Shown one piece after another: positions 1 through 64,000 of a DNA stretch of 64,000 nt (within the stretch, counting starts at the first letter, position 1; each line of letters opens with the position of its first letter). The notes under the pieces were generated by a model that saw nothing but the letters and a program-made list of their open reading frames with translations, made no database searches and was not told the DNA's origin. The position numbers were made by a program, and so were the translations under genes. The DNA comes from an uncultured Calditrichaceae bacterium. GTDB lineage: Bacteria > Calditrichota > Calditrichia > RBG-13-44-9. The stretch lies in the NCBI GenBank assembly GCA_964495805.1, contig CAZBWV010000038.1, forward strand, positions 14,676 through 78,675, given 5' to 3'.

Positions 1-1270
1 TTTCGGAAAACGCCGGATCACGCTCGGATTCTTTTTTCTCCTTTTCGATGGCGTAGCGGTAAGCCTGATACACCGTGGCGGGAAGACTGGCAAAGGAGAG
101 TGCCCGCAGCACATTTCGGCGCTGAGCGTAGGTCATCAGGTTATCATAAAGCTTGCCGATATCCTGCAACACATGGCCGTACTTTTTCTTCATTTCCGGA
201 TGGGAATCGATGTACGCTTGCAGTTCCTGCTCCATCTTGCGTTTCTTTTCCAGCAAATGCAATTTCCGGAAGCCATCCAGCATTCCCTGATTGTTCTTCA
301 ACCCATTGTTCAAACCTTTGATGAATCCGCTCACTTTAATGGCGACTTCGGGATTCTTCTTCGCTTCCTGCTCCAGGGTATGGATGGCAGTCTGAAACAG
401 ATCAATCTGGAAAGGATAATTCACATTCTGATGGTAAGCGATGGAATAGGAAGAACGGTACCGATAGGTACGTCCCGGATAACCCATGATAAAGGTAAAA
501 TCGCCTTCACGGACTCCTGCACGAGAAATGGGGAAATAAACATCTGTTTTCAGTGGCACGTTCTCTTTGGAATAATCGGCAGGATTTCCTTTTTTATCCG
601 CATACACACGGAAGAAGGAAAAGTCGCCGGTGTGGCGTGGCCACATCCAGTTGTCGATGTCGCCTCCGTAATTTCCGATAGATTGGGGTGGTGCGTACAC
701 CAGCCGCACATCTTTGTACCGCCTGTACAGGAAAAGGTAGTACTTCATACCGCTGAACATTTCCACCACTTCCGCTTCCAGATGTTTTTTCTTGTTCTCG
801 TATTTGTCTTCTATCTCTTTTTGCCTGTGCGCCAGTGCTTCGTAGCGTTCCAGGGGTGTCATCCCTTCGTGCACTGCTTTGAGCACCTCGTCTGTGACAT
901 CCTTAAAATCCACCGTAAAGACCACCTCGTATCCGGGGATGGGAATTTCTTCTTCCCGGGAGCGGGCAATAAACCCTTTCTGGATGTAGTTTTGCTCCGG
1001 TGTGGAAGCCCGCTGGATGGCACCAAACGCCACATGGTGATTGGTGAGAATCAGTCCGTTGGGCGATACCACCTCCCCCGTGCCTCCGTCAATTATCACC
1101 ACAGCATCTTTGAGGTGGTACACCTGCTCCGGGGAGAGCTGCAATCCCCGTTGCTGCATCTGCTTCCAGGGTAAATCCTTCAGCTGGTCCAGCAGCCACA
1201 TGCCTTCGTCGGCAAAGGCAAAATTCATCAATAAAAACAAAGCCACAAAAAACACAACCAGGCGTCTCAT
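1..1270 (-). CDS. S46 family dipeptidyl peptidase (DPP7/DPP11-like), truncated by the window edge; missing from the ORF track
   Basis: Manual minus-strand translation from ATG at 1270: MRRLVVFFVALFLLMNFAFADEGMWLLDQL...GGTGEVVSPNGLILTNHHVAFGAIQ. Signal peptide plus the DEGMW and TNHH hallmarks of S46; frame runs off position 1. Confidence 0.9.
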   Translation of the reverse strand, partial: MRRLVVFFVALFLLMNFAFADEGMWLLDQLKDLPWKQMQQRGLQLSPEQVYHLKDAVVIIDGGTGEVVSPNGLILTNHHVAFGAIQRASTPEQNYIQKGFIARSREEEIPIPGYEVVFTVDFKDVTDEVLKAVHEGMTPLERYEALAHRQKEIEDKYENKKKHLEAEVVEMFSGMKYYLFLYRRYKDVRLVYAPPQSIGNYGGDIDNWMWPRHTGDFSFFRVYADKKGNPADYSKENVPLKTDVYFPISRAGVREGDFTFIMGYPGRTYRYRSSYSIAYHQNVNYPFQIDLFQTAIHTLEQEAKKNPEVAIKVSGFIKGLNNGLKNNQGMLDGFRKLHLLEKKRKMEQELQAYIDSHPEMKKKYGHVLQDIGKLYDNLMTYAQRRNVLRALSFASLPATVYQAYRYAIEKEKKESERDPAFSE

Positions 1271-1284
1271 AGAAGTCCTCCAGA

Positions 1285-2211
1285 TTAAATGGTATGTACA
1301 AACGTTTCCTTCTTTTCCCGGGCAATGAGATGGTTCACTCTCCGATCGGTTGCCCGGCTTCCCCGAATCCCGATGATGAGTCCCATACTCAGACCCGCCA
1401 GCACATCGGTAAAGTAGTGATACTGTCCGTAAACAGTAGCAAGAGAAAGGCAGATGAGCATGGGTAAAATGACCAGATAAGCGATTCTGGGGCGAAATTT
1501 ACGGACGAACAGAAAAATAACCGTGGCGACACCAACGTGAGAGCTGGGAAATGCCCCACCGCGGAATCCAACCCCGCTCATGAACTGACGCAGCCAGTTG
1601 CCCAGTGTGTAAGTATGGTAGGAAGCATGAATCTGCTCAGCCAGATAAAAGCGAGGTCCGGCGACCGGAAACAGGATGAAAATGAAATAGGAAAGGAAAA
1701 ACGTCAACGTGACATAGTGAACTAACTTTTCGAACAAATAGTACTTCCGGGAAAGGTAAAAAATAAATCCTCCCAGGGGAATGGTAAGCCAGTAAATGCT
1801 ATATGAAATTTGCATGACTTCGGTCAACAAAGGCGAAACCCACTGCTGTACCCACAGGTTGGGTAATACGCCAAAAAGGGCTTTATCCACCCCTAATATC
1901 CAGGGATCAAATTCGCGGGGTGTGATCATGTGAATCAGCGGTCCGACTTCCATATACAGAAACGGGAAGCTCATAACCACATACCAGTACCGGAAAAAGT
2001 GTACCACGGGATGCCGAAAGCCATCCAGGTAGGGCATCAGGAAAACAATGGCAACGCTCAGAACCAGATGAGCCACCAGATACAGTCCCCAGTGCGGTAC
2101 GTTATTATGAAATACCCCAATAAGGACCGTGAGGAAAAACCAGTACACAATCAGGTTTTTATCGAACAATTTTAACGAATGCCAGCGGTTAATCAAATAT
2201 TTCCATTCCAT
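1285..2211 (-). CDS. PAP2-family membrane phosphatase/phosphotransferase (Aur1/IPC-synthase-like)
   Basis: Multi-TM protein with motifs PVAGPRF, AFPSSHVG and QYHYFTDVLAG. Confidence 0.85.
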   Translation of the reverse strand: MEWKYLINRWHSLKLFDKNLIVYWFFLTVLIGVFHNNVPHWGLYLVAHLVLSVAIVFLMPYLDGFRHPVVHFFRYWYVVMSFPFLYMEVGPLIHMITPREFDPWILGVDKALFGVLPNLWVQQWVSPLLTEVMQISYSIYWLTIPLGGFIFYLSRKYYLFEKLVHYVTLTFFLSYFIFILFPVAGPRFYLAEQIHASYHTYTLGNWLRQFMSGVGFRGGAFPSSHVGVATVIFLFVRKFRPRIAYLVILPMLICLSLATVYGQYHYFTDVLAGLSMGLIIGIRGSRATDRRVNHLIAREKKETFVHTI

Positions 2212-2265
2212 ATTATTGTCCGAAAGTGGATTACGCAGGTTTTGCTGAAAAGTTACCGGGCTTTA

Positions 2266-4206
2266 TTATTCCACATACAGCAGAATCATGGTCACGTCAT
2301 CACTTAGCTCTTTTCGGGCACTGAACCGCCGAATAGCTTCCAGAATCAGCTCCTTAAGCTGATGGGGTGGTGTTCCGTAATGTTTCTTAATCAAATTCAC
2401 CAATCGCTGTTCACCGAATTCCTGATCGCGCTTATTTTTCACTTCGGTCACCCCGTCGGTGTACAGGATGAGATAATCGCCGGATTTCAGTTCCACGGTT
2501 TCCTGACGATATTGCTGATCGGGCAGAAATCCCAGCACGATGCCACCGGTATCCAGCTGGCGGACGGACAGGTCTTTGCGCACCAGCAGAGGCGGATTGT
2601 GCCCTGCATTGGTAAAAGTAAATCGGCGGGTATGCCGATCGATGACGCCAAAGAAGAAGGTCGCATAATACCCTTCTGCGGTGGTTTCGGTGAGCAGGTT
2701 GTTCAACCTGGCTACAATTTCCACCACCGGATAAATTTCCTTGAGCAGGCTCTTGAACCCCGCATAAAGCATCGCCATCAAAATGGAAGCAGGTGCTCCT
2801 TTGCCGGACACGTCGCCAATGGCCAGCCCCAGCATATTCTGTGAAGTACGGAACACATCGAAAAAATCCCCCCCGACAATACGTGCGGGAATGTTTACCG
2901 TGCTAATCTGGAACCCTTCGAAACGGGGTGGGCGCTCCGGTAACAGCGCCTTCTGAACACGGGAGGCAATAAGCAATTCGCTCTCCAGCCGTTTTTTCAT
3001 AACCGCTTCTTCAAACAGCTGAGCGTTTGCAATGGCTATGACCGCCTGGCTGGCAAACGTCTCCAGCAGTTCCAGGTCTGCGGGGGTAAAATGGTTCAGC
3101 AAATCGCTTTCCACGGCAATCACCCCCATCACCTGGTTGCCATACAATAGCGGCACGGTAAGCTGAGAACGAGTGGATGGCCGCACTGAACAATATTCCG
3201 GTGAGCGGGAGACATCATTGATGATGCTTGGCTTTTTGGTGGCAATCACTTTGCCGTAGATTCCTTTGTTCAACTTCAGGTGGATTTTGTCCAGCAGTTT
3301 CGGGTCGTATCCCCGGGTGACCACCCGACGTAACTCTTTGCGATGACGATCGATGAGAAAAATCCCCCCGGCATCGAAACTTACCAGCTGACTGATGGAA
3401 TCCATAATGGCGTTGAGCACCTCATCCAGTTTCAGACTGGCGGAAATTTTCTTCCCCACCTCCAGCAGCAGCCTATCCTGCAACGACTTCCGCTTAACTT
3501 CCGAATACAGCTGGGCGTTTTCCATAATGTCCGATGTCTTCTGAAATACGCGAATAAACAATTCCCGAATACTGTGGAAATAAATGTATCGATTCAAAGA
3601 ACTATCGAACAGCAGAAAACCGATATGGCCTTTAAAACTAATCATGGGGAAAAAATAATAGAACCGGCCTTCCGGGAGGGTACTAAGCAATTCGTCAATC
3701 AGGGGATGTTGCCCGCGCAATTTATGCAGCGGATAAAAATTTACATTCTCTTTGAACAGATTGAGAAATCCTTTTTTATTTTCTACCTTAATCAAACTGG
3801 GCAGGGGTAAATCCGCGGGATGGTAAGCCATCAGCTCATAGTCGCGTCCCCAGCAAAGATAAAACGCCCAGGCATGGTCGGAAAAATTTTCCTGAAGGAA
3901 TTTTTTAAATTTCTGAATCAGCACCGGGTATTCCAGAGTGGCATTCAGTTCCCGATTAAATTGCTGGAAAGAAGTGGAGATGCGATACAACTCCTGATAA
4001 AAATTTCGATCCACAAAATTCCGAATAAAACGGGTGATCTCTTCATAGTAATACAATCCGGGGATCAGGACCAGAAAGAATGCCAACAGCGAGGAATGAA
4101 CTCCCAACCAGGAGAGAAAAACGGAAACAAGCACAAACCAAAGGGCGAACAGTGCACTGGTTAGCAGAATGCGTAATGTTTTTTTAAAAAAGGGGCTTTG
4201 CTTCAC
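2266..4206 (-). CDS. GAF-domain PP2C/SpoIIE (RsbU-like) serine phosphatase with N-terminal TM helices
   Basis: GAF region followed by PP2C motifs VGGDFFD, IGDVSGKG, NAGHNPP, YTDGVTE, DDVT; GTG start. Confidence 0.88.
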   Translation of the reverse strand: MKQSPFFKKTLRILLTSALFALWFVLVSVFLSWLGVHSSLLAFFLVLIPGLYYYEEITRFIRNFVDRNFYQELYRISTSFQQFNRELNATLEYPVLIQKFKKFLQENFSDHAWAFYLCWGRDYELMAYHPADLPLPSLIKVENKKGFLNLFKENVNFYPLHKLRGQHPLIDELLSTLPEGRFYYFFPMISFKGHIGFLLFDSSLNRYIYFHSIRELFIRVFQKTSDIMENAQLYSEVKRKSLQDRLLLEVGKKISASLKLDEVLNAIMDSISQLVSFDAGGIFLIDRHRKELRRVVTRGYDPKLLDKIHLKLNKGIYGKVIATKKPSIINDVSRSPEYCSVRPSTRSQLTVPLLYGNQVMGVIAVESDLLNHFTPADLELLETFASQAVIAIANAQLFEEAVMKKRLESELLIASRVQKALLPERPPRFEGFQISTVNIPARIVGGDFFDVFRTSQNMLGLAIGDVSGKGAPASILMAMLYAGFKSLLKEIYPVVEIVARLNNLLTETTAEGYYATFFFGVIDRHTRRFTFTNAGHNPPLLVRKDLSVRQLDTGGIVLGFLPDQQYRQETVELKSGDYLILYTDGVTEVKNKRDQEFGEQRLVNLIKKHYGTPPHQLKELILEAIRRFSARKELSDDVTMILLYVE

Positions 4207-4559
4207 CGAAAATCACTCCAAATCAGAAATTAAATATACCAGTTGGACGCTCTTGAAATCAAGATATTGAAAATTTAACCCTGTAGTGGGGAGGAAGTTT
4301 CCGGAAAAAAAATCGAATTAAACAGGAAGGGAACACGAAATCATCCGCCAGTAAATTACCAGATACAACTTTCTTTCCACCTCCCGGGAAGTCAATTATT
4401 CCGAACAGAATATCAGGAGAGGTGGAAGGATGCAGGGAATTCCGACAATGCAAGAAATTTTTCTTTTTTTTCAAAAAAATAAAAATTGCGGAACTTTGTG
4501 GCAAAATACGGGTTTGTTTAATCTAATTTATGTGAAGTTAAACTAAACCGGAACGTATC

Positions 4560-5462
4560 ATGAATTTATTCAAGCAAGTTGAAAATTGGAAGGACGTGCT
4601 GGATCGTCTTTCCGCCATCCGGGAACAAGAGGACTATACCCCCGAGAACGTGGAATACATTCGGGAGAGTCTGCAATCTCCCGACGAAAAAATTCGGGGT
4701 GGTGCAGCACTGGCGGCAGAAGGTTGCCTGCTGGAGCCGCACATTCTGGACCTGCTCATCCATCTGGCAGAAAACGATAGCAGTAACGCCATTCGCAAAG
4801 CCGCTCTGCAATCGCTGGGAGGCATTATTTACGAAGGTGTGATGCAGGATTTTGAATCGTCCACCGGGCCGGACACCGCCCTGGACGAATCTGAGGAGTG
4901 GGACGAAATTCAACTGGAAAGCTTGCGCGAGGATTACCTGCGCACCAAGAATCTGCTTTTCTCCATTCTGCAAAACGAAGAAGAAGATCTAGAAATACGC
5001 GAAGCGGCTCTGATGTCCCTGAGCAATTTAGGATTTCTGGAAGAGGTTCGCGAATGGATTTCCGATTTCATTCATATGCCGGAAGAATCCGCGCGACTGG
5101 TGGCATTACATGCCATGGGTAAATTCCCGCTCTATTGGATCCAGACTCTCAGCAAATTTCTGGAACCGGGACAACCCAAACCTCTTCTGTTAGAAGCCAT
5201 CAGCTCCAGTTATGCTTCGGATTCGGAACTACTGGCACGGAAGATCGAACAGCTCCTCTCCTCCGACGATCCGGATATTCTTTCGTACGCCCTGTTAACG
5301 CTGGCCAATCTGAACAAAACGGAAAATTTAGGCGAAATTTTACAGAACTTCAGCCTGCATCAGGATGAGCGGGTACGCAAAGCAGCACGAGAAGGGATTG
5401 AACACTTCACCCGACTCAATTTCGAACGCTACATCAAAGACGAATTTGGTTTTCAGGAATAG
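4560..5462 (+). CDS. HEAT-repeat protein
   Basis: Repeated acidic helical units (DEKIRGGAALA, NAIRKAALQSLG, LEIREAALMSL, ERVRKAAREGI). Confidence 0.75.
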   Translation: MNLFKQVENWKDVLDRLSAIREQEDYTPENVEYIRESLQSPDEKIRGGAALAAEGCLLEPHILDLLIHLAENDSSNAIRKAALQSLGGIIYEGVMQDFESSTGPDTALDESEEWDEIQLESLREDYLRTKNLLFSILQNEEEDLEIREAALMSLSNLGFLEEVREWISDFIHMPEESARLVALHAMGKFPLYWIQTLSKFLEPGQPKPLLLEAISSSYASDSELLARKIEQLLSSDDPDILSYALLTLANLNKTENLGEILQNFSLHQDERVRKAAREGIEHFTRLNFERYIKDEFGFQE

Positions 5463-5517
5463 CGATTCGGGAAAGTTTAACCGGATGTTTCATTTCAAGG
5501 AAGAAAACACCTGAATA

Positions 5518-5549
5518 CCGGCAGTTATTCTGCATGAAATAACTGCCGG
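5518..5549. terminator. Hairpin between the convergent HEAT and prk genes (probable bidirectional terminator)
   Basis: Perfect 12-bp stem ccggcagttatt / aataactgccgg with 8-nt loop. Confidence 0.7.
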
Positions 5550-5563
5550 AACAGGTACATTAT

Positions 5564-6496
5564 TTATTTTTCGGTTACCTTCAGCGTGTTCAACAGATGG
5601 TACACAATAAGCAGCTGAGTTAATGCCAGCGGATAGCTGATTTTTGTTACTTCACCATCCTGATATTCTCCGATGGTGGTGTTTCGCAACTCTTCAAATC
5701 CCGGTAAATGCCGCCAGATGGTCTCTTCCATTTCCTGAGCCTTTTCCGGCGGCGTGTCGCCGGTAATATGCAAAAAGTCCACCGGACGCCCCTCGTCGCG
5801 CCCAAGCGTGACTGAGATGCATTTGTTCCGCGCATTGGGTGTATCGTCGATGAAGTCGGAAAAATCGGGATGCGGAATGGTGGGACGCAGCACCAGATTC
5901 ACATTCAGATGCCCACCGGTTTCTTCCTTTTTCCCCTCCGGCCGATAGAAATTTACCACAATATCTGCATAGGAGCGCTGGGGACGGATGTAGGTTTTGG
6001 AATCGTGCTCCCTGGCTTTGATGGCTTTAAGCACTTCTTCTTCGGTGTAACCACGTTTGGTGGTATCCCGCTTTATTTTCCATTTAATGCGCAATTCTTC
6101 TTCCGGGTCCAGATACACTTTGACATCAAACACATCGCGCATCCGACGGGTGTAAAAAGGGAGCAATCCCTCAATAATCACAAAATCGCGTGGTTTCACG
6201 TACTCCGGCGGATCGAAATCGCCGGTGGAGTGGTTGTACACCGGTTTCAGGATCGGTTTGCCCTCCCGAAGCAGGCGGATGTGCTGCTCCATGATGTCGA
6301 TGTAGTTACAGTCCGGATGCAGGGCGGTAATACCCAATTCTTTACGCTGTTTCCGATTGTACTTGTGGTAATCATCCGCACAGATGTTGGTCACCCGGTC
6401 GGGTCCCAGAATTTTCTCAATCCCCTTGGAAATTGTCGTCTTACCAGCGGCACTATCCCCCACAATTCCCAGCATGATAGGTCCTTTTGGTCGCAT
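5564..6496 (-). CDS. prk: Phosphoribulokinase (cyanobacterial/Chloroflexi-like type)
   Basis: P-loop GIVGDSAAGKTT, ICADDYH, KPVYNHSTG, EGL, KIKRDTTKRGY. Start moved from the track's 6613 to ATG 6496, which follows an AAGGAG RBS. Lies in the RuBisCO cluster. Confidence 0.92.
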   Translation of the reverse strand: MRPKGPIMLGIVGDSAAGKTTISKGIEKILGPDRVTNICADDYHKYNRKQRKELGITALHPDCNYIDIMEQHIRLLREGKPILKPVYNHSTGDFDPPEYVKPRDFVIIEGLLPFYTRRMRDVFDVKVYLDPEEELRIKWKIKRDTTKRGYTEEEVLKAIKAREHDSKTYIRPQRSYADIVVNFYRPEGKKEETGGHLNVNLVLRPTIPHPDFSDFIDDTPNARNKCISVTLGRDEGRPVDFLHITGDTPPEKAQEMEETIWRHLPGFEELRNTTIGEYQDGEVTKISYPLALTQLLIVYHLLNTLKVTEK

Positions 6497-6621
6497 GACG
6501 TTTTCTCCTTCCTTTTTTATATTCCTGTGAAAAAAACACTCCTTTTCTGTCTTTACCCGAATATGGGCAAAGACTCTCTTTCCTTGTCCGGAAACTGACC
6601 GGCGAAGGCCCATGTTTCAGG

Positions 6622-7350
6622 TTATTTCTGCACTACTCTGCGAAACAGGTTCAAAGATTGAGCGTGTATGGTTTCCAGCAAGTTCAGATTGAATCCGGAA
6701 GCGCCCGGTGCCACTAAAATGGCATGGGCAAATGAGCTCCCGAAGGTGTAATCGTTATAAAACACCACCGTAGGAATTCCCGCTGCCACAGCCGCGCGAA
6801 GTCCTTCTTCGGAATCTTCCACTGCCAGGGTTTCTTCGGCAGCGTATCCGGTTTGCTCCAGACACATCGGATACAGTTTTCCTTCCGGGCCGGTCTTGGG
6901 ACCACTTTCTTTTCCCAGTATTACCCGGAAATGGGTGGCAAATTCGCTCAGCTGGTTCTGGAGCAGAGCCCGGATTTGCGTCTCGTAGGAGGTGGAGACA
7001 ATCGCCAGTTCCATGCCACGCTGGACCGCTTCGGCAATCAGTTCCCGGATACCCTCACGCAGGCGAAGCGTCGGTAAATATTTCTCGATGTAAATGCGCT
7101 GCTTTAACGGAGCAAACTTACTCACAATCTCTTCAATTTCCCCGGCGGGAAGACCCTGATCGGTCAGGGTCTTCCGCAACCGATTCACATTGCCCGGAAT
7201 AGGGAGCAGCTCCAGAAACTCCTCCCACGACCAGCGAATCGACAGTCCCAGCTGTTCCATGGCGTCGTTGCTGGCCGGGAGGTGACCGTACCGTTCACTA
7301 TCCACCAATGTTCCATCGACATCGAAAATCAGTAACTTCAATTCAGGCAA
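6622..7350 (-). CDS. cbbY: HAD-IA hydrolase, CbbY-like (xylulose-1,5-bisphosphate phosphatase)
   Basis: FDVDGTLVDSE motif I, LAIVST, AVEDSEEG; located between cbbM and prk; TTG start after a GGAG RBS. Confidence 0.8.
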   Translation of the reverse strand: MPELKLLIFDVDGTLVDSERYGHLPASNDAMEQLGLSIRWSWEEFLELLPIPGNVNRLRKTLTDQGLPAGEIEEIVSKFAPLKQRIYIEKYLPTLRLREGIRELIAEAVQRGMELAIVSTSYETQIRALLQNQLSEFATHFRVILGKESGPKTGPEGKLYPMCLEQTGYAAEETLAVEDSEEGLRAAVAAGIPTVVFYNDYTFGSSFAHAILVAPGASGFNLNLLETIHAQSLNLFRRVVQK

Positions 7351-7403
7351 CGCTTCACTCCTGCTTGATAAATGGGTCTCTGTTATGCGTCAAAACGTAT
7401 GGT

Positions 7404-8810
7404 TTATTCCAGAAAATCTTTCAGTTTTTCCCGCCATCCGGGATACAGGCGATCGGCGTCGTGCGGGAAGGAAACAAAAGCCCGGGCAAACGCGCGGTGT
7501 TCTTTGGCAAACTCAAACACATCCGCCCCTTCGCGCCACATCTGTTCGGCCTGGCGCATGGATTTGGCTCCTTCTGCCGGTCCGTCCACATGTCCGTAAC
7601 AGCCACCGCCAGCGGTCATAATCACGTTGGAGTGCCCCAGATTCTCGAAGAAACCGGGTGCGCGCAGGGCGTTCATTCCGCCGGAAATAATCGGCGTGGT
7701 GGGTTTCATACCCAGCCAATCCTGATGGTACATGGGTCCATCCGCCGCATCGGCTGTAATCATTTCGGCAATCATCTTGTCGTCCTTGTAACCTTCCATC
7801 TTCCCAAATCCCATGGTTCCCACATGGATTCCGGAGGCACCCTGCAACCGTGCCATTTTCGCCAGTACAAATGCCGAATAACCGCGGTTGGTGCGGGGAG
7901 AGGTCACCATTCCGTGACCGGCCCGGTGGTAATGCAGGAATTGATTGGGGAAGTGCCGTCGGGCAGTGGTAATCGCAGCGGGTCCACCGACAAATCCATC
8001 CACCAGAAAAGCCACGTGATGGGCAAATTCCCCGAACTGTTCCAGAATGTACTCTCCACGGGCAATCATTTCGAACGGATCATCTGCGGTAATGTTGGCA
8101 GAAAAGAGTTTGGCCTTGCCGGTCTTGTCCTGAGCGCGCTTCATGGCATCCACCACCAGGGGAATCACCTTCTTCATCGGAGCAAAAACCTGATTGCCCT
8201 GCGGTTCGTCATTCTTAATAAAATCGCCTTCCAGCCAGAACTCATAGGCTGCTTTGGCAAATGGCTCGGGTCGCAAACCCAGCTTGGGTTTAATGATGGT
8301 TCCCACAATAAAACCACCGTTCACCACCGGACGTCCCAGCACGCGCCACAAATCGGCAATTCCCTTGGAGGGTCCATCGAACAGCTGCAAATAGCGCGGC
8401 GGGAAATAAAAATCGTACATCTTGGCATATTCAATATCTGCCATTCCCTGGTTATTCCCAATGGCCAGAGTCAGAAACGACACAATCATTGCCCGTCCAT
8501 CGATGATGTTGCGATCGAACAGTTCCACCGGATAAGCGATTTTCATTTCTTCCTTTTCCGGGTCGATAAAATAAACCGTCGCATCGATTTTACGGGTGAA
8601 ATCGTCAGTCGTTTTCACCTCCACATTGGTGCCGGTGGAAGATTCCGCAGCAAAGTGCGCCGCCGCCCGTAAATAATCCCCGGGGGATTTCGGATCGGGA
8701 TAGTGTTTGGGATTGGGTTTCATCTTGTAGTAAGCCAGCACAAAATCCCCGCTGCGGATTAAATCCTCTTCTTTGAGATTCAGATTGGTGTACCGGAGAG
8801 ATTGATCCAT
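7404..8810 (-). CDS. cbbM: Ribulose-1,5-bisphosphate carboxylase/oxygenase, Form II
   Basis: MDQS start, [61 protein letters not shown]: the full catalytic set. AAAGGAG RBS; no small subunit nearby. Confidence 0.98.
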
Positions 8811-8907
8811 GATTAAACTCCTTTATGTTTTATAACTCCGTTATTTTTAAAATAAGACATGTGATATTTTTCTTTTTTTGAATATTCTATTCCAATATGG
8901 CAAACGT

Positions 8908-9897
8908 TTAATCGTATTGAATGGAACTGATGCGCATGAGTTTTTCGAAGGAATGATGCGATTCAATGTAGCGAATGGTACCGGTTTTTCCCCGCATGAC
9001 CATGGAGTGAGTCACGGCTCCGCGACCGGTGTACCGCACTCCTTTCAGGAAAGTGCCTCCGGAGATACCGGTGGCAGCAAAGAAGATGTCGTCGCTGGTA
9101 ATCAGCTCATCAACATTCAGTATGCGGTTGATGTCGTATCCCGCAGCCAGCACGTTCTCTTTTTCTTTTTCAGATTGAGGGTCCAACCGGGCTAATATTT
9201 CGCCACCCAGAATTTTAATCGCTGTGGCAGCCAGCACACCCTCCGGTGTTCCGCCGGTTCCCATCATCACATCCACATCGGAATCCGGAGAAACCGCCAT
9301 CAGCGCCCCGGCCACATCGCCATCGGTATGTAACTGAATGCGTGCACCCGCCTTGCGAATGTCCGCAATCAGTTGCTGATGCCGGGGTTTGTCCAGTACA
9401 AATACCACCAGATCGTCCACATCCTTACCTAATGCTTTGGCAATGTTTTTCAGATTATCTTCCACAGGTGCTTCCAGATCGATGACATTTCGGGCTTCCG
9501 GACCTACCACCAATTTTTTCATATAAAAAGCTGGTCCGGGATTAAACATGGTGCCCCGCGGGGCAATGGAAATGACCGAAATCGCATTGGGGCGTCCAAA
9601 AGCCAGCAAACGCGTCCCCTCCACCGGATCTACCGCCACATCCATTTTGGGACCCTTACCGGTACCGACCCGTTCTCCGTTGTAGAGCATGGGTGCCTGA
9701 TCTTTCTCTCCTTCTCCGATCACCACAATGCCATCGATGTCGATCACGTTAAAGCTCATCCGCATGGCATCCACAGCGGCGCCGTCTCCGGCTTCCTTAT
9801 CCCCCTTGCCCAGCCAGCGGGCAGCAGCCAGGGCGGCTGCTTCGGTTACCCGAACCAGGTCCAAAGCCAGATTTCGTTGAGGTGCTTCTTTCGCCAT
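8908..9897 (-). CDS. glpX: Class II fructose-1,6-bisphosphatase (probable FBP/SBPase)
   Basis: RVTEAAA, AVDAMR, VIGEGEKD, AVDPVEGT, DGDV, GGTPEGV. Confidence 0.95.
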   Translation of the reverse strand: MAKEAPQRNLALDLVRVTEAAALAAARWLGKGDKEAGDGAAVDAMRMSFNVIDIDGIVVIGEGEKDQAPMLYNGERVGTGKGPKMDVAVDPVEGTRLLAFGRPNAISVISIAPRGTMFNPGPAFYMKKLVVGPEARNVIDLEAPVEDNLKNIAKALGKDVDDLVVFVLDKPRHQQLIADIRKAGARIQLHTDGDVAGALMAVSPDSDVDVMMGTGGTPEGVLAATAIKILGGEILARLDPQSEKEKENVLAAGYDINRILNVDELITSDDIFFAATGISGGTFLKGVRYTGRGAVTHSMVMRGKTGTIRYIESHHSFEKLMRISSIQYD

Positions 9898-10026
9898 GAT
9901 TCTTTCTCCATATATTTATTTTGATTTCACCCGTGGTCTGCTTCGCATAGCTTCCCGAAACCGGGAACTGAGCAGACCCCACAGGTTTGGTTTTTTAGCC
10001 ACTGAATTGGAACAAACCGTACCGAT

Positions 10027-10707
10027 TTACACAGCTACTTCGCCAGAAATGGCACGATTGGCGGACTGGCGGATGTCATTCATTGCCTGGACAATATCCG
10101 GAGCACGGAAGATGGCACTTCCGGCTACCAGCACATTGGCTCCACTGCGCGCCACCTCCGCTGCCGTCTCGGGATTCACCCCACCGTCCACTTCCAGATA
10201 AATGTCTCGACCCACTTCCTGAATCATCCGGCGGGCGCGTGCAATTTTATTCAGCCCCTGCCGAATGAATTTCTGTCCCCCAAAACCGGGATTCACGGTC
10301 ATAATTAACAGCAGGTCCATGTCCTCCAATACGTCCTCGATGGTGCTCAGGGAAGTAGCGGGATTCAGGGAAACGCCGGCTTTAATCCCGTGCTGATGAA
10401 TGTTCTGGATGGTACGGTGCAAATGGGTACAGGCCTCCTGATGCACGGTCAGGATGTCGGCGCCCGCTTCCACATAATCGTCGATGTACAAATCGGGATT
10501 GGAAATCATCAGGTGCACGTCCAGCGGAATATCTACAATCCGTTTGATGGTTTTCACCATATTGGGACCAAAGGTCAAATTGGGAACAAAATGCCCGTCC
10601 ATTACATCGATGTGAATAAAATCGGCGCCGTTTTCCGCCACCCGGCGAACCTGCTCTTCCAGCTTCAGTAAATCTGCCGATAGAATTGAGGGTGCGATGA
10701 GAACCAT
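10027..10707 (-). CDS. rpe: Ribulose-phosphate 3-epimerase
   Basis: IAPSILSAD, HIDVMDGHFVPNLTFG, MTVNPGFGGQ, EVDGG, LVAGSAIF. Confidence 0.97.
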   Translation of the reverse strand: MVLIAPSILSADLLKLEEQVRRVAENGADFIHIDVMDGHFVPNLTFGPNMVKTIKRIVDIPLDVHLMISNPDLYIDDYVEAGADILTVHQEACTHLHRTIQNIHQHGIKAGVSLNPATSLSTIEDVLEDMDLLLIMTVNPGFGGQKFIRQGLNKIARARRMIQEVGRDIYLEVDGGVNPETAAEVARSGANVLVAGSAIFRAPDIVQAMNDIRQSANRAISGEVAV

Positions 10708-10751
10708 AATTGCCTCTTTTTCTGGTTAAGTGATCTGGTTGCGTGCCAGGA

Positions 10752-10808
10752 AACCAACCCGATGGAATCGGGAACCCTGACAATTCCCGATTCCACCATC
10801 GGGAGGTT
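10752..10808 (-). other. Long intergenic hairpin immediately after the fba stop codon
   Basis: ggaatcgggaa (10764-10774) pairs with ttcccgattcc (10784-10794), and cccgatgg (10758-10765) pairs with ccatcggg (10796-10803). Confidence 0.65.
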
Positions 10809-10809
10809 A

Positions 10810-11733
10810 TTATGCTTTGTTGGAACTTCCCAGCACATTGCGAATCTTGTGTTGTACCATTGCTTTCACCGCATCGCGGGCGGGTCCCAGATACTTACGC
10901 GGATCGAAATTTTCCGGATGTTCCCACAGTTCCTTCCGCACCGTAGCGGTAATTGCCAGACGAATATCCGTATCGATATTAATTTTGCACACGCCGTATT
11001 TGGCCGCCTCGCGGAGCATCTCTTCCGGCACACCGCGGGCACCACCAATCTTACCACCGTACTTGTTCGCCATCTCCACAAATTCCTGCGGAACCGAAGA
11101 GGCGCCGTGCAACACCAGCGGATATCCCGGCAGCAGTTCGGTAATCTTTTTCAGTCGCTCAAAATCCAGCTTCGGTTCACCGGAAAACTTGTACGCACCA
11201 TGACTGGTACCAATGGCAATCGCCAGCGAATCACATCCGGTTCGCTGAACAAATTCCACGGCCTGATCGGGATCGGTAAATACACTCTTCTCCGCCACGA
11301 CGTGTTCCTCGATTCCGGCTAATTGTCCCAGCTCCGCTTCGACCCATACACCTCGTTCGTGGGCATAATCCACCACTTTTTTGGTAATGGCAATATTTTC
11401 CTCGTAGGGCAAATGTGAACCGTCAATCATCACCGAAGTAAATCCACCGTCAATCACTTCCTTACAGATTTCGAAATTGGCGCCGTGGTCCAGATGCAGT
11501 ACAACCGGTACGTTGCTCTCTTCCACCGCTGCTTCCACCATTTTAATAATGTAGTTATGGCCGGCATATTTACGGGCACCGGCGGAAATCTGCAGAATCA
11601 CCGGCGAACGCTCTTCCTCAGCTGCCCACATAATTCCCTGCAAAATCTCCATGTTGTTCACGTTAAAGGCGCCAATGGCATACTTCCCTTCGTACGCTTT
11701 GGGAAAAATCTCTTTGGGTGTAGTTAATGGCAT
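10810..11733 (-). CDS. fba: Class II fructose-bisphosphate aldolase
   Basis: GAFNVNN, LHLDHG, SVMIDGS, EAELG, AIGTSHG, LVLHGASS, KINIDTD; start set at ATG 11733 after an AGGAGG RBS. Confidence 0.96.
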   Translation of the reverse strand: MPLTTPKEIFPKAYEGKYAIGAFNVNNMEILQGIMWAAEEERSPVILQISAGARKYAGHNYIIKMVEAAVEESNVPVVLHLDHGANFEICKEVIDGGFTSVMIDGSHLPYEENIAITKKVVDYAHERGVWVEAELGQLAGIEEHVVAEKSVFTDPDQAVEFVQRTGCDSLAIAIGTSHGAYKFSGEPKLDFERLKKITELLPGYPLVLHGASSVPQEFVEMANKYGGKIGGARGVPEEMLREAAKYGVCKINIDTDIRLAITATVRKELWEHPENFDPRKYLGPARDAVKAMVQHKIRNVLGSSNKA

Positions 11734-11815
11734 GTTCAGCAACCTCCTTCTTTCTAATTTTTTGATATCATTATTGATTAAGAATTATTTCGTCAAATTT
11801 TCACCCATTCTGTCC

Positions 11816-13831
11816 TCAGGCTTTTTGTTCCTTATACTGCTGGTACTTTTCCCGAATCAACGGGACCAGATGCTGGGGGGTGAATCCGTACGCTTCTTCC
11901 AGCTTCTGATAGGGTGCGGAATTGCCGAACCGGTTCAGACCGTACACAAAACCGTGGCACCCGGTGTATTTTTCCCACCCAAAAGTCACCCCTGCTTCGA
12001 TGGCCACACGAAATTCCACCTCCCCGGGGAGTACTTTCTCCCGGTATTCCCGGGGTTGCTCGTCAAACAGTTCGGTGGAGGGCAGGCTTACCACACGTAC
12101 TTTGAACTCCTGTTCCAGTTCGCGGGCAATCTTCAGAGCCAGATGGACTTCCGAACCGGTAGCGATGAGAATCATATCCGGTGTTTCCTGCTCGTTACCG
12201 TAAATAATGTACCCACCGCGTCGCACTCCTTCAGCGGAAGCAAGACGGGAACGATCCAGAACGGGAAGTTTTTGCCGGGTCAGGATGAGTGCAGTGGGAC
12301 GCTTCGTCTCTTCCATCGCCATTTGCATGGCGACTGCGGTTTCCGTGGCGTCTGCGGGACGCATTACAATGAAGTTGGGAATTGCCCGCAAAGATGCCAA
12401 ATGTTCCACGGGCTGGTGTGTGGGACCATCCTCACCCACATAGAAGGAATCGTGTGTGAACACATGCAAAACCGGGACATGCTGCATGGCACTTAACCGC
12501 AAAGCAGGACGCTCGTAATCGGCAAACACCAGGAAGGTGGCACCAAACGGGCGCAATCCGCCGTGTAGTGCCATTCCGTTCAGTAACGCACCCATGGGGA
12601 ACTCCCGCACACCAAAAGCAAAGTTACGTCCGGCGGGATTGTCAGGGGAGAAGTCACCCACTTTTTCCATAAAGGCACGGGTGGCGTTGGACGGTTCCAG
12701 GTCGGCTGAGCCACCCACCAGATGCGGTAACTGATCGGCCAGCGCTGCCAGCACTTTACCGAACGCCGCACGGGTAGCGATGGAATCGCCAGCGTTGAAT
12801 TCGGGCAGGTCAAACTTTTCCGGTAATTTGCCCTCTCCCACAAATTCCCACAATTTTTGAAACTGTGTATCGCCTTTTAATTTTTCCTGTAAACGCTTAT
12901 TCCATTCCGCTTCTGCCTGGCGAAGTTGATCGAAGCGGGAACGGAAGTAATCCACCACATCATCCGGTAAATAAAACGTTTTGTCGGGAGGTAATCCTAA
13001 TTTCTCTTTGGTTGCGGCAATTTCTTCCGGTGGAAGGGGGGCACCATGGGTTTCGTGGTCACCTTCGCGGGTAGCCGCACCCTTGGCCATTACCGTATCC
13101 CCGATAATCAGACTGGGTTTATCGGTAACCTGTTGGGCGGCCAGAATGGCGGCACGAATTTGTTCGTGATTGTGCCCGTCAATTTCCTGCACATGCCACT
13201 GGAATCCACGAAACACTTCGGCAATGTCGGTACTGTCCGCCCGTGTGGTGGGACCGGATATCTGAATTCGATTTCGATCGTAAAACATAATCATTTTCCC
13301 GATTTTCAGATGTCCCAGGATTGCCGAAGCGCCCAATGCCACCGGTTCCTGCAAATCGCCATCCCCGGCCAGCACATACGTGTAATGATTCATGATGTCT
13401 TCGCCCAGCATGGTGCGCAGCAGCACCTCGGCAATGGCCATACCGCCACCCATACCCACACCCTGCCCCAGCGGACCGGAAGTGGCTTCCACCCCGGGGG
13501 TCAAATCCGCTTCCGGATGACCGGGGGTTAAGCTGCCAAACTGACGAAATTCTTTTAAATCGTCTAACTTTAAATAACCGATCAGGGTGAGCAGGGAATA
13601 AAGTAGCATGGACTCGTGACCGGCAGAAAGCACAAAACGATCGCGATTAAACCAATCCGGATTCTCCGGGCTAAAACGAAGAAATTCCTTGAATACCACA
13701 TACGCCATATCAGCAGAGGACATGGCTCCACCAGGATGCCCTGAATTCGCTTTGCGGGTGGCATCCAGAATAAGTCCCTTGATAACCGCAACAACTTTCT
13801 GATCCATGGAAGCATTGGATTGTGTACTCAT
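11816..13831 (-). CDS. tkt: Transketolase
   Basis: SGHPG, DRFVLSAGH, TPGHPE, GPLGQG, GDGDLQE, THDSFYVGEDGPTHQP; probable start MSTQSN at 13831 (track starts at 13939). Confidence 0.96.
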   Translation of the reverse strand: MSTQSNASMDQKVVAVIKGLILDATRKANSGHPGGAMSSADMAYVVFKEFLRFSPENPDWFNRDRFVLSAGHESMLLYSLLTLIGYLKLDDLKEFRQFGSLTPGHPEADLTPGVEATSGPLGQGVGMGGGMAIAEVLLRTMLGEDIMNHYTYVLAGDGDLQEPVALGASAILGHLKIGKMIMFYDRNRIQISGPTTRADSTDIAEVFRGFQWHVQEIDGHNHEQIRAAILAAQQVTDKPSLIIGDTVMAKGAATREGDHETHGAPLPPEEIAATKEKLGLPPDKTFYLPDDVVDYFRSRFDQLRQAEAEWNKRLQEKLKGDTQFQKLWEFVGEGKLPEKFDLPEFNAGDSIATRAAFGKVLAALADQLPHLVGGSADLEPSNATRAFMEKVGDFSPDNPAGRNFAFGVREFPMGALLNGMALHGGLRPFGATFLVFADYERPALRLSAMQHVPVLHVFTHDSFYVGEDGPTHQPVEHLASLRAIPNFIVMRPADATETAVAMQMAMEETKRPTALILTRQKLPVLDRSRLASAEGVRRGGYIIYGNEQETPDMILIATGSEVHLALKIARELEQEFKVRVVSLPSTELFDEQPREYREKVLPGEVEFRVAIEAGVTFGWEKYTGCHGFVYGLNRFGNSAPYQKLEEAYGFTPQHLVPLIREKYQQYKEQKA

Positions 13832-13876
13832 GTTCGAACCTTTTGTTTTGGGTTTAACAAATGATGCTTTATTTGA

Positions 13877-13893
13877 TACAACCTTTATGCCAG
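13877..13893 (-). promoter_or_regulatory. Candidate sigma54 -24/-12 promoter for the cbb operon
   Basis: Minus strand CTGGCATAAAGGTTGTA versus consensus YTGGCACGrNNNTTGCW; GG-N10-G spacing is exact; -12 dinucleotide is GT rather than GC; about 45 nt upstream of the tkt ATG. Confidence 0.6.
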
Positions 13894-13982
13894 ATAGACA
13901 TGGGAACGATAAAAACACCGTTAAGCCGTATAGAAACAAATGGATGACGGTAATTTGCAGCGATCGGAAGAATCACACAGCT

Positions 13983-14010
13983 TGTGCCACACATGGCACA
14001 CCTGTGCCAT
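13983..14010. promoter_or_regulatory. Triple alternating half-site array (candidate activator binding site)
   Basis: GTGCCA 13984-13989, TGGCAC 13994-13999, GTGCCA 14004-14009, forming two overlapping palindromes at a 10-bp period. Confidence 0.65.
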
Positions 14011-14772
14011 GTATTTTTCTCCCCCTATAAAATCTGTCAAACCCTTCAAGGAGGAATTGTGTGAAGCGGCGATACTCGAAATGAATTAAATTTTTGCCCG
14101 AATATATGGTAGTTGTGTATAGTGGTCACGCTCAAAACAAGATTTTAATTTAATAATTGTTACATTGACAAAAAATAGATTGCATTTGGCCGACTTTCAT
14201 AAAATTAGATTTGACCCAGGAAACTTAGAAAAAACAAAAAGGTCATCATTAGAAATCAAAATATTAGATTGAATTCGTGTACCGGTCAAGTGGATTTTAG
14301 AGAAAACGAAATTCATCAAAAAGTTAAAATATGTACAAATGTGCGAACTCCATTTGCCCACGGTAAGGCGCCTTTGAGATTCAGCAATCCGTTAAACTTC
14401 TGAATGTCTTTCCGACCGAAGGAAGGTCACGTCCAGCGTTTTGTTCTCCACCGTGGCGTTGTCCCACATAGCTTCCGATGATGATGTGCCGGACACACGG
14501 GTCAACGGAATCATCCGCCATGCGATCTCAGGTGTCCTGATTGTAGCGAAAATTTTACATTTCCTTGCTTCGTGGATAGCTTATTGTGGCAAATCCAGTG
14601 TTTGTTTGTACAAATCAAAATACCATTGTTTCCGGTCAATTACATTTCACCACCTAACAATCCTGAGGATATATGCCATCATCGGGTATGGCTTTCCATT
14701 TTTTCCAGTTCTGCCCGGGTGTGTTTTTTGCAATCAGGTTTTTCTGCAAAAGGATTCAGTGGGTTAAAGCGG

Positions 14773-16104
14773 TTACAAGCCGTATTTTTTCATCAACCGA
14801 TAGAAGGTTCGGCGGGGAATCCCGGAAATCCGGGACGCTTCGCTGATGTTCCCACCCGCCCGGTGAATGTACTCGATCAGCGCCTGTTTTTCGTATTTTT
14901 CCATTAACCGGGAACGCTGACGCCGAAAGTCTCCGTCCGCTCGTACGTCCGGTTCCAGAGGGGCAAAAGTAATGGAAAGGTGTTCCGGTAAAATGGTGTC
15001 GCCCGTGCACAAAATGACCGCCCGTTCAATTACGTTTTCCAGTTCTCGCACGTTGCCGGGCCAGTGGTAATTTTTCAGAATCTCCAGCGCCTGATCGGAA
15101 ATCTTTTCCACCCGTTTGTTGAGCTTTTCCTCCGCGCGGGTCAAAAAGTGATAGGCCAGATAGGGAATATCCACCTTCCGTTCGCGTAGCGGGGGTAAAA
15201 AAATGGTAAACGTGTTAAACCGGTAAAACAGGTCTTTGCGAAACTGCCCCTGTTCAATGGCTTCTTCCAGATTTCGGTTGGTGGCAGCGATGATGCGTAC
15301 CTTCACATATTTCACTTCCGAAGAACCGACCGGCCGAATCTCTCCGGTTTGCAAGAACCGCAGGAGCTTCGCCTGTAAACTTAACTCCATGTCTCCGATT
15401 TCGTCCAAAAAGATGGTGCCTCCGTGGGCTTCTTCCAACAACCCTTTGCGGTCCTGTTCGGCACCGGTAAAAGCGCCCTTTTTGTACCCAAACAGTTCGC
15501 TTTCCATCAGCGAAGCGGTTAAAGCGGTGCAGTTCAGGGAAATGAATGGTTTGTCCCGCAAATGGCTGGCCTGATGGATAGCCCGGGCAACCATCTCCTT
15601 TCCGGTACCGGTCTCACCCCGCAGCAGAACTGTGGTGGGAGTCGGTGCGACACGCTTTACCAGTTCCATCACACTCTGCATCTGAGGCGACTTGGCTACC
15701 ATCCAGCGTGCATCGGGTAAATGCTGCTCCAGTTCCCGCTGAACGGTTAAATACCGCTCCCGGTACTCCTCCTTCTGCTTGCATTTTTCCACCAGCGCCC
15801 ACATAAAATGCGCGCTCTTCCCGTCGATGATTTCACACTGTTCCGATTTACACCGGTGTAACTGACGGGTTACTTCCCGGTCGCCGGTTACATTGACTGC
15901 AATATCCAGCCGGGGGTCGGCACAATAGGGTGCCCAGTGCCGTGCTACCGGAATATCGTGCTCCTGCGCAAAGCGAATGCCCGGTGCCTTCAGATTCTTA
16001 TCCACCACCGCCAGAATTTCCACTTCGGGCAGTTCTTGCAACAATTCCAGCAAATGCAAGCCGCCTTTCCCGGCTCCGACAACCAGTATGGTAATTGAGG
16101 ACAT
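14773..16104 (-). CDS. Sigma54-dependent transcriptional activator (bEBP) with N-terminal Rossmann-like domain and Fis-type HTH
   Basis: N-terminal ILVVGAGKGG...LAVVD; AAA+ motifs GETGTGKE, ELFGYKKGAFTGA, FLDEIG, AATNR, WPGNVREL; HTH GGNISEASRISGIPRRTFYRLMKKY. Confidence 0.95.
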   Translation of the reverse strand: MSSITILVVGAGKGGLHLLELLQELPEVEILAVVDKNLKAPGIRFAQEHDIPVARHWAPYCADPRLDIAVNVTGDREVTRQLHRCKSEQCEIIDGKSAHFMWALVEKCKQKEEYRERYLTVQRELEQHLPDARWMVAKSPQMQSVMELVKRVAPTPTTVLLRGETGTGKEMVARAIHQASHLRDKPFISLNCTALTASLMESELFGYKKGAFTGAEQDRKGLLEEAHGGTIFLDEIGDMELSLQAKLLRFLQTGEIRPVGSSEVKYVKVRIIAATNRNLEEAIEQGQFRKDLFYRFNTFTIFLPPLRERKVDIPYLAYHFLTRAEEKLNKRVEKISDQALEILKNYHWPGNVRELENVIERAVILCTGDTILPEHLSITFAPLEPDVRADGDFRRQRSRLMEKYEKQALIEYIHRAGGNISEASRISGIPRRTFYRLMKKYGL

Positions 16105-16208
16105 AAGCTTCGTTCTTCTAAGAATTTATCCAAACAAATTTAACGAATTTTCTGACAAAAGCCAACTCAACGAAGGGAAAAGGGGGAAGAAACTCAATCC
16201 GGGTTGTT

Positions 16209-17495
16209 CTAACGCCCTTCCCCGGTTTTAATTAATGAATAACGGAAAAGTACCGGTCCGACAATTTGATTCATCGCCACCGAAGCAATCACCAGCGTGC
16301 GGATGCTGGTTCCCACCACTCCGGGGAAGGTGGTACTGACCAGGCTCACCAGTCCCAGGGTAAGGCCCGCCTGCCCCACAAACCCCATCCAGCCAAGCTT
16401 CTGCACCTCCGCTGTGGAGCCGGTGAGCCGCCCTCCCACATAGGTTCCGGCAAAGGTGGTGACCATGCGCAATACCACTATGGTAATCGCCAGAGATAAA
16501 TTTCCGTAGAACACAGGCAAATCCAGCGATGCACCGGCGATAGCAAAGAAGGTTACGTAGATGGGTAGCGAACCTTTCTCGATGGCTTCAATCAGCTGAT
16601 GCCCCTCGTCGCTGAAATTCTGTACCAGAAAGCCTGCCACCATAAACATCAGCACCAATTCCACGTGCAGCATCACCGACACATCGATACCGAACAGAAC
16701 GAACCCCAACAAAAATAGCGCAGTTTGCGTGCGCACATATTTCAAATAGAGCAGAATCAGCGCACCCGCCGCCGCCCCTACCACCATGGAGAGGAACAGT
16801 TCCCACAATACTTCCAGGATGTAATGAAAATGCAGCATTTCGCCGGGCACGATCAGCGGCCGGGCAACGGAAAGTGCCACGGAAAAGAGCAACACTACCA
16901 CAATATCTTTAAAGATGGTGACTCCCAGCACAAAATCAGTGAAATTGCCCCGGGCATTGGTTTCGGTGATAATGGCAATGGTGGTTGCCGGAGAGGTTGC
17001 CACAGCCAGCGAACCGATAATCAGTGCAATTCCCAGCAAAATGGAAGTGGACGAATGCTCCAGAAATGAGACCTGCCCCCCCAGAAAAACAAAGAAAAGA
17101 ATAAATCCGGGCAGCACAAATAGTATCTGAAACAGGATAACGAAATTAATGGTTTTAAATTGCCGTCGCATGGTGCGGTACCGAAATTCACCACCTGCAG
17201 TCAGAGCAATGAGTCCCAGCGCAATTTTATCGATGAGCTGAAGATTCAAGACACTTTGTTCGGAGATGGTGCCCAGTACAAACGGTCCGAACACAATACC
17301 GGCCAGCAAATATCCGGTGATTTGCGGCAGATTAAACCGAAGGGCGATTTTACCGAAAAGGAAAGCCACCAGCAGCACGAAGCCAAGTGCCAGCATACTC
17401 TCGGGCATGGTGTTGTTTCGCTCCGCCAGCGGTAAATGCAGCAATCCCCACATCAGCACCGAGAACAATCCCAGAAAAACGAGAATCCGTTTCAT
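16209..17495 (-). CDS. Cation:proton antiporter family protein (CPA2-like)
   Basis: About 12 TM segments; LPQITGYLLAGIVFGP, ATSPATT, GVTIFKD, FFAIAGASL. Confidence 0.85.
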   Translation of the reverse strand: MKRILVFLGLFSVLMWGLLHLPLAERNNTMPESMLALGFVLLVAFLFGKIALRFNLPQITGYLLAGIVFGPFVLGTISEQSVLNLQLIDKIALGLIALTAGGEFRYRTMRRQFKTINFVILFQILFVLPGFILFFVFLGGQVSFLEHSSTSILLGIALIIGSLAVATSPATTIAIITETNARGNFTDFVLGVTIFKDIVVVLLFSVALSVARPLIVPGEMLHFHYILEVLWELFLSMVVGAAAGALILLYLKYVRTQTALFLLGFVLFGIDVSVMLHVELVLMFMVAGFLVQNFSDEGHQLIEAIEKGSLPIYVTFFAIAGASLDLPVFYGNLSLAITIVVLRMVTTFAGTYVGGRLTGSTAEVQKLGWMGFVGQAGLTLGLVSLVSTTFPGVVGTSIRTLVIASVAMNQIVGPVLFRYSLIKTGEGR

Positions 17496-18688
17496 GAAAC
17501 CTCCCCGGCATTTTTCAGTATCCGCAAAGTGCTGAAAACCGCCAGCTCATCAAACACAAACAGCCCTACAATGGTCGCACTCAGTACAAAATTCCCGGTA
17601 TGGCCCCCGTAAAACAGGTGGAAGTTAAAGGCAATCGCCAGAGACACTCCACCGAAGGAAAGCAGTGCTTTGCCAATATCTCCGGGAAGGTCCAGATCGC
17701 ACTCCAGCCGTTTCAGACAAAACTGTCCACCCAGATATTTCCCCATGTACCGAAATACCAGAAAAGCCAGGATCAGTAAAATCTCTTCCCAGAAGCGGTA
17801 ATTCCAGGTTGCGCCGGCAAAAATAAGCAGGAACAGATAGGTTTGCTTTTCCATTCGCGCCAGCACGCGCATCACCTTGTCCGCACTGCGCGGGAACTGC
17901 GCCAGGGTGATTCCTACCACCATAGTCAGAAAAATAGGTGAGATTTTCAGGTAAAATCCCACCCCGCTCACAAAAATAACCAGCCCCAGCACCAGCAGCA
18001 GCAAATCCTCGCCGGTAAAATGCAAATGAATTAAATAATAGAACAGCAGCCCAATGACCACCCCCAGCAGCACCGTTAGCAAAAGCCACACCCCGCCGTT
18101 CATAAAACCGGGTGCAATGGGATGAAACAGCGCCATTACCACCCCGGAGAGCACAATTCCCCAGAAGGAATCCAGGCTGGAGACAAACTGAATGAAGTGA
18201 GTGAGGCTACCGCGTGCTTTGCGCTCAATCACCAGGCGGGAAATCATCAGCGGGGCGGTAATGCTACCCAGGGCTGCCAGTACCAGAACCGCTTCCACTT
18301 TGTTTTTAAAAGCGGAAGGTGCCAGCACCAGCAAGCACACCCCCAGACCAGCAAAAATCACCAGCAAAGAGGTTAAACTCTGCAAACTGGTAAAAAGGAG
18401 ATAATTCACCGGGAATTTGCGCAAATTACGCCAGCGGAGTTGTAGGCCAAACAGTAGTCCCACCCAGCCCAACGCCATGCTGATGAGCGGTTTTAAACTG
18501 CTGATGATATGAACATTCAGAAAATTAAAAAACTGGGGACCCAGAAAAACTCCCATTAAAATGTAAGGAATTCCGCTGACGATGAATCCGGAAAATAGCG
18601 GGGTCCGCATGAGCGTACTGCGACCAAAAAAGCGCGCCCCGACAAAGGTAAACAATAAAATTATCAGCAAACCTATTATGGGAGTCAT
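17492..18688 (-). CDS. Cation:proton antiporter family protein (divergent partner)
   Basis: Multi-TM; GIPYILMGVFLGP, GWVGLLFGLQL; 4-nt ATGA overlap with the downstream antiporter. Confidence 0.75.
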   Translation of the reverse strand: MTPIIGLLIILLFTFVGARFFGRSTLMRTPLFSGFIVSGIPYILMGVFLGPQFFNFLNVHIISSLKPLISMALGWVGLLFGLQLRWRNLRKFPVNYLLFTSLQSLTSLLVIFAGLGVCLLVLAPSAFKNKVEAVLVLAALGSITAPLMISRLVIERKARGSLTHFIQFVSSLDSFWGIVLSGVVMALFHPIAPGFMNGGVWLLLTVLLGVVIGLLFYYLIHLHFTGEDLLLLVLGLVIFVSGVGFYLKISPIFLTMVVGITLAQFPRSADKVMRVLARMEKQTYLFLLIFAGATWNYRFWEEILLILAFLVFRYMGKYLGGQFCLKRLECDLDLPGDIGKALLSFGGVSLAIAFNFHLFYGGHTGNFVLSATIVGLFVFDELAVFSTLRILKNAGEVS

Positions 18689-18860
18689 GTCGATACGGTC
18701 CCGGTTTCAAAAGATGGGAAGGTACACCGGAAAAGGAAATCTGTTTGCACGGTTGCAAAGATGCTCCTTCCCGCTGAGTGCATTTCCGATTGGTTTCTCC
18801 TCTAAACAGAAAACTGCGGAGAAGCCTCCAATCCGCTATCCGCCAATCCCATCTAATTAC

Positions 18861-18894
18861 TTTTGTCTTTTTTCTTTTGTCTTTTGTCTTTTTC
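18861..18894. repeat. Heptamer tandem repeat (TTTTGTC-like)
   Basis: ttttgtc ttttttc ttttgtc ttttgtc tttttc, intergenic. Confidence 0.6.
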
Positions 18895-18924
18895 TACACC
18901 TTCACTCTCTAACATTCCCACAGC

Positions 18925-20430
18925 TTATTCAAACACCTTTTCCACAGGAAGAATCTGGACATTTTCCGGTTTGACGTGGAGCGGATAGGAAGCAATCTCT
19001 TTGTCCTCTGCCAGCACATCCGGTGGCTTGGGAGTACTGTAAGAGATGGGCGAAGGCGTATTGTTCACCAGCATTTCCTTAAGCTGCCGGGCATTGCTGG
19101 TTACAAATACCACCTTCATGTTCTGGTACTGCAAATATTTTTTAATGGCTGCGTTGACGTCCTCCAGAGTGAGCTCATCCATCATTCGCCGAAAGATATC
19201 CAGATGATGTCCCCGGATTCCATAGAACTGGTCATCCAGCCAGTACCCCAATTTCATCATGGTAGTGGGGGCATAATGAAGGATGTAGTTTTTCAGGAAC
19301 TGGCGGGTGGTCTGGAATTGCTCGGGAGTCATGCCGTGGTCCACCAATTTTTGCAGTTCCCGCACCGCAGCACGGAAGGCAAACAGCCTGGCTTCGTTAG
19401 GAACGGGACGAATCCATACCTGAAAAATCTGCTGACGTCGGGCTACATTGGGTGGGGGAAATTGTCGGGAACCACCATGGGGAAAATGTTCGATATAGGA
19501 ATAGTCCCCGTAATTCAGTCCACGAGTTTCCCGAATAACCTGATAAAGATGGGAGGAGGAGTTGCGGTGCTCCCCGAACCAGGAGTTGGCAATGGCCAGG
19601 GCATAATAATCGCGGCTACCGCGCAACACAGAAATGGGAAAACCAAAACTGATGGCGGTTGCATTGGCATCTTTTTCCACAATCAACACTTCCATGCCTT
19701 GGATGGGTTTTACCTGTGGAGGTGCGGGATGCTCCGGCCGACCGGCGGGGAGTTGCTGCAGGTCCCGTTCCACCTGCCGGGCAAATTCCGCGGAATAACC
19801 GCCGCCCAGCCCCATCACCACATTGTCCCGGGTGTAAAACTGGCGATAAAAGGCTTTCACATCGTCCAGAGTAATGGATTTTAAACTGCTAACGTGACCT
19901 TCTTCAATATGTTCGTAGGGAGTCCCCTGAAAAATGAACTCGCTTAACACTTCTTTACCCAATTCCTCATCATCAGCGTAGCGCAGGGTTTTCTCCAGAT
20001 AGTTGATCATATTCGTTTTTACCCGCTGAAAATCTTCTTCCCGGAATGCCGGTTGCATGACCACTTCTTTAAAAATTGCGTAGTAAGAATTCAGATTATC
20101 CCGATGGGTGCGACCGTAGATCACGGTCATCTCTTTATCCACCTGACTGGAGATACCCGCTGCCATGGGGTACAGCATATCCAGAATTTCCTCGTAGGAA
20201 TGAGCCTGGGTGGCACCCTGGGTGATCAGGGCAGCCGTTAGCGCAGCCAGTCCTTCCTTACCTGCCGGATCGTCCTGGGAACCGGCTTTTACCCACAACC
20301 GGAACGAGATGGTGGGATCTTCCTTCACCGGTAACAGCACCATATCTTTTGTCCCTTTCTCTCCACAACCATTTGTTATCGCCAAAAGGAATAATATCAT
20401 CAAGAACAGAGCAGATGTTCGTTTCATCAT
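18925..20430 (-). CDS. M16 peptidase family, non-catalytic (beta-like) subunit; probable lipoprotein
   Basis: PAGKEGLAALTAALITQG, VIRETRGLNYG; no HxxEH motif; signal peptide ending in a Cys (ITNGC). Confidence 0.8.
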   Translation of the reverse strand: MMKRTSALFLMILFLLAITNGCGEKGTKDMVLLPVKEDPTISFRLWVKAGSQDDPAGKEGLAALTAALITQGATQAHSYEEILDMLYPMAAGISSQVDKEMTVIYGRTHRDNLNSYYAIFKEVVMQPAFREEDFQRVKTNMINYLEKTLRYADDEELGKEVLSEFIFQGTPYEHIEEGHVSSLKSITLDDVKAFYRQFYTRDNVVMGLGGGYSAEFARQVERDLQQLPAGRPEHPAPPQVKPIQGMEVLIVEKDANATAISFGFPISVLRGSRDYYALAIANSWFGEHRNSSSHLYQVIRETRGLNYGDYSYIEHFPHGGSRQFPPPNVARRQQIFQVWIRPVPNEARLFAFRAAVRELQKLVDHGMTPEQFQTTRQFLKNYILHYAPTTMMKLGYWLDDQFYGIRGHHLDIFRRMMDELTLEDVNAAIKKYLQYQNMKVVFVTSNARQLKEMLVNNTPSPISYSTPKPPDVLAEDKEIASYPLHVKPENVQILPVEKVFE

Positions 20431-21761
20431 TTTTCCCCTTTCAAAATAATCACCGTGCGATGCTTTTTAACAAAATACTTTTGCGCAGCAGCCTGAATGT
20501 CCGCCGGTGTGACCGCCTGCAAATTATTGTAGAAAGTATCGATTTCCTCAATACCGCCGGTTAGCGCCACAAAACGGGCCAGATTACCGGCTATGTGATC
20601 CGGCGTGTCCAGCGCCATCAAAAAGCCATAGCGCACCCGTTTCTTAATCTTCTCCAGCTGCTCCGCCGATACAGGTTCCTTCTGAAACTGAACGATGGTT
20701 TGTTCAATTTTCTGTTCCACATAAGGGATGTCCTGTTCCTGTTTCACGATGGCATAAACGGAAAACAGGTTAGGATCGCGGCTAAAGGGGAAATAGCCAC
20801 CCACCGTTTGCACTTTTTGTTCGCGCAGCACCAGCTGTTTGTACAGCTCGCTATTTTCGCCAAACGCCAGATCGGCCAATAAATCCGCTGCCGCAATCAA
20901 CCGGTTGTGCGGATCAAATGCATCGCTCTTGTACGCCATCCATAAAATGGGAAGGGTTCGCCCGGGGTAATGAACCACTTTTCGGCGCTCCTTTGTCTGC
21001 TCCGGTTCCGGCGTAATTTTGGGCGGTACATATCCCGGCTGCCAGTTGCCATAATATTTCTGAATGAGTTGCTTGGCCTGCTCAGGATCGAAATCGCCCA
21101 CAATGAGCAACACCACATTTTCCGGCCGGTAGTAACGTTTGAAAAAATTCAAACTATACTGGTAAAGATTGGGCATGTTTTTGATATCGCGTTCGAACCC
21201 AATGGTGGTATGCTTATACGTATGCACATCGAAAGCCAGATTTTGCAACTCCTCAAAAAGCACCGAATAGGGATTAACCCGTCCCTTGCGGTACTCTCCG
21301 TAAACGGCGCCCGCTTCGGTTTTGAAAGCCGTCTCGTCGTAGGAAAGATTTTGAAACCGATCCGACTCCAGTTCCATCACTTTTTCCAGTGCTTCGGTGG
21401 GGAAGGTAAGATGGAAGCAGGTATAGTCATCGGTGGTGTACGCATTGGCATCGGCACCCATTTTGGTAATCAGTTTATCGTACATGGAACCGGGATACTT
21501 CCTGGTACCGCGAAACATCATGTGCTCAAAAAAATGAGCAAAACCGGAGCGCCCCGGTTCCCATTCGTCCCGGCTGCCGGTGCGTACTATACTGTAATAG
21601 GCCACCAATCCGCTGCCGTGAACCGGAATCAGATAAGCCTTCAGCCCGTTATCCAGTTTATATAACTGGTACGAATACGGAAAAAACGATTCCGTTGAAT
21701 GCCCCATTATCATGCCTCCCAATAGAAGAAAAACAAACACAACTCGTGCATATGGTTTCAT
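20427..21761 (-). CDS. M16B zinc peptidase (pitrilysin/PqqL-like), catalytic subunit
   Basis: GFAHFFEHMMFRGT inverted zinc motif, NAYTTDD, EAGAVYGE; overlaps its partner gene. Confidence 0.92.
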   Translation of the reverse strand: MKPYARVVFVFLLLGGMIMGHSTESFFPYSYQLYKLDNGLKAYLIPVHGSGLVAYYSIVRTGSRDEWEPGRSGFAHFFEHMMFRGTRKYPGSMYDKLITKMGADANAYTTDDYTCFHLTFPTEALEKVMELESDRFQNLSYDETAFKTEAGAVYGEYRKGRVNPYSVLFEELQNLAFDVHTYKHTTIGFERDIKNMPNLYQYSLNFFKRYYRPENVVLLIVGDFDPEQAKQLIQKYYGNWQPGYVPPKITPEPEQTKERRKVVHYPGRTLPILWMAYKSDAFDPHNRLIAAADLLADLAFGENSELYKQLVLREQKVQTVGGYFPFSRDPNLFSVYAIVKQEQDIPYVEQKIEQTIVQFQKEPVSAEQLEKIKKRVRYGFLMALDTPDHIAGNLARFVALTGGIEEIDTFYNNLQAVTPADIQAAAQKYFVKKHRTVIILKGEK

Positions 21762-21900
21762 TCCGCACCTCTATTCTTTTTCTAAACGGTTCGCGTTTAA
21801 ACGTCGAAAAATAGTTACTCCAATTTTTCATTCTCCGGGAAGAAACAATGGACATCCCGCACTTATTTTCATTAAAACAAGCATGAACCATCAGGCGAAT

Positions 21901-22506
21901 TCATTTTTGCCCGATTCCATCGAATAATTCGGTTTCCAGTAAATCGCACAAAATGTGTATGAGCACTCCGTGGACTTCCTGAATCCGGGCGGTCTCACGG
22001 GAATCGACAATCAGTGGTAAATCCACCATTTTTTTTAAGGCACCACCATCCCCACCCAGGATGCCAATAACTCGAACACCTTTTTGACGGGCTAAGCGGG
22101 TGGCTTCCACAACGTTGGGGGAATTTCCGCTGGTGCTGAAAACTACCAGCACGTCACCTTCCCTGCCCAGTGCTTCCACCTGACGTGCAAACACGTTCTT
22201 GAAGCCGTAATCATTTGCGCCAGCCGTCAGGATGGAGGTATCGGTGGTTAGAGCCAGGGCAGGGATTGCCGGACGATTGAAACCGCTACGCAGTCGCACG
22301 ACTAATTCTGCCACAAAGTGCTGGGCATCCGCAGCGCTGCCTCCATTCCCGCAGGCTAAGATTTTTCCGCCCTGACGTATGGCGCTCACCAGCATTTCCG
22401 TTGCCTGCAGCAATGATTCTTGCAGTTGCTCCTGCGTCCGGGCAAGCGTTTCGATGCTTCGGTGAAATGCTGCCTGGACTCGCTCTCTCTTCCTGTCTAT
22501 GTTCAT
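21901..22506 (-). CDS. gmhA: Phosphoheptose isomerase
   Basis: CGNGGSAADAQH, LTTDTS, NDYG, FSTSGNS, RIQEVH; alternative GTG start at 22515. Confidence 0.93.
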   Translation of the reverse strand: MNIDRKRERVQAAFHRSIETLARTQEQLQESLLQATEMLVSAIRQGGKILACGNGGSAADAQHFVAELVVRLRSGFNRPAIPALALTTDTSILTAGANDYGFKNVFARQVEALGREGDVLVVFSTSGNSPNVVEATRLARQKGVRVIGILGGDGGALKKMVDLPLIVDSRETARIQEVHGVLIHILCDLLETELFDGIGQK

Positions 22507-22531
22507 TCGATTCACTCGTTTTTATGATGAA

Positions 22532-23284
22532 TTACATTTGATGGATTGCCCGGGCAAACTCCTGCAGGTAGTTCAAATTTCCCTGGGTTTCGAAAAAGTT
22601 TCCCACCACCACGAATCGGGCACCCGCATCAACTTTGCGGGCTGCTTCTTCCGGAGTCCGGATTCCCCCACCGACGATCACCGGAATGGACACCACCTGC
22701 GAAACCGCCTGAATCATCTCCTCCGGCACGGTCAGTCGCGCTCCGCTGCCGGCTTCCAGATAAATCATTTTGAACCCCAGAAATTCGGCAGCCAGAGCAT
22801 GAGCCAGTGCCAGGTCCGGTTTGTCCCGGGGAATCGGTTTGGTGTTGCTCATAAACTCCGCGCTGGTGATACCACCCGATTCAATTAGCATGTAAGCACA
22901 GGAAATGGGTTCGATGCCCAGGCGCCAGATTATTGGCGCTGCCTGCACCTGGGTGTCGATTAAATGGGTGGGATTGCGACCGCTAATCAGGGACAGGTAC
23001 AGAATGGCATCGGCGTGGGCGGAAATCTGGCGTAAACTACCCGGAAAAATCACCACTGGCATCCCATCGGATGCCTGTTTGACCCGGGCGACAAACTCAT
23101 CAAAATTTTCCTGAAGCATCAGGGAACCCCCAATAAACAGCACGTCCACACCCTGTGCCTTCATTTCCGAAACCGCTTCCTCCACCTGTTCCAGGGCAAG
23201 TTTATCCGGATCCAGCAACAATACAAACCCTGCCCCTTTTTCCCGTTGAATGGTCTGAAGTCGTTCGAACGTATCTGTTCTCAT
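22532..23284 (-). CDS. Geranylgeranylglyceryl-phosphate synthase family, group II-like
   Basis: LLLDPDK, FIGGS, IFPG, SLISGRNP, YMLIESG, YLEAGSGA, VGGGIR. Confidence 0.9.
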   Translation of the reverse strand: MRTDTFERLQTIQREKGAGFVLLLDPDKLALEQVEEAVSEMKAQGVDVLFIGGSLMLQENFDEFVARVKQASDGMPVVIFPGSLRQISAHADAILYLSLISGRNPTHLIDTQVQAAPIIWRLGIEPISCAYMLIESGGITSAEFMSNTKPIPRDKPDLALAHALAAEFLGFKMIYLEAGSGARLTVPEEMIQAVSQVVSIPVIVGGGIRTPEEAARKVDAGARFVVVGNFFETQGNLNYLQEFARAIHQM

Positions 23285-23479
23285 GTGCCTTTCCGATGCC
23301 AGTTTATGGCAAAAATAACACCCATCCCATAGGAAAGCAAGATATTTGGGAGCCAGTTCCTTTTGCGTCTGACGGAATCATTCGGTGAAGGTGAAATTGT
23401 GGAGTGACCCAAAATTTTTACCTGATCGAAAGATTTTTCTTTCACCGGCCCGGATTTTTCACTATATTGTTTTCGAAAT

Positions 23480-23498
23480 AATATTAATAACCATTACT
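23480..23498 (+). promoter_or_regulatory. Candidate Fur/PerR-type box upstream of rubrerythrin-bacterioferritin
   Basis: AATATTAATAACCATTACT matches 13 of 19 positions of GATAATGATAATCATTATC; the region is AT-rich, so a chance match is possible. Confidence 0.35.
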
Positions 23499-23515
23499 AA
23501 TTTAAGGAGGCAATT

Positions 23516-24019
23516 ATGCACAAGATGACGGAAAAATTTTTACACGATGCGTTTGCCGGTGAATCCATGGCGCATATGAAATACATGGCATTTAGCGAAA
23601 TTGCCGAAAAGGAGGGTTTCCCCAAAGTGGCAAAACTGTTTCGTGCCATAGCCTATGCAGAAATGGTGCACGCTGTGAACCATGCCCGGAATCTGGGACT
23701 TCTGGGAAAAACCGCTGAAAATCTTCAATCCGGTATCGACGGAGAGAATTTTGAGATCACCGAAATGTACCCGGCTTACAAAGCGGTTGCAGAGCTACAG
23801 GAAGAGAAGAAAGCTGTCCGTTCGATGAATTTTGCTCTGGAAGCTGAGAAAATTCACGAAGAACTGTACAAACTGGCTCTTCAGCAGGTACGGGAGGGGA
23901 AAGATATGGATATTGAAGATGTGTACATCTGTCCGGTGTGCGGCCACACGCACATTGGCAAACCCACGGAAAAATGCCCCATCTGCGGATTGCCACCGGA
24001 AAAATACAAAAAGTTCTAA
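23516..24019 (+). CDS. rbr: Rubrerythrin
   Basis: AFAGESMA, AEMVHA, ENFEITEMY, AEKIH diiron motifs; C-terminal CPVCG/CPICG rubredoxin; AAGGAGG RBS. Confidence 0.93.
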   Translation: MHKMTEKFLHDAFAGESMAHMKYMAFSEIAEKEGFPKVAKLFRAIAYAEMVHAVNHARNLGLLGKTAENLQSGIDGENFEITEMYPAYKAVAELQEEKKAVRSMNFALEAEKIHEELYKLALQQVREGKDMDIEDVYICPVCGHTHIGKPTEKCPICGLPPEKYKKF

Positions 24020-24037
24020 TATAAGGAGAAATTTACC

Positions 24038-24535
24038 ATGCACGAAAAAAGCATTGAATTGCTGAACAAAGCGGTTGCCGATGAACTTTCGGCAGTTCAT
24101 CAGTACATGTATTTTCATTTTCATTGCGACGATCAGGGTTACGACTTGCTGGCCGGATTATTCAAGCGCACTGCCATCGAAGAAATGTTGCACATTGAGC
24201 GCCTGGCCGAACGGATTCTATTTTTAAAAGGCGAAGTGGAAATGAAAGCCTCTGCGGAGGTGCAAAAGATTCAAGATGTCAAAGAAATGCTGAAACTGGT
24301 GTCTCAGATGGAAGAGAATGCCATTCTGGATTACAACCGCTGGGCTAACGAATGTTCGGCCAACGCAGATTCGGTATCGAAAAAGCTGTTTGAGGACCTG
24401 GTAGCGGATGAGGAACGGCACTACGACCAGTTTGACACCGAACTGGAGAATCTGGCCAAATTTGGCGATGGTTACCTGGCGTTGCAATCCATCGAACGCA
24501 GCAAAAACGTCGCCGCCGGTACTACGCCTGAATAG
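24038..24535 (+). CDS. bfr: Bacterioferritin
   Basis: Ferroxidase ligands DELSAVHQY, EEMLH (including the heme Met), MEEN, DEERH. Confidence 0.9.
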   Translation: MHEKSIELLNKAVADELSAVHQYMYFHFHCDDQGYDLLAGLFKRTAIEEMLHIERLAERILFLKGEVEMKASAEVQKIQDVKEMLKLVSQMEENAILDYNRWANECSANADSVSKKLFEDLVADEERHYDQFDTELENLAKFGDGYLALQSIERSKNVAAGTTPE

Positions 24536-24550
24536 AAACATTTGAATCAC

Positions 24551-24580
24551 AAAACCCGGGAATCGATTCCCGGGTTTTTT
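24551..24580. terminator. Rho-independent bidirectional terminator
   Basis: aaaacccgggaat-cg-attcccgggtttt perfect palindrome with A and T tails, between convergent genes. Confidence 0.85.
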
Positions 24581-24700
24581 ATTTCGTCTTCCACACAGAG
24601 CTCACGTGTAACACAGATTGCCTGGAGTTAAGAGTACGATTCTACCGCACAGTCATTTTTTCACCGAAGCTCCGGGCCACAAACCATCTTTCTACTGCCC

Positions 24701-25228
24701 TTACGCTCCTAATTTTAATTGAATAAACCCTGGCTTTAATTTTACGGTTCGCTCGGGGAATTGCACCACCACATTCCCACTCTCGGTAATTTCCATTACC
24801 ACTCCTTCCCCCAGCGTGGGATGCACCACCCGATTCCCCACAAAACTGCGGCGCCGGAATTCCTCCTCGGGTAAAATATGCAACAGCAATAAAATGGCTT
24901 TTTCCTGTTCCTCGCGATGGTTGTGGGGAGCCTTCAGCACCTCTTCCACTCCCGATAGTTTCCCTTTGCGGAGCACTTTGCGAATGGCATCCCGGAAATC
25001 CTGGAGGGGCACCGACCACACGTTTTTATTCGGGCGTTTAATTCGAATTTTAAAATTGGTTTTACCGGAGAATTCGACCACTTCATCCTTTAGCTGAGGG
25101 ATGGTAACCGTTCGTTTTTCCATCAGATTGGCAATTATGACGTGTTCCAGTTCTTCCACAAACTGATTTTCCAGTTGCTGGAAATTTTCCGAAAAGCTGG
25201 AAGAAGTAAATAAATTTGGATCAATCAT
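24701..25228 (-). CDS. Hypothetical protein with C-terminal PcrA/UvrD-like Tudor domain
   Basis: Start set at MIDPNL (GGGGG upstream); C-terminus VGNRVVHPTLGEGVVMEITESGNVVVQF. Confidence 0.65.
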   Translation of the reverse strand: MIDPNLFTSSSFSENFQQLENQFVEELEHVIIANLMEKRTVTIPQLKDEVVEFSGKTNFKIRIKRPNKNVWSVPLQDFRDAIRKVLRKGKLSGVEEVLKAPHNHREEQEKAILLLLHILPEEEFRRRSFVGNRVVHPTLGEGVVMEITESGNVVVQFPERTVKLKPGFIQLKLGA

Positions 25229-25443
25229 ACATCCCCCTTTCAGGGCAATATGGATGCATCCACAGAAATAGGAAAAAAATCCCAAAATCAAATTTATGGC
25301 AGGAAACATTAAAAATCAACCGAACGGTCGTTAAAAATGAAAATTTTTATCGGAGAAAATGAAAATCGAAAAAATTTTATTCTTGCAAAAAATTCAACTT
25401 TTCACAAAATTCCCGGCTCAAGTCATATAAATGGAGAGGCTCG

Positions 25444-26979
25444 ATGAAAACCTACGCATTAACCAACCCTCTGATTCAATTTCTGGATAAACCCAACACC
25501 GATTTCACCCGGGAGGATTTACTCAAAATAGTGGAAGAGAAACAGATTGAACGAATTACGTTTCACTATACCGGACTGGACGGGAAACTGAAAGAGTTAA
25601 AAATCCCGGTAAGCAACCGTCGTCAGGCGGAACGCATTCTGGCCGATGGAGAGCGGGTGGATGGTTCTTCCCTGTTCAAAGGTATGGTGGATGCTTCCCT
25701 GTCTGACCTGTACGTGGTGCCGGTGTACAAAACCGCTTTTCTCAACCCATTCGACCAGGGGAGTCTGGATTTCATTTGCCGCTACCTTACCAGCGACGGA
25801 GAACGGGCGCCGTTTGCGCTGGATAATATTTTACATAATGCCTGCGTGCAGTTCAAAAAAAGCACTGGTCTGGAATTTTACGCACTGGGAGAACTGGAAT
25901 TCTTTCTGCTTAGCGATCCCACGGTCAAAATCTTCCCCGCACAAAAACAACGGAGCTACCAGGCTTCGGCACCATTCATTAAAAGTGGTGAAATTCTGAA
26001 CGAAATGGTGCGCTACATTGCCCAGATTACCGGGGCGGTAAAGTATGCCCATAGTGAGGTGGGGTATGTGGAAAGCGTACGCAGCGATATTGACGAAATT
26101 CGTGGCAAGCGTGCCGAACAGTTAGAGATTGAGTTTTTGCCCACCCCCATTGAAGACACCGGCGACAACCTGGTGCTGGGACGCTGGCTCATCCGCAACG
26201 TGGCGTTCCGACACGGATGCGTGGCCACTTTTACCCCCAAAATCGAAGAAGGCATTGCCGGCAACGGACTGCACATTCATACCGAAATCCGTAAAAACGG
26301 GAAAAACATTATGGTGGAAGAGGATGGCAACCTCTCGCGGGAAGCCCGACAGTTAATTGGTGGATTGTGCCATTACGCGGATACCCTCACCGCTTTTGGC
26401 AATACGGTATCCTCCGCATATTTGCGTCTGGTACCGGATCAGGAAGCACCGACCCGTATTTCCTGGAGCGATTTAAACCGCAGCGCCATGATTCGTGTCC
26501 CGCTGGGATGGTCGAAAGTCTCCAATCTGGCGCGGCTGCTAAATCCCCAGCAGAAGACCGCTTTTCAGGAGCCGGAAGGTCGCCAGACGGTGGAACTGCG
26601 CAGCCCCGACGGAAGCGCCATCGTACACCTGTTGCTGGCGGGAATGACCATGGCAGCTGAGTGGGGACTCACCCATACCGAATCGCTGGAACTGGCCGAA
26701 CAACTTTATGTCACCGGAAATATTTTCAAAAACAAAAAGCTGCTGCGCAAACTTCCCGCTCTTCCCGGCAGTTGCGTGGAATCTGCCAGGTTGCTGCGTA
26801 AAAAACGCCAGCTTTACCAGCGAAACGGAATTTTCCCGGAGAGCATTATTAATTACGTGGCCGATCTGCTGGAAGCGGAAAACGATGCGCACATGAACGA
26901 TCGTCTGATCGACCTGCCCGCCGATGATCGTCTGCACGAAACCCGAAAAATCATGCACAAGGATATTCACCGCCACTAA
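25444..26979 (+). CDS. glnA: Glutamine synthetase family protein (Bacteroides-like GS)
   Basis: VDGSS, ELEFF, HSEVG, EQLEIEF, GNGLHIH, NRSAMIRVP, VELRSPD. Confidence 0.85.
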   Translation: MKTYALTNPLIQFLDKPNTDFTREDLLKIVEEKQIERITFHYTGLDGKLKELKIPVSNRRQAERILADGERVDGSSLFKGMVDASLSDLYVVPVYKTAFLNPFDQGSLDFICRYLTSDGERAPFALDNILHNACVQFKKSTGLEFYALGELEFFLLSDPTVKIFPAQKQRSYQASAPFIKSGEILNEMVRYIAQITGAVKYAHSEVGYVESVRSDIDEIRGKRAEQLEIEFLPTPIEDTGDNLVLGRWLIRNVAFRHGCVATFTPKIEEGIAGNGLHIHTEIRKNGKNIMVEEDGNLSREARQLIGGLCHYADTLTAFGNTVSSAYLRLVPDQEAPTRISWSDLNRSAMIRVPLGWSKVSNLARLLNPQQKTAFQEPEGRQTVELRSPDGSAIVHLLLAGMTMAAEWGLTHTESLELAEQLYVTGNIFKNKKLLRKLPALPGSCVESARLLRKKRQLYQRNGIFPESIINYVADLLEAENDAHMNDRLIDLPADDRLHETRKIMHKDIHRH

Positions 26980-27017
26980 AAGCCGGAACGAACCGCATCC
27001 CAAACTTTTATCCATTC

Positions 27018-27044
27018 GGGAACCTGATCGACAGTCAGGTTCCC
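27018..27044 (+). terminator. Hairpin after the GS gene
   Basis: gggaacctga / tcaggttccc 10-bp stem followed by a pyrimidine tract. Confidence 0.55.
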
Positions 27045-27257
27045 TCCCCTTCCTCCCTTCTCTTTACTATATATTCTTTTCTCTTTCCCGGCGCCGGAAC
27101 AACTCTCTTCTTTTTTCATTGAATATAGACCTGTTTCCCCTGCGGAATGGGAAAACAGCAAAATTTAATCCTATTGAAATACCAGCGGAGTTTATGTATA
27201 TTCATTCTTTAAAATTAGGGACTTATGATTGCTTCAAATTTTGCTGCAGGATATAGA

Positions 27258-28493
27258 ATGGTCGCGAATCGATTGCGAATCATTGGACTGATTTTTCTAC
27301 TGATTGTGGGTTTAAGTTCCTGTACCGAAAATCCGGTGGATCTGGAGCGACCTTTGTACGATTCCAAGATACTGGGAGCTTTGCAGGATACCATTCTCTA
27401 TCCCCTTCGGGATACCACCTACGTGCTGGGAACCCGCTACAACACGCAATTTGGCACTCAATTGTTGTTGGGAAAATATAACGGGCTGGAAGCACGTCCC
27501 ATCATTCGGTTTACCAATTTACCCCAAAATGCGCAATTCAGTCAGATTACGGTACGATTTGTCACCAAAGGGGTGATGAAGGACGATACCGCTCAGCCAT
27601 TTACTGTTACCGCCTATCCCATCTTAAATGCCTGGGAAAATAACCTGGATTCGGTCTGGGACGATTACACTCAGAACTTCGATGCCACACGACCGTTTGG
27701 GGAAATGGAAGTAACCACTTCGGGCTCCGATACGTTGTTCATGCAGTTAAATGATTCGGCACTGGTTCAGTTTACCGCCTGGGCAGATTCCGCCGCCCTG
27801 CAGGAGAATGTTAATCACGGTATCATTCTGGATTTTTCCGAAGCCAATTTCCTGAAAGCATTTCAGAGCATTAACATCGGAAACGATCCGGCTATTCTGT
27901 GCACCTATCAGGTTCGCGGAGACACCACCGTCCAGCAGGATACCATCTCTGCCACGTTCGATGCATTTCTGTACCGGGGAGAAGGTCCACCGGTGGAAAA
28001 CGACAACATGGTGAGTTCGCTTATTGCCTACGTGTCCTTGCTTCAGTTCGACATCAAAGGATTCTACCGGAAATATCCCGACGGTGTAATTTTCGTCTCC
28101 GCCAATCTGGAAATACCTTTTATTCAGGAGAAAACCCAGCTGGATCATTCCTTTGGCAACACCCTTCGGATTAATCGGGTGCTCAGTGAATTCGATAGCA
28201 GTCACGTGAAGCTGGATTCCTCTTACAACGCCTCGGTCAACTTTACTCATCTCACCGAGGATAGCTCTTACCGACAGGTCCGCCCCGGGGACGACCGACG
28301 CATCTTCGCCTCGTCCATATTGCAAAAAGAGTTAGAAGACTCCCAGGCTCAGAACACGCTGGCCATTGTATTTGGCAATCTGGTAAATCATTACTCCTTT
28401 TTCAGTTTTCATAAACGGCAGGTGGGAAACCCCGCTTTTCTGCCACGTTTACGCATTATTTACTGGATTCCGCCGGGCTCACGGTTTAATTAA
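27258..28493 (+). CDS. Outer-membrane lipoprotein of unknown function (DUF4270-like)
   Basis: Lipobox GLSSC; beta-rich; LLLGKY; C-terminal LPRLRIIY. Start could be 27225. Confidence 0.6.
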   Translation: MVANRLRIIGLIFLLIVGLSSCTENPVDLERPLYDSKILGALQDTILYPLRDTTYVLGTRYNTQFGTQLLLGKYNGLEARPIIRFTNLPQNAQFSQITVRFVTKGVMKDDTAQPFTVTAYPILNAWENNLDSVWDDYTQNFDATRPFGEMEVTTSGSDTLFMQLNDSALVQFTAWADSAALQENVNHGIILDFSEANFLKAFQSINIGNDPAILCTYQVRGDTTVQQDTISATFDAFLYRGEGPPVENDNMVSSLIAYVSLLQFDIKGFYRKYPDGVIFVSANLEIPFIQEKTQLDHSFGNTLRINRVLSEFDSSHVKLDSSYNASVNFTHLTEDSSYRQVRPGDDRRIFASSILQKELEDSQAQNTLAIVFGNLVNHYSFFSFHKRQVGNPAFLPRLRIIYWIPPGSRFN

Positions 28494-28505
28494 GCTGGAA
28501 TCGAT

Positions 28506-29708
28506 ATGAAAAAAATGGTTTACATTGCATTGTTCCTTCTGCTGCTGGGTTCTCAGGCCATGGCTGCCTCTTTCTTTTCCAGCACCAACAATAGTCTGGG
28601 ACTGAGAACCTATATGACCACCGTGCGAGGCATGGGAATGGGGAATACCGGGTTGGCTTCGCTCGATCCGTTTTCGGTCAACCCTTACAACACCTCCACA
28701 TGGCTGGGTATCAACGAAACCCGGGTCAGCATCCTGATGAAGTACAATGTAAACCAGATCGACTTTGGCTGGCAAACAGTTTTAACCCATACAGCCAACT
28801 TTAGCGGACTCCAACTGGCCATCCCACTGCAACGCCATAAATGGGTATTTGGATTCGGACTCACCCCGTACACTATGGTCAATTTTAGCTACACTCAGAA
28901 AATCGACACCGACTCCCGAACGTTAAATGAATACATCTACAACAAAGGGAATATCAGTCGTGCTCAGTTTTCTCTTTCTTATTCACCCGAGAAAAGAGTT
29001 GGCCTGGGATTTAATTTTTATTACTTTTTTGGAACGATAAATGACGATTACAACTTGAGTTTTGACGACAACGAATTTTACGATGCATTTTACGAACTGG
29101 AATATCGCTTTCATGGACCTTCGGTCGGATTTAATGCTTTTTTGAATCCGGTGGATTCCCTGACACTGGGTGGTTTTCTGGACTTAAAACCCCGATTGCG
29201 GTTCAGTGTGGTGTACCGCTCGCAGCTAACCGAAGCTCAGGAGAAGTACTCCACCCATAGCACTATTCCCGTGCAATGGGGTGTGGGAGCCAGTTACACC
29301 ATGGCCAAACAATGGACCATCAGTGCCGATTACTCTTTCCAGCAATGGTCAGAGGGTTTTGAAATTACGGATGAAAAGTTAAAATTTTTAGAGGACTGGT
29401 TTAACGTGGGATTGGGCGTGGAACATTCTCATGCTCCAAGAAAAAGCAAAAGTATTTTTCAGAAAATTGACCTGCGAGCAGGCGTTTCGTACACCCAGAT
29501 TGGTTACCAGTTCAATCAAAATTCAGTGAAGGAATATGGGATTCATGCCGGAGTGGGAATCCCGTTCGCTCACCGCACCGGGCGAGTGGATGTGGCTTTT
29601 GTTGTGGGTAGAAGAGGGGAAGGAACCTCAACCGTTGCTCAGGAAACGTTTTTCCGTACACTCATTTCGGTATCGGCGGGTGAACTTTGGTTTCAGAAAT
29701 TACGTTAA
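28506..29708 (+). CDS. Outer-membrane beta-barrel (FadL/OmpP1-like)
   Basis: Signal peptide, RGMGMGNTG, NPYN, alternating amphipathic strands, C-terminal ELWF. Confidence 0.75.
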   Translation: MKKMVYIALFLLLLGSQAMAASFFSSTNNSLGLRTYMTTVRGMGMGNTGLASLDPFSVNPYNTSTWLGINETRVSILMKYNVNQIDFGWQTVLTHTANFSGLQLAIPLQRHKWVFGFGLTPYTMVNFSYTQKIDTDSRTLNEYIYNKGNISRAQFSLSYSPEKRVGLGFNFYYFFGTINDDYNLSFDDNEFYDAFYELEYRFHGPSVGFNAFLNPVDSLTLGGFLDLKPRLRFSVVYRSQLTEAQEKYSTHSTIPVQWGVGASYTMAKQWTISADYSFQQWSEGFEITDEKLKFLEDWFNVGLGVEHSHAPRKSKSIFQKIDLRAGVSYTQIGYQFNQNSVKEYGIHAGVGIPFAHRTGRVDVAFVVGRRGEGTSTVAQETFFRTLISVSAGELWFQKLR

Positions 29709-29762
29709 AGATTAAACATAATGATTAATTCCTCAACGGGAGAAAAGAAAAGGAGGAATGCT

Positions 29763-31049
29763 GTGAAAACCAAACGGTCGAATTTCGGATTGCTAATGGT
29801 CCTGATACTGGGATTGCTGCTTACGGTTCAGCTGAATAGTTATGCTCAGATGGACGAGCTGGAAGATCTGGAAGTAGCCCAGGATTCCGTGAAATGCCAA
29901 CCGGACAGTTTTACCACCGTGTACGACAAATTCAAATCGGATTCTCTGGATCCGCAACAGCTGGGAATATGGTACAGTCTGGCACGCGAAGAGTACAAAT
30001 ATAAAAACTACAAACGCGCCATTCCTTATTTCTGGAAGATTCTGGTCAACGATACCACGGGCAAATTTAAAGTGGTGTACTCCAAATTAGCCGATTGCTA
30101 CTACAACCTGAACTTCCCGGACAGTGTGTTACTGGTGGCATACCGGGGTCTGGCCAAATATCCCAACAACACCCGACTCCACTATTGGGCCGGATATGTA
30201 CACGACCGCCTGGGACAGATTGCCTGTGCGGTGCCGCACTACGAAGCACTGGTGAAAGCGGTCCCCAACCAGAAATCCTACTGGGTGAAACTGGCGTACC
30301 TGTACTATCAACTGGAGGACCCCAAAGCCATTGAAGCCCAGCAAAAAGTGGTGGAGCTGGATCCCCAGGATGTGGATGCTTCCCGGCTGCTGGCGGAAAT
30401 TATGTCCCACTTTGGGGAAGACCCCATTCAGGCGCTGAAATCGACATTCGAAAAAGATACCACTATTGTGGATAATGCCATGCGCTACGGGAAGGCAGCT
30501 TACGAAGCGGGACTTTACCAGGATGCCATCCGACCTTTTTTGGCCGTGCTAAAAAAGGAGCCCAAAAACACCGTGGCGCTGGAATATGTGGGACGCTGCT
30601 ACGAGGGGCTAAACAAACTGACCACCGCACTGAAATACTACAAAAAAATTCTGGAAATTGAACCGAAGAATGTCAAGGTGATGTGCCTGATCGCCTCTGT
30701 GTACGGACGTTTAAACGACTTTGTCACCGCACGCCGGTACGTGCGCAAAGCTCAGCGCATCGATCCCGGAAACGGTTTACCCCATCTGATTATGGCTGAA
30801 ATTTACGAAAACGCTATTCAATACTGCTCGGACAAACGGGGGAACAACAAATTGACCTACGACGATAAGCTGGTTTATCTGATGGAACAAAAGGAATTAA
30901 AGAAAGCCAGCAAAGATCCCAATTATGCATCCGACGCCAAACGTCGAATCAAACAATTGGAAACTCTGGTTCCTACCAAAGAAGACTTATTTATGCATAA
31001 AAATCGACTGACCCCGAAAGAAAAATGTTACCAGTGGATCAACCAATAA
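29763..31049 (+). CDS. Exported tetratricopeptide-repeat protein
   Basis: GTG start after AGGAGG; signal peptide; several TPR-like units (YKRAIPYFWK, YQDAIRPF, ALKYYKKILEIEP). Confidence 0.8.
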   Translation: MKTKRSNFGLLMVLILGLLLTVQLNSYAQMDELEDLEVAQDSVKCQPDSFTTVYDKFKSDSLDPQQLGIWYSLAREEYKYKNYKRAIPYFWKILVNDTTGKFKVVYSKLADCYYNLNFPDSVLLVAYRGLAKYPNNTRLHYWAGYVHDRLGQIACAVPHYEALVKAVPNQKSYWVKLAYLYYQLEDPKAIEAQQKVVELDPQDVDASRLLAEIMSHFGEDPIQALKSTFEKDTTIVDNAMRYGKAAYEAGLYQDAIRPFLAVLKKEPKNTVALEYVGRCYEGLNKLTTALKYYKKILEIEPKNVKVMCLIASVYGRLNDFVTARRYVRKAQRIDPGNGLPHLIMAEIYENAIQYCSDKRGNNKLTYDDKLVYLMEQKELKKASKDPNYASDAKRRIKQLETLVPTKEDLFMHKNRLTPKEKCYQWINQ

Positions 31050-31101
31050 ATTGGGGATCATGGTGAAATTCCGAGAACAACCAATGCACTCACTTGAATT
31101 G

Positions 31102-31140
31102 AAATTGCCGCGGGTTTTCCAATCTGCGGCAATTTTTATT
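31102..31140 (+). terminator. Rho-independent terminator after the TPR operon
   Basis: aaattgccgc / gcggcaattt stem followed by a T-rich tail. Confidence 0.6.
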
Positions 31141-31187
31141 TAACCACCAAATACCCGGACAACTAATTTTATCTAAACGGAGGAATT

Positions 31188-32495
31188 ATGCTGGAATACA
31201 TTAAACAAACCGATCCCGAAATTTTCGAAGCCATTAAGGGCGAGGTAAATCGGGAGAACAACACCCTGGAACTGATTGCCTCGGAGAATTTTGTGAGCAA
31301 AGCGGTTCTGCAAACCGCCGGCAGCGTGATGACCAACAAATACGCCGAAGGATATCCTGGCAAGCGCTATTATGGCGGATGCGAATGGGTAGATGTGGCG
31401 GAGAATCTGGCTCGCGAACGTGCCAAACAGCTGTTCGGCGCCGAATATGCCAATGTCCAGCCGCATTCCGGTACCCAGGCAAATATGGCCGTTTATTTCA
31501 CGTTTTGCAAACCGGGCGATACGGTCATGGGAATGAATCTGGCGCACGGGGGACATCTCTCTCACGGTAGTCCGGTAAACTTCTCCGGTAAAATGTACAA
31601 CATTGTCTCCTATGGCGTGAAGCGGGAAACCGGTTACATCGATATTGACGATGCCTGGAAAAAAGCTCGCGAACACAAACCGCGCATGATTATTGTAGGT
31701 GCCAGCGCGTACAGCCGATTCTATCCGTTTGAGGAATTCCGGGAAATTGCCAACGAGGTGGGTGCTATTCTGATGGCTGATATTGCCCATCCTGCGGGTC
31801 TGGTGGCAGCAGGCATCCATCCCAGTCCCATACCTATTTGTGATGTAGTGACCACCACCACTCACAAGACCCTGCGCGGACCGCGCGGAGGTATGATTCT
31901 AATTGGTAAGGACCGGGAAAACGACATGGGCATTGTGGCACCCAAATCCGGTCGGGTGAAAATGATTTCGGAAATCATCGACAGCAATGTAATGCCCGGT
32001 ATGCAGGGCGGACCGCTCATGCACATTATTGCCGCTAAAGCGGTGGCTTTCAAAGAAGCACTGCAACCGGATTTCAAACTGTATGCCGAGCAGATTGTTA
32101 AAAACGCCAAAGCGCTGGCCAATGAACTCATTGAACTGGGCTACGATATTGTCAGCGGTGGTACGGACAACCACGTCATGTTAGTGGATCTGACACGCAC
32201 CGGAATAACCGGACGGGATGCCGAGAACGCCCTGCACGAAGCGGGTATTACGGTTAATAAAAACATGGTACCTTTTGATGAGCGCAGCCCGTTTGTCACC
32301 AGTGGTATTCGGCTGGGTACCCCCGCACTGACTACCCGTGGTTTCAAAGAAGATGAAATGAAACGAGTTGCTCATCTCATCGACCGGGTGCTGAAAAACA
32401 TGGGCAACGAAGAAATCTACCGGCAGGTTCGCAGCGAAGTGCAGGAGATGTGTGACGCTTTTCCGTTGTACGATTTCGGGAAAGAGCTGGAATAA
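31188..32495 (+). CDS. glyA: Serine hydroxymethyltransferase
   Basis: [47 protein letters not shown]. Confidence 0.98.
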
Positions 32496-32518
32496 TTTTA
32501 AGGACATACCATTTAAAA

Positions 32519-32552
32519 AACGCACGGCGGCCATCTCGGCTCACCGTGCGTT
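32519..32552. terminator. Hairpin between the convergent glyA and lipoprotein genes
   Basis: aacgcacgg / ccgtgcgtt 9-bp stem. Confidence 0.55.
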
Positions 32553-32580
32553 TATTCACCCCAGGTAAATTTTATCTATC

Positions 32581-33423
32581 TTAAAAGATAGTGGACAAAT
32601 GAACCTTCTTTTTCAATGGTCCCACCGAAATTTCGGCGATATCATCGCAATCACCATTTTCCGGATAGAAATCCACTTTGGCGGTGTAATCGGTCCCAGC
32701 AATTTCGATGACACCCCGTACAGGATACTGGCATCCGGCATAGAACAGTAACGGATCGGTAATCTGAAAGCTGTATTTCGAACCATCCGGAGTGACCACG
32801 GTACCCTGCCCGGTTACCGTGTAAGAATCATCGGTAGGATCGCCGGGCGTGCCATTCATATCCACCGTAATTTTCAGATTAGCATTGACCGTTACAGTGG
32901 AGTCGCCGCAGGTTATGGTGCCATTGGTGATAGCCACTTCGGCATACTGCATGGTCATCACATAGGTCATGCTCCCGCCAATGGTGCAGTTTACAGTGGT
33001 AAAGTTATTGAAGGTAACAGCAAACTGTAACGTCTGATTATTCAGGCTGCCATTCATTACAATGCTACCGCTATGGTTAATACCAGCCGGTCCGGTGCAG
33101 CCTTCTCCATAATCGATGGTCAATTGTTTCTGCAGCATATTCCAGATAATCGCCGGGCAGCCATCATACAGGGTGGTATCGCCAATTCCCAGTGCTTTGG
33201 CAAAACTCCCGCCGGTGTTAGCTGCCATGGTAGCCGCAGAAGCAGTGGAGGTGGCCGTTTCCATATACACGACTGAATATTCCGCAGCCGCAGCCGCTTC
33301 CTGGACGTACTGCTCATTTAAATCCGGTTCACTGCTGGTGGAATCCTTGGAACAGGAGAACAAAGCAACCAGTGACATCACAACCAAAACCAGAACAACA
33401 TTACGGAACTTAAACCAATTCAT
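32581..33423 (-). CDS. Hypothetical beta-rich lipoprotein
   Basis: Lipobox LFSC; Thr/Gly-rich beta strands with Cys pairs; AAGGAGG RBS. Confidence 0.75.
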   Translation of the reverse strand: MNWFKFRNVVLVLVVMSLVALFSCSKDSTSSEPDLNEQYVQEAAAAAEYSVVYMETATSTASAATMAANTGGSFAKALGIGDTTLYDGCPAIIWNMLQKQLTIDYGEGCTGPAGINHSGSIVMNGSLNNQTLQFAVTFNNFTTVNCTIGGSMTYVMTMQYAEVAITNGTITCGDSTVTVNANLKITVDMNGTPGDPTDDSYTVTGQGTVVTPDGSKYSFQITDPLLFYAGCQYPVRGVIEIAGTDYTAKVDFYPENGDCDDIAEISVGPLKKKVHLSTIF

Positions 33424-33631
33424 CGAAAAACCTCCTTAAATTAATTTGTTAAGTGATTAATGAATTAAAATAGTTTTAAACCTCAGCGAAGAGTTGCTGC
33501 CACCATCCCTGCGACGTTCATGTTGAATGATTGGCTCAAGGGAGAGGGGCGGGCAACTTTGACCTCCGATTTTTTAGACCAACACGTACCTTGCCGTGCT
33601 CGGGGGATAATATAAAAAATCCCGAAAGTCC

Positions 33632-33653
33632 AAGTGTTGCGAAAGTGTTGCGA
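33632..33653. promoter_or_regulatory. Perfect 11-bp tandem direct repeat (candidate OmpR/PhoB-family operator)
   Basis: aagtgttgcga twice, in the divergent region ahead of an OmpR-family regulator; variant aagtttgcga at 33693-33702. Confidence 0.55.
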
Positions 33654-33788
33654 TTTCTTAACGATATTCTGGATTTGAAAAAAGGAGTACGCAAGTTTGC
33701 GAAAAAATATTTATTTTGTAAACGAAGGGTCGATGAACAGTAAAGGTAACCCGTTGTTTTATCAGAAGAAAGGAGCAGAATCAAGGGG

Positions 33789-34514
33789 ATGAATTCACAA
33801 AGATCCACAGATGAAAAACAAAAAATTATTCTGTTAGTAGAGGATGAGGTGGGGATTGCTCAGACCATTTCCGTACAGCTTCAGTTAGTGGGTTACCGGG
33901 TGTACCACGTTCTGGACGGACATTCGGCTTTGAATTCCCCTTATTTAACCAGTTGCGATGTGATTATTCTGGATTGGATGCTTCCGGATAGTGAAGGTCC
34001 GGAACTGATTCCACAACTTCGTCGCCACACCATGGCACCTATCCTGATCCTCACGGCTCGCTCCGAAATTGTGGATAAACTCACTGGCTTTGAATCCGGC
34101 GCAGACGATTACCTGACCAAACCATTTGAAATGATGGAACTGATTGCCCGCATCAAAGCGCTGATTCGGCGAAAAGAAATGCATCGGCTTGCTGGCAACG
34201 ATTCTCAGAACATTATTGAATACGGCGACATTTCATTTAATCCGGAGACCCGTCAGGTGCGTGTGCGAGGCAATCCCATCAAACTTACTCCCACGGAATT
34301 CCGGTTGCTGGAAATTTTAATTCAATCCCCCGGCCGGGTTTTTTCCCGCGATGAATTGATTGAGCTGGTGCTGGGCTACGAATACGAGGGATACGGCCGC
34401 ACACTGGATTCCCATATCGCCCGACTGCGGGCAAAAATTGAAAACGATCCCGGTTCACCCCAATACATTAAAACCATTTTCGGAGTCGGTTACAAGTTGG
34501 GGGATTCGGAATGA
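33789..34514 (+). CDS. OmpR/PhoB-family response regulator
   Basis: LLVEDE, ILDWMLP, GADDYLTKPF, LTPTEFRLL, TIFGVGY. Confidence 0.95.
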   Translation: MNSQRSTDEKQKIILLVEDEVGIAQTISVQLQLVGYRVYHVLDGHSALNSPYLTSCDVIILDWMLPDSEGPELIPQLRRHTMAPILILTARSEIVDKLTGFESGADDYLTKPFEMMELIARIKALIRRKEMHRLAGNDSQNIIEYGDISFNPETRQVRVRGNPIKLTPTEFRLLEILIQSPGRVFSRDELIELVLGYEYEGYGRTLDSHIARLRAKIENDPGSPQYIKTIFGVGYKLGDSE

Positions 34515-35923
34515 TTATTCGCTCCTTCTACACTAAAGTTATCCTGACACTGAGTGGCGTTTTCCTTACTCTGTTCTTGGTGCAAGGATTATCGATCTCA
34601 TTGATCTTTCGCGGAACAGTGGTAGATGTATTAAAACATGCCGAAGAAGGACGTTTTATCAGCATATTAAACGAAATCAATCGCATCGAATTTCGTACGC
34701 ATTCCCGTAAGAAGATTCAGGAGTTCATTCACCATCTGTATCTGGAGGGTCAGATTGATGTGTACGATTCCACGGGCGTCTGGAGCATCGGCAACCAGCT
34801 ATTTTTTCCGCCGGAACCCACTCTCTCCGGGGCAATTGATGCCGCCAACCAGCAATTCACCGGATTTTCCACGGTGTATTACTCTACCCTTCCTCATCCG
34901 GTTTTTCCGGCCATTCGAGTGACCTGGCGCTCACAGAAAAAACCCGTATTCTGGCAAGCCATTCTGGTACTGGCTGTCTCCGGTTTAATTACCCTATTAG
35001 TTACCTTTGCTGTGGGATACAAGCTTTCTTCTTCTCTGAATTTGCGGTTGATTCAACTGGAAAAAGGGGTAGCGCAGGTTGCCCGGGGAAACTTTCAGGT
35101 GGAACTGGAACTGCCCGGCAACGACGAAATCGCCGAATTGGGACGAAATTTCAACCGGATGGCCCGGCAAATCCGTGACCTGATCGATCAGTTAGAGGAA
35201 AGCAACGAAGCTCGCCAGCGACTGATTGCCCATGCTTCCCACGAAATCAAATCGCCGCTCACCTCCATCCAGGGGTTTGTGGATATTATCGAATACATGC
35301 AGCTGATTCCCGAGCAAGGGGAGCAATCCCGCACGGTACCTACCCGGGAGCTTCTGAACACCGTACGGAAGGATATCAAACGGGTTATTAAAATTGCCGA
35401 CGACTTAATTCAACTGGCCCGTTTGCAGGAAGCCAATTTCCATATCGAAAAAAAAGAGGTTTCGTTACGATCGGTACTGAAGGAGGAACACCGTTACTTT
35501 GTGCACAAAGCCAGAGAACACAACGCCACTGCTCTGCTCAAATTCTCCGGGCGTACACGTTATCGGATCGAAACGGACCCCATCCGGCTGGCGCAAATTC
35601 TGGACAATCTGTGGAGTAACGCTTTGAAGTACGGAGATCTCTCTCACCCCATTGTCACACGGGTGCACGAAGAAAACGGCTGGATTTCCATTACCGTAAG
35701 CAATTACCTGATCTATCCCTTAGAGGTGTCTCCTCACCAGTTGTTCGAACCATTTTACCGCGATCCGAAATTCTCCGAACATGTGAAGGGCTCGGGATTA
35801 GGGCTGGCTATTGTCCAGGAACTGGTAAACCGAATGGGGGGAAGAATTAAAAGTTGGACGGAAGAAAAGCAATTATTTATAGCTATTTACTTTCCCAAGC
35901 AGGTTAGCATAGAAAACGGATAA
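34511..35923 (+). CDS. HAMP-domain sensor histidine kinase
   Basis: Two TMs, HAMP (DEIAELGRNFNRMA), H-box ASHEIKSPLT, N-box NALKY, GSGLGLAI; ATGA overlap with the regulator. Confidence 0.93.
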   Translation: MIIRSFYTKVILTLSGVFLTLFLVQGLSISLIFRGTVVDVLKHAEEGRFISILNEINRIEFRTHSRKKIQEFIHHLYLEGQIDVYDSTGVWSIGNQLFFPPEPTLSGAIDAANQQFTGFSTVYYSTLPHPVFPAIRVTWRSQKKPVFWQAILVLAVSGLITLLVTFAVGYKLSSSLNLRLIQLEKGVAQVARGNFQVELELPGNDEIAELGRNFNRMARQIRDLIDQLEESNEARQRLIAHASHEIKSPLTSIQGFVDIIEYMQLIPEQGEQSRTVPTRELLNTVRKDIKRVIKIADDLIQLARLQEANFHIEKKEVSLRSVLKEEHRYFVHKAREHNATALLKFSGRTRYRIETDPIRLAQILDNLWSNALKYGDLSHPIVTRVHEENGWISITVSNYLIYPLEVSPHQLFEPFYRDPKFSEHVKGSGLGLAIVQELVNRMGGRIKSWTEEKQLFIAIYFPKQVSIENG

Positions 35924-35970
35924 TTAATATTCGCCCCCCGTCGGTCGTATGATTTTCTCAAGCTACCATA

Positions 35971-36414
35971 TTAATAGGGGGGAGATAAATTAACATCACC
36001 ACTCCTGTGTACTCTCCTTTGATGCACCAGATACTTTCCCAATTCTTTGTCGTCATCCATGATATGATTCAAAATCCATTGCACCAGTTTGTTTTGAATT
36101 TTTAACAGAACATCCATTCGAAAATTTTCTTTTTCCACTTTATCCAATAATTCGTCCAATTCTTTTTTAAAATACTTATGTTCGTTATAATGTTTTCGGA
36201 ACATCGGATATTTATACTTCACCATAAATGCATCCTCTACACCAAAATGGAAATAGGTATAGGTGCGGATAAATTTCAACGATTCTTCCAGTTCTTTATG
36301 ATTTTTAGAACGAATTGCTCTGGATAATTTGTTAAAGCTATCCACCAGGTTACGATGCTGCTCATCGATCTGTTCAATTCCGATTTCCATCGATTCATCC
36401 CAATAAATAGACAT
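35971..36414 (-). CDS. Bacteriohemerythrin
   Basis: W..S..IG...IDEQH, HFGVED, HYNEH, WILNHIMDDD. Confidence 0.92.
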   Translation of the reverse strand: MSIYWDESMEIGIEQIDEQHRNLVDSFNKLSRAIRSKNHKELEESLKFIRTYTYFHFGVEDAFMVKYKYPMFRKHYNEHKYFKKELDELLDKVEKENFRMDVLLKIQNKLVQWILNHIMDDDKELGKYLVHQRRVHRSGDVNLSPPY

Positions 36415-36569
36415 TTTACCTCCCTATCATTTTATGCCTTGGTATTATGTAATCATCGCAAATATTTTGCAAAAGATTAATTCCTTGCAGGGAAAAACGT
36501 TATACTGCCGAGAATTTAATTCTCGTCAATGTGCCATTATCTGCCAGAGAGGGAAAACGATGGATAGAT

Positions 36570-38765
36570 TTAAAATTTTACACCAAGATGGAAATAAGTT
36601 AGAAAATTATGCACTTCACTACCGGCAACTGTAATCTCCAACGGTCCCAGAATAGTATCCATCCCATAGGTAAATCCATATCCCACAATAAACCCCTTAT
36701 CCAGAACGTTATCCACCCAACTATCGAATACATTTCCCGCATTGACCGCTCCGATCAGGAAGCTTTTTGGAGAAAGCGCATATTGAATATAAAATTTACC
36801 AGCATGCACATTGGAACCAAATAACTCTTTCAGATTCAATCCGTAAAATGAAAATAAAGAACGATTACGCACCGTTTGAAGCACCGGTACATCAATACCT
36901 CCCAGGAAGAACGCACCGTTGATGGGGACCTCTCCTCTGCGAACAGAACCAGACACCAGGTGAGCGCCCAAAACCACACCGGGATACACCTCTTTTGCCC
37001 CACTGGCGTTGAAAAAGACTCGATCGAAAGAAATCTGTTCTCCCATTTTTCCCATGTAATTAATGCCATGATCATAACGAGCATAAATGGAATAACCATT
37101 TCGGGGGAAGTAATAGCGGTCGTATTTATCCATCCAGATGACGGTCATTAAAGTAAGAATTTTTTCCTCAAATTTAGGAAGTCCCACCTGTCCGATGTTG
37201 GGAGAAGCTCGAACGTATTCGGCCCGGAGACCCATATCCAGATCGAATATTCGAGCAAACAGGGAACCAAATCGCACCTCTCCGGCATAGTTCCGAAAGC
37301 CGTATTGCGCAAGCACTTCTTTCTGGTAGTATAGATCCAGATTATCCTCAGCGTAATTCAGCCTTAAATTCAATCCCACTCCGGGCAAAATTCCCATCAA
37401 AGTGTAATATTGAGCATCGATTTCAAGTCGATTTCCCAGTAAAAAATCCAGATTAATGTAAGAGCTTTCTCGCATGAGATTCCGAATTAGAAAATTGATG
37501 ATAAAAGAGGTGTTTCGCACATTATCGTACCGAAATCCCAGGCGGAATTTATTAAGTTTTTTTTCAATAATATTCAGCACCAGGATGTTTTTTCCATTTT
37601 CCCGGTGGATACGATAATCCACCCGGTTAAAAAATTGAAGGCTGTAAATATTCTCCACTGCTTGCTGGATGTCATCCACCGAATATCGGCCTGGTAGGCG
37701 CAAATTTAATTCTGAGATGATGGTTTTCCAGGAGACCTGTCGGAGTCCTTTAATCTGCACTGCATCCAGGTCCAGGGAATCGGGAATTGACACCACAGGA
37801 TGTTTGGGCAAAGGTTGATATTGCCGAAGTGAATCTGCCAGGGCTTTCAATTGCGGCATCACTTTTCGCGCAGCCCGTTCCCCCCGATCCACAATATCCT
37901 GAACATTGTCAAATGACAAAGGCGACAAACCGGAGATATCTGGCCGTATCACAATATCGGCCAGCTTCAATTGCGCCTCGTTCGTAGCAACCGAACTGTA
38001 CATGTTGCTCTGGTTTAACACATTGAGCAGGGACTGCAATTCTTCTTTTTTAAACAAAACGGCAGAGACATCCACCGCAATAATGATATCGGGATGATAT
38101 TTCTCAATCATATCAATTACCGGGATGTTGCGTACCCGATCCCCGTCAATCAGGTAACGGCCGTCAATTTCCATGGGGACAAAGACGGAGGGAATGGACA
38201 TGCTAGCCCGGATGGCATAAGGTAAAAAGCCATGATCCAAGCGCACCCCGTTTCCATTCTGCATATCGGTTGCAAGTGCCAGGAAAGGAACTGGCAATTT
38301 GGAGAAGTCCGAAACATCGTGCACAGGTATGGTAAAACGCGAAAGCACCTCCAGTACAAACTGACCGGCAATGATCCCGCTGGGTAAATAGATCTTGGCT
38401 TTGCGCATGGGAAGTTTCAACGCATATCGGCCATCCCAGTTTTTCTGATCCATACGCAATTTACGCCGACCGACAACATCGTATAAAATATCGTTCCAGT
38501 CCGTGCCCACAGCCACCTGTTCCAGCTCATCAATGGAAAGTCCGGCCGCGTACAAACCACCTACCACACTGCCCATGCTGGTTCCTGCGATGTAATCAAT
38601 GGGAATATTCAATTCTTCCAGTACTTTAATGACCCCAATATGAGCAAAGCCTTTGGCTCCCCCACCGCTCAAAACCAGTCCCACCCTGGGTCGATCCCCC
38701 CTGGCGAAGACGATTAGCGGAACCAAGAATATCAGCACCATGTATTTGTAGAAAGAGAACTTCAT
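36570..38765 (-). CDS. Patatin-POTRA-beta-barrel protein (PlpD-like, type Vd)
   Basis: LSGGGAKGFAHIG, GTSMG, IDGD; central POTRA-like segment; barrel ending in GVKF. Start set at MKFSFY. Confidence 0.88.
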   Translation of the reverse strand: MKFSFYKYMVLIFLVPLIVFARGDRPRVGLVLSGGGAKGFAHIGVIKVLEELNIPIDYIAGTSMGSVVGGLYAAGLSIDELEQVAVGTDWNDILYDVVGRRKLRMDQKNWDGRYALKLPMRKAKIYLPSGIIAGQFVLEVLSRFTIPVHDVSDFSKLPVPFLALATDMQNGNGVRLDHGFLPYAIRASMSIPSVFVPMEIDGRYLIDGDRVRNIPVIDMIEKYHPDIIIAVDVSAVLFKKEELQSLLNVLNQSNMYSSVATNEAQLKLADIVIRPDISGLSPLSFDNVQDIVDRGERAARKVMPQLKALADSLRQYQPLPKHPVVSIPDSLDLDAVQIKGLRQVSWKTIISELNLRLPGRYSVDDIQQAVENIYSLQFFNRVDYRIHRENGKNILVLNIIEKKLNKFRLGFRYDNVRNTSFIINFLIRNLMRESSYINLDFLLGNRLEIDAQYYTLMGILPGVGLNLRLNYAEDNLDLYYQKEVLAQYGFRNYAGEVRFGSLFARIFDLDMGLRAEYVRASPNIGQVGLPKFEEKILTLMTVIWMDKYDRYYFPRNGYSIYARYDHGINYMGKMGEQISFDRVFFNASGAKEVYPGVVLGAHLVSGSVRRGEVPINGAFFLGGIDVPVLQTVRNRSLFSFYGLNLKELFGSNVHAGKFYIQYALSPKSFLIGAVNAGNVFDSWVDNVLDKGFIVGYGFTYGMDTILGPLEITVAGSEVHNFLTYFHLGVKF

Positions 38766-38843
38766 CCCATTACCCTCATTTTTTCCCAATATTCCAAGGA
38801 ATTAAACATAATTCGAATTGGCATCCTCCGTTTTTCCGCGCAT

Positions 38844-40100
38844 TTAATGTCGGTCTAAATAGCTCAGTTTGCGATGAACATCCAGGAGCTGTTCCTGAAT
38901 GTATTGATAATACACCTGAGCGAACTCTTTAAATCGGGCATCATTCGTTTCGCTGAGGACTTTATTTTTCCGGGATAAAATCTTCTGGTAACGTTGCCGG
39001 AAATAAGTCAGATTGGCGCGAATTTCGGTGAATTCCGGATGAGAAATCATCTTTTTAACTTTCCGGGTTTTCTGCTTAATCAGCGGCCATTCCATGACGA
39101 ACAGCTTAAATTGGGGCTCATACACCTCATTTTCCTGCCGGACCGAAATGGTGCGCCATAAAGCCCCGTGATGAACTGGCAGCCAATGATACTGCATCAG
39201 TGTATTTCGCAGCACTTCGTCCTGATAAATTTTACGAATATCTTCGATGGGATAATTGTTGGCTCGATCGAACAGGTTCACAAATTCGTTAGCGGGTACA
39301 GAAAGATTGAATAGCTGTTTCAGTTTGGTGGTTTTCACCGATTGCGGTTTCCAGAATCCCGCGGCAGCCAGCGCGTTGTGTACCAGATGGCTACAATTAT
39401 CGGAATAACCGCTCCAATTATATTTTGCTTCTCCGGTGGCATATTCCCGATTTACCCGATTCAGATACTCCACCACTTTACCCAGCACATCCCGGGTCAC
39501 CGGTACGCTGACGCTAAAAATGGTACGTCCAAAATTCAGGGCATAATCCGTACCGATGGACTGGCGTGCCAGATATTCCAGCACATTCATGGTGTCCGGT
39601 TTACTGGTTAGATATTGCTGATGAACTTCAATTCCCTGAAAAATTCCCATCTCCATTGCCTGTTTTATGGTATGTTCAAACCGATCCATGGTAAGTGCCG
39701 TCGTCTCGGGTAAATTTCCGTAAAAAAAGAAAAAGCGAGTGGGAACACCAATCCAGTTCACATTTTTAAACAATTTATCGACACTCACCCCCACTCCTGT
39801 GTCCGGGTTTTTTAAATCTGCCGTAGAATCGCACAGGGCGATGGTGGGGTACGGTGCATCCTTTACCCATCGGGCACCCTTGAGATAGACCACTGCGTGT
39901 CCTGCTCCCCCACCCGCGGGGGCTCCCCTGGGACGAATCTGGCTCACTGCGCTGACCTCCACATAATAGGGATACAGCTCGTCGTACACCACCGGTAAAC
40001 CCCGACTTTTAATGACCACATTTTCGTTGGAGGAACAGCCCAATAGCCCCAGAAGAACAGTTAAAATGATAAAGAATTGCATCCGTCGAAAATTTTTCAT
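38844..40100 (-). CDS. Hypothetical lipoprotein with a putative permuted papain-like His/Cys dyad
   Basis: Lipobox LLGC; GHAVVYL followed much later by YNWSGYSDNCS. Confidence 0.55.
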   Translation of the reverse strand: MKNFRRMQFFIILTVLLGLLGCSSNENVVIKSRGLPVVYDELYPYYVEVSAVSQIRPRGAPAGGGAGHAVVYLKGARWVKDAPYPTIALCDSTADLKNPDTGVGVSVDKLFKNVNWIGVPTRFFFFYGNLPETTALTMDRFEHTIKQAMEMGIFQGIEVHQQYLTSKPDTMNVLEYLARQSIGTDYALNFGRTIFSVSVPVTRDVLGKVVEYLNRVNREYATGEAKYNWSGYSDNCSHLVHNALAAAGFWKPQSVKTTKLKQLFNLSVPANEFVNLFDRANNYPIEDIRKIYQDEVLRNTLMQYHWLPVHHGALWRTISVRQENEVYEPQFKLFVMEWPLIKQKTRKVKKMISHPEFTEIRANLTYFRQRYQKILSRKNKVLSETNDARFKEFAQVYYQYIQEQLLDVHRKLSYLDRH

Positions 40101-40870
40101 GGGTTTTTTACCCCCGATTGATTTTTTAATCCATGCTGGTAAAGTGTGGAAATGGTGACGATTTTCAGACCTTTTTGGGTCAGATAGGGAAGGATTTGTT
40201 CCAGCGTACGGATAGTTCGCCTGCCGCGATCGCCACCATCATGCAGAACTATGATATCTCCCGGCCGGGTCGTCCAATCGATGTAATGGGAGGCCAGAAA
40301 GGTAAACGGAATCTGCGCATCGGCAGGATAAACTGAGCCCAGTACCAGACGATAACCCCGCGGGTCGTTCGCCAGATAATTGGCCATCTCTTCTGTGTAA
40401 AACGCAGAGCCGGGGCGCAACCAGCGCACCGGTGCAAACTGCCGCAACACACTGTCCGCCCGGTTAAATTCCTGCACAAACTTCTGGTAAGTCAGTTTAG
40501 CCGTTGGTTCATCGCGGGTCATGTGGTTGCCTATTTCGTGCCCTTCGGCCAGAATTCGCTGAATAATGGCTTCATTGCCCGGAACCCGTCCGGTAATCAC
40601 AAAAAATGTGGCATGGGCGTGATACTTACGAAGGGTGTTTAAAATCAGTGGAGTGGTGACCGAATCCGGTACATCATCAAAAGTAAGCGCCACCAATGGT
40701 TCGTTAGTAGGAATGTAAAAAATTGCCTCGGGATAATTGGTCGCCACCTGTTCCACCACCAGATGGTGAATAGGGGCGCAACTCGCCAGCATCAGCAAAC
40801 CTATGAACAGAATTCCGCACAGGCGATATCCCCTCTCTCCGGATCGATTCATTTTTCTCCAACCCCGCAT
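40097..40870 (-). CDS. Polysaccharide deacetylase (NodB/CE4), probable lipoprotein
   Basis: ALTFDD, HEIGNHM, LRPG, IIVLHD; LASC lipobox. Confidence 0.88.
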   Translation of the reverse strand: MRGWRKMNRSGERGYRLCGILFIGLLMLASCAPIHHLVVEQVATNYPEAIFYIPTNEPLVALTFDDVPDSVTTPLILNTLRKYHAHATFFVITGRVPGNEAIIQRILAEGHEIGNHMTRDEPTAKLTYQKFVQEFNRADSVLRQFAPVRWLRPGSAFYTEEMANYLANDPRGYRLVLGSVYPADAQIPFTFLASHYIDWTTRPGDIIVLHDGGDRGRRTIRTLEQILPYLTQKGLKIVTISTLYQHGLKNQSGVKNP

Positions 40871-42513
40871 TAATACTCCAGTTTTCGTTCTTTTATGTAT
40901 TGAAGCAACTGGCTCATACTGAGTTGACGACTGGCCGGGCCACTGCGAATGAAAAACATCTCCTGATCCTTATTTTTCAGAAATACCGGTCTGGGAGAGG
41001 GAAAACACTGTACCACAAAAACGTCCTTCCCCTGCACTTCACGGATGGCAAACTGGATGTATTCTGAAAATTCCAGCCCGATATGTTGATTGAATATGCT
41101 TCCGAAGTGCCTTAAGTATTTATCGTGATTGGGGAATTTGTCCAGTTCAATTCCCAGCGGAGTTCCATCATCATCTACACCTACAAACAAAAACCCGCCA
41201 CCGGAGTTCATAAACGCGGTAATGGTTTTCAGACTGGCCAGTTCAATCTCCTTGCCTGGCTTGTCCGCTTTCAGATTCCAGCGCAGGGTGGATTTGAATT
41301 CCACCCGTTCGCTTTCCCCGTTGCGAATTAAATCAAGTAGTTCTTCCTCACTCATCCGGGAAAGCTCTCGTGTAATGCTGCGGGCTCGCTCCCGTTTAAC
41401 CATCCGAACCGTTAATAAAAGGGTCCCCAGCCAGAGAACCACCAGCACCCCAATAATGGGAAAATACGGACGAGAAGAATATCCCTGTAACAGGGCAGAT
41501 TGAGGCACCACCCAGGCCAATCCCATAGGATGTTCTTTTTCAAAACGACGTAAATAAGCCCACCATATCAGCCCGGCTTGCTCGAACCGAAACGGATGCT
41601 CAGGTTGTCCCGAACTTTTCCACGCTTCCAGTACCTGTCTGGCCACAGAATCGGCAGGTATATGGCCACTCCCGAGAGTTTGCGCCTGTTTTTCTGCTAC
41701 CGGCTTATTGGACACCTGAGCCAGATTTAAAATGATTTGTTGCCCGGAAAAAATGAACACCCGGCTGGAGGCATCCAATTTCAGTGAATCTACCAGCGAA
41801 ACAAGATGCCGGTACAACACGCTAAGTGCGGCAACTCGTTGGGTATGGGCTCGCTTCCAGGCCAGCGAAATGGTCATGCCCGTTTGCCCATCGGGGAAAA
41901 GTTGATATGGTTCGGTAATGGAAAATTCCTGTTCCCCTATTTCCAGCGCATTCCGGAACCAGTTCCGGTGATGGGGACGGAAATGAACATCCGCTTTACG
42001 TTTACCAAGCAGGTTTCCCTGCGCATTCAGTTCCCACCATTCCTGCTGGCCGGTGGAATCATTTCCCACGGTGACCAGTGCCCGCCAGCCTGCCTGCCCA
42101 CGAAAAAGGGCAAAACTCCACCCCCGCGTATCAGACAGAATCAAAGAGTAAATCTGAGCATTATTGCTTATCAGGGGGAAGAGCTGATCTTTTAGTAAAT
42201 CCGGTCGGGAGGTGTTCAGTACGCCATTTTTATCCCACTGCCGGATTGTAACAAGATGTTTCAAAATAGGACTGAAAAAATTAGAAATCCGTTCGGTGCT
42301 TTGCTCGGAAAGCTGGCGAATCACCTGCCGGGAGATTTCACCGGTCTGCCGCTGGCGACCCACCAGCAACAGAATAACAACTCCCACAATCGCTACCAGA
42401 AAGAAAACGTTTAATAAAAATAGTGAACGAATGGTTCTGTTTTGGAAAAGGTATTTTCCGGACGGGTTCGGCCGACTGGAATTATTCATTGGTTTAGTTT
42501 CGTTGCTTGACAT
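40870..42513 (-). CDS. Membrane-anchored Cache-domain sensor fused to a C-terminal Schlafen/AlbA_2 domain
   Basis: TM1, periplasmic Cache-like region (RPHHRNWF...TEPYQLF...GMTIS), TM2, then GESERVEFKSTL, KTITAFMNSGGGFLFVGVDDDG, FFIRSGPASR. Confidence 0.8.
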   Translation of the reverse strand: MSSNETKPMNNSSRPNPSGKYLFQNRTIRSLFLLNVFFLVAIVGVVILLLVGRQRQTGEISRQVIRQLSEQSTERISNFFSPILKHLVTIRQWDKNGVLNTSRPDLLKDQLFPLISNNAQIYSLILSDTRGWSFALFRGQAGWRALVTVGNDSTGQQEWWELNAQGNLLGKRKADVHFRPHHRNWFRNALEIGEQEFSITEPYQLFPDGQTGMTISLAWKRAHTQRVAALSVLYRHLVSLVDSLKLDASSRVFIFSGQQIILNLAQVSNKPVAEKQAQTLGSGHIPADSVARQVLEAWKSSGQPEHPFRFEQAGLIWWAYLRRFEKEHPMGLAWVVPQSALLQGYSSRPYFPIIGVLVVLWLGTLLLTVRMVKRERARSITRELSRMSEEELLDLIRNGESERVEFKSTLRWNLKADKPGKEIELASLKTITAFMNSGGGFLFVGVDDDGTPLGIELDKFPNHDKYLRHFGSIFNQHIGLEFSEYIQFAIREVQGKDVFVVQCFPSPRPVFLKNKDQEMFFIRSGPASRQLSMSQLLQYIKERKLEY

Positions 42514-42611
42514 GTAAATATCAGGAACTCAGTTATGAAGGTTACTTTAGTGCAATACCCATGGATTGCAGAAAAATTTAATTGGAGTCAAAAGATTGGG
42601 ATATTCATCCG

Positions 42612-43370
42612 TTAAAAGAAAAGGGTGAAGCCCACTTCCGGTCCGGCATGGCGAACATCGTACTTAAAATACTCCAACCCGGTTCCACTCTCGTACTGAA
42701 CATCCCAGATGCGATAACCACCTAAAAGGGCAAAATTGGACAGGCGCAATCCCACTCCGGCAGAAATGTTCCAGGAGAATTTCGAACCCAGACCAAAACC
42801 GCCCATATCCGCACGGGCAAAAATTAACACCGGTTTAAAAATTAAAAAGCGTGTCCGGGCACCCACAAAAGGGTCAAACCAACCTTTATGCTTTTCGACC
42901 TCTGAGACGCCTCCCTCACGGATGACAGTTTTTATTTTGAAATACCGCCCACCACCAATGATGTCCAGATAGGGAAGAATGCTATAACCGGCAGCTCCTT
43001 CCCATAGGGAAATGTAAGAGTTTAATTCATCCAGGCTATCTTTATCGAAACTCTGGATAAAAATTCCCTCTAACAAAAAAACCAGTTTTTCTGTCTTCGC
43101 CTCCACATGCCCGTTCAGCGCCCAGCCACCACCACGCATTAAATCTTTAAAAAAAACATCCGCCTCAAAGCTTTTCTCCCCTACAGTGACGGTTCCATTC
43201 TGAGAAGGCAACCAGGAGAACAGGGTAAACTGATATTGCCAATTGTTCTGGTTATAATCGTACGCCACATATTGCGCCTGACCTGCTGAGGGCCAGTACC
43301 ATAGTACCATCATGACCAACAAAAAGGCGAACACCCGTCTATGCTGCGAAAATGGTTGATTCTGTTTCAT
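42612..43370 (-). CDS. Outer-membrane beta-barrel, unknown function
   Basis: Signal peptide, WFDPFVGAR, RADMGGFG, GGYRIWDVQY, C-terminal Phe. Confidence 0.7.
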   Translation of the reverse strand: MKQNQPFSQHRRVFAFLLVMMVLWYWPSAGQAQYVAYDYNQNNWQYQFTLFSWLPSQNGTVTVGEKSFEADVFFKDLMRGGGWALNGHVEAKTEKLVFLLEGIFIQSFDKDSLDELNSYISLWEGAAGYSILPYLDIIGGGRYFKIKTVIREGGVSEVEKHKGWFDPFVGARTRFLIFKPVLIFARADMGGFGLGSKFSWNISAGVGLRLSNFALLGGYRIWDVQYESGTGLEYFKYDVRHAGPEVGFTLFF

Positions 43371-43422
43371 TCGAATTCCCCTTATTCTCATCTCCCTTCT
43401 TAAAACCAATTCATACAACTAA

Positions 43423-44334
43423 CTAAAAGAAAGACAACCCGGCCAAAAACAGGACATGGAAATAATCGTAACCAGGAATGCTATAATTTTTAAAGGTGAA
43501 TGTGGTCCCACCGCCACCAAATGCCGCCGCTTGTTCAGTTATTTGGATGTGTAACAAAAAACGAAGTTGCAAAGCGAACACATCTTCTTCCGGATCGCGT
43601 TCGGTAAGTTCGGGATTGTTGTACACATGCAGATAACCCAGGTCAGCGCTCATCTGGTACTCTTCGGTCAGTGGCATCATGTACCCGTAATGAAAACTGA
43701 AGATGGTGGACTGCTCCGTCCAGAAGTCAAAACTGGTGCGTCCGATGGCCAGTTCGGAATAGAACTGATTGGCCAGAAAGCGCAGCCCTGCATTGATATT
43801 GGCATAGCTGGTTCCGTAAACGATCGCCTGCAGCTTCCCGTTATCGGCAAGGTTTATTAATCCGATGGGAATACCGTGTTGTTTTCGGGCGATGTTAATC
43901 AACCCGATCTGCACCCCGGTTTGCACGGAATCGGCGGTATTAATCAGTCCTACCTGTGTTCCCGACAGATTGGCAGCATGGTTAAATCCGCCCATCTGCC
44001 AGCCACTAAAGCGACCATCGGTATTGTTGTACAATCCCGCAATTCGCAATCCGGAAGCATCTCCCTTTACTTTTGCAACCAGTCCCACCAGCTGGAATCC
44101 CCGAAAATCGTGGTTAATCACACTCACCGCTCCGCTCATGTCGAATGCCCGGACGCTTCCCACATTGCCGTAAATCAGCGAAATATTGGTACTGGTCTGT
44201 ACATCTTTCGAACCATTGGTGCTCAAGGGATAAAACAAAGAGAGATTCAGCGCACGTGTGGAACCATCCTCCTGAGCCAGGATCGAATCCAGAGTGAATA
44301 CCGTGAGCAACAAAAACATTAACCAGATTTTCAT
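43423..44334 (-). CDS. Exported GxQxGxxN-repeat protein (LA_2272-like) with beta-rich C-terminus
   Basis: Repeats GFQLVGL, GWQMGGFN, GTQVGLIN, GVQIGLIN, GIPIGLIN; C-terminal Phe. Confidence 0.7.
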   Translation of the reverse strand: MKIWLMFLLLTVFTLDSILAQEDGSTRALNLSLFYPLSTNGSKDVQTSTNISLIYGNVGSVRAFDMSGAVSVINHDFRGFQLVGLVAKVKGDASGLRIAGLYNNTDGRFSGWQMGGFNHAANLSGTQVGLINTADSVQTGVQIGLINIARKQHGIPIGLINLADNGKLQAIVYGTSYANINAGLRFLANQFYSELAIGRTSFDFWTEQSTIFSFHYGYMMPLTEEYQMSADLGYLHVYNNPELTERDPEEDVFALQLRFLLHIQITEQAAAFGGGGTTFTFKNYSIPGYDYFHVLFLAGLSFF

Positions 44335-44768
44335 GAAAAGACCCGTTTTTTGTTCAAATTAAATTTATCCGGGAAAATATTTTTTATTTTTCAATATAAG
44401 AAGACAAAATGTGCAGGCCAATCTTTTTTTTCAACGCATCCCGGGCATTTGATTAACTAAACCAAGACACAACCATTTATATCAAAGGTTTTTGGTTCTT
44501 CACCGGAAGTGTTACCACACAAAACCACCCTGCCAACGATACGATATTCGTAAAAAAAACAGGGCAAATTAACAAACACGAATCGGAAAAGCAGGCGAGA
44601 GAAATTGATGAAACCATTTTATCTGCAAAAGAAATCTGTGTTTACTCTGTATATTCCATTCTAAAAAATTTTTAATTTTGAAATATAACCGGGCTATAAT
44701 TTCCGGTTGATTTATCTATAGAAATTCATAAATTTAACCGGAGCGAAAATCACGAAACAGGATGTTCA

Positions 44769-45401
44769 ATGAAAAGGTGGGCTATCGTCTTTTTCCTTTT
44801 ACTCCCGACAATTCTATCCGCCCAAATTTCTCTGGGAATGATGGTTGGAGCCAACATAGGCAAATTTGGGGGAGTAGAACCGCCGGATATTAGCTATACC
44901 CATCGCACCGGGTCGAATGTGGGAGTTACGGCTATTTTTCGTATAACCCGGGATGTGAGTTTGGCTTTTCAGCCGACTTATTCCCAACGTGGTTCCAACA
45001 TCGAAACCGGTGAGGATACACGCTGGGATACTCTGAAAGTGTACCAGGTTAAAATCAATTTTCTGGTGCTTCCACTATTCGTCCGAATCGATGCCGACAA
45101 CGGAATAACTTACTTTGTCAGCGGGCTGGAATTTGCTTTGCCATTGAGTGCGGAAGTAGTCTTTCAGGATCAATCATGGGACATCTCTCACAACCTCAGC
45201 AATACAGATATCCTGGCTTCCATCGGAATGGGGTTTCGTATCCCTTTCGGGCAGAAAAATCACGCCATGCTGGAAGTGCGCTACTATCAGGGACTGGTCA
45301 ACTTCAATTATTCTTCCGAAGAAGAAAAAAAACGCGTTATCTACGAAAATTTTAAAAACAGTGGTTTTCAAATCATGCTTGGAATCGAACGGGTTCTGTG
45401 A
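44769..45401 (+). CDS. Porin-family 8-stranded beta-barrel (OMP_b-brl_2-like)
   Basis: Signal peptide; YSQRG, FLVLPL, EVRYYQGL. Confidence 0.75.
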   Translation: MKRWAIVFFLLLPTILSAQISLGMMVGANIGKFGGVEPPDISYTHRTGSNVGVTAIFRITRDVSLAFQPTYSQRGSNIETGEDTRWDTLKVYQVKINFLVLPLFVRIDADNGITYFVSGLEFALPLSAEVVFQDQSWDISHNLSNTDILASIGMGFRIPFGQKNHAMLEVRYYQGLVNFNYSSEEEKKRVIYENFKNSGFQIMLGIERVL

Positions 45402-45402
45402 T

Positions 45403-46353
45403 ATGAGAAAAACCTGCCAAACCATTCTGATGTTGATGGTGGTCCTTCCGGCATTGGTAGCAGCAGGCTCACCGATTCAGAGAAATCTGCCTCTTCTGAA
45501 CAGCCACTATTTTATGCCGTTTGCCAATTTCCCCTCTCCATTTATGACCACCATCTTCAAAACCGGCATTGGCGGCGGTGTCAGCACCAATCAAATTCCA
45601 ATCTACTGGGTGGACGGCAGATTGATTGGCCAGCTGGAAGGAAAGAACACCTTTGTCAATGCAACAGTGATGGTAAAAGTCCGTGCCAAAGAATGGCTGG
45701 CAACCTGGTTCAAATACGAAGCGAACGTTCGCATCGGAAGCAATACTTCTACCCTACTGACCCATGGGGTCACATCCATCACCGGTTTCGAGTTTGGCTG
45801 GATGTACCGTTTATGGAAGAGTTCCAATAACCTGCTTTCTCTGACTCTTCAGATAAACAACACCACCGTCTCCACCATGAATTTACTGCGCTTTTTAAAC
45901 GATGTGATCACCTCACCGGACAGCATTACCACCACCCTAACCCAGAAGCGCAATCCGCTCTCCGGTGGCATGGGTTTCCGCTATGCCCACGCGTTCAATG
46001 ATTTGTGGGGAGTGGAAACTTATCTATATGGTTCCTACGGGGAATCGTTCCTCCAAGATGAAAACAACGTTTGGCAATTCAATATGGGAATTCTTGGCAG
46101 TATATATTTGAATTACCGGTATGGAATTCCCGTGGGAGGCATGCTGGGATTTACGGTGAAACGTCTTACCCTTTTTCAGAAGCAAGAGGATGACCAGACC
46201 GAATCCATTCTGGCGAAAATTGCTTACGTAGGACGTGAGGAGTATAATATGGGGCTGGAATTTTATTACGTCCGGACCGCAACTCCGCTGCTGGCACGGG
46301 ATTCCAGCATGAGATATTTAACTATTAGCTTTGTGGTTACTTATATTTTTTAA
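45403..46353 (+). CDS. Probable outer-membrane beta-barrel, unknown function
   Basis: Start set at MRKTCQ (45403); signal peptide; alternating strands; C-terminal YIF. Confidence 0.6.
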   Translation: MRKTCQTILMLMVVLPALVAAGSPIQRNLPLLNSHYFMPFANFPSPFMTTIFKTGIGGGVSTNQIPIYWVDGRLIGQLEGKNTFVNATVMVKVRAKEWLATWFKYEANVRIGSNTSTLLTHGVTSITGFEFGWMYRLWKSSNNLLSLTLQINNTTVSTMNLLRFLNDVITSPDSITTTLTQKRNPLSGGMGFRYAHAFNDLWGVETYLYGSYGESFLQDENNVWQFNMGILGSIYLNYRYGIPVGGMLGFTVKRLTLFQKQEDDQTESILAKIAYVGREEYNMGLEFYYVRTATPLLARDSSMRYLTISFVVTYIF

Positions 46354-46459
46354 TCCGGGACCCCATTTGTCCGGCAGGTTTCACGGAAGGTTTCTTGCTT
46401 CCGGCAAGGGAAAGGTTATCGGATAACATTCACAATAAATCGAAACGAACCTGTTCTCT

Positions 46460-47584
46460 ATGAAAATCCCATTTATCCTCGGAATTATTCTGGTGTTCAG
46501 TCAGATGCTGTTTTCCACCCCTCAACCGGATGATTCCACACAAGCCTTTATCTCGAAAGAGTTTTATCATTCCCATCAGACCAGCATTAAAGGTTATCCT
46601 TACATTTACTACACCCCGGAAACAGCGCTGGCGATTGGGGTTGGTGGAATTGCCACCTTTTACACCTCCCGGGAATTGATTTTACGACCTTCTAAAATTT
46701 CCCTTTCCGGTTACTATTCCACACGCAAACAATACAAAATATCCCTGACCCCCCAATTGTACATGCTAAAGAACCGGTATTTTCTGTCCGGAAACATCAA
46801 TTTTGGGGATTTTGTGGACAAGTTCTGGGGCATCGGCAGTACCTCGCCCGATATGAAAAATGTGGATTACGACTCGCGTGCATGGGGGATACTGATCAAT
46901 TTCCAGTATCCGCCGTTGCTTCAGTTCATGCCACAAAATAAAAGCGGCATTATCTACGATTACTACCACTACCTGATTCGCGATGCCCGGAACAATCCCG
47001 GCTTACATCATCCCAACCTCATCGGACGAAACGGGGGGGTGAGTTCCGGATTGGGATTCACTGTGGTGTGGGACACCCGGGATCACATTTTTTTCCCCAC
47101 CGCCGGTGGTTACTATCAGATAAAAGCCATTTACTATATGCGTTCACTGGGAAGCAGCTACGATTTTAACAGCTACGAGATCGATTTGCGAAAATATTTT
47201 GGATTTGGAGACCAGGAGGTCCTGGCAGTGCAGGTATTTGCCAGTTTTGCCGCGGGACACCCTCCGTTTTATGAGCTACCCATGCTGGGTGGCGCCAATC
47301 TGATGCGCGGTTACTACCAGGGACGTTACCGCGACCGCTATTTTATGAGCACCCAGATGGAATATCGTATCCATCTGTGGTGGCGCATCGGTGCCGTAAC
47401 ATTTCTGGCGCTGGGAGATGTGGCCCCAACAATGCAAAAATTTAATATTCGTTATGCGAAAGTATCTGGCGGCTTCGGTCTTCGTTTCCTGTTTAATCAA
47501 AAAGAAAAAGTGAATGTGCGAATGGATATTGGATTCGGGCAGGGAACCTCGGGAGTTTACTTCGGGATGGAAGAAGCGTTTTAG
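46460..47584 (+). CDS. Omp85 (BamA/TamA-family) barrel without evident POTRA domains
   Basis: YYTPETALAIG, DTRDH..FPTAG, MRGYYQGRYRD lid-lock motif, C-terminal EEAF; only 374 aa. Confidence 0.82.
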   Translation: MKIPFILGIILVFSQMLFSTPQPDDSTQAFISKEFYHSHQTSIKGYPYIYYTPETALAIGVGGIATFYTSRELILRPSKISLSGYYSTRKQYKISLTPQLYMLKNRYFLSGNINFGDFVDKFWGIGSTSPDMKNVDYDSRAWGILINFQYPPLLQFMPQNKSGIIYDYYHYLIRDARNNPGLHHPNLIGRNGGVSSGLGFTVVWDTRDHIFFPTAGGYYQIKAIYYMRSLGSSYDFNSYEIDLRKYFGFGDQEVLAVQVFASFAAGHPPFYELPMLGGANLMRGYYQGRYRDRYFMSTQMEYRIHLWWRIGAVTFLALGDVAPTMQKFNIRYAKVSGGFGLRFLFNQKEKVNVRMDIGFGQGTSGVYFGMEEAF

Positions 47585-47705
47585 TGAAACAAGAATTCGG
47601 GAACCAATATGGGATAAAAAGTCATTCGCTCAAATTCAATTACCACTCCATCCCATGCCCTTTTATTTGTAAATTGAGCATTTTAGTGAAACAGAAAGTA
47701 TTGGA

Positions 47706-48749
47706 ATGGTTCGGCTTCAATTACATAGTTGGGTATTTCTCTGGCTGATCGGATCCATTCTGCTTGGCTGGTCTGGATTGGTGTTTGGTGGTACCGATAT
47801 CGTAGTGATGAATAATGGCGACCGGTTGGTGGGAGAAATTAAAGGAATGGATCAGGGAATTCTGCATCTCGAAACCGATTACAGTAAAAAAGATTTTCAG
47901 ATTGAGTGGAAAAAAATTAAATTTATCCGGAGCTCGGCCAGTTTTGTACTGGTTCTCTCCAGTGGCCGTCGGTATGTGGGCAGTTTGCAGACGGATTTTC
48001 AGGATTCCACCCAGCTTCTAATTCGGGAAAAGCTGGGAACCTACACAGTGGATATTCACCAGGTGGTTTACATTAAACCCATCAAGGAAACGTTCAAAGA
48101 CCGCCTTAACGCAAATTTCGATTTCGGGTACTCACTCACTAAAGCAAACAAAGCCCAGCAATTGAATCTGAGCGGTACCATTGGTTATATTACACGTTCC
48201 TGGATGAGCGCCTTTAATTTCAACTCGTTAAGTAATTTTCAGGAGGGCGCTCCTCGTTCCAGTGCCACCGACGGCGACATCAACTACCGGCGCTTTCTGA
48301 CTCTGAACTGGTTCGGAATTGTGTCAGGAACTTTTCGCTCCAGCGACGAACAACAACTGGACCTGCGAACCACGTTCAATGTGGGTGGAGGTAAATATTT
48401 TGTGCAAAATAACCGACTTTATTTCATGGCGGTGGTGGGAGGTGCATTCATGATGGAAAAATTCAAAGGAGAGGAATTCCCCAGTAATCGGAGCATGGAA
48501 GGATTGTTGCAAACCGAATTTAATGCATTCGATACCGGCGACCTGGATTTCTTTGCCCAGCTTTCAGCTTACCCCAACCTCTCCGAATCCAACCGCTGGC
48601 GCCTGGTCCTGAACACCAATCTGAAGTGGAAACTCCCTTACGATTTTTATTTTAAACTCAGTTACACCCACAATTACGACAGCAAACCGCCCAACGAAGC
48701 CTCCAAAAGCGACTATTCCATTACCACTTCCGTTGGGTGGAAATTTTAA
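47706..48749 (+). CDS. DUF481-like outer-membrane protein
   Basis: D.VVMNNGDRLVGEIK N-terminal module; C-terminal YDSKPP...TSVGWKF. Confidence 0.75.
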   Translation: MVRLQLHSWVFLWLIGSILLGWSGLVFGGTDIVVMNNGDRLVGEIKGMDQGILHLETDYSKKDFQIEWKKIKFIRSSASFVLVLSSGRRYVGSLQTDFQDSTQLLIREKLGTYTVDIHQVVYIKPIKETFKDRLNANFDFGYSLTKANKAQQLNLSGTIGYITRSWMSAFNFNSLSNFQEGAPRSSATDGDINYRRFLTLNWFGIVSGTFRSSDEQQLDLRTTFNVGGGKYFVQNNRLYFMAVVGGAFMMEKFKGEEFPSNRSMEGLLQTEFNAFDTGDLDFFAQLSAYPNLSESNRWRLVLNTNLKWKLPYDFYFKLSYTHNYDSKPPNEASKSDYSITTSVGWKF

Positions 48750-48780
48750 TTGATGAAAAAGTGTTAAAAAGGTGATTCCC

Positions 48781-51270
48781 ATGAAGCAGTTCATTTTTTT
48801 ATTGATTTTTCTGGGAGGGTTGGTGGTTTCGCCGGCTCAGGAAGCAGAACCTGCTGCTCCGGCCGATCAAAAAACCACACAACCCAAAGCACCCGTCTCC
48901 ATTCCAGTAACCGAAATCACCATTCAGGCGGACCAGGTACACGGAAAACTAAACGCCATTCGGGAAGAAACCACTCTCAATCCGGAAATTCAGAAGCTCA
49001 TGGAAGAATGGCCTGCTATTCTGGATTCCCTGATCGCCAGAGAAAAGGAGCCCATATTTCAGAAGCTGGATCAACTTTCGCCGCGCAAATTGCAGGGGTT
49101 CGAACAGGAATGGAGCGTCATATTAAAACGTCTGAACCAATGGAACGATTTGCTTTTGGAGCAGATTCAGCTTCTTCAGGAAAAGAAAAAATGGTTGAAC
49201 CAGAACTACGCTCAGTGGGAAGTAACCGCTAAGGCTATCGAAGAGGAGGACATTCCCCAGAGCATCCGGGATCGGATCGCCTCCATCATGACAGAGATCG
49301 ACACCGTGCGTAACCACATTGTGGACCGACTCAATACTCTGCTTAATTTACAGAACCAGATCTCCGAACAACAGATTACAATTGGCGAACTGCTCAATGC
49401 CATCAACACCACCGAAACGGAACTTCGCACCCATCTGTTTATTCAGGACAGTCCGCCTTTGTGGGAAGCCTTCGGAGCCACAAAGGATAGTCTGAGTTTT
49501 CGGAGTAAGGAACGGGAAGCCTGGCAAAATTTCGCGGACACATTGGATGGTTTCTACCGTTCCAACCTTCAGGCTATTAAAATCCACCTGCTCCTTTTCA
49601 TGATTACTCTTTTCATAATGGTTTATTTTTACTGGAGAAATAAGCAGGAAAAACTGTTTCGGGAAGGCGAAGATGTATTAAAAGCTTCGGCTTTTTTCAT
49701 CTCCCGGCCAGTTTCTGCCGCATTACTGGTTACTCTATTCTTTTCCATCTGGCTTTACCAGAATGTTACGGATGCTATTTCGGAGCTTTTCATTATCATC
49801 CTGCTAATTCCTTTTCTCCGACTGATGACCGGAGTGGTGGTACCGGAGAGGCGAAAAGCAGTGTACCTGCTTTCCTTTCTTTACTTTCTGGTATTTGTGA
49901 ATAACAACGCTGTAAACGACGTGTTGATTCAGCGCTTGCTATTGCTGGTAATCACCCTTATTACTACCGCCCTATTTGCCTGGATTGTGTATCAGGTTCA
50001 TCCGGTTGCTCATCAGCGGGTAAAACCATGGCCTAAATTCTTATTTCGTATTCTGCCAGTGGCAATTCTTGCCCTGTTCGTAGCACTGGTCGCCAATATT
50101 ATTGGTAGTGTGGTACTGGCACACCTGATTGTAGTGGGAATTATCAAAAGTGTTATTATTGGAACCATTTTGTACGTCATTGCCCGGGTGATTGATGGAA
50201 TGGTCGTGCTTTTAATCCGCAAACGCACCATTCAGGGCCTGCAATTTGTGGACACATACGCCCATCGTATGGAACACTGGGCTGTTTTTGCGGTTCATCT
50301 GATTGCGTTTTTTGTGTGGGTTCGTGCAACTCTGAAAGCATTTCGGTTGTACGACCCGGTTTACGATTGGTTACAGATGATTCTGGAAACCCGCTGGCAA
50401 ATTGGTGCTCTAACCATCTCCGTGGCCAGCATTGTGAACTTCATTCTGATTCTTACCGTTACCTTTGTCATTGCCCGGCTCATACGCATTTTACTGGATA
50501 TTGAAGTGTTTCCCCGAATTCGTCTTCCGCGGGGAATACCCGGCGCCATCTCCATGGTGGTGCGCTATACCGTCATCGGACTGGGATTTTTCCTGGCGCT
50601 TTCTGCCATGGGAATCGATCTGGGTAAATTCGGATTGCTGGCGGGTGCCCTGGGGGTTGGTCTTGGTTTTGGCCTGCAGAATGTAATCGCCAACTTTGTC
50701 TCCGGGCTCATCCTGGTGTTCGAACGCCCCATTCAGGTGGGAGATAAAATAGAAGTGGGGAACGTGCTGGGATTGGTCAAACAAATTGGTGTACGCTCCA
50801 GCACCATTCGTACTTTCGATGGTTCGGAGGTGATTGTCCCCAATGCCGACCTTATCTCCCAACAGGTAACCAACTGGACACTCTCGGACAATCGCCAGCG
50901 GATGAAACTACCAGTTAAGGTGGCATTCGACTCGGATCCGGAGGAAGTGCTGGAGCTTCTGCTACGAATTGCCCGTGAACATCCCGGGGTGTTAAACGAC
51001 CCGGAACCCATTGCCACGTTTAATGGATTTGGGGATTATTTTCTGGATTTCACGCTGTATTACTGGGTGAGTACCAATATTCTCCAGACCAAAACGGAAG
51101 TAGCGTTGCAGGTGTACCGGGCAATTCAGACGCTTGGCATCGAAAAACCACGTCCTGAGCAAAAACTCTATTTGAAGAATTTAGAGGAACAGCAAAGCAA
51201 GCGTGCCTCTGGTAAACGGAAATCCGGGAAAGGCACTGGTTCTTCTTCCCAAAAGGAATCGGAGCCATGA
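48781..51270 (+). CDS. Large MscS-family mechanosensitive channel (MscK-like)
   Basis: Periplasmic coiled coil, many TMs, GALGVGLGFGLQNVIANFVSG, RPIQVGD, VPNADL, VTNWT. Confidence 0.93.
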   Translation: MKQFIFLLIFLGGLVVSPAQEAEPAAPADQKTTQPKAPVSIPVTEITIQADQVHGKLNAIREETTLNPEIQKLMEEWPAILDSLIAREKEPIFQKLDQLSPRKLQGFEQEWSVILKRLNQWNDLLLEQIQLLQEKKKWLNQNYAQWEVTAKAIEEEDIPQSIRDRIASIMTEIDTVRNHIVDRLNTLLNLQNQISEQQITIGELLNAINTTETELRTHLFIQDSPPLWEAFGATKDSLSFRSKEREAWQNFADTLDGFYRSNLQAIKIHLLLFMITLFIMVYFYWRNKQEKLFREGEDVLKASAFFISRPVSAALLVTLFFSIWLYQNVTDAISELFIIILLIPFLRLMTGVVVPERRKAVYLLSFLYFLVFVNNNAVNDVLIQRLLLLVITLITTALFAWIVYQVHPVAHQRVKPWPKFLFRILPVAILALFVALVANIIGSVVLAHLIVVGIIKSVIIGTILYVIARVIDGMVVLLIRKRTIQGLQFVDTYAHRMEHWAVFAVHLIAFFVWVRATLKAFRLYDPVYDWLQMILETRWQIGALTISVASIVNFILILTVTFVIARLIRILLDIEVFPRIRLPRGIPGAISMVVRYTVIGLGFFLALSAMGIDLGKFGLLAGALGVGLGFGLQNVIANFVSGLILVFERPIQVGDKIEVGNVLGLVKQIGVRSSTIRTFDGSEVIVPNADLISQQVTNWTLSDNRQRMKLPVKVAFDSDPEEVLELLLRIAREHPGVLNDPEPIATFNGFGDYFLDFTLYYWVSTNILQTKTEVALQVYRAIQTLGIEKPRPEQKLYLKNLEEQQSKRASGKRKSGKGTGSSSQKESEP

Positions 51271-52574
51271 AAATCATTACTGTTTTGCTTTTATTGATGC
51301 TTATTGGCTCAACAGGCTCAACTGCTCCGGGAGCAGAACATGCGGGAAGGGCAAACACCCCCGAACAAACCTGGGCGCTGGGAATTATGTTTCGCACCGC
51401 CAACATTCCTTATCTCAGTCCGGACGAAAAGCAAATATACAGCGCTATTCCTATGATTTTTTACCGGGGAAACCGGGTCTATTTTCGTGGAATTGCCGGA
51501 GGGGTACATCTGTACCGTCACCCTGCTTTCCAGGTAAATGCGGTTTCTCGAATTCATTTTGTGGATCTACCGGACAAGTACCAGAACAGGGTGCAACCAA
51601 CCAATCTGGACACCGGGATTCAATTTCGCTATTTACCAGGTTATTCGCTTTTTGTGGATGTGGAGGGGATGCTGGATATCCAGCTCAATCCTTCAGTGAA
51701 TTTCCGGGTGGGAATGGAGTGGCGAACACCCGGATACTTTCTGTCCCCCTATCTTCAGGCAAAATGGAAAAGCAGCGACTACAACTCCCATTACTATGGT
51801 CTGACCCTGGAAACCATTCCCGCGGGAGTGGATTATTCCGTGGGCTTGCTGGCCAGTGCACATGTGTGGAGCAACTTTTCGGTAATGGCGCTGGGACGCG
51901 TTACCCGCATCGGGAAGCAAGCACAGCAGGCGCGTTACGTTCAGGATACATATTCGGGAGAATTCCAGCTGGGATTTGGTTTTTCCAACGATCCCACCCG
52001 GCTGCGGAAACAGAAATTACACAACCGTCCCTACCTGCGCGTAGCCCAGGGGTGGGCTACTTATTCGGATTTCTGGCATACGAACTTCCTTCAGCTGGAA
52101 CCGGATAGCCTGGGGCATCAGCTTACCTCCCTGTTTTATGGGCATCCCCTCACAGATGAAGTCCTGGGAATTCCCATGGATGTGTACCTGACCCCGGGTG
52201 TTGCCTTTCACTGGCCATCTTCCCACCAGAGCAGCGCAGTGGAAGTTGTGCTTGCGGTTAAAGTGTTCTTAAACATTCCCTGGCCCATACGCTGGCGATT
52301 AGGTGGCTCGGAAGGATTCTCCTTTATCAACCACGTCACCTATATCGAACAAACCGGTTTCGCCCAAAAAGGTTACCAACCGGTGAAGTTTTTAAACTAT
52401 CTGGACTGGAGCTACGATTTTAATGCGGGCGATGTATTAGGTAAGCAGTTTAAACACCTCTGGTTAGGATACGGAGTGCATCATCGTTCGGGCATCTACG
52501 AAGCAGCCCAACAATTCGGACGGGTTAACGGCGGCAGTAATTACTATACTTTTTATTTGCAGTGGGAATGGTGA
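51267..52574 (+). CDS. MipA/OmpV-family protein with an additional C-terminal barrel-like domain
   Basis: N-half AIPMIFYRGNRVYFRG...SSDYNSHYYG (MipA-like); C-half ends GVHHRSG...GGSNYYTFYLQWEW. Confidence 0.7.
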   Translation: MKIITVLLLLMLIGSTGSTAPGAEHAGRANTPEQTWALGIMFRTANIPYLSPDEKQIYSAIPMIFYRGNRVYFRGIAGGVHLYRHPAFQVNAVSRIHFVDLPDKYQNRVQPTNLDTGIQFRYLPGYSLFVDVEGMLDIQLNPSVNFRVGMEWRTPGYFLSPYLQAKWKSSDYNSHYYGLTLETIPAGVDYSVGLLASAHVWSNFSVMALGRVTRIGKQAQQARYVQDTYSGEFQLGFGFSNDPTRLRKQKLHNRPYLRVAQGWATYSDFWHTNFLQLEPDSLGHQLTSLFYGHPLTDEVLGIPMDVYLTPGVAFHWPSSHQSSAVEVVLAVKVFLNIPWPIRWRLGGSEGFSFINHVTYIEQTGFAQKGYQPVKFLNYLDWSYDFNAGDVLGKQFKHLWLGYGVHHRSGIYEAAQQFGRVNGGSNYYTFYLQWEW

Positions 52575-52660
52575 GAGTGGGAACGGAGATTCACCAACTT
52601 ACTCCCCAACACTTTTCCGTCCCCTATACCCCCTGCATCTCCGTCCATTAAGTCCCATTC

Positions 52661-52685
52661 ATTTTACATTTTACATTTTACATTT
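52661..52685. repeat. Heptamer tandem repeat (ATTTTAC)x3.5
   Basis: attttac attttac attttac attt. Confidence 0.75.
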
Positions 52686-52730
52686 AACCCTCACTACCTC
52701 CCATCTCCCTAATACCTATTACTTCCCCAC

Positions 52731-52774
52731 AACCAAAAACCCCTCGAAGTTTAACCACTTCAAGGGGTTTGGTT
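52731..52774. terminator. Probable terminator between convergent OMP genes
   Basis: aaacccctcgaagt / acttcaaggggttt stem with one mismatch. Confidence 0.6.
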
Positions 52775-52799
52775 CATGAACAATTTTCAAACTTCGTTT

Positions 52800-53414
52800 T
52801 TAATACCAGCCCAATTCGTAAGCAAATCCGATTTTCAGGGTCAGGTAGGGAAAATCGTCCGTCTGTTCGGAAATGGTTTTGACACCGTTTACCCACTGAT
52901 AAGTACCGGACACCATAAACATCACGTCGGGGCGAATGGGGAAGAAAAATCCGATTTTCGGTGCCAGGCCAAACTGCCAGGTTCTCGATTCAAATGAATA
53001 GATTCCAATATCCATGCGTTGCAGAAAACGATACACCCCCACATTCAGACCGATAAAAGGATGAATGGCTGCATTATGCAGGAACACGTAGCGTGCGCTG
53101 AGCATCAATGGGAAGTTATTAATATAGCGGTCCTGCACTCCGGAAATATCCGCATAGTCCAGATGAATCCGTTCGCTGGTACGTTCGTAAAAAATGTGCC
53201 AGTTTACCGAAACACCCACCGCCAGACTGGAGCTCACATATTTCCCAAATTCAAAACCAAATCCGCGAAAACTGGTGTTACTGATGTAATCCTTGGTATT
53301 TCCCGTGGGAAAGGAAATGCCGTAATTTAAAATTCCATAGGAACCCTGTGCCTGAACTGAAGAAAGCCCCACTAATAGAGTGAGCAGCATTACAACAAAA
53401 AGTTTTATTTTCAT
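52800..53414 (-). CDS. OmpW/OmpA-like 8-stranded beta-barrel
   Basis: Start set at MKIKLF; YISNTSFRG, FGLAPKIG; aromatic C-terminus. Confidence 0.72.
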   Translation of the reverse strand: MKIKLFVVMLLTLLVGLSSVQAQGSYGILNYGISFPTGNTKDYISNTSFRGFGFEFGKYVSSSLAVGVSVNWHIFYERTSERIHLDYADISGVQDRYINNFPLMLSARYVFLHNAAIHPFIGLNVGVYRFLQRMDIGIYSFESRTWQFGLAPKIGFFFPIRPDVMFMVSGTYQWVNGVKTISEQTDDFPYLTLKIGFAYELGWY

Positions 53415-53481
53415 GTTTTTCTCTCCGTTTTTTCCTGTTTGCACTTCAAAACGCTTTATCGAAACGTGAAAAACTCCGGGA

Positions 53482-54162
53482 TTATTTCCCCTCTCCTAAA
53501 TAGGGAGACTGATCGAACGCCTTTTTAATTCCGGTTTCGATTCGATTTCTCAGGTTCACTGAATTGTCTTCCAGAAGCCCGTTTAATGCCGCCACCCATG
53601 GAATGGGCATTACTTTATTTTCTTCATCATAGTTTTTCACATCCAGCATGGAGATAAAAATGGTTCCGGCGGTAAAGGAATATGTTCCACCCCCATAATA
53701 AGGTGGGTAGTACCATCCCCAACCAGGAGGATAACCCCACCAACTCCAACCGGGATACCAGCCCCACCAATCCCAGTATCCACCATAATAACCTACATAT
53801 TCCGTGTTTGTCGCGGCAATCAGAAACACCGCATCCGGTTTATTCTGCTCAGGATTGGTTTCCTTTACAAAGCCCATTCGCTCAATATTTTCCCGAACCT
53901 TACTGATAATAAAATCATCATTAGAGTGGTCAATTTCATCCTGATGGGAAGAATCGGTGAGAAACACCACCGTATCCGGTAATACATACGTTTTGAATCG
54001 GCTATAATCCACATTTTTATCAAACAACGTAATTACCAGGTCCATCTGGCTGACGCTTAACGGATCGCCCGGATAACAGGATGTAAGAACCACGATCATT
54101 CCGAGAACCATCACGAAAGCCGACACAAGAAGACCCCGACGGGTTTTTTGAGATAACTTCAT
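53482..54162 (-). CDS. DUF4136-like lipoprotein
   Basis: Lipobox LTSC; DYSRFKTY; W/Y/G-rich linker; GTIFISMLD; AFDQSPYL. Confidence 0.75.
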   Translation of the reverse strand: MKLSQKTRRGLLVSAFVMVLGMIVVLTSCYPGDPLSVSQMDLVITLFDKNVDYSRFKTYVLPDTVVFLTDSSHQDEIDHSNDDFIISKVRENIERMGFVKETNPEQNKPDAVFLIAATNTEYVGYYGGYWDWWGWYPGWSWWGYPPGWGWYYPPYYGGGTYSFTAGTIFISMLDVKNYDEENKVMPIPWVAALNGLLEDNSVNLRNRIETGIKKAFDQSPYLGEGK

Positions 54163-54214
54163 TGCACCTCCTGTTGGTTAATCGTTACTTATGTTTACAA
54201 AATGTTCCCATCAC

Positions 54215-54769
54215 CTATTTTTTGCCCGATTTAGGCGGGAACTGATTTAATATTTGTTCCACAATTCGGTCCAGATTGGCTTGTATCTTCTGGGGATCCT
54301 TATACCCCTTGACGACATCGGTGGCCATTCCCCGCCATACCAGCTGTTTTCGCTTGACATCTACGATATCGATAATCAACGTTCCCTCTTCGTACTGATA
54401 GACATCCACATTGCGGTAACCCACCGGTCCCCACCAGGGATCGTACCAGCCGTAGCCTCCCCAGTTAGTTACACTTACCCTATCTTTGATTCCCGCATGG
54501 ACAAAAACCAGCATATCGGGATTATCCGAATCGGTTTGCTGAAATCCTTTGCTTTCCAGAATTTGTGCAACGGTTTCCTGTACTCTTTTCTGAATCAGCG
54601 GATGTTTGGCCAATTCATCGCCCGGGATGGGATCACCATCATAAAACCGAAACGTTTTAAACTTGCTAAAATCAGTGGCATGGTCCCAGTCCGATATTAC
54701 AGACATGCTGGAACATCCCACCATGGCCAGAAGCGCCAATCCTATGGCAAAAATTCGAAACATTTTCAT
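54215..54769 (-). CDS. DUF4136 lipoprotein
   Basis: Lipobox MVGC; DFSKFKTF; YEEGTLIIDIVD; LVWRG; QFPP. Confidence 0.85.
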   Translation of the reverse strand: MKMFRIFAIGLALLAMVGCSSMSVISDWDHATDFSKFKTFRFYDGDPIPGDELAKHPLIQKRVQETVAQILESKGFQQTDSDNPDMLVFVHAGIKDRVSVTNWGGYGWYDPWWGPVGYRNVDVYQYEEGTLIIDIVDVKRKQLVWRGMATDVVKGYKDPQKIQANLDRIVEQILNQFPPKSGKK

Positions 54770-54926
54770 TGTAAACTCCTTTTCGTTGAATTCAACATCA
54801 GTTTATTTTTCTGTAACAGAATAAGATAAATCATTTTCCGGCAATTTGCCATTTCTTTTTACCCTGCTTTCAATATAAATCGCCATTTTGTGCCAATCGA
54901 GGGTGCCGATGCAAGCACAGGTCTAT

Positions 54927-57074
54927 TTAATGCCCGTTTCTGTGTTTCGTTCCCTGAACAATTTTCGGTCCCTCCATTTTTACTACAACGACAGTCACAT
55001 CGTCCTGGAGCTTCCGATTGCCGCAATAATTCTTCACCTCCTGCACAATGCGTTCCGCCAGTTCGCGAGCTGTAGCAGTGTGGTACGTCCGAATCAATTC
55101 TTGAAGCCTTTCCTTACCGAACATTTCCCCTTTTTCATTCTCCGCTTCCCAGATGCCATCGGTGCCGATCACCACAACATCGCCCTGTTTTAACTGTTTC
55201 GGTCCTGTTTCAGAAAAAGCAACACCAGATAAAAACCCCAGCGGAATTCCTTCTCCTTCCAACTGCTCTATTTTTCCGGAGTCATATTGCCACCATAAAG
55301 CGGGATCGTGCCCGGCAGTGGCCCAAAACAGTTTACCGGTCGCAGGTTGCCACTTCAACGCAAATAGTGTAACAAACTTCTGGGGTTCGGTATCCGCAAC
55401 CAGCTGGGCATTGGTGGCAGCAAGCGCCCGAGACAAATCTCCGTTAAACTGCCGCAGGTTATTCCGCATCAATGCTCTGGCCATTGCCATTAGTAAGGCA
55501 GCCGCAATCCCGTGTCCGGAAACATCCCCCAGCAGCACCACAATCTGTTCGGTTTCACCGTCCTGCAACCACAGAAAGTCGTAAAAATCGCCTCCGGTTT
55601 CATCGCTGTAAGCACACATACCTGCCACATGAAAGCCATTTTTCCGGAAATCAACTTCCGGCAACAACCGCTGCTGGATCAACCGGGCGGCTTCCAGCGA
55701 GGTTTTCATCTCTTCCCGCTCTTTTAAATACGGCCCTATGCGGTTAAACACCCCGGCTAATTCTTCCAGTTCGTCAGCAGTATGAACATCCGCCCGCACC
55801 GAGAAATCCCCTTCCGCCAATAGCCGACTTTTTTCGGTTAGTTCGCGAATAGGCGAGACGATCCGTCGGGAAAATCGGGTCGCTCCCAGCACTGCCACCA
55901 ATCCGACTATCAGAGAAAAAATCAGTGAATAATAAAGCCAGCGCACATTTCGATTCAGGATTTCATATCTGGTTTGCTTTACCAACGCTTCCAGATTCCG
56001 GTAAGGAACAATCAGGATGGGATAAATCCGCTTTTCAGAAAATCCGCGATAGACCCACAATGCCGATTTTCCCCGATATTCCATCCTTCGAATTCCCCCT
56101 TTACCCGCACGAATGTCCTGAACCATTTCGCGAAAAGATTGTTGATCGACAGAAGTCAGATACTTCCGCTCCACCGGAATCCTCCAGTTGCGGTGAGTGG
56201 TGCTGTAATCCAGCTGAACGTAAACAGGAAGGCGGTCCGTTTCTTCGGCTCCCTGGGCATCGATGAGAAAAGCGTGGGCATCTTCCGACCAATCCTTTGG
56301 TAACACCTTTACCAGGCGTAAAATGTCCAGAATTCGCACATCGACGGCAGTAACTCCGATGAATTCCCCCTGCGGATTAATTAAAGGGGCGGACACGGTA
56401 ATCAGCAACTGCCGCGTGAAGGCATCCACATAGGGAGCCGACCATTGCAGACGCCCGCTCTCCTGAGCCTGTCGGTACCACAGGCGAGTACGGGGATCAT
56501 AATTTACCGGTATCTCATTCCCTGCCGGATAGACTCCCATCACTCCGGATTCCAGGGCAGTATATTGCCAGAGAATCCCCTTCGGCAACCGCCTGCGCAA
56601 ACGTGCATAGAGTGGGGTCATTTGTTGAAGGCGGACAACATCGCGGGAGTTCATCCCCATCTGTTGGGAATTTACCGAAAAAATGGATTGACGGGTCCAA
56701 TCCACCTTCAAACGGATTGAATCACCTGAAGGCGTAAACCGAAAAAAGATTTGATGGGCAATCTCCCCCGGAATGGGAGAGATTGGTCCAGGGGACAAAG
56801 CCGGGGAAGGAGACACCGTGGCATGTTCAAATCCGGATTTCTGAATTTCCACCAGCGATTCCAGTAGAGAGCTCTGAAGGCGGAGGTCATCTTCGAATTC
56901 TTCCAGAATCCGGGCCATGGAATTTTGCGCAAATTGCTCCACGACCCGGTTCAAATTTTGCGAAACTTTCCGGGCAGTGACAAAAAGGGAGAACCAATAA
57001 AACGACCCTGCCAGAACAAGTGGAATCACCGAAGCGGCAACAAATGCCAGCATCATTTTCTTACGAATGGACAT
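54927..57074 (-). CDS. dCache-HAMP-PP2C (SpoIIE) transmembrane phosphatase
   Basis: TM, YDPRTRLWY...PYVD...AVD Cache motif, TM, HAMP (DELEELA), GGDFYD, GDVSGHG, AGH, GTDGIWE, DDVT. Confidence 0.88.
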   Translation of the reverse strand: MSIRKKMMLAFVAASVIPLVLAGSFYWFSLFVTARKVSQNLNRVVEQFAQNSMARILEEFEDDLRLQSSLLESLVEIQKSGFEHATVSPSPALSPGPISPIPGEIAHQIFFRFTPSGDSIRLKVDWTRQSIFSVNSQQMGMNSRDVVRLQQMTPLYARLRRRLPKGILWQYTALESGVMGVYPAGNEIPVNYDPRTRLWYRQAQESGRLQWSAPYVDAFTRQLLITVSAPLINPQGEFIGVTAVDVRILDILRLVKVLPKDWSEDAHAFLIDAQGAEETDRLPVYVQLDYSTTHRNWRIPVERKYLTSVDQQSFREMVQDIRAGKGGIRRMEYRGKSALWVYRGFSEKRIYPILIVPYRNLEALVKQTRYEILNRNVRWLYYSLIFSLIVGLVAVLGATRFSRRIVSPIRELTEKSRLLAEGDFSVRADVHTADELEELAGVFNRIGPYLKEREEMKTSLEAARLIQQRLLPEVDFRKNGFHVAGMCAYSDETGGDFYDFLWLQDGETEQIVVLLGDVSGHGIAAALLMAMARALMRNNLRQFNGDLSRALAATNAQLVADTEPQKFVTLFALKWQPATGKLFWATAGHDPALWWQYDSGKIEQLEGEGIPLGFLSGVAFSETGPKQLKQGDVVVIGTDGIWEAENEKGEMFGKERLQELIRTYHTATARELAERIVQEVKNYCGNRKLQDDVTVVVVKMEGPKIVQGTKHRNGH

Positions 57075-57099
57075 GGGGAATTCCCGTTTCTCTTCCCCG

Positions 57100-57798
57100 T
57101 TACAATCGAATAATCAGACCTGCGGTGACGTCTCCCTGAACAATGGTTGTGGTGGAGCCGATCCCTACCGAACATCCGCCAGTGCCACACCACAGTCCGC
57201 CGCTGCCCCAGATTAATGGGAACAGAGCCCGGGCCTGAAGGCGCAGTCCTATCCGCTCGGTAAGGTAAAACTTCAACCCACCCCCCAGGGAAGCAGAAAA
57301 GAACCATTCATCCGAATATCGGGCGCTGGTGGGATGAAATAGAACAGCCCCGAAAGACAACGAAATAAACGGTAGCACATTATTCCGTTGCAACCCGTAC
57401 ACACCCCCAAGCTGCATGTAATGAGTGTACAGGTTAAAAAGCGGCTCGGTAATTCCGGTAAAGTAATCCTTTTTGTCCAATCGGGATTTCTGCATAATCC
57501 ACAGCAATTCAAATTGAGTACCGGTTTTGTACGGCAGATCAAAATTGACCGCTATACCAAAGTTCTCAGCATCGTCAATATTGATTTCTCCTTCGTACAC
57601 GTTGTGGCTGCCACCGAATTGGTAGCCCACAAACGGGGTAATTTCAATCCCACGGGTGTGACCACTTTCGTACATGGGAGAAATGGTCTGAGAGCTTCCC
57701 GGGATGGTCCATCCCACAACCAGTAACAGCAGTACTCCCCACGATGCTCTCGGAAGTTGTAAACGGAACTGCCTGGTAAAAAATTCAAATGATTTCAT
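57100..57798 (-). CDS. Outer-membrane beta-barrel
   Basis: Start set at MKSFEF; EITPFVGYQFGG; GGGLKF; GLRLQAR. Confidence 0.72.
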   Translation of the reverse strand: MKSFEFFTRQFRLQLPRASWGVLLLLVVGWTIPGSSQTISPMYESGHTRGIEITPFVGYQFGGSHNVYEGEINIDDAENFGIAVNFDLPYKTGTQFELLWIMQKSRLDKKDYFTGITEPLFNLYTHYMQLGGVYGLQRNNVLPFISLSFGAVLFHPTSARYSDEWFFSASLGGGLKFYLTERIGLRLQARALFPLIWGSGGLWCGTGGCSVGIGSTTTIVQGDVTAGLIIRL

Positions 57799-57925
57799 AA
57801 CACTCCCTTTTTTTCCTGAAAATGTTGATGAATGTCGATGTTGTTTTCTGTTATCGAAAGGCATAACAAAAATTAGCGATTGAAGAAATTCCTTTCCTCA
57901 ACCGCTTACGGGTAATACAAATAAT

Positions 57926-58408
57926 CTACTTGTGATCAGGTGCCGGTATATCATCCGGTTCAATCAGCGGAAGTTGTTGGGCAATCTGAATTTCCAGAAT
58001 CAAATCCAACTGATTTTCCAGCTGAATCCACTGAGCTGCCCGGACGGGATTCAAAGCTTTTTTCACCTTGTTGTAATACTTCTCTTTCAACTTCAGTTGT
58101 TTCTCTTTAATCTTGAAGCTTTCTTTCACCAGCTTTTCCGCTTTATCGTTCGATAAATCATCGTAATTTTCCACGTAATCTTTGAGCAGTGCCAGCATCC
58201 GATCGCCCAATTTAGCACGCTCTGCTTCGTATTCCCGATAAATGGGCCAGAAAACTTTCGATTCCGCATCGGTAAAATTCATCACATTCACTATCACCGC
58301 CTTCTTTTCCGTCTTCAAGTCGGAACGAAGCAGTTCCATGTAAGCATTTTCCTGAGCATAAGCCAGAACCGCTACTACCAGAATAAAAAATAATACATAC
58401 TTTTTCAT
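57926..58408 (-). CDS. Exported all-helical protein (Spy/CpxP-like fold possible)
   Basis: Start set at MKKYV after AAGGAG; signal peptide; FWPIYREY; charged helices. Confidence 0.65.
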   Translation of the reverse strand: MKKYVLFFILVVAVLAYAQENAYMELLRSDLKTEKKAVIVNVMNFTDAESKVFWPIYREYEAERAKLGDRMLALLKDYVENYDDLSNDKAEKLVKESFKIKEKQLKLKEKYYNKVKKALNPVRAAQWIQLENQLDLILEIQIAQQLPLIEPDDIPAPDHK

Positions 58409-58537
58409 TATACTTCTCCTTATGATTTTGTTCATTATTGAACTTAAACGTCTCAAGATAAATCTGATTTTTTGGCAAATCCACAAAAGATATAGATGAA
58501 TCAGGTATGCAAAAGTTACCAAATCCAGACACGAAAG

Positions 58538-59926
58538 CTAAAACCGCATGGAGAGACCTAATAAAATTTTTAGCCGATGGGTAATTACCTTCCCAATCTC
58601 TCGCACGTCGCTACCCATCGAATTCTCCATCCGGGTATCGAAATAACCGGGAGTTTTTAATTTCTCCCCACCATAGGAATAGGAAAATCCCAGGGTGAAA
58701 TAGGAATTCCACACAAAAAAGGCACTTCCCAGAGAAAAGTGATAAAGGTCCCAGCTGGTCATGGAAAGACGGGATTCGCTACCGGGGATGTAAGCGGAGC
58801 GATCCACGATAAACCCTGAATACAGAGTAAATCGGTGGGACAATTTGTGCTCAGCGGCTACACCCCAGTTAAACACCGAACTCAACTCATGCATCACTTC
58901 CGGATGGTTTTCTCCGTTCGCACTTTTTAGTACGGGATACAGAGGAATTTTATTAAACCATTCACCGGTAATATGAATCTGGGCATTCCGTACGCGATAG
59001 GAAGCCCCCAGAGCAATGTAACCGGAAGAATGATAGCGGGTGATCATACTCTCCTGGTAATAGGCTCCTATTTCGGATTGAAAAGCCGGTATCCATCCTT
59101 CCGAGGAAAGGCGAGAGGAAGCCAGAAAAGACCATCCGTTGCCCATAATATGGAATCCCGGGGTGGTAAAGGTGATTCCCAGGGTGAGCGGCGTGTAATC
59201 CACAAACAAGCCAATTTTCCAGAAGGTACGCACTGCCCAGAAGGAAAATTCGTCGATGTACAGGCGGGACTCGTTTCCGCTATCGGGAATGGCCTTCTGC
59301 CAGATATTTTGCGAACGAGTGCGCTGGTTACGTAAAGCAAAAAATTCGGTGACTCCCAGACTAATTCGGCTATTGTATTTGTACGCCCAGGTCACCCCCA
59401 TCCAGCCTTCGGTAATCCGCTCGTGAAATCGGATTTCGTCAAACTGAGTGTATTCCTCCCCGCTGACACCTGCCGTACTGGAGGGTTGCACAGCCCGACG
59501 TCCTTCCAGATTAATCTCGAAATCATGACGGGTCAAATAGGAAATCACCCAGTTGCTTCGCTTTAATCCGCCCAACCGGGCACGCACTGCAAATATGATA
59601 GGTGCGGGTTTGGCCTGCAAATAATCCAGCTTTTTACCGGTACCCAACACATCCTCCCACCGAAAATAATTAACCTCGAAAGCAGCTGTGGTAAGCACCA
59701 TGGTGGAATCCTTAATGGAGGGCAACGCACCCGGATTGTAATACACCGAGCTTAAATCTTTCACACTTCCCACCACCATTCCGCCTAACAATTGGGCTTT
59801 GGTACCATACTGATTGGTCCAGTAATGGGCATCCTGGGCATAGATCACTATGGTTTGGGCAAACCCAATCAACAAAAGTAACGTTATAATATTTTGGACG
59901 GGTAATACGCGCAATCGGTTTTTCAT
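58538..59926 (-). CDS. FadL-like outer-membrane beta-barrel
   Basis: Signal peptide; QYGTKAQLLGG; SVYYNPGAL; C-terminal Phe. Confidence 0.72.
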   Translation of the reverse strand: MKNRLRVLPVQNIITLLLLIGFAQTIVIYAQDAHYWTNQYGTKAQLLGGMVVGSVKDLSSVYYNPGALPSIKDSTMVLTTAAFEVNYFRWEDVLGTGKKLDYLQAKPAPIIFAVRARLGGLKRSNWVISYLTRHDFEINLEGRRAVQPSSTAGVSGEEYTQFDEIRFHERITEGWMGVTWAYKYNSRISLGVTEFFALRNQRTRSQNIWQKAIPDSGNESRLYIDEFSFWAVRTFWKIGLFVDYTPLTLGITFTTPGFHIMGNGWSFLASSRLSSEGWIPAFQSEIGAYYQESMITRYHSSGYIALGASYRVRNAQIHITGEWFNKIPLYPVLKSANGENHPEVMHELSSVFNWGVAAEHKLSHRFTLYSGFIVDRSAYIPGSESRLSMTSWDLYHFSLGSAFFVWNSYFTLGFSYSYGGEKLKTPGYFDTRMENSMGSDVREIGKVITHRLKILLGLSMRF

Positions 59927-59959
59927 GAATTACCGTAGGTTTCGCCTGAAATCGGTGGA

Positions 59960-60514
59960 TTAGCGTGTAGCGGGCGGGAATCTGGATAAAATCTGAGAGA
60001 TAGTAAAATCCACTTCATACTGAATCCGCTCCGGATTGCGGAAATTATGCATCTGGCGAACCGCCCAACCACGCCAGATAACCCGACCGGAGGTTCCTTC
60101 CAAAAAACTTATCTTTAGCGTACCGACTTCATACTCATGTTCCACAATTTGCGATTCATCTTCCGGTTTCCACTGGGGATCGTATTTTTCTCGACCTCCC
60201 AGGTCTTCGATCTCCACCTTTTTTTCCACTTTAAAACTTACTGTTACCGTCAAATCTGCTTGCCCGGTGGAATCAATTTTCTGAAACCCTTTTCCTTCCA
60301 ACACATGATCCACTGCATAGTGTATCATTTCCGGCAAGCGCGGCTCTCGAATAAGTTGATCCTCTGGGATGGAATCCTGCGCTGCCCAGCGGTAAGTTCG
60401 ATACGAACGAAAATTTAAATTCCGGTCATAATCCGTGTAAACCGTTAAACTGGAACAACCGATTTCCAGAAGTAAAAAAGCTAATCCCAGCAACCATACC
60501 CGGGTTCGTTTCAT
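59960..60514 (-). CDS. DUF4136 lipoprotein
   Basis: Lipobox EIGC; DYDRNLNF; YEVGTL; VIWRG; RFPP. Confidence 0.82.
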   Translation of the reverse strand: MKRTRVWLLGLAFLLLEIGCSSLTVYTDYDRNLNFRSYRTYRWAAQDSIPEDQLIREPRLPEMIHYAVDHVLEGKGFQKIDSTGQADLTVTVSFKVEKKVEIEDLGGREKYDPQWKPEDESQIVEHEYEVGTLKISFLEGTSGRVIWRGWAVRQMHNFRNPERIQYEVDFTISQILSRFPPATR

Positions 60515-60760
60515 GAACAAGTCCCCCACAGCTTTGTTGACCAAACGAAGGGATTAATATACAAAGGTCAAACCTCCTGCGAAATTTTAAATTTTTATTC
60601 CGAAACGTTTCCGGAACCGAATGCTTTTTTTACGTTTTTCCTGCTAACCCGGTTAAACACTAAACAGCTAAAACCCAATTAAGAGACAGAAAAGACTCCC
60701 ATGAAAGGGAAGAGCGTCCAATCCGTTTTATCTTTTTATATTTGCCTTCTGCCCATCAAA

Positions 60761-61525
60761 TTAAAAGTTGTAATATTTGGCCGGTACGTACCGGTATCTT
60801 CGTCCGATGTTTATTACCAGTTGAACGACCGGGATACCTGCCCATGCCCAGTAATTGCCTTTATTGGTGGCACTTATCAAATAATTAAAATTAAGAGTAT
60901 GCCGAAAATCCACGATGTAAGAAACTCCGGGACCAAAACGGATATATTGAAATCCATTAAAATTTTTCTGCCAGCGGTAAAATGCACCAGCGGCAAACGT
61001 GATCATGGCACTGGTGGCAATTTTATGATTCACAAATACAGCGTATCGTAGCCCATTATCCCAGTTGCCGGAATTATCGGCATCCACCTGCCATTTTACC
61101 TGATGAACCAGCTGGGTTCGCCGGAAAATGTGCTTAAACAAAATACCAAAACCGGGTCTGAATTCCACTTCGGTGGGTTTGATGCTGAAGCGAAAATCGG
61201 GAACAATTTCCAGCTTTTTACTGTACAGGTAGTTCACCGCACCTTCCACAAACCAGTTATCCAGTTGTTGCATGTTATCTTCCAGGCGTACCTGCCATTC
61301 ACCGGAATATCGCCAACTTCCTGTGCCCCCGGCAACCTTGTTGCCCATATAAATCTGGTTGTCCCAGTTGGGATGGGGTGGCTGCTGCGCCATAAGCGAA
61401 GTGGTTAAAACCATCGCCCAGCACAGTATGACGATTTTTATCAAAAGAAAACTCAAACGGTTATATTGTACCACAATGCTCACATCATAGCTTGATTTCA
61501 CACAGATTACACGGACATTCGGCAA
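60761..61525 (-). CDS. DUF2490-like outer-membrane beta-barrel (start codon uncertain)
   Basis: Amphipathic strands, RYAVFVN, C-terminal YYNF; true start probably downstream of 61525. Confidence 0.55.
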   Translation of the reverse strand: MPNVRVICVKSSYDVSIVVQYNRLSFLLIKIVILCWAMVLTTSLMAQQPPHPNWDNQIYMGNKVAGGTGSWRYSGEWQVRLEDNMQQLDNWFVEGAVNYLYSKKLEIVPDFRFSIKPTEVEFRPGFGILFKHIFRRTQLVHQVKWQVDADNSGNWDNGLRYAVFVNHKIATSAMITFAAGAFYRWQKNFNGFQYIRFGPGVSYIVDFRHTLNFNYLISATNKGNYWAWAGIPVVQLVINIGRRYRYVPAKYYNF

Positions 61526-61577
61526 TATGCTTTGGTTTTCCGAATCTCATCGGATTTTCAAACAGATATACTCCCTA

Positions 61578-62219
61578 CTATTTTTTAGAAGCGGAATATT
61601 TCCCTACCAGTAAAGCGATTAGAATAGCTACGTACATTTGTCCGGAAATACTGATTAACATGGCCAGCGACTTGGCAGATTGCGAAACCGGGACAATATC
61701 GCCATATCCCAGCGTGGTCATGGTCACAAAGGTGTAATAAATAATATTGGGTCCCAGGTCACCGGTCTGGTTGTTGATGGCAAAAGCGTGTGGATCGAAT
61801 CGAACCACCATTCCCACAAATAGAGAAAAAGTTAAACCAATTAGTAAGTATCCATTAATGGCTTCAAAAATGACGGCTGCATCCACCTGTTGACTGCGGG
61901 CAATTTGTGCCACCAGTTTACTGATCACCAGTGTAAAAAAAATAATGGTGAACAATCCGGAGATGCTGAAGAGCTGTGGTAATTTAAAAATTTGGGAAAT
62001 CCACACCAACACAAATGCCAGCACGGCGCCAGCTGTAAGGGTGCGATTACGTTTTTCCAGAGAAAAAACCGAAGCCAGGAAGATAAACGAATAAGCAATG
62101 TTATAAAACACTTCCTGTATTCGTCCCGAAATCATAGGAATGACAAAAATGGTGGAAAATACCACGATAAAGAGTAACGAATTGTTTTGAAATATACTGG
62201 ACAAACGTTTACGGTTCAT
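61578..62219 (-). CDS. Potassium channel family protein (Ion_trans_2)
   Basis: Selectivity filter TMTTLGYGD; preceding TMs; AINGYLLIG. Confidence 0.88.
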   Translation of the reverse strand: MNRKRLSSIFQNNSLLFIVVFSTIFVIPMISGRIQEVFYNIAYSFIFLASVFSLEKRNRTLTAGAVLAFVLVWISQIFKLPQLFSISGLFTIIFFTLVISKLVAQIARSQQVDAAVIFEAINGYLLIGLTFSLFVGMVVRFDPHAFAINNQTGDLGPNIIYYTFVTMTTLGYGDIVPVSQSAKSLAMLISISGQMYVAILIALLVGKYSASKK

Positions 62220-62264
62220 GGTTTGATACCTGAATCTTCGAATGGAGTTTAAGAACGTACATGG

Positions 62265-63596
62265 TTATGAATTCTCCCGGGTACCAGGAAGGACCAGCAG
62301 CAGAATACCTACTCCAAGCATGGCAGCAACGAAGGAACCTCCGATAATCCCGATTTTAGCAGCATCCAGCAACGGTCCTTCAACTGCCAGGCCAGCAATA
62401 AACAACGCCATAGTAAATCCAATTCCTCCCAGAAAACCACCCCCGATCAAGATTTTCCAATTCAACCCTTCCGGCAGGCTTTTTGTCACCAGTTTGACAA
62501 TTAACCAGGTAAACAGGACAATTCCCACCATTTTGCCAATGACCAGACCCCCCATGACTGCTACGGCTACAGAATTTAAAAAATCGGAAAAATGAATAAC
62601 CACCCCAGCATTGGCCAGTGCAAAAACGGGCATGATGAAAAAACTGCTCCAGGGATGCAGCCGGTCCTCCAGATATTCCAGCGGTGAGATCACCTCCCGG
62701 GAAGCACGCTGAAAAGCACGCACCTTTTCTCCTTTGTGTTCCTCCGCTTCCCACTCACCGCCGTAAAGCACCTGATTGGCCCGGGCCAGAATTCGGGCAA
62801 ACTTACCGGTACTGATGCGGCTTCGTACCGGGGTAAGAAGTCCCAGAAGAACTCCGGCAATGGTTGCATGAACTCCGGACTCATGAAATCCCAGCCAGAC
62901 AAAGACACCCAGCACGGTGTAAACGGCAAAACTACGCACACCAATGCGGGACAGTAAAACCACCACCCCCAATCCCACAAATGCCAGAGCCAACGCAATT
63001 AAATTGATATCGGAGGTATATCCAATGGCAATTACCAGAATCGCACCGATATCATCCACAATTGCCAGGGTTAGCAGAAAAACTTTCAGGATGTGAGGAA
63101 CTCGTGATCCCAGTACTGCCATAATTCCCACCACAAACGCAATATCCGTTGCCATGGGAATTCCCCAACCATGTTCCCCCGGTTGGCCCTTCTGAATGGT
63201 TAAGTAAACGAACGCAGGAACCAGCATTCCCCCAACCGCCGCCGCAACCGGAAGGATTGCTCGTTTAAATTCCCGAAGTTCGCCAATCACCAGCTCACGC
63301 TTTACCTCCATTCCCACTACAAAAAAGAAAATGACCATCAGGCCGTCGCTTACCCAATGTTTCAGGGAATGATTGAATTCAATCGAACCGATGGTAATCC
63401 CCACATGAGTTTTCCAGAAAGCAAAATAACTTTCCGAAAAAGGAGAGTTTGCCCAGATGATGGCCACTGCCGTTGCGAATAACAACACCACTCCCCCGGA
63501 AGCTTCCACATGCATAAATCGCTTGATGGGTTCCAGCCAGCGACTCACTGGTTCCTGCGGAAGCAGGGACGATGTATCAGGATGTTTAGCTTCCAT
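62265..63596 (-). CDS. nhaA: Na+/H+ antiporter NhaA
   Basis: DGLMVIFFFVVGMEVKRE, GWGIPMATDIAF, LAIVDD, FALANAG, GKMVG, GIGFTMALFI; start at 63596 after GAGG. Confidence 0.95.
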   Translation of the reverse strand: MEAKHPDTSSLLPQEPVSRWLEPIKRFMHVEASGGVVLLFATAVAIIWANSPFSESYFAFWKTHVGITIGSIEFNHSLKHWVSDGLMVIFFFVVGMEVKRELVIGELREFKRAILPVAAAVGGMLVPAFVYLTIQKGQPGEHGWGIPMATDIAFVVGIMAVLGSRVPHILKVFLLTLAIVDDIGAILVIAIGYTSDINLIALALAFVGLGVVVLLSRIGVRSFAVYTVLGVFVWLGFHESGVHATIAGVLLGLLTPVRSRISTGKFARILARANQVLYGGEWEAEEHKGEKVRAFQRASREVISPLEYLEDRLHPWSSFFIMPVFALANAGVVIHFSDFLNSVAVAVMGGLVIGKMVGIVLFTWLIVKLVTKSLPEGLNWKILIGGGFLGGIGFTMALFIAGLAVEGPLLDAAKIGIIGGSFVAAMLGVGILLLVLPGTRENS

Positions 63597-64000
63597 AAAT
63601 TCCCTCAATGTTGGTTGCATTTAAAAATTTGGGAAAAACGAATATAAAATCCTTCTAAGATTTACCCATCCAGAAACGGAAAATGTTAATTAAAACCACT
63701 GTTGACTCAGATTGTACATGTCGGATATTTCCTTTCGTAACGACCCACCCTGGATTCAGGATATGGGTAAACTGCTGCGATTTTCATTACACTAAATAAG
63801 TTTGTCAGGTAGCGCTCGCTGTGGTTCTGCAAATTAATAAACACGTCCCGGATGCCTATAATTGAAAACATAAAAATTTATCAAACAATTTATGTCATTT
63901 CGATAGCTATTACAAGCAAAACATCCTGGCAAAACGGGCGGGGTTCTCAAACAAAATTAGACAACTGTCTGGTTTTGTGTAACGTATTCAGGAAACCTGA

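Follow-up and report, generated by a model that had tools for sequence, protein, structure and literature searches.

Does the cluster of Calvin-Benson-Bassham (CBB) genes in this stretch of DNA (64 kb in all, hereafter the window) form a native, working operon, how would it be controlled, and what would it do for a host from the Calditrichota, a phylum whose members the literature mostly portrays as heterotrophs that degrade proteins and polysaccharides (PMC7329443, PMC9769843)? We consider it probable that the cluster is a functional, inducible CBB operon of a Calditrichia chromosome, switched by sigma-54 and likely used for net CO2 assimilation.

Genes of the operon and the cycle they would support

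Seven co-oriented genes occupy the minus strand from 5564 to 13831 in the order tkt-fba-rpe-glpX-cbbM-HAD(CbbY-like)-prk (Table 1). In NCBIfam and Pfam profile searches all seven score as the families named, the HAD gene with generic models only, and a Shine-Dalgarno-like motif lies ahead of each. A sequence-only reading of this DNA had described RuBisCO and phosphoribulokinase (PRK) together with regeneration enzymes in a single co-oriented cluster with intact catalytic motifs; the cluster was borne out, as were the motifs of RuBisCO and PRK. The tkt product has the same length, 671 residues, in the gene call of an independent assembly. The spacer between fba and rpe contains a hairpin, which may be an RNA structure within the operon.

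Table 1. Coordinates of the operon genes and of associated regulatory features in the window
Feature	Position	Strand	Basis or remark
prk, phosphoribulokinase, short class-II-like, 310 aa	5564-6496	-	NF005655, 428 bits (cut-off 236)
HAD-IA phosphatase, CbbY-like	6622-7350	-	generic HAD models only in NCBIfam and Pfam
cbbM, Form II RuBisCO, 468 aa	7404-8810	-	NF010002 Form II equivalog, 825 bits (cut-off 489)
glpX, class II fructose-1,6-bisphosphatase	8908-9897	-	TIGR00330, 397 bits (cut-off 259)
rpe, ribulose-phosphate 3-epimerase, 226 aa	10027-10707	-	TIGR01163, 304 bits (cut-off 213)
Hairpin, 17-bp stem, fba-rpe spacer	10760..10798	-	terminator-like scan
fba, class II fructose/sedoheptulose-bisphosphate aldolase, 307 aa	10810-11733/11742	-	TIGR01859, 392 (cut-off 343); Pfam F_bP_aldolase, 5.8e-114
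tkt, transketolase, 671 aa	11816-13831	-	TIGR00232, 748 bits (cut-off 682)
Sigma-54-type -24/-12 promoter-like element, TGGCATAAAGGTTGTA	13877..13892	-	upstream of tkt
Three TGGCACA/TGTGCCA half-sites, including perfect palindrome TGGCACAGGTGTGCCA	13983..14009	.	158-178 bp upstream of tkt ATG
Sigma-54 enhancer-binding protein, 443 aa	14773..16104	-	Pfam Sigma54_activat, 9.5e-72; AAA_lid_14; HTH_8

Judged by its sequence, the RuBisCO is a bona fide Form II enzyme. It aligns with structure 4LF1 (E 4.8e-237), every active-site motif being conserved, and its alignment to the Rhodopseudomonas palustris enzyme shows the AAESSTGTN, SGGMNA and TAGGG motifs, the carbamylated-lysine/metal-ligand motif and loop 6 intact; its score against the Form III model is 229, far under the cut-off of 497. 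An insertion of 7-8 residues lies at about residues 33-45, and the protein falls in an insertion-bearing Form II subclade that holds no named proteobacterium.

The kinase is of a short type that reaches 44 bits against the proteobacterial model NF011997, whose cut-off is 362. Translation almost certainly begins with the ATG at 6496 and not at 6613, a candidate that we rejected, because homologues are 308-310 residues long, solved structures align only from residue 44 of the long open reading frame onwards, and GGAAGGAG stands ahead of the ATG at 6496. The best PDB matches, 9QKO and 9QKP (titled "cyanobacteria specific phosphoribulokinase"), align over the full length at E 9.6e-114, whereas canonical cyanobacterial PRKs align to the N-terminal two thirds only.

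The HAD gene keeps its position in loci L004, L087 and L085, and the best solved-structure relatives of its product are the CbbY proteins of Arabidopsis (4UAV, E 9.8e-23) and Rhodobacter sphaeroides (4UAR, 9e-20). The name cbbY, given to this gene in the sequence-only reading, is supported by its closest structural relatives only, the family profiles returning generic HAD; we regard the protein as a putative xylulose-1,5-bisphosphate phosphatase. GlpX-type enzymes of CBB operons are known for a dual role, so the glpX product is likely the FBPase/SBPase of the cycle.

In the cycle that we envisage, PRK would form ribulose-1,5-bisphosphate, the Form II enzyme would carboxylate it, and housekeeping pgk, gap and tpi products encoded elsewhere would reduce the carboxylation product; none of these three genes, and no rpi, was found within the 64-kb window. 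The aldolase, GlpX-type FBPase/SBPase, transketolase and epimerase of the operon would regenerate pentose phosphates, while the CbbY-like phosphatase would clear xylulose-1,5-bisphosphate, an inhibitory by-product.

A putative sigma-54 switch

No LysR-type CbbR was found at this operon. Just upstream, a gene encodes a protein with a Rossmann-like domain at its N-terminus (GAGKGG, Asp35), an AAA+ domain of the sigma-54 interaction type that contains GAFTGA, and a helix-turn-helix of Fis type; the protein reached no equivalog cut-off in NCBIfam. Between this gene and tkt lies a promoter-like element whose GGCAT starts 60 bp before the tkt start codon and whose end lies 46 bp before it. The pattern TGGCAY-N5-TTGT has this single match on both strands of the window, against 0.33 expected; the -12 element is TTGT, the canonical form being TTGC. 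A GGCAY-N5-TTG[T/G] element also precedes the first CBB gene in L004, L087, L085, L051 and L055. Farther upstream, 27 bp contain three of the nine TGGCACA occurrences of the 64 kb, and the same half-sites recur in two other Calditrichota loci, at -156 to -197, and in Fundidesulfovibrio putealis, at -212 to -252. In L004, L087 and L085 the promoter element and the clustered half-sites recur with equivalent spacing.

Among 85 Form II loci, a homologue of the enhancer-binding protein (at least 50% identity) adjoins cbbM only where the PRK is of the short type, namely in Calditrichota, Black Sea Marinimicrobia-type MAGs and F. putealis; it lies beside cbbM in none of the loci, almost all proteobacterial, whose PRK is of class-I type or that have no recognisable PRK. 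In L004 a homologue 69% identical sits in the equivalent position. We speak of a putative dedicated activator, and of the half-site cluster as its putative upstream activating sequence. Transcription would start from the sigma-54 promoter upstream of tkt once the activator had bound the TGGCACA/TGTGCCA sites, which lie about 100 bp farther upstream, and turned the operon on.

The N-terminal domain of the activator is probably a sensor of a nucleotide or redox signal. Across 12 aligned sequences G10 and G12 never vary and D35 hardly does, and NAD(P)-dependent enzymes (DmpF 1NVM, GenD2 6NOR and Gfo/Idh/MocA members) head the Foldseek matches in the PDB; an AF2 model of this domain, built from a single sequence, reached a pLDDT of 73, which is only moderate confidence. 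The homologue of F. putealis has a degenerate GxGxxG motif and that of Marinimicrobia a shorter N-terminus, and NAD(P)H sensing is therefore not family-wide.

Host, origin and role

Among GTDB species representatives, CbbM is matched best by MAGs of Calditrichia and Calditrichota (94% and 87%), and the named SHMT relatives at 81-88% identity are all Calditrichia or Calditrichaeota. On these grounds the host belongs to the Calditrichota; it is a deep-sea bacterium, and the operon probably lies in a Calditrichia chromosome. The Calditrichota-like, non-proteobacterial host proposed in the sequence-only reading was therefore correct; of the flanking genes cited there, group II GGGPS and the DUF4136 genes were recovered, and the S46 peptidase is absent from every ORF scanned.

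The cluster might instead be non-native: a proteobacterial fragment placed here by mis-assembly or mis-binning, or a transfer that is recent and decaying. Lateral transfer is known for Form II genes, and the cluster has a slightly higher GC content and a somewhat lower tetranucleotide correlation with the rest of the window (0.87 against 0.91-0.97). The operon genes have a GC3 of 0.55-0.60, in line with the flanks. The flanks themselves differ among the three Calditrichota loci; together with the lower tetranucleotide correlation, this makes past lateral movement of the operon likely. Nevertheless, a non-native cluster is largely refuted and we give it scarcely any credence. Both junctions are covered jointly, and collinearly, by an ENA contig that is 99.80% identical across 17.1 kb and a Logan contig that is 99.97% identical across 7 kb, so that the junctions are identical in three assemblies and the chimera envisaged as a risk is not present. 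Neither PRK nor the activator is of proteobacterial type, and CbbM belongs to a clade without a named proteobacterium. The operon has been kept in three divergent Calditrichota lineages: L004 has the identical order from activator to prk at 61-87% amino-acid identity, and L087 from tkt to prk. With dN/dS of 0.03-0.19 against two other Calditrichota MAGs, at saturated dS, and of 0.04-0.05 for cbbM against other Calditrichota, the operon genes are under strong purifying selection.

What, then, does a native operon do? Photoheterotrophic purple bacteria use CO2 as an electron sink, and Form II enzymes serve redox balancing in Rhodospirillum and Rhodopseudomonas. The operon could likewise act solely as a valve that re-oxidises NAD(P)H while the cell grows heterotrophically or by fermentation, and the NAD(P)-binding-like fold of the activator would suit redox-triggered induction. 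The heterotrophic habit mostly ascribed to Calditrichota points the same way, as does F. putealis, which has the same module and is not known as an autotroph. We find this unlikely as the whole explanation: the sensor role of the N-domain is putative, the full, dedicated set of regeneration enzymes resembles that of facultative autotrophs, and a sink would be compatible with net fixation. Related habitats, hydrothermal chimneys and iron-rich springs, are rich in lithotrophic electron donors (PMC9769843, PMC12501874). Still less should be expected of a non-cyclic shunt in which PRK and RuBisCO recover carbon from pentoses or nucleosides, which we consider very improbable. Such shunts have parallels in Form III or II/III pathways and in the PRK/RuBisCO shunt of oilseeds; the short PRK subfamily also occurs in Desulfovibrionales and Chloroflexota not known as autotrophs, and rpi is missing from the cluster. 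The RuBisCO, however, is not of Form III, tkt, fba, glpX and rpe would be needed only for cyclic regeneration, and neither AMP phosphorylase nor R15P isomerase was found nearby. Net CO2 assimilation, in facultative lithoautotrophy or mixotrophy at low O2 and high CO2, seems the most likely role; genes of lithotrophic energy metabolism (hydrogenase, sox, cyc2) were not found in the 64 kb.

Relation to known systems

To call this "unrecognised autotrophy," as the sequence-only reading did, overstates the case. Ward et al. reported in 2019 a putative Calvin cycle for the majority of their own Calditrichaeota MAGs (PMC6759342), and a paper of 2025 lists the reductive pentose phosphate pathway for a Calditrichota MAG and treats the group as iron-oxidising primary producers (PMC12501874). 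The paper on the Dive96 MAG, the closest complete relative, describes Calditrichota as heterotrophs without carbon fixation (PMC9769843). The genes described here are not the first CO2-fixation genes to be reported in the phylum. The Calditrichota MAGs from iron-rich hot springs (Jinata Onsen; PMC6759342, PMC12501874) share with our host the phylum, the predicted CBB cycle and a membership in a group otherwise seen as heterotrophic; the RuBisCO reported in those MAGs is Form I L8S8, "form-I Anaero" (PMC12216891, PMC12663927), whereas ours is Form II and has no small subunit. Our literature search found no paper on Form II RuBisCO in Calditrichota.

For the kinase, the nearest known structures (9QKO, 9QKP and 9QKN, from Hyella/Chroococcidiopsis PCC 6712) align over the full length at E 1e-107 to 1e-114 and have the P-loop, DDYH, YNH and KIKRD motifs in common with it; the search found no publication on their activity. 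They are named cyanobacteria-specific, whereas here the enzyme is the sole PRK of a Form II operon. The cultured F. putealis (GCA_000429325.1) and Black Sea Marinimicrobia-type MAGs also have activator, short PRK and Form II adjacent, with activators 52-57% and PRKs 50-65% identical to ours, but the CbbM of both, without the insertion, reaches only 66-71% identity. F. putealis further shares glpX, a HAD gene, tkt, fba, rpe and TGTGCCA/TGGCACA sites; it differs in gene order, in including gap and in placing the activator inside the cluster. Form II loci of KSB1 and Bacteroidota MAGs hold the closest CbbM outside Calditrichota (78-81%), with the insertion shared and glpX and rpe adjacent, but their PRK is a 287-residue, proteobacterial-like enzyme (29% identity), rpiB is included and no activator homologue adjoins.

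The proteobacterial cbbII-type operons (for example cbbF-P-T-G-A-M of R. sphaeroides and the Form II loci of Rhodopseudomonas and Thalassovita) likewise join a Form II enzyme, 70-77% identical to ours, to PRK, transketolase, class II aldolase, FBPase/SBPase, epimerase and a CbbY-type phosphatase. The operon described here, in a Calditrichota host and with a GlpX-type FBPase, departs from them in three respects: its CbbM belongs to the subclade with the 7-8 residue insertion, its PRK is of the short type, to which theirs are only 27-29% identical, and an enhancer-binding protein with a -24/-12-type promoter takes the place of the LysR-type CbbR. Both the kinase and the proposed on/off switch are unusual.

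Gene content of the operon

The seven co-oriented Calvin-cycle genes announced by the sequence-only reading were all recovered: each is a long ORF on the minus strand, and the spacers between them measure 53-129 bp. When gene identities were scored against NCBIfam and Pfam, six of the seven rose above curated cut-offs, and the seventh is a HAD-IA phosphatase (see the table). RuBisCO and phosphoribulokinase (PRK) are encoded together on one strand with 0.9 kb between them, the regeneration enzymes tkt, fba, glpX, and rpe are co-encoded, every one above its cut-off, and the strong ribosome-binding sites reported earlier were found again as Shine-Dalgarno-like motifs ahead of all seven genes. The ORFs scanned across the window included no pgk, gap, tpi, or rpi, and no electron-donor system was found within these 64 kb. 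The HAD gene had been named cbbY. Generic HAD-IA is the sole curated family cut-off that it reaches, but its closest solved structures are CbbY proteins (4UAV from Arabidopsis, 1e-22; 4UAR from Rhodobacter, 9e-20), with a beta-phosphoglucomutase-like protein far behind (4e-12); by structural likeness, then, cbbY (xylulose-1,5-bisphosphate phosphatase) is a plausible name for it. Inside the operon, the spacer between fba and rpe contains a hairpin (17-bp stem) that might differentially stabilize the mRNA or serve as an internal attenuator.

Coordinates of features in the window, with family scores where a curated model applies
Feature	Coordinates	Strand	Model	Score (bits)	Cut-off (bits)
Operon tkt-fba-rpe-glpX-cbbM-HAD-prk	5564-13831	minus			
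Transketolase (tkt)		minus	TIGR00232	748	682
Class II aldolase (fba)		minus	TIGR01859	392	343
Ribulose-phosphate 3-epimerase (rpe)		minus	TIGR01163	304	213
GlpX-type FBPase (glpX)		minus	TIGR00330	397	259
Form II RuBisCO (cbbM)	7404-8810	minus	NF010002	825	489
Phosphoribulokinase (prk)	5564-6496	minus	NF005655	428	236
Hairpin in fba-rpe spacer	10760-10798	minus			
Half-site cluster	13983-14009				
Activator-tkt spacer	13940-14772				
Doubtful 108-codon ORF	14441-14767	plus			
Sigma-54 activator gene	14773-16104	minus			
Antiporter-like gene and overlapping 398-residue ORF	16209-18688				
GGGPS (PcrB/GGGPS family)	22532-23284		NF003198	284	exceeded
Rubrerythrin and ferritin-like genes	23516-24535				
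Hemerythrin-domain gene	35971-36414				
Sensor-PP2C (SpoIIE) phosphatase	2266-4206				
Sensor-PP2C (SpoIIE) phosphatase	54927-57074				

By its sequence, CbbM is a Form II RuBisCO. It scores below the Form III cut-off (TIGR03326, 229 bits vs 497) and under 50 bits against MtnW-type models, and it aligns end to end with the R. palustris enzyme (4LF1, E 5e-237). Every active-site motif, including TAGGG, is identical to that of 4LF1, which upholds the earlier statement that the catalytic motifs are intact; the roles of the residues concerned (the carbamylated Lys, the Asp/Glu metal ligands, the loop-6 Lys, and the phosphate-binding glycines) are known from structural work. None of the ORFs scanned within the cluster or near it matched a RuBisCO small subunit. 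CbbM is one of a set of Form II sequences, 465-473 residues long, that share an insertion of 7-8 residues, (S/N)xxHYx(D/N)PxSxxDY, at about residues 33-45 of the protein. In the alignment this insertion is missing from all of the 459-464-residue proteobacterial and Marinimicrobia-type CbbM sequences examined, and in a rough neighbor-joining (not maximum-likelihood) tree the insertion-bearing sequences form a single, large clade within which Calditrichota make up a tight subclade. The few named members of that clade are MAGs labelled Bacteroidota, Cyclobacteriaceae, Phaeodactylibacter, KSB1/Deferribacteres, and Calditrichota. Dinoflagellate Form II polyproteins rank high because the scores of their repeated units add up; an identity of 59-67% makes them no closer than bacterial sequences.

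The PRK is of another kind than the proteobacterial enzyme: it fails the proteobacterial equivalog (NF011997, 44 bits vs a cut-off of 362) and is 27-29% identical to the PRKs of proteobacterial Form II loci, and NF005655, the cyanobacterial/plant-type subfamily model, aligns over positions 4-315 of 326. The motifs GDSAAGKTT, DDYH, YNH, and KIKRD are conserved, as had been claimed. Its full-length structural matches are the recently deposited entries 9QKO, 9QKP, and 9QKN, "cyanobacteria specific phosphoribulokinase" (E 1e-107 to 1e-114), and canonical cyanobacterial, plant, and archaeal PRKs align with the N-terminal two thirds only. Our literature search returned no publication on the 9QKO/9QKP enzyme. 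The P-loop reads GDSAAGKTT, whereas that of cyanobacteria reads GDSGCGKST, so that the redox-regulatory Cys is missing; this Cys belongs to the Cys16/Cys55 thioredoxin/CP12 regulatory pair. Named relatives at 60-68% identity come from Desulfovibrionales, Dissulfurimicrobium, and Chloroflexota. We assign the protein, on these alignments, to a short form of class II (cyanobacterial/plant-type) PRK. Its start is placed at the ATG at 6496 (310 aa), with GGAAGGAG ahead of it, which displaces the upstream ATG at 6613.

Host, assembly, and surrounding genes

The sequence-only reading had placed the DNA in a Calditrichota/KSB1-like lineage, and the relatives of two genes show that it was correct. With one genome taken per GTDB species, the closest CbbM sequences are those of a Calditrichia MAG (94%) and a Calditrichota MAG (87%), followed by a MAG named Bacteroidota (78%) and then by Proteobacteria at or below 77%. 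For a housekeeping SHMT gene 17 kb away in the window, the named relatives (81-88% identity) are all Calditrichia, Calditrichaeota, or Calditrichae MAGs. Two of the flanking markers cited for that placement, group II GGGPS and the DUF4136 genes, were found again; a third, an S46 peptidase, is absent from all ORFs of at least 90 residues scanned against Pfam. GGGPS is an archaeal-type ether-lipid enzyme in a bacterium.

A check of assembly consistency had been proposed, and its results bear on two ways in which the operon might be foreign to this genome, a chimeric contig and a recent transfer. In an ENA assembly the arrangement recurs at 99.80% identity across 17.1 kb (window 1712-18812), and a Logan assembly from another run agrees at 99.97% over 7.0 kb; together they span both cluster-flank junctions. 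The GC3 of the operon (0.55-0.60) is the same as that of its neighbors. Its tetranucleotide correlation with the rest of the window is slightly lower (0.87 vs 0.91-0.97 for other 8-kb windows), a difference compatible with strongly conserved enzymes or with an old transfer rather than with a chimera. Exact-protein matching at the window ends gave no match, probably because start codons were called differently. On the shared junctions, GC3, and tetranucleotides we reject chimerism.

Recent transfer is rejected on composition and on long-standing purifying selection. Two further Calditrichota loci, L004 (MAG Dive96_bin3.123, recovered at a black smoker of the Southwest Indian Ridge) and L087, have the same tkt-fba-rpe-glpX-cbbM-HAD-prk order at 61-90% amino-acid identity, and contig JAJRXE010000112.1 of L004 carries the complete activator-to-prk operon. 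Wherever dN/dS could be computed it is 0.03-0.19 (cbbM 0.04-0.05, prk 0.07), with synonymous sites saturated, and so selection has long preserved the function of these genes in Calditrichota. Since the flanks differ among the three Calditrichota loci, either the block has moved or the neighborhoods have been rearranged.

Several other genes in the window deserve mention. Rubrerythrin and ferritin-like genes are adjacent to one another; a hemerythrin-domain gene has a GC of 0.34 and a GC3 of 0.38, against about 0.45-0.53 GC in its neighbors, and may be a recent acquisition. Taken together, the rubrerythrin, ferritin-like, and hemerythrin genes suggest an oxygen-sensitive or microaerophilic lifestyle, in keeping with a Form II RuBisCO of low specificity, an enzyme type suited to niches with little O2 and much CO2. 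Two large sensor-PP2C (SpoIIE) phosphatases are also encoded; one carries a GAF domain, the other Cache, HAMP, and PDC domains. The one at the lower coordinates lies two genes downstream of prk, in a neighborhood kept in the Logan assembly. A gene resembling CPA2-type cation/proton antiporters and an ORF of 398 residues upstream of it, which matched no family, overlap by 4 bp; the two share a strand and immediately precede the activator gene.

A sigma-54 activator and its putative sites upstream of tkt

Operons of the proteobacterial type have a divergently transcribed LysR-type regulator, CbbR. Beside this cluster no LysR-family ORF is found: a sigma-54 activator adjoins it upstream, and downstream the next gene encodes a HEAT-repeat protein. 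The activator, 443 residues long and encoded on the same strand directly upstream of the operon, contains Sigma54_activat (9.5e-72) and HTH_8 (2.1e-10), a Fis-type HTH, and its GAFTGA loop is present. It falls below all named equivalog cut-offs (NifA, NtrC, NorR, PrpR, and others), with matches confined to the AAA+/HTH part, and by its domains we class it as an NtrC/NifA-family enhancer-binding protein outside the named equivalogs. Its first ~100 residues have no Pfam match above threshold and lack a receiver, GAF, PAS, or V4R sensor. They do carry a GxGxxG motif (GAGKGG) and an Asp ending the second strand; G10 and G12 are invariant and D35 nearly so in 12 full-length relatives, and the motif is not kept in the homologue from Fundidesulfovibrio putealis. 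A single-sequence AlphaFold model (pLDDT 73) has beta-alpha-beta Rossmann topology, and its top Foldseek matches (DmpF, GenD2, and Gfo/Idh/MocA members; E 5e-5 and weaker) are NAD(P)-dependent enzymes. A Rossmann-type domain would fit a sensor for redox-gated induction, a pure electron-sink role included, the sensor function being read solely from fold and motif.

The DNA between the activator and tkt is laid out in a way that matches such a regulator. On the correct strand, TGGCAT-AAAGG-TTGTA ends 46 bp before the tkt ATG; TGGCAY-N5-TTGT has this one match in the whole window on both strands, with 0.33 expected. The element has the right spacing and the -24 part of TGGCAC-N5-TTGCW, but TTGT replaces TTGC. 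A promoter-like element is kept at the equivalent place in five related loci, and because its -12 element is TTGT or TTGG, not TTGC, we call it no more than a candidate sigma-54 promoter. About 100 bp above it, three half-sites (TGGCACA/TGTGCCA) fall within 27 bp and include a perfect 16-bp palindrome; this region, TGGCACAGGTGTGCCA, is the candidate target of the activator upstream of tkt. TGGCACA as a whole occurs in the window at chance level, so it is the clustering that counts. Both L004 and L087 have the promoter-like element at -56 to -59, with half-sites between -156 and -197; F. putealis has its element at -108 and four half-sites at -212 to -252. TGGCAT-N5-TTGT is found at -112 in two Black Sea loci (L051 and L055), and a third (L057) has TGGAAT-N5-TTGTA together with four TGCGCCA/TGGCGCA sites at -151 to -245. 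As read from these motifs, the layout is the classical arrangement of an enhancer-binding protein and a putative sigma-54 promoter. No rpoN gene lies in the window.

The activator gene and tkt are separated by an AT-rich spacer that, at 941 bp to the tkt ATG, is unusually long. The predicted promoter and binding sites account for its last ~180 bp only, and the spacer holds only a doubtful ORF on the opposite strand. No Rfam family matched anywhere in the window, and there is thus no riboswitch or leader to explain the 941 bp; scans for sigma-70 promoters and terminators gave results not above shuffled expectation.

Spread of the module and its meaning

We compared 85 Form II loci, counting an activator homologue of at least 50% identity next to cbbM. 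The activator adjoins cbbM only where the PRK is short: in L004, in the three Black Sea loci (MAGs labelled Marinimicrobia or Bacteroidetes, 150 m), and in F. putealis (GCA_000429325.1) and a matching Logan contig (L085/L086). It stands beside cbbM in none of the loci with a class-I-type PRK or no recognizable PRK, almost all of which are proteobacterial. The closest CbbM outside Calditrichota belongs to a KSB1 relative with a different locus, rpiB-rpe-glpX-cbbM followed by a 287-residue proteobacterial-type PRK, located by core ribosomal genes and without an adjacent homologous activator. The Calditrichota operon is therefore a mosaic, with a RuBisCO of the insertion clade that it shares with KSB1 and Bacteroidota MAGs and a PRK and activator of the Marinimicrobia/Desulfovibrionales kind. 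In F. putealis the order differs again, tkt-(two redox genes)-fba-gap-rpe-activator-glpX-prk-cbbM-HAD (contig AUBQ01000023.1, 1-11215), and TGTGCCA/TGGCACA half-sites lie upstream of glpX. The full-length activator architecture is shared by only ~10 clusters at 50% identity (HMMER, all representatives). A metagenome scan with the activator is uninformative on linkage to CBB genes because the matches listed reflect generic AAA+ motifs, none of the 80 kept loci having an N-domain match or CBB neighbors.

Marine sediments and hydrothermal deposits harbor abundant Calditrichota, which are usually counted as degraders of proteins and polysaccharides. An intact, selected, and separately regulated operon makes part of the phylum predicted CO2 fixers in the dark ocean, and this capacity is sometimes missed by metabolic surveys. 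The Southwest Indian Ridge study behind the Dive96 MAGs, from which the closest complete relative comes, placed Calditrichota among heterotrophs "absent of carbon fixation pathways" (PMC9769843); Dive96_bin3.123 nonetheless holds the complete operon. The suggestion of unrecognized autotrophy is only partly new, because Calvin-cycle-positive MAGs of the phylum have been published. Ward et al. 2019 described seven Jinata Onsen Calditrichaeota MAGs, most with a putative Calvin cycle, unlike earlier-described members (PMC6759342), and a 2025 follow-up lists a Calditrichota MAG among reductive-pentose-phosphate-positive genomes and proposes Calditrichota as iron-oxidizing primary producers (PMC12501874). 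The Jinata Onsen RuBisCO has been described as "form-I Anaero" (PMC12216891), and a Form I RuBisCO from Calditrichaeota is mentioned elsewhere (PMC12663927). Our search, with subscription journals outside it, found no paper linking Form II RuBisCO to Calditrichota and none linking a sigma-54 activator to a cbb operon. The Form II variant is what is new in the suggestion: as predicted from these loci, an insertion-clade Form II RuBisCO, a short class-II-like PRK, and a sigma-54 activator with conserved putative sites replacing CbbR.

The best-supported reading is that of a functional, inducible CBB operon, native to a Calditrichia lineage, that would be transcribed by sigma-54 under a dedicated activator. 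Form II RuBisCO, the rubrerythrin, ferritin-like, and hemerythrin genes, and relatives from chimneys and reduced habitats fit facultative lithoautotrophy or mixotrophy. We also speculate, tentatively and thinking it rather unlikely, that the activator is the founding member of a CbbR-independent class of Calvin-cycle regulators. Its NAD(P)-binding-type Rossmann domain would read redox state and switch on a mobile module of activator, short PRK, GlpX, Form II RuBisCO, and CbbY-like phosphatase, one that would have made its way through anaerobic or microaerophilic lineages other than Proteobacteria (Calditrichota, Marinimicrobia, and Desulfovibrionales) and would give nominal heterotrophs redox-gated CO2 fixation.

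F. putealis is a cultured sulfate reducer, for which our literature search found no paper on a Calvin cycle. Since one of the lineages thus has a cultured member, the regulation, the signal, and the physiological role are open to experiment. In a larger context, the loci bear on how the Calvin cycle is wired outside Proteobacteria: activator and short PRK travel with Form II RuBisCO in three phylum-level lineages without CbbR. The proteobacterial cbb operon has CbbR, whereas the Calditrichota operon has in its place a sigma-54 activator with conserved putative sites.

Follow-up and report, generated by a model that had tools for sequence, protein, structure and literature searches.

The cbb Operon

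The window, meaning the whole 64-kb stretch of DNA that was analyzed, carries a cbb operon on its minus strand. The order of the cluster is tkt-fba-rpe-glpX-cbbM-cbbY-prk, with prk last. The features that matter to the argument are these:

5564..6496, minus strand: prk, a 310-aa phosphoribulokinase (PRK), identified by NF005655, PDB 9qko, AF2/Foldseek and an AGGAG ribosome-binding site
6437..6460, minus strand: codons of the P-loop GDSAAGKT (residues 13-20), with Ala17 at the position of plant Cys16/cyanobacterial Cys19
6622..7350, minus strand: HAD phosphatase, CbbY-like (4uav, Arabidopsis CbbY, 84 bits; 4uar, R. sphaeroides CbbY, 74 bits)
7404..8810, minus strand: cbbM, Form II RuBisCO, 468 aa (NF010002 825 bits, cut-off 489)
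8908..9897, minus strand: glpX, class II fructose/sedoheptulose bisphosphatase (TIGR00330 397 bits, cut-off 259)
10027..10707, minus strand: rpe, ribulose-phosphate 3-epimerase (TIGR01163 304 bits, cut-off 213)
10810..11733, minus strand: fba, class II fructose-bisphosphate aldolase (TIGR01859 392 bits, cut-off 343), first Met MPLTTPKE
11816..13831, minus strand: tkt, transketolase (TIGR00232 748 bits, cut-off 682), start MSTQSNAS
13877..13892, minus strand: candidate sigma-54-type -24/-12-like element TGGCATAAAGGTTGTA, some 45 nt ahead of the tkt ATG
13983..14010, minus strand: overlapping inverted repeats ATGGCACAGGTGTGCCAT and TGTGCCATGTGTGGCACA, a candidate activator-binding site predicted from sequence
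14773..16104, minus strand: sigma-54 enhancer-binding protein (Pfam Sigma54_activat 240 bits, AAA_lid_14, HTH_8)

The longest open reading frame around prk extends to 6613, but we place the start at 6496 because the ATG there has an AGGAG ribosome-binding site 8 nt ahead of it and because the homologues are 308-312 aa long. All of the PRK motifs listed in the initial annotation are found in the translation of 5564-6496(-): GDSAAGKT (13-20), ICADDYH (38-44), ITALHPDCN (56-64), KPVYNHSTG (84-92), KIKRDTTKRG (140-149) and NKCIS (224-228). Walker A is GDSAAGKT and Walker B is E109-G-L, with both type-II-fold hallmarks present. A terminator and promoter scan around prk stayed at chance level, an Rfam scan of the 64-kb window returned no RNA family, and none of the RNA-seq runs searched for the gene contained prk.

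The RuBisCO partner is Form II, as had been claimed. The best PDB match of cbbM is 4lf1 (R. palustris Form II) at 790 bits; the Form II structures 4lf1, 5c2c and 9rub score 730-790 while other forms reach 316 at most, and the cbb cluster contains no small-subunit ORF. The CbbY-like protein is probably a xylulose-1,5-bisphosphate phosphatase, judging by its matches. Phosphoglycolate phosphatase was considered for 6622..7350(-) and rejected, as those models score far under their cut-offs. No RPI, GAPDH or PGK gene was found in the 64-kb window.

A Separate Lineage of Phosphoribulokinase

Two published schemes (PMC5241800, PMC9978339) divide PRKs into three types, bacterial, plant and archaeal, and leave out the large lineage to which the window PRK belongs. 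This bacterial lineage, here called 9QKO-like, has the type-II fold but stands by itself and has a C-terminal domain of its own. NF005655 matches the protein at 428 bits (cut-off 236), covering positions 5-315 of the 326 in the profile. The best PDB scores are 384 bits for 9qko, full length across residues 5-305, and 362 for 9qkn. Cyanobacterial 6gve follows at 204 bits over the N-domain only, then M. hungatei at 166, plant PRK at 144, Udk at 84 and class I 1a7j at 25.

An AF2 monomer model (pLDDT 93.4, pTM 0.92) shows a two-part fold, a kinase core plus a C-terminal extension forming an extended sheet. Foldseek aligns this model to 9qkp, 9qko and 9qkn at TM 0.9, to M. hungatei PRK 5b3f at 0.77 and to cyanobacterial and plant PRKs at 0.70-0.75 (about 320-360 columns); the 50 best structural matches do not include 1a7j.

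The C-terminal domain is what sets the lineage apart. An HMM built from this region of the 9QKO-like lineage finds 9qko and 9qkn at 96-98 bits, and the PRK of locus L084 and many family representatives as well. It misses the archaeal and class I PRKs; the cyanobacterial and plant fragments end near residue 240 and so fall outside this test. When full-length PDB chains are used with phmmer, canonical PRKs align to residues 2-209 and no further.

Phylogeny had been proposed as the check on the family assignment, and by neighbor joining it answers part of the question. On 196 N-domain columns the canonical cyanobacterial and plant PRKs form their own clade (96-97% bootstrap) apart from the window PRK, but the deep nodes, on which a sister position of the lineage to either the archaeal or the plant-type clade would depend, have less than 25% support. 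In the full-length tree the group of the window PRK (100%) is sister to Desulfobacterota PRKs (93%). The 9QK* proteins group closely with Argonema and Aerosakkonema (99%), and this cyanobacterial subclade sits inside a set of non-cyanobacterial sequences. The lineage is widespread and little studied: its members come from Chloroflexota, Acidobacteriota, Desulfobacterota, KSB1, Bacteroidota-like MAGs and a few cyanobacteria. The initial annotation called the enzyme cyanobacterial/Chloroflexi-like. The Chloroflexota do share the type and the fold is type II, so that part stands; the canonical cyanobacterial/plant enzymes are a different type, aligning over the N-terminal 200 or so residues only and forming a separate clade.

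The only solved structures of the lineage are 9QKN (Gloeocapsa PCC 73106) and 9QKO/9QKP (Chroococcidiopsis/Hyella PCC 6712), released 2026-04-08 and deposited as 'cyanobacteria specific PRK', a label contradicted by the distribution of the lineage. The window PRK is 54-56% identical to them over its full length and shares GDSAAGKTT, HPDCNY, KIKRDT.KRGY, the C-terminal SYPLALTQLLI.YH and the C-terminal domain. They differ in setting, since the window prk lies in the cbb operon of a Calditrichia-like bacterium while two cyanobacterial loci of the lineage have no RuBisCO or other cbb genes in their 10-kb flanks. A full-text search found no paper on the 9QK* structures, though one may exist outside the library searched.

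The archaeal enzyme of M. hungatei (5B3F) resembles the window PRK in its type-II fold, its length of about 310 aa, a P-loop without Cys (GDSGSGKS) and a RuBisCO partner that is not Form I. It is unlike it in being only 29% identical, in reading SITVDDYH, so that there is no Cys55 equivalent, and in a C-terminus missed by the lineage HMM. It also serves a reductive hexulose-phosphate pathway and not a tkt/rpe/glpX cycle (PMC5241800).

The initial annotation, going by the motifs, was right that the window PRK is not the proteobacterial CbbP. Class I CbbP is a 290-aa, octameric, NADH-activated enzyme with a GSSGAG-type P-loop, and in Proteobacteria it usually accompanies cbbM. It belongs to the same P-loop kinase superfamily and catalyzes the reaction predicted for the window PRK, but the latter scores 44.6 bits with the class I model NF011997 (cut-off 362) and the 25 bits noted above with R. 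sphaeroides 1A7J.

Catalytic Residues and Predicted Activity

The residues that bind Ru5P and carry out catalysis are Arg64, Arg67, Tyr103, His105, Arg159, Asp160 and Arg164 in Cr numbering (10.1101/422709). In the alignment their equivalents in the window PRK are R48, R51, Y87, H89, R143, D144 and R148, a constant offset of 16, so the full set is conserved. Together with the operon context these residues point to ATP:Ru5P phosphotransferase activity, and the enzyme is predicted to be a dimer. The M. hungatei enzyme, which in the alignment likewise lacks the P-loop Cys, is active (PMC5241800).

Could the protein really be a uridine/cytidine kinase, or some other sugar-phosphate kinase of PF00485? 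Pfam resolves only PF00485, which covers PRK and uridine kinase jointly, the udk models give sub-threshold matches of 103-109 bits, and the 9qkn chain carries the molecule name 'Uridine kinase'. Those udk scores are far under their cut-offs, however (NF004018 108.6 bits against 180; TIGR00235 102.5 against 220.3), and the 9qkn entry itself is titled 'cyanobacteria specific PRK from Gloeocapsa PCC 73106'. Uridine kinases such as T. thermophilus 3ASY and human UCK2 have the N-terminal P-loop kinase core in common with the window PRK, but they are single-domain proteins of about 210 aa without the C-terminal domain, which makes the window PRK some 100 residues longer. They read DHYY instead of DDYH, have no YNH and lack the PRK-specific Ru5P residues retained here, and their structures match the N-domain only (TM 0.52, about 185 columns). 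In addition, prk is part of a cbb operon here, and there is a RuBisCO large subunit within the fetched flanks of 68 of the 79 genome loci with a 9QKO-like PRK. We find a uridine kinase or another sugar-phosphate kinase hardly credible, and an active Ru5P kinase remains the reading we carry forward.

Cysteines and Redox Control

The initial annotation was right that the P-loop cysteine is missing, Ala17 standing in its place, and that other cysteines remain. There are exactly three in the 310 residues: C39 (ICADD), C63 (HPDCN) and C226 (NKCIS). Where we differ is in treating this as a notable loss. The P-loop Cys is found in none of the 120 nearest clusters, where A, T or S occupies position 17, and just 2 of the 150 family representatives have GDSGCGKS. 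Across those 120 clusters the lineage P-loop is GDS[AG][ATS]GKTT, accompanied by a conserved C39 and HPDCN. Because absence is the rule both across the lineage and in archaeal PRK, the missing Cys is not a notable loss, and for the same reason the P-loop Cys is best seen as derived in oxygenic phototrophs. By these alignments its absence is the normal state of the lineage, its presence a speciality of oxygenic phototrophs.

The opposite polarization would have a canonical cyanobacterial/plant-type PRK transferred into a Form II background and losing the thioredoxin-target Cys afterwards. The window PRK shares the overall fold of the plant and cyanobacterial enzymes (6HZK/6KEV Synechococcus, 6GVE Thermosynechococcus, 6H7H Arabidopsis), is about 45% identical to them over the kinase core, the N-terminal 200 or so residues, has all of their Ru5P and catalytic residues and motifs, and retains C39, which aligns with Cys55 of plant PRK. 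Against this scenario, the last 100 or so residues cannot be aligned by sequence to those enzymes, which stop matching at residue 209 and form the separate clade described above. The lineage HMM for the C-terminus finds 9qko/9qkn and not archaeal or class I PRKs (the cyanobacterial and plant fragments being outside that test), and the P-loop Cys is absent lineage-wide and in archaeal PRK. We therefore consider secondary loss very unlikely and retain an original 9QKO-like lineage without the P-loop Cys.

The rest of the known thiol machinery is missing as well. In the alignment the window PRK has no counterpart of the WIPCGRKLTC loop, which holds Cys243/Cys249 and docks CP12, and the CP12 hallmark, an AWD.VEE core, occurs in none of the six frames of the 64-kb window, in keeping with the earlier report of no CP12-like ORF. 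The enzyme has no means of making the thioredoxin-controlled Cys16-Cys55 disulfide and presumably lacks thiol control; to be without this disulfide and the CP12-docking loop is normal for its lineage.

It might be objected that in this lineage Cys39 forms a regulatory pair with Cys63 or Cys226 in place of Cys16-Cys55. C39 is invariant and C63 is 93% conserved in the 120 nearest clusters, 9qko/9qkn have HPDCN too, and the C39 equivalent makes a mixed disulfide with plant thioredoxin-f (10.1101/422709). But C226 is conserved in only 46% of the clusters, the conservation of C39 may reflect mere active-site packing, and the carriers of the lineage are mostly non-phototrophic, with no obvious light/dark redox signal. 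Such a replacement pair seems to us quite unlikely, and we prefer a PRK without a thiol switch. With neither the Cys16-Cys55 disulfide nor the Cys243/Cys249 loop, flux would most likely be set by expression of the whole cbb operon.

Recurrence and Mosaic Origin

The pairing of this PRK with Form II RuBisCO was presented as an exception to the rule, but it recurs among loci of the lineage: in three Desulfobacterota MAGs, in a relative with 79% identity and in one Bacteroidota-like contig. Locus L080 has the same eight-gene order, activator included. More generally, the RuBisCO next to a 9QKO-like PRK can be Form I, Form II or Form III-like without a small subunit, across Chloroflexota, Acidobacteriota, Desulfobacterota, KSB1 and Calditrichota.

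The claim of a mosaic pathway is borne out. The PRK groups with those of Desulfobacterota (93%), while cbbM is nearest, at 79-82% identity, to sequences of Bacteroidota MAGs and of a MAG labelled Deferribacteres. One such cbbM, 81% identical to that of the window, adjoins a class I PRK (L083; NF011997 418 bits, which serves as a positive control) that is 29% identical to the window PRK, so the PRK and RuBisCO modules have been shuffled. At L084 a related cbbM goes with a PRK of the 9QKO-like lineage (51% identity, NF005655 365 bits). Since near-identical cbbM genes (79-82%) adjoin either class I or 9QKO-like PRKs, the type of PRK appears to be freely exchangeable, and this is relevant to pathway engineering.

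Physiology

Taken together, the data very probably describe an active Ru5P kinase of the 9QKO-like lineage in a mosaic operon whose expression is probably under sigma-54 control. The enzyme would be an ATP-dependent ribulose-5-phosphate kinase that supplies RuBP to the adjacent Form II RuBisCO; its gene closes a Calvin-Benson-Bassham operon in a Calditrichia-related bacterium from hydrothermal vents.

Form II RuBisCO serves redox balancing in purple bacteria, so one could argue that PRK and RuBisCO here are not used for autotrophy at all and act instead as a CO2-dependent electron sink, or in pentose/nucleoside salvage, in a heterotroph. The ORF list of the window has no evident hydrogenase, sox, other lithotrophy or carboxysome genes, and cultivated Calditrichota are heterotrophs (PMC6759342). 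Yet the operon has the full regenerative set of tkt, fba, rpe and glpX plus CbbY, the arrangement is kept in relatives, and the missing lithotrophy genes are judged from 64 kb of a genome. Calvin-cycle potential in Calditrichaeota MAGs was published in 2019 and autotrophy by this route already proposed. We regard the heterotrophic reading as unlikely, though by no means negligible, and favor a Calvin cycle.

It should be said that the prk finding is real and largely ordinary. Automated annotation already names prk, the missing Cys is normal and the Calvin-cycle potential of the phylum is in print, so little is changed by it.

Upstream Regulation

The earlier suggestion that control is mainly transcriptional is plausible, and the region ahead of tkt points the same way. 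The gene for the sigma-54 activator lies directly upstream of the operon and has the same place in L080. The -24/-12-like block is also kept in that locus (CGGCACGAAAGTTGTG, 47 nt before tkt), as is the inverted-repeat core TGTGCCA-N4-TGGCAC. Conservation of both the activator and a promoter-like element lends indirect support to transcriptional control; operon expression would probably start from a putative sigma-54 promoter, driven by this activator. The element itself is not a perfect one. The pattern GGCAYN5TTGY has two matches in 64 kb, one of them before tkt, and is not enriched in the window; the -12 of the tkt element reads TTGT where the consensus is TTGC, and the strict pattern TGGC-N8-TGC has no match upstream of the operon.

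CbbR, a LysR protein, is the classical regulator of Calvin-cycle operons. There are 38 full-length homologues of the sigma-54 activator beside cbb clusters. The activator N-domain, uninformative as a single-sequence PDB query, gives as a profile weak matches to NAD(P)-binding domains (the best at E 2e-4), a faint hint that it is Rossmann-like. We offer, as a possible if rather doubtful idea, that cbb operons with a 9QKO-like PRK are switched on by this dedicated activator and not by CbbR in Calditrichia, KSB1, Desulfovibrionaceae and many Acidobacteriota, and that the N-domain senses NAD(P)(H) or a related metabolite. If true, CO2 fixation would be under a redox-sensing control of transcription not described before, one that replaces the thiol/CP12 switches of phototrophs as well as the NADH allostery of class I enzymes. 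A full-text search found no paper on sigma-54 control of cbb operons, with the same caveat that what a library lacks the literature may hold. The conserved activator is in any case a testable handle on the control of CO2 fixation in non-proteobacterial chemoautotrophs.

A Calvin cycle gene cluster

The 310-aa phosphoribulokinase (PRK) is the translation of window 5564-6496 on the reverse strand. The mechanical ORF reaches 6613, and the start at the ATG at 6496 is backed by an AGGAG ribosome-binding site 8 nt 5' of it and by homologue lengths of 308-312 aa. All of the motifs named in the initial annotation are found in this translation: GDSAAGKT (13-20), ICADDYH (38-44), ITALHPDCN (56-64), KPVYNHSTG (84-92), KIKRDTTKRG (140-149) and NKCIS (224-228). 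There are exactly three cysteines, C39, C63 and C226. The gene is the last of a same-strand cluster of seven.

Genes of the cbb cluster
11816-13831 (-), transketolase (tkt)
10810-11733 (-), class II aldolase
10027-10707 (-), ribulose-phosphate epimerase
8908-9897 (-), GlpX-type bisphosphatase
7404-8810 (-), RuBisCO (cbbM), Form II, NF010002
6622-7350 (-), HAD phosphatase with CbbY matches, between cbbM and prk
5564-6496 (-), PRK, NF005655

The RuBisCO is Form II by sequence, scoring 825 bits against NF010002 (cut-off 489) and 730-790 bits against the PDB structures of the Form II enzymes from R. palustris, Gallionella and R. rubrum, with other forms at 316 or less. The HAD phosphatase matches structures of CbbY, a xylulose-1,5-bisphosphate phosphatase (4uav 84 bits, 4uar 74 bits), and falls far under the cut-offs of phosphoglycolate phosphatase models; it is probably an enzyme that clears a RuBisCO inhibitor rather than CbbZ. 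Convergent to prk is a HEAT-repeat protein (4560-5462, +) with faint sub-threshold matches to phycobilisome lyase/NblB-type HEAT proteins, adjoined by a membrane GAF-SpoIIE (PP2C) phosphatase (2266-4206, -).

Reports of 2019 and 2025 describe putative Calvin cycle capacity in MAGs of Calditrichaeota (PMC6759342, PMC12501874). The nearest genome match is a Calditrichia MAG that shares the cbbM-HAD-prk order, with a PRK 96% identical at the protein level and 83% at the DNA level, and the window DNA is almost fully present in hydrothermal-vent metagenomes. Divergence is uneven over the 2.2 kb syntenic with Calditrichia MAG contig JALWDQ010000909: protein identity is 96% for PRK versus 72% for the adjacent HAD/CbbY, and DNA identity 83% versus 70%. 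This may reflect recombination inside the operon.

Placement of the PRK

The PRK scores 428 bits against NF005655 (cut-off 236), 44.6 bits against the class I CbbP model (cut-off 362) and 103-109 bits against uridine-kinase models (cut-offs 180-220). Its top PDB sequences are 9qko/9qkp (384 bits) and 9qkn (362 bits), full length, followed by cyanobacterial 6gve (204 bits, residues 2-209 only), M. hungatei PRK (166), plant PRK (144), a uridine kinase (84) and R. sphaeroides class I PRK (25). An AlphaFold model built with 54 homologues is confident (pLDDT 93.4, pTM 0.92). In Foldseek it reaches TM 0.9 with 9QKP/9QKO/9QKN and 0.77 with the archaeal PRK. Cyanobacterial and plant PRKs match along the whole chain at 0.70-0.75, and uridine kinases, which cover just the N-domain, at 0.52; class I PRK is not among the top 50 matches. 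Given these low scores and this order of structures, the protein therefore groups with neither CbbP nor the uridine kinases.

The initial annotation called the PRK cyanobacterial/Chloroflexi-like. This holds in that the protein has the type-II fold and is not CbbP, but it is not of the canonical cyanobacterial and plant type. Its C-terminal ~100 residues cannot be aligned to theirs by sequence, and an N-domain neighbor-joining tree, whose deep nodes are unresolved, sets them apart from it in a separate clade of cyanobacterial and plant sequences (96-97%). An HMM of the lineage's C-terminal region detects 9qko/9qkn (96-98 bits) and many bacterial representatives and has no match among archaeal or class I sequences; it is uninformative for cyanobacteria and plants, whose fragments in this test end near residue 240. 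The window PRK is an addition to a known, annotated, but biochemically little-studied lineage, one that published three-type schemes (plant, bacterial, archaeal) omit (PMC5241800, PMC9978339).

An exhaustive search of the whole family, with representatives clustered at 50% identity, gives 6661 with E ≤ 1e-3 and 572 with E ≤ 1e-30. In data with one genome per species, members are found in Calditrichia, Desulfobacterales, Desulfovibrionaceae, Chloroflexota and KSB1, as well as in many Acidobacteriota, some alphaproteobacterial MAGs and a small number of cyanobacteria. This spread conflicts with the label 'cyanobacteria specific PRK' under which 9QKP/9QKO/9QKN were deposited (released 2026-04-08). 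The cyanobacterial members (Argonema antarcticum, Aerosakkonema sp., 9qkn/9qko) are one tight subclade (99%); RuBisCO and other cbb genes are absent from the fetched flanks of Argonema (10 kb each side) and Aerosakkonema (~4 kb and 10 kb). Two Chloroflexaceae MAGs carry two lineage PRK genes per cbb cluster, adjacent in L016 (10001-11890) and with tkt between them in L017 (10001-14057). The paired genes fall in different subclades, so they are not recent duplicates.

Function and the missing cysteine

The Ru5P-binding and catalytic residues of plant PRK are Arg64, Arg67, Tyr103, His105, Arg159, Asp160 and Arg164 (10.1101/422709). All are conserved here at a constant offset of 16 (R48, R51, Y87, H89, R143, D144, R148), sites at which uridine kinase differs. 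Of the 79 genome loci with a lineage PRK, 68 have a RuBisCO large-subunit gene in the flanks that were fetched. We infer from sequence and context that the window protein is a functional PRK.

Ala17 does occupy the site of the thioredoxin-target P-loop cysteine, as had been claimed, but this is no surprise. In the 120 nearest protein clusters this site has A, T or S, never C, and GDSGCGKS appears in 2 of 150 wider-family representatives, one of them a canonical cyanobacterial sequence. M. hungatei PRK likewise lacks this cysteine and is active in vitro (PMC5241800). The distribution argues that its absence is the ordinary state and the plant/cyanobacterial thiol switch is derived. C39 aligns with plant Cys55, and the alignment holds no counterpart of the Cys243/Cys249 loop. 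CP12 had been thought missing from the cluster; indeed a CP12 hallmark is absent from every frame of the window. C39 is invariant and C63 93% conserved in the 120 clusters; an alternative thiol switch through these two is possible, though improbable. One non-canonical family member, P0182 (JGI metagenome, 326 aa), has the cysteine (GDSGCGKST); in the PDB the 9QKO N-domain matches it best, while its C-terminal match is weak, and it may be an independent occurrence.

Exchange of PRK and RuBisCO modules

Lineage PRKs keep varied company: Form I with small subunit and CbbX (Acidobacteriota, Chloroflexaceae, Kouleothrix, alphaproteobacterial MAGs), Form I (KSB1, Calditrichaceae), Form III-like RuBisCO without small subunit (Desulfobacterales) and Form II (two Desulfovibrionaceae MAGs, one Desulfocapsa MAG). 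Locus L080 (GCA_024276455.1; PRK 79% identical) has exactly the window's gene order, cbbM included. The proposed mosaic with Form II stands as a mosaic, but the pairing is not exceptional.

Form II genes of Bacteroidota MAGs and of one MAG labelled Deferribacteres share 79-82% identity with the window cbbM, versus 75-77% for proteobacterial ones. Two such loci have Form II RuBisCOs 78-81% identical to the window's: L084 (5288-11407) beside a lineage PRK (51% identity, NF005655 365 bits) and L083 (10001-12382) beside a class I PRK (NF011997 418 bits). The two loci are direct evidence for a swap of PRK class beside near-identical cbbM genes. A full-length PRK neighbor-joining tree (303 columns, 300 bootstraps) makes the window group (100%) sister to Desulfobacterota PRKs (93%) and places the PRKs of L084 and of the Form I-linked Calditrichaceae locus L010 elsewhere. 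Thus PRK and RuBisCO modules have repeatedly recombined.

In Desulfobacterales/Deltaproteobacteria MAGs L004 (5605-6912) and L008 (2764-4077), a RuBisCO without small subunit lies directly upstream of a lineage PRK, beside glpX. These score 501 and 489 against Form III model TIGR03326 (cut-off 497) and are candidates for Form III-type or a form-I-related Calvin cycle variant.

A sigma-54 activator upstream of the cluster

Upstream features
14773-16104 (-), sigma-54 enhancer-binding protein (Sigma54_activat 240 bits, HTH_8), directly upstream of the cluster, same strand
13983-14010, inverted repeats on TGTGCCA/TGGCACA, further upstream of tkt than the next element, conserved with L080
13877-13892 (-), -24/-12-like element TGGCATAAAGGTTGTA, ~45 nt upstream of the tkt start, TTGT at -12

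Of the leads here, the conserved activator most deserves further work. L080 has this gene at the identical place. In most Acidobacteriota loci, and also in KSB1, Desulfovibrionaceae and one further Desulfobacterota locus, RuBisCO is preceded by a homologue of ~50% identity. Full-length homologues beside cbb clusters number 38; the gene is upstream of the cluster in L080, L003, L008, L015 and ~35 Acidobacteriota loci. The homologues' N-terminal ~110 residues share a GAGxGG...DVTGD pattern, and a profile of this conserved, putatively Rossmann-like domain weakly matches the NAD(P)-binding domains (best E 2e-4) of acylating acetaldehyde dehydrogenase, DapB and Gfo/Idh/MocA enzymes.

The L080 counterpart of the promoter-like element, CGGCACGAAAGTTGTG, is at equal distance from tkt, and comparable elements lie after the activator gene at other loci. 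The core pattern has just two occurrences in 64 kb, so its position before tkt is informative, even if the pattern is not enriched. No LysR/CbbR-type gene is among the ORFs flanking the cluster. The earlier suggestion of mainly transcriptional control gains support from the conserved activator and element, which suggest that the sigma-54 protein would be the agent.

The spacer between activator and tkt (13832-14772) has no Rfam match and is ~940 nt long versus ~250 nt in syntenic L080. The extra part is AT-rich and holds only a 108-aa antisense ORF (14441-14767).

Follow-up and report, generated by a model that had tools for sequence, protein, structure and literature searches.

What drives transcription of the Calvin-cycle (cbb) genes carried on this 64,000-nucleotide stretch of DNA (the whole of which we call the window)? 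To our knowledge, all well-studied bacterial Calvin-cycle operons are controlled by CbbR, together with RegA/PrrA or CbbRRS, and are transcribed from sigma-70-type promoters. A first-pass annotation of the window proposed a sigma-54-type promoter in front of the operon. We consider it very likely that the element on the minus strand at 13893..13877 is the genuine sigma-54 promoter of the seven-gene cbb operon. That reading gains support from the GAFTGA-containing sigma-54 activator (bEBP) encoded next to the operon, from a triplet of half-sites upstream of the element and from the conservation of the arrangement in eight lineages.

The predicted target operon occupies 5564..13831 on the minus strand, and its seven genes were assigned by Pfam. 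Reading from the promoter, they are tkt (13831..11816), class II fba (11742..10810), rpe (10707..10027), a gene for a glpX-type FBPase (9897..8908), the gene for a form II RuBisCO large subunit of 468 aa (8810..7404), a gene for a HAD phosphatase that is probably a phosphoglycolate phosphatase (7350..6622), and prk (6613..5564). The RuBisCO assignment also draws on structure matches: form II enzymes from R. palustris and R. rubrum match it at up to 790 bits. The operon contains no gene for a RuBisCO small subunit alongside the form II large subunit, and nothing convincing as a terminator was found after prk. Neither a LysR/CbbR gene nor rpoN was detected in the scanned open reading frames of the 64-kb window. 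Indirect support for an rpoN elsewhere in the genome comes from bEBPs whose GAFTGA motif is intact, encoded both here and in a relative. Rubrerythrin, a ferritin-like protein and hemerythrin are also encoded in the window. The DNA is assigned to an uncultured Calditrichia bacterium (contig JBPNUJ010000031.1 of assembly GCA_054029175.1), and its SHMT shares 86-88% identity with proteins labelled 'MAG: Calditrichia bacterium'.

An activator gene beside the cbb operon

Directly upstream of the operon, and co-directional with it, lies a gene for a 443-aa sigma-54 activator (16104..14773, minus strand), which we propose as the cognate activator of the cbb promoter. This adjoining gene is absent from the first-pass annotation. 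Its product was recognised by Pfam matches to Sigma54_activat (PF00158; 9.5e-72), AAA_lid_14 and HTH_8 (2.1e-10), and its translation contains intact Walker A (GETGTGKE), GAFTGA and Walker B (FLDEIGD) motifs that are invariant in 80 homologues. The protein is laid out as a Rossmann-like sensor (aa 1-94), a linker helix (aa 95-128), an AAA+ domain with the GAFTGA motif (aa 136-380) and a Fis-type HTH (aa 401-441). Judged by its translated sequence, the product is a bEBP, combining an AAA+ domain that carries Walker A, Walker B and GAFTGA with an HTH.

The protein falls outside the named branches of the family. Searches against the named NCBIfam bEBP families returned 27 matches, every one of them below its cut-off and each starting at a residue position of at least 104. 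For the equivalogs nifA and ntrC, the scores were 360 bits (cut-off 529) and 316 bits (cut-off 559), respectively. By these profile assignments, the activator belongs to no named subfamily, whether NifA, NtrC, NorR, PspF, ZraR or others.

The -24/-12 element and its upstream half-sites

A direct read of the minus strand at 13893..13877 returns CTGGCATAAAGGTTGTA, the same 17-mer, in the same place and with the same -24/-12 spacing and T at -12, that the first-pass annotation had described. Within this predicted core promoter, T13892, G13891 and G13890 represent positions -26, -25 and -24 and are followed by C, A and T, a five-base spacer (AAAGG), the TTGT of positions -15 to -12 (T13881, T13880, G13879 and T13878) and A13877. 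The GG at 13891..13890 sits in a TGGCA context (CTGGCAT). The distance between the two halves is exactly GG-N10-GT, the canonical sigma-54 spacing, in which the -12 element follows the -24 element after one turn of the helix. T-15, T-14 and G-13 are all present, and the base at -12 is a T where the consensus has C. The pspA promoter of E. coli, which depends on sigma-54 and PspF, also has TTGTA: it reads TTGGCACGCAAATTGTAT in NC_000913, with the core TGGCACGCAAATTGTA. A T at -12 thus does not disqualify the core in the window.

Taken alone, the core motif is within chance expectation. For the relaxed pattern TGGCAY-N5-TTGY, 0.72 matches per window are expected over both strands, and at least one match occurred in 48 of 100 shuffles. 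Scoring with a sigma-54 weight matrix, which the first-pass annotation had suggested, gave a divided answer. The matrix was fixed before any relative was examined, with frequencies modelled on published compilations and not taken from a curated file, and it gives the core 11.0 of 21 bits. This is the top match in the 200-nt sense-strand regions upstream of the window's 52 genes but ranks only eighth among all window positions. What lends the core real support is its context and its conservation. Upstream of an Omp85 gene at 46460 lies another candidate sigma-54 site, CGGAAGGTTTCTTGCT, which scores 9.5 bits.

With T13878 taken as -12, transcription would start at 13866, a recomputation that agrees with the earlier estimate of a start near 13867 and a leader of about 36 nt. 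The tkt ATG is at 13831..13829, giving a predicted 5' leader of 35 nt (13832..13866, minus strand) in which AAAGG is the likely ribosome-binding site.

Further upstream, we identified a candidate enhancer (UAS) at 13983..14009, which reads ATGGCACAGGTGTGCCATGTGTGGCACA on the minus strand. It consists of three half-sites, TGGCACA (14009..14003), TGTGCCA (14000..13994) and TGGCACA (13989..13983), that form two overlapping palindromes and are located at -118, -109 and -98, respectively, relative to the first G of the GG. TGGCACA has nine matches in the window, three of them within the 27 bp of 14009..13983 and six scattered, and the cluster is the only one in the 64 kb. The palindrome GTGYCA-N3-5-YGRCAC likewise occurs once in the 64-kb window. 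Copies of TGGCACA at 36530 and 54889 were set aside as isolated words with neither a palindrome nor a -24/-12 element.

The enhancer and the promoter are separated by a putative looping spacer of 89 bp (13894..13982, minus strand), the length of which is conserved between lineages while its sequence is not. An IHF consensus scan between enhancer and promoter found no consistent site. The whole interval between the activator gene and tkt is AT-rich and measures 941 bp in the window, as against 214-325 bp elsewhere. A blastn comparison of this interval with the orthologue loci and with the window revealed no general similarity, so that the motifs stand out as isolated conserved islands. The same comparison gave no recognisable repeat or mobile element, and a riboswitch or small RNA was rejected because Rfam returned only a sub-threshold chance match.

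Conservation at activator-cbb junctions

Full-length homologues of the activator with 56-90% mutual identity form an orthologue group (P0001-P0013) inside a larger family of activators of about 450 aa. The activator gene directly precedes cbb genes in seven loci, namely the window and six others in which the orthologues are 59-69% identical, and these loci represent six of the group's seven subclades (five by a stricter grouping). Their surroundings vary. Upstream of the activator gene are M16 peptidases and Na+/H+ exchangers in the window, cytochrome bc/multihaem genes in L085, multihaem/Pyr_redox_2 genes in L089, FixG/FixH in L090 and YjeF_N in L092; the activator gene is at the contig start in L088 and near it in L175. 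The cbb genes that follow run tkt-fba-rpe-glpX in L085 and L088, fba-rpe-glpX-RuBisCO-HAD in L089 and tkt-fba-glpX-RuBisCO in L092. They begin with tkt in the window and L090, and with RuBisCO-prk directly in L175. The first cbb gene is thus tkt in five loci (the window, L085, L088, L090 and L092), fba in L089 and RuBisCO in L175.

Linkage of the activator to cbb genes is frequent, not universal. We identified four orthologue loci (L083, L087, L174 and L176) with no cbb genes downstream. One of these, L083, encodes the closest orthologue of the activator (86% identical) and shares the upstream synteny of the window, yet no cbb operon follows. These loci suggest that the activator may act on different targets, or on more than the cbb genes.

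The promoter element follows the cbb genes across this variation. Both the -24/-12 element and the half-sites precede cbb genes in eight lineages, which between them span five upstream contexts and three first genes (tkt, fba and RuBisCO), and the -24/-12 element lies 48-99 nt ahead of the start codon with which the cbb genes begin. The sites read TGGCATaaaggTTGTA in the window, TGGCATaaaggTTGTT in L179/L180, TGGCATgtctgTTGTA in L085, CGGCACgaaagTTGTG in L088, TGGCATtaaaaTTGTC in L089, TGGCACtttatTTGTG in L175, TGGTATgccttTTGCT in L090 (near-consensus TGGTATGCCTTTTGCT) and TGGCATaaggtTTGCT in L092 (near-consensus TGGCATAAGGTTTGCT). The first-pass annotation had pointed to conservation upstream of homologous operons as a check on the motif, and an equivalent element is present before the first cbb gene in all eight lineages.

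In each of the seven linked spacers, the best match to the fixed matrix is the sense-strand -24/-12 site, 36-87 nt ahead of the ATG, with shuffle p values of 0.021 (window), 0.002 (L085), 0.09 (L088), 0.14 (L089), 0.0005 (L090), 0.0005 (L092) and 0.011 (L175). The spacers of the four unlinked loci score between -0.1 and 6.5 with the matrix and contain no half-sites. Across the seven linked spacers, G-25, G-24, A-22, T-15, T-14 and G-13 are invariant and in the same register throughout, and the five bases from -20 to -16 vary freely. The invariant columns are the positions that sigma-54 contacts, as would be expected if selection acted to keep those contacts. The base at -12 is T in six of the eight lineages, and the canonical TTGC appears in L090 and L092, so that a T at this position is probably a tolerated variant and not evidence against the core.

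The half-sites show a comparable distribution. TGTGCCA is the sole 7-mer common to all seven activator-cbb spacers, an outcome that none of 300 shuffles reached. Measured from the GG, it is placed at -109, with TGGCAC at -98, in three loci (the window, L088 and L089), and at about -95 to -113 in three more. L085 has GTGCCA at -96 and the full 7-mer at -138. Outside the first three loci, the half-sites nearest the promoter fall at about -93 to -113. Among the orthologue loci, the palindrome is found only in activator-cbb spacers, apart from one extra copy upstream of the L175 activator gene; orthologue loci without cbb genes downstream have none.

The operon's closest relative, L179/L180 (tkt 90% identical), offers a comparison at shorter range. 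When the 372 bp in front of tkt are aligned, CTGGCATAAAGGTTGT is identical at 16 of 16 positions while the background DNA has diverged. All three half-sites are kept in L179 (TGGCACA-N2-TGTGCCA-N4-YGGCACA) with changes to the bases between them, and the leader retains the blocks AAATAAAG and AACCCAAAA..AAGGT. The first-pass annotation had named a TTGACA at 14035-14040 as a competing promoter element whose use would count against its proposal. This hexamer is indeed present (14040..14035), but shows no conservation in the L179/L180 alignment; it is not kept even in the closest relative, whereas the core is kept in full.

A search of genome contigs with the activator gave AAA+-only paralogues for 79 of its 80 matches, and metagenome contigs searched with the activator yielded AAA+ paralogues only. 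A full-length homologue (53% identical) in L001, a Methylomirabilota MAG, does not adjoin cbb genes, and its gene is followed by TGGAACGCCTCTTGTA.

These comparisons bear on three other ways to account for the element. It could be a chance match, with the AT-rich spacer supplying a housekeeping-type promoter for the operon, such as TTGACA-16-AAAAAT at 14040..14013, or with transcripts reading through into the operon from the activator gene. The 0.72 matches expected per window and the eighth-place matrix rank are what such a view would predict, and the stretch 13700..14900 holds eight sigma-70-like matches against 2.6 expected, with no minus-strand terminator found after the activator gene. 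Given the length of the spacer, these features indicate that extra promoters or read-through may contribute to expression. As a full explanation, chance is highly improbable: an equivalent element recurs in eight lineages at a fixed distance from both the first cbb gene and the half-sites, and the spacers are otherwise dissimilar. The perfect retention of the core in L179/L180, where the TTGACA region is unconserved, argues in the same direction. It is also very unlikely that a different DNA-binding protein, for example a repressor acting over another type of promoter, uses the conserved block as its operator and that the likeness of the block to sigma-54 sites is coincidental. The conserved columns are exactly the sigma-54 contacts (TGGCAY and TTGY around a free N5), two lineages have the full-consensus TTGCT, and the block is asymmetric, which dimeric operators are not. 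The product of the adjoining gene, moreover, is of a kind that acts only on sigma-54 holoenzyme. An operator would explain the sequence conservation as such. It would also accommodate the T that six of eight lineages have in place of the usually strongly conserved C-12, although pspA shows that TTGT works; and the resemblance of the half-site TGGCAC to the -24 element means that one reader of TGGCA-type sequences could account for both blocks.

An alternative that we likewise judge unlikely accepts the sigma-54 promoter and assigns its activation to another bEBP, with the adjacent one serving other targets. Orthologues that have no cbb genes after them (L083, at 86% identity, L087, L174 and L176) fit this arrangement, as do a second bEBP of the response-regulator type encoded nearby in L083 and the lack of any activator gene within 370-600 bp upstream of tkt in L179/L180. 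Against it, the junction of activator and cbb genes is maintained in seven loci despite differences in both the upstream genes and the first cbb gene, and the half-site palindrome is confined to these junctions save for the extra copy in L175. That copy, a related palindrome, lies upstream of the L175 activator's own gene, as autoregulation by the same protein would give.

Sensor domain, proposed mechanism and known systems

The N-terminal sensor domain of the activator (15823..16104, minus strand) is assigned to the NAD(P)-binding type of Rossmann fold on the basis of AlphaFold, Foldseek and profile comparisons. Pfam places no family above threshold on aa 1-94, with sub-threshold matches only to DapB_N, Semialdhyde_dh and GFO_IDH_MocA. 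AlphaFold predicts a five-stranded Rossmann-like domain that leads into a long helix (aa 95-128), with a pLDDT of 83.7 when the whole protein is modelled and of 91.1 for aa 1-132. The best Foldseek matches of the sensor are the NAD(P)-binding domains of DmpF/acylating acetaldehyde dehydrogenase (1nvm_B), GenD2 with NAD (6nor) and Gfo/Idh/MocA enzymes; NAD(P)-bound dehydrogenase domains match with a probability of 1.00 and a query TM-score of about 0.6. A sequence profile of the sensor matches acetaldehyde dehydrogenase at 8e-7 and the NADH-binding Rossmann domain of Rex (5zz5 residues 81-156) at 1.5e-4. The sensor carries GAGKGG at residues 10-15, and in 80 homologues D35, which closes strand 2, is invariant, with conservation of at least 90% for G10 and G12. 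In the predicted structure, the fold, the GxGxxG motif and the acidic residue after strand 2 match the NAD(P)(H)-binding Rossmann type. The combination of fold and motifs suggests that the sensor binds NAD(P)(H) and that the activator is gated by redox state or a metabolite.

These elements can be assembled into a proposed mechanism. Sigma-54 binding, the start site, the protein that occupies the half-sites and the ligand are inferred in it from what the sequences show, namely conserved elements in fixed positions, their linkage to the genes, and the domains of the activator with their fold. Sigma-54 holoenzyme would bind GG (-24) and TTGT (-12) at 13892..13877 and form a closed complex that does not open spontaneously. 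The Fis-type HTH of the neighbouring activator would recognise the three TGTGCCA/TGGCACA half-sites, centred about 100-115 bp upstream, and the activator would oligomerise there and loop across the 89-bp spacer to reach the holoenzyme. ATP hydrolysis, coupled through the GAFTGA loop, would then open the promoter, and transcription would begin near 13866. The Rossmann domain would most likely gate the ATPase through a dinucleotide, and hence redox state, or through a related metabolite. Under this scheme, expression of the cycle would follow either a surplus of reducing power in need of an outlet or a signal for CO2 fixation. Rossmann-gated control of this kind would fit a cycle with form II RuBisCO that operates as an electron sink or under low oxygen.

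By analogy with characterised systems, the locus has the make-up of an ordinary enhancer-dependent sigma-54 promoter, with a core nearest to that of pspA and a layout nearest to those of NtrC and NifA targets. The pspA core (TGGCAC-GCAAA-TTGTA) closely parallels the one here (TGGCAT-AAAGG-TTGTA), and in both cases the activator gene adjoins its target operon (the proposed target here) and the binding sites, which here are candidates, lie about 80-130 bp upstream. The two differ in that pspF is divergent and its product has no N-terminal sensor, PspA exerting control in trans, whereas the activator gene here is co-directional and its product has a Rossmann-type sensor. They also differ in their targets, which are membrane stress for pspA and carbon fixation here. 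With the NtrC and NifA systems (glnAp2 and nifH), the locus shares palindromic sites about 100 bp from a GG-N10-GC element, an AAA+ GAFTGA activator that ends in a Fis-type HTH and, as proposed here, DNA looping. The half-site layout TGT-N12-ACA resembles the TGT-N10-ACA of NifA. The sensor, however, is not a receiver, GAF or PAS domain, the protein fails the nifA and ntrC cut-offs, and no IHF site is evident.

In its proposed role, the activator resembles CbbR, being a dedicated regulator encoded next to a cbb operon. The signals to which CbbR responds are metabolites of the Calvin cycle or of redox state, among them RuBP, NADPH and PEP. It is a LysR-type tetramer that is encoded divergently and works at sigma-70-type promoters, whereas here the neighbour is a sigma-54 AAA+ activator and no LysR gene was found in the 64 kb. 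Rex, which senses NADH/NAD+, provides a parallel for the sensor in that a transcription factor employs a catalytically inert Rossmann domain for sensing; the sensor here has the GxGxxG motif and an acidic residue following strand 2. Rex itself is a winged-helix repressor of sigma-70 promoters. The Rossmann domain described here is instead fused to an AAA+ domain (and to histidine kinases in relatives), and its best structural neighbours are the NAD domains of dehydrogenases.

The connection of the Calvin cycle to sigma-54 and a dedicated activator appears to be previously undescribed. The first-pass annotation had stated that it knew of no well-described sigma-54-dependent cbb operon, and full-text searches agree: combining sigma-54 with cbb, RuBisCO, Calvin or phosphoribulokinase brought up no example. 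A 2025 cross-phylum survey of sigma-54 regulons makes no mention of carbon fixation, cbb, RuBisCO, Calvin or phosphoribulokinase, and the paper on the D. vulgaris sigma-54 regulome contains no description of Rossmann-type activators. A design based on sigma-54 and its activator entails essentially zero basal expression and a strict dependence on signal and ATP. If the reading is correct, the locus would represent an independent evolutionary solution to the control of CO2 fixation, and this in a phylum of which mainly heterotrophs are known. The promoter, enhancer and sensor would together give predictions of when CO2 is fixed by uncultured Calditrichia something concrete to start from.

A broader proposal, which we offer tentatively and regard as somewhat doubtful, is that Calditrichia and their relatives control the entire Calvin cycle independently of CbbR, through a dedicated sigma-54 activator with a stand-alone Rossmann domain that responds to the NAD(P)H/NAD(P)+ pool. 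The cbb operon would then constitute an all-or-none, redox-gated module for electron disposal or autotrophy, and the Rossmann module a widespread new class of cytoplasmic input that also feeds histidine kinases. The analysis flags this sensor as an unannotated domain common to many histidine kinases: at E <= 1e-10, we find the module at the N-terminus of proteins in 1,149 clusters (50% identity), including PAS/GAF histidine and hybrid kinases. Its recurrence at the N-terminus of PAS/GAF kinases marks it as a portable signal-input domain.

The Calvin-cycle operon and its upstream spacer

The full Calvin-cycle operon lies on the minus strand of the window (5564..13831) and includes genes for a form II RuBisCO and prk, together with a HAD gene that resembles phosphoglycolate phosphatase. 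The genome that carries this complete operon is of the Calditrichia, and most of what is known of the phylum comes from heterotrophs, Caldithrix abyssi among them. Operon content and gene order differ among relatives, in which the first gene is tkt, fba or the RuBisCO gene.

The closest orthologue of the sigma-54 activator encoded upstream of tkt is found at a locus of another lineage, L083 (86% identical; L083 6001..7600 set against window 13832..16104). The upstream regions of L083 and the window share a pair of M16 peptidases and a pair of Na+/H+ exchangers, while downstream of the L083 activator a convergent two-component system stands in place of the cbb operon. Given this common upstream synteny, the absence of the operon from L083 means that operon, promoter and enhancer are together present or absent at the same spot between close relatives. 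The spacer between activator and tkt measures 941 bp in the window, versus 214-325 bp in other lineages. Its extra ~600 bp (14100..14772) are AT-rich, have no match in Rfam and no similarity to relatives, and contain as their sole ORF an unsupported 108-aa frame on the plus strand (14441..14767).

The N-terminal module of the activator

The activator begins with a Rossmann-like module (15823..16104, minus strand; related proteins P0241-P0390) for which no Pfam model scored above threshold. At E <= 1e-10, a profile of this module matched 1,149 clusters (50% identity). The module is N-terminal both in sigma-54 activators and in histidine kinases of the PAS/GAF type and hybrid kinases, and has the look of a portable sensor domain of the cytoplasm that lacks annotation.

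Further half-site and sigma-54-like elements

At a second locus, L175, the activator gene is preceded at a distance of ~175 bp by a perfect palindrome of the enhancer's half-site family, GTGTCAATATTGACAC (221..236), which may be an autoregulation site of that gene. The Methylomirabilota MAG contig JBKPPN010000382.1 (L001) encodes a full-length activator homologue (53% identical) followed by TGGAACGCCTCTTGTA (7510..7530), which also has a T at -12. Downstream of this element are two small Cys-rich ORFs and a gene that by eye resembles members of the PEP-mutase/isocitrate-lyase family. The wider activator family may often use TTGT promoters and have other targets. Within the window, the second-best upstream-region match to the sigma-54 matrix (9.5 bits) is CGGAAGGTTTCTTGCT (46384..46399, plus strand), and 60 nt separate its end from the start of a gene of the Omp85 family (46460..47584).

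Repeats and other genes

Several copies of short GC-rich hairpin repeats of type CCGTCCCTTCGGGACGG, which look REP-like, occur in intergenic DNA of relatives (L083 5740..5860; L179, from the operon's closest relative, 35..110), and none is present in the window. The L179 Logan contig begins with GATGTGTATAAGAGACAG (1..19), recognisable as a Nextera transposase adapter remnant, which makes this end of the contig an artefact of assembly.

Further genes of the window (2266..4206, 54927..57074 and 22532..23284, minus strand; 23516..24535, plus strand) encode two PP2C phosphatases of the SpoIIE type, whose sensor domains are GAF or Cache/HAMP, as well as PcrB (GGGP-synthase-like) and a rubrerythrin/ferritin-like pair. 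This gene content is suggestive of signalling by partner switching and of a lifestyle sensitive to oxygen.

Follow-up and report, generated by a model that had tools for sequence, protein, structure and literature searches.

Enhancers of sigma-54-dependent promoters are known from enteric bacteria, where NtrC (NR-I) acts at glnAp2 from dyad sites ~100-140 bp upstream of the promoter, and from the upstream activating sequence (UAS) of NifA, TGT-N10-ACA, which was originally defined by promoter comparison. Calvin-cycle operons are classically controlled by CbbR at sigma-70 promoters. CbbR is a LysR-family protein, usually encoded by a divergent gene, that recognizes T-N11-A boxes close to the promoter. 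The phylum Calditrichota is mostly regarded as heterotrophic.

Within a 64-kb stretch of DNA (hereafter the window) we identified an array of three TGGCAC half-sites that probably, at a likelihood we put at roughly 80% from the comparative evidence, represents the UAS of a sigma-54-dependent promoter driving a seven-gene Calvin-cycle operon in a bacterium of the Calditrichia. The type of site is ordinary, namely a textbook sigma-54 enhancer, and the novelty is the circuit, which we did not find described. The operon is encoded on the minus strand from 13831 to 5564 in the order tkt-fba-rpe-glpX-cbbM-pgp-prk, and the array lies upstream of it in a 941-bp gap that has minus-strand genes on both sides. 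The features of the locus are as follows:

5564-6613, minus strand: phosphoribulokinase (Pfam)
6622-7350, minus strand: HAD phosphatase (Pfam)
7404-8810, minus strand: form II RuBisCO (Pfam and best solved-structure matches)
8908-9897, minus strand: GlpX FBPase (Pfam)
10027-10707, minus strand: ribulose-phosphate 3-epimerase (Pfam)
10810-11742, minus strand: class II FBP aldolase (Pfam)
11816-13831, minus strand: transketolase, first gene of the operon (Pfam Transketolase_N, Transket_pyr, Transketolase_C_1)
13892-13878, minus strand: sigma-54-type promoter TGGCAT-AAAGG-TTGT, the only TGGCAY-N5-TTGY match in 64 kb
13984-13999, minus strand: promoter-proximal core palindrome, GTGCCA-TGTG-TGGCAC on the operon strand, unique in the window and kept in orthologues
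14004-14009, minus strand: distal third half-site, TGGCAC on the operon strand, one helical turn above the palindrome
14773-16104, minus strand: putative cognate activator (bEBP) of 443 aa (Pfam Sigma54_activat, AAA_lid_14, HTH_8)
15775-16104, minus strand: Rossmann-like input domain, activator residues 1-110

The best solved-structure matches of the RuBisCO include a chain titled 'Form II RubisCO' as well as the R. rubrum and R. palustris enzymes, and the protein is encoded without a small-subunit partner. The same operon gene order was found in five related loci (L003, L086, L087, L088 and L133). With respect to the host, the SHMT encoded in the window shares 81-88% identity with proteins labelled Calditrichia/Calditrichota, and the window sequence was found only in hydrothermal-vent DNA metagenomes. 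A vent study placed Calditrichota MAGs among the putative heterotrophs lacking carbon-fixation pathways (PMC9769843).

Compared with the NtrC system, the locus has in common a Fis-HTH AAA+ activator and several adjacent sites on one helical face, an arrangement that would aid oligomerisation and looping. The NtrC site is of the TGCACC-N5-GGTGCA type and occurs as two full dyads, whereas the window has three half-sites; NtrC is phosphorylated on a receiver domain, whereas the window activator has no receiver and carries a Rossmann-like N-terminus; and the NtrC target is nitrogen assimilation, whereas here it would be carbon fixation. With the NifA UAS the locus shares a conserved palindromic enhancer ~100 bp or more above a -24/-12 promoter, and the extended window palindrome TGTGCCA-N4-TGGCACA likewise starts with TGT and ends with ACA. 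The spacing of these triplets is however TGT-N12-ACA, the conserved core is GCCA/TGGC, and NifA has a GAF domain. Like Rex, the window system would combine a Rossmann dinucleotide sensor with a DNA-binding domain and a GTG...CAC-type palindrome (TTGTGAA-N4-TTCACAA in the case of Rex). Rex, in contrast, represses sigma-70 promoters and is a small winged-helix protein without an AAA+ domain, its operator measures 20 bp against 18 bp overall in the window with unlike arm length and spacing, and there is no sequence relationship to the window activator beyond the Rossmann fold. On direct reading, Rex, CRP/FNR and NifA boxes were all rejected as descriptions of the site owing to their different spacings. 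The cbb operons of Proteobacteria resemble the window in that RuBisCO, prk, tkt, fba, FBPase and phosphatase genes are joined in one operon, with a dedicated adjacent regulator answering to metabolic or redox state. They differ in that the window operon has no flanking LysR gene, a -24/-12 promoter and a site 100 bp away. A CbbR/LysR-regulated cbb promoter was rejected for this locus, the operon being bounded by the gene of the sigma-54 activator and, at its other end, by that of a HEAT-repeat protein; inspection of the flanking genes with Pfam found no conserved regulator gene beside the operon other than that of the activator. A literature search did not find sigma-54 or bEBP control of a cbb (Calvin-cycle) operon described.

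The predicted promoter (TGGCATAAAGGTTGT, minus strand 13892..13878) has its -24 element TGGCAT at 13892..13887, with the GG at 13891/13890 and the -12 GT at 13879/13878. This spacing matches the GG-N10-GC geometry exactly, and TTG is invariant. The predicted transcription start lies at ~13866-13867, 36 nt ahead of the transketolase ATG. The weakest point of the sigma-54 assignment is the dinucleotide at -12, which in the window and eight of ten other lineages reads GT where GC is canonical, with L088 and L093 carrying TTGC. A second sigma-54-like promoter with TTGT at -12 was identified on L001 (11096-11111, plus strand, TGGTATTGTGTTTGTA; TGGTAT-TGTGT-TTGT), so TTGT may be the usual -12 element of the lineage. 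This second promoter lies 60 bp ahead of an Alginate_exp / cytochrome c3 / molybdopterin-oxidoreductase cluster and adjoins a divergently encoded pair of a histidine kinase and a receiver-type bEBP, which is a different activator. No rpoN gene was seen within the 64-kb window.

The array itself reads GTGCCA-CACA-TGGCAC-ACCT-GTGCCA on the plus strand at 13984-14009. The half-sites start at 13984, 13994 and 14004, i.e. in exact 10-bp steps with alternating orientation. A preliminary description of this DNA had proposed three TGGCAC half-sites of 10-bp periodicity, located 117-142 bp upstream of the start site; direct reading bears out the periodicity, and the distance is reproduced from the start predicted here. 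The bounds given there, 13983 and 14010, correspond to flanking T's, by which the outer arms are extended to TGTGCCA and GTGCCAT. The window has a single exact copy of the 26-bp pattern, and with up to three mismatches allowed shuffled sequences gave a mean of 0.03 matches, with any match in only 3 of 100 shuffles. The 16-bp palindrome GTGCCA-N4-TGGCAC likewise has one copy in the window at zero mismatches. The promoter-proximal palindrome is, judged by its uniqueness and conservation, the core element of the putative enhancer. The hexamer TGGCAC by itself is over-represented in the window, with 45 copies against 30.8 ± 5.4 in shuffles, none of which reached 45; most copies lie within genes. 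Since the hexamer is common, it is the arrangement of the copies, rather than the copies themselves, that stands out. Neither an Rfam scan of the whole window at gathering thresholds nor a permissive Rfam scan of 13800-14800 gave a match.

Orthologous loci were gathered via homologues of the activator and of transketolase, which yielded a comparison set of 11 related operon lineages from metagenomes. A profile search of metagenome contigs with the activator N-terminal domain contributed only ~6 further orthologous loci, of which several duplicated L003. The promoter (TGGCAY, TGGTAT or CGGCAC, followed by N5 and TTGY) together with three to five GTGYCA/TGRCAC half-sites was kept in all 11 lineages. 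The palindrome GTGCCA-N4-YGGCAC is present in eight lineages (GCGCCA in one locus) and is joined in every lineage by one to three extra half-sites. Measured from the palindrome centre, the first G of the -24 GG is 98.5-100.5 bp away in seven of the eight loci (100.5 bp in the window), and in L003 the distance is 88.5 bp, shorter by about one helical turn. On L087 another palindrome was found 43 bp, or about four turns, upstream of the first. When the eight upstream regions were aligned, the only invariant blocks were G.GCCA and GGCAC, the arms of the palindrome, and GGCA and TTGT of the promoter, the latter two at fixed spacing with a variable 5-nt spacer. The spacers within the array, its flanks and the DNA between enhancer site and promoter were not conserved.

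The three-half-site layout is found with different spacers in four lineages, namely the window, L131/L132 (TGGCAC-AATT-GTGCCA-GTTT-CGGCAC), L134/L135 (TGGCAC-ATCT-GTGCCA-CAAA-CGGCAC) and L003 (TGACAC-AACC-GTGCCA-AGAG-CGGCAC). The distal half-site at the 10-bp offset is TGGCAC in L131/L132 and L134/L135 and TGACAC in L003. As the array recurs with different spacers, its architecture is a conserved one, shared beyond a single genome. The closest relative, L131, shares 90% transketolase identity with the window; its half-sites lie at -177, -167 and -157 from the ATG (-178, -168 and -158 in the window), and its promoter is identical and placed within 1 bp relative to the ATG. The blastn alignment of the two upstream regions ends at the -24 element. 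The first 18 positions of L131, at the contig end (GATGTGTATAAGAGACAG), are presumably the Nextera transposase mosaic-end adapter left in the Logan assembly. In other lineages, extra half-sites or a second palindrome occur 21-43 bp upstream of the proximal palindrome. In the more distant L088, L093 and L130 the half-site spacing varies (N3, N8, N13), which is unusual for a rigid dimeric HTH and counts against an enhancer. Half-site density was 12.5 per kb in seven upstream regions, with 300 of the window's 941 bp included in the count, versus 0.79 per kb elsewhere in the same loci. In the 1.03 Mb of fetched DNA we counted 13 clusters of at least three half-sites within 70 bp (shuffles gave ~1.5), ten of which were located in operon upstream regions. 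A perfect 20-bp palindrome on L130 (218-237, TTGTGTCAATATTGACACAA; GTGTCA-N4-TGACAC) lies ~175 bp upstream of the activator gene and suggests possible autoregulation of the activator in that lineage.

The activator encoded at 14773-16104 consists of a Rossmann-like N-terminal domain, a coiled-coil linker, a sigma-54 AAA+ domain with the GAFTGA motif and a Fis-type HTH, whose segment GNISxASRxSGIPRRTFYR is nearly invariant among orthologues. An orthologue lies directly upstream on the same strand in eight cases (the window, L003, L086, L087, L088, L093, L130 and L134). In L131/L132, L133 and L136 the operon and site are preceded by other DNA and the activator is not adjacent, i.e. the site stays with the operon where the activator gene lies elsewhere; in L001, L005 and L129 the activator is present with other genes downstream. 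Judging from gene neighbourhood, this activator is most likely the protein to which the site belongs. Several features described for sigma-54 UASs were found together at this locus: a -24 element (TGGCAT, with GGCA invariant in eight loci), a location within the ~80-150 bp upstream of the promoter that is expected of such sites, with constrained distance, dyad symmetry with multiple sites suited to an oligomerising activator, and a linked activator with a sigma-54 AAA+ domain (GAFTGA) and an HTH. Of the features of a sigma-54 UAS that can be tested computationally, the site shows all except for the -12 dinucleotide, which is GT. The preliminary description had read the half-sites as a UAS for the neighbouring activator. 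The comparison supports the first part, since nothing in the upstream regions is invariant apart from the half-sites, the -24/-12 elements and the ~100-bp distance between them, and gene neighbourhood agrees with the second, the activator gene being the conserved upstream neighbour in eight lineages.

If the array is an enhancer, activator dimers would bind GTGCCA-N4-TGGCAC via the Fis-type HTH, and a further activator subunit would contact the third half-site, one helical turn off on the same face of the DNA. The bound activator could then assemble into an AAA+ ring, which would loop across ~100 bp of non-conserved DNA to RNA polymerase-sigma-54 at TGGCAT-N5-TTGT, where the activator would drive promoter opening with ATP. 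The Rossmann-like N-terminal domain might gate activation by a dinucleotide, e.g. NAD(P)H, by which CO2 fixation would be tied to redox.

The half-sites could instead bind another factor, a repressor or activator encoded elsewhere, while the neighbouring activator uses other DNA or no specific binding at all. We consider this unlikely. The link between protein and motif is purely one of gene neighbourhood, and the two do occur apart, the operon and motif being without an adjacent activator gene in three lineages and the activator being without a downstream operon in three loci. A sigma-54 promoter, however, needs an enhancer-binding activator, and the half-sites stand at the standard enhancer distance, which is held within ~2 bp or one helical turn. 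Moreover, the activator gene is the adjacent upstream gene in eight lineages, no other regulator gene is conserved beside the operon, and the near-invariance of the activator HTH parallels the invariance of the half-site. It was also considered whether the TGGCAC copies might act as decoys or competitors for sigma-54, holding or titrating holoenzyme near the promoter, since the half-site equals the consensus -24 hexamer and the operon-strand sequence TGGCAC-AGGT-GTGC resembles a -24/-12 pair. This alternative, which the preliminary description had also offered, found no support and appears very improbable: read as a promoter the sequence has the spacing GG-N9-GC, one base short of the required GG-N10-GC, and related loci tolerate TGACAC and GTGTCA half-sites, in which the GG is destroyed. 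The pattern of conservation is that of a dyad, as expected where a dimeric protein binds DNA, and not that of a directional bipartite promoter.

Two further readings concern elements that overlap the repeats. A promoter scan detected a 10/12 match to a sigma-70 promoter on the minus strand (TTGACA at 14040, a 16-bp spacer and AAAAAT ending at 14013) with its predicted start inside the repeats, which could then be an operator for repression. The hexamers are, however, absent at matching positions in L131, L134, L003, L086 and L087, and promoter-like matches are frequent in the AT-rich spacer (8 versus 2.6 expected). The sigma-70 promoter with operator was rejected for this lack of conservation, and we give the idea scarcely any credence. 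The least probable reading in our opinion is that the repeats serve as secondary structure, either as a plus-strand terminator or attenuator (hairpin 13991-14012, then ATTTTT) or as leader-RNA hairpins. A terminator scan does flag ACATGGCAC-ACCT-GTGCCATGT followed by ATTTTTCTCC, the fold is better than that of shuffled sequences (z = -4.1 on the plus and -3.7 on the minus strand), and segments 1-2 and 2-3 could pair alternatively. Across nine sites, on the other hand, there were no compensatory changes; four of the seven pairs never vary, and the variation at two others (A:C in 4/9 sites, C:A in 1/9) only breaks pairing. The T-run is missing in L131, L134, L003 and L087, and an intrinsic (rho-independent) terminator was rejected as neither the T-run in orthologues nor covariation was found. 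There is furthermore no plus-strand gene upstream of or ending at the site, the element is 760 bp from the activator stop codon in the window and 67-157 bp elsewhere, and the predicted operon transcript begins ~117 bp downstream, which means that the site would not be transcribed.

The activator could not be assigned to a described family by NCBIfam equivalogs: NifA, NtrC, NorR, PrdR, RtcR and others were searched, and none reached its cut-off. The best match was nifA with a score of 359.7 (cut-off 528.85), confined to the central domain, ntrC scored 315.6 (cut-off 558.6), and all matches covered central and C-terminal regions only. Kinship with two Desulfovibrio bEBPs whose N-terminal regions are of unknown kind was considered and rejected, as no Fis-type HTH is annotated in DVU0151 and the motif in DVUA0100 is GVATGV (PMC4641369). 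The full-length AlphaFold model of the activator was poor (pTM 0.35), and the model of the N-terminal domain alone was used. For these 143 residues the pLDDT was 80.6, with values of 84-96 per 10-residue block over the first ~95 residues, and the model shows a beta-alpha-beta Rossmann domain with a long helix after it. Best Foldseek matches were the NAD(P)-binding domains of DmpF, GenD2 and Gfo/Idh/MocA-type enzymes, as well as those of homoserine and diaminopimelate dehydrogenases, at 13-25% identity. Activator orthologues retain both GxGxxG and the Asp35 that closes strand 2, and the Pfam domains GFO_IDH_MocA and DapB_N were detected in 11 and 10 of 12 members, respectively, mostly below threshold. 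Fold similarity and these sub-threshold matches point to NAD(P)(H) as a candidate ligand. RtcR has a CARF domain, which is a different Rossmann-fold domain, and a literature search did not find a bEBP with an NAD-type Rossmann sensor domain described.

A profile of the N-terminal domain matched 728 representative protein clusters at E <= 1e-10. In ten sampled proteins the domain heads histidine-kinase (HisKA/HATPase_c), PAS, GAF, receiver or GGDEF/HD-GYP modules, and none of the ten had a Pfam family over the Rossmann-like stretch (whole-protein E <= 1e-5). From this domain architecture it is a putative modular sensor input. Searching genome contigs with the full activator retrieved generic bEBPs via their AAA+ motifs and one true family member, on a Methylomirabilota contig (L006, 4004-6944), which is 53% identical and has GFO_IDH_MocA above cut-off. 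It is encoded upstream of a gene of the PEP-mutase/isocitrate-lyase family, and there are no TGGCAC sites there. This different downstream gene and the lack of sites indicate that the link to the Calvin cycle is specific to one clade. In L003, L005, L087 and L129 the activator follows a cluster encoding Rieske, cytochrome b, a 533-residue multihaem cytochrome, Pyr_redox_2 and a 38-residue ORF, at which no TGGCAC palindromes were seen.

It is possible, though less likely than not, that a Calditrichia lineage runs its complete form II RuBisCO Calvin-cycle operon from a sigma-54 promoter and not via CbbR, and that the activator directly senses NAD(P)H/NAD(P)+ through an unnamed Rossmann-like domain which also stands at the front of histidine kinases and c-di-GMP enzymes by the hundred. 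If this holds true, the three-half-site enhancer would form the DNA side of a new switch from redox state to carbon fixation, and it would give a first way into a widespread, uncharacterised signalling module that senses dinucleotides. In the proposed circuit, vent-dwelling Calditrichia would rely on an all-or-none sigma-54 promoter together with an AAA+ activator whose sensor domain is Rossmann-like. The pattern GTGCCA-N4-YGGCAC ~100 bp upstream of TGGCAY-N5-TTGY can be used for a regulon search. The motif would also offer a ready assay for the ligand of a sensor domain present in at least 728 protein clusters, and its presence may flag regulated autotrophy, or CO2 fixation for redox balance, in a phylum that is usually scored as heterotrophic.

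Between the activator stop codon and the enhancer the window has a ~740-bp AT-rich stretch (14040-14772) with 29-38% GC across 14100-14399. It contains no convincing ORF, has no Rfam match and shows no similarity to any fetched locus, its six-frame pieces giving a single marginal tblastn match (E = 0.09). Orthologues have 67-157 bp at this position, and L001, the closest relative by its activator, has quite different genes downstream of the activator. Owing to the short spacer in orthologues and the different genes on L001, the stretch may be a rearrangement junction. Elsewhere on the minus strand, the window encodes a patatin-like phospholipase fused to POTRA/Omp85 (36570-38789) and a protein of 547 residues whose C-terminal domain is Schlafen AlbA_2 (40870-42513).
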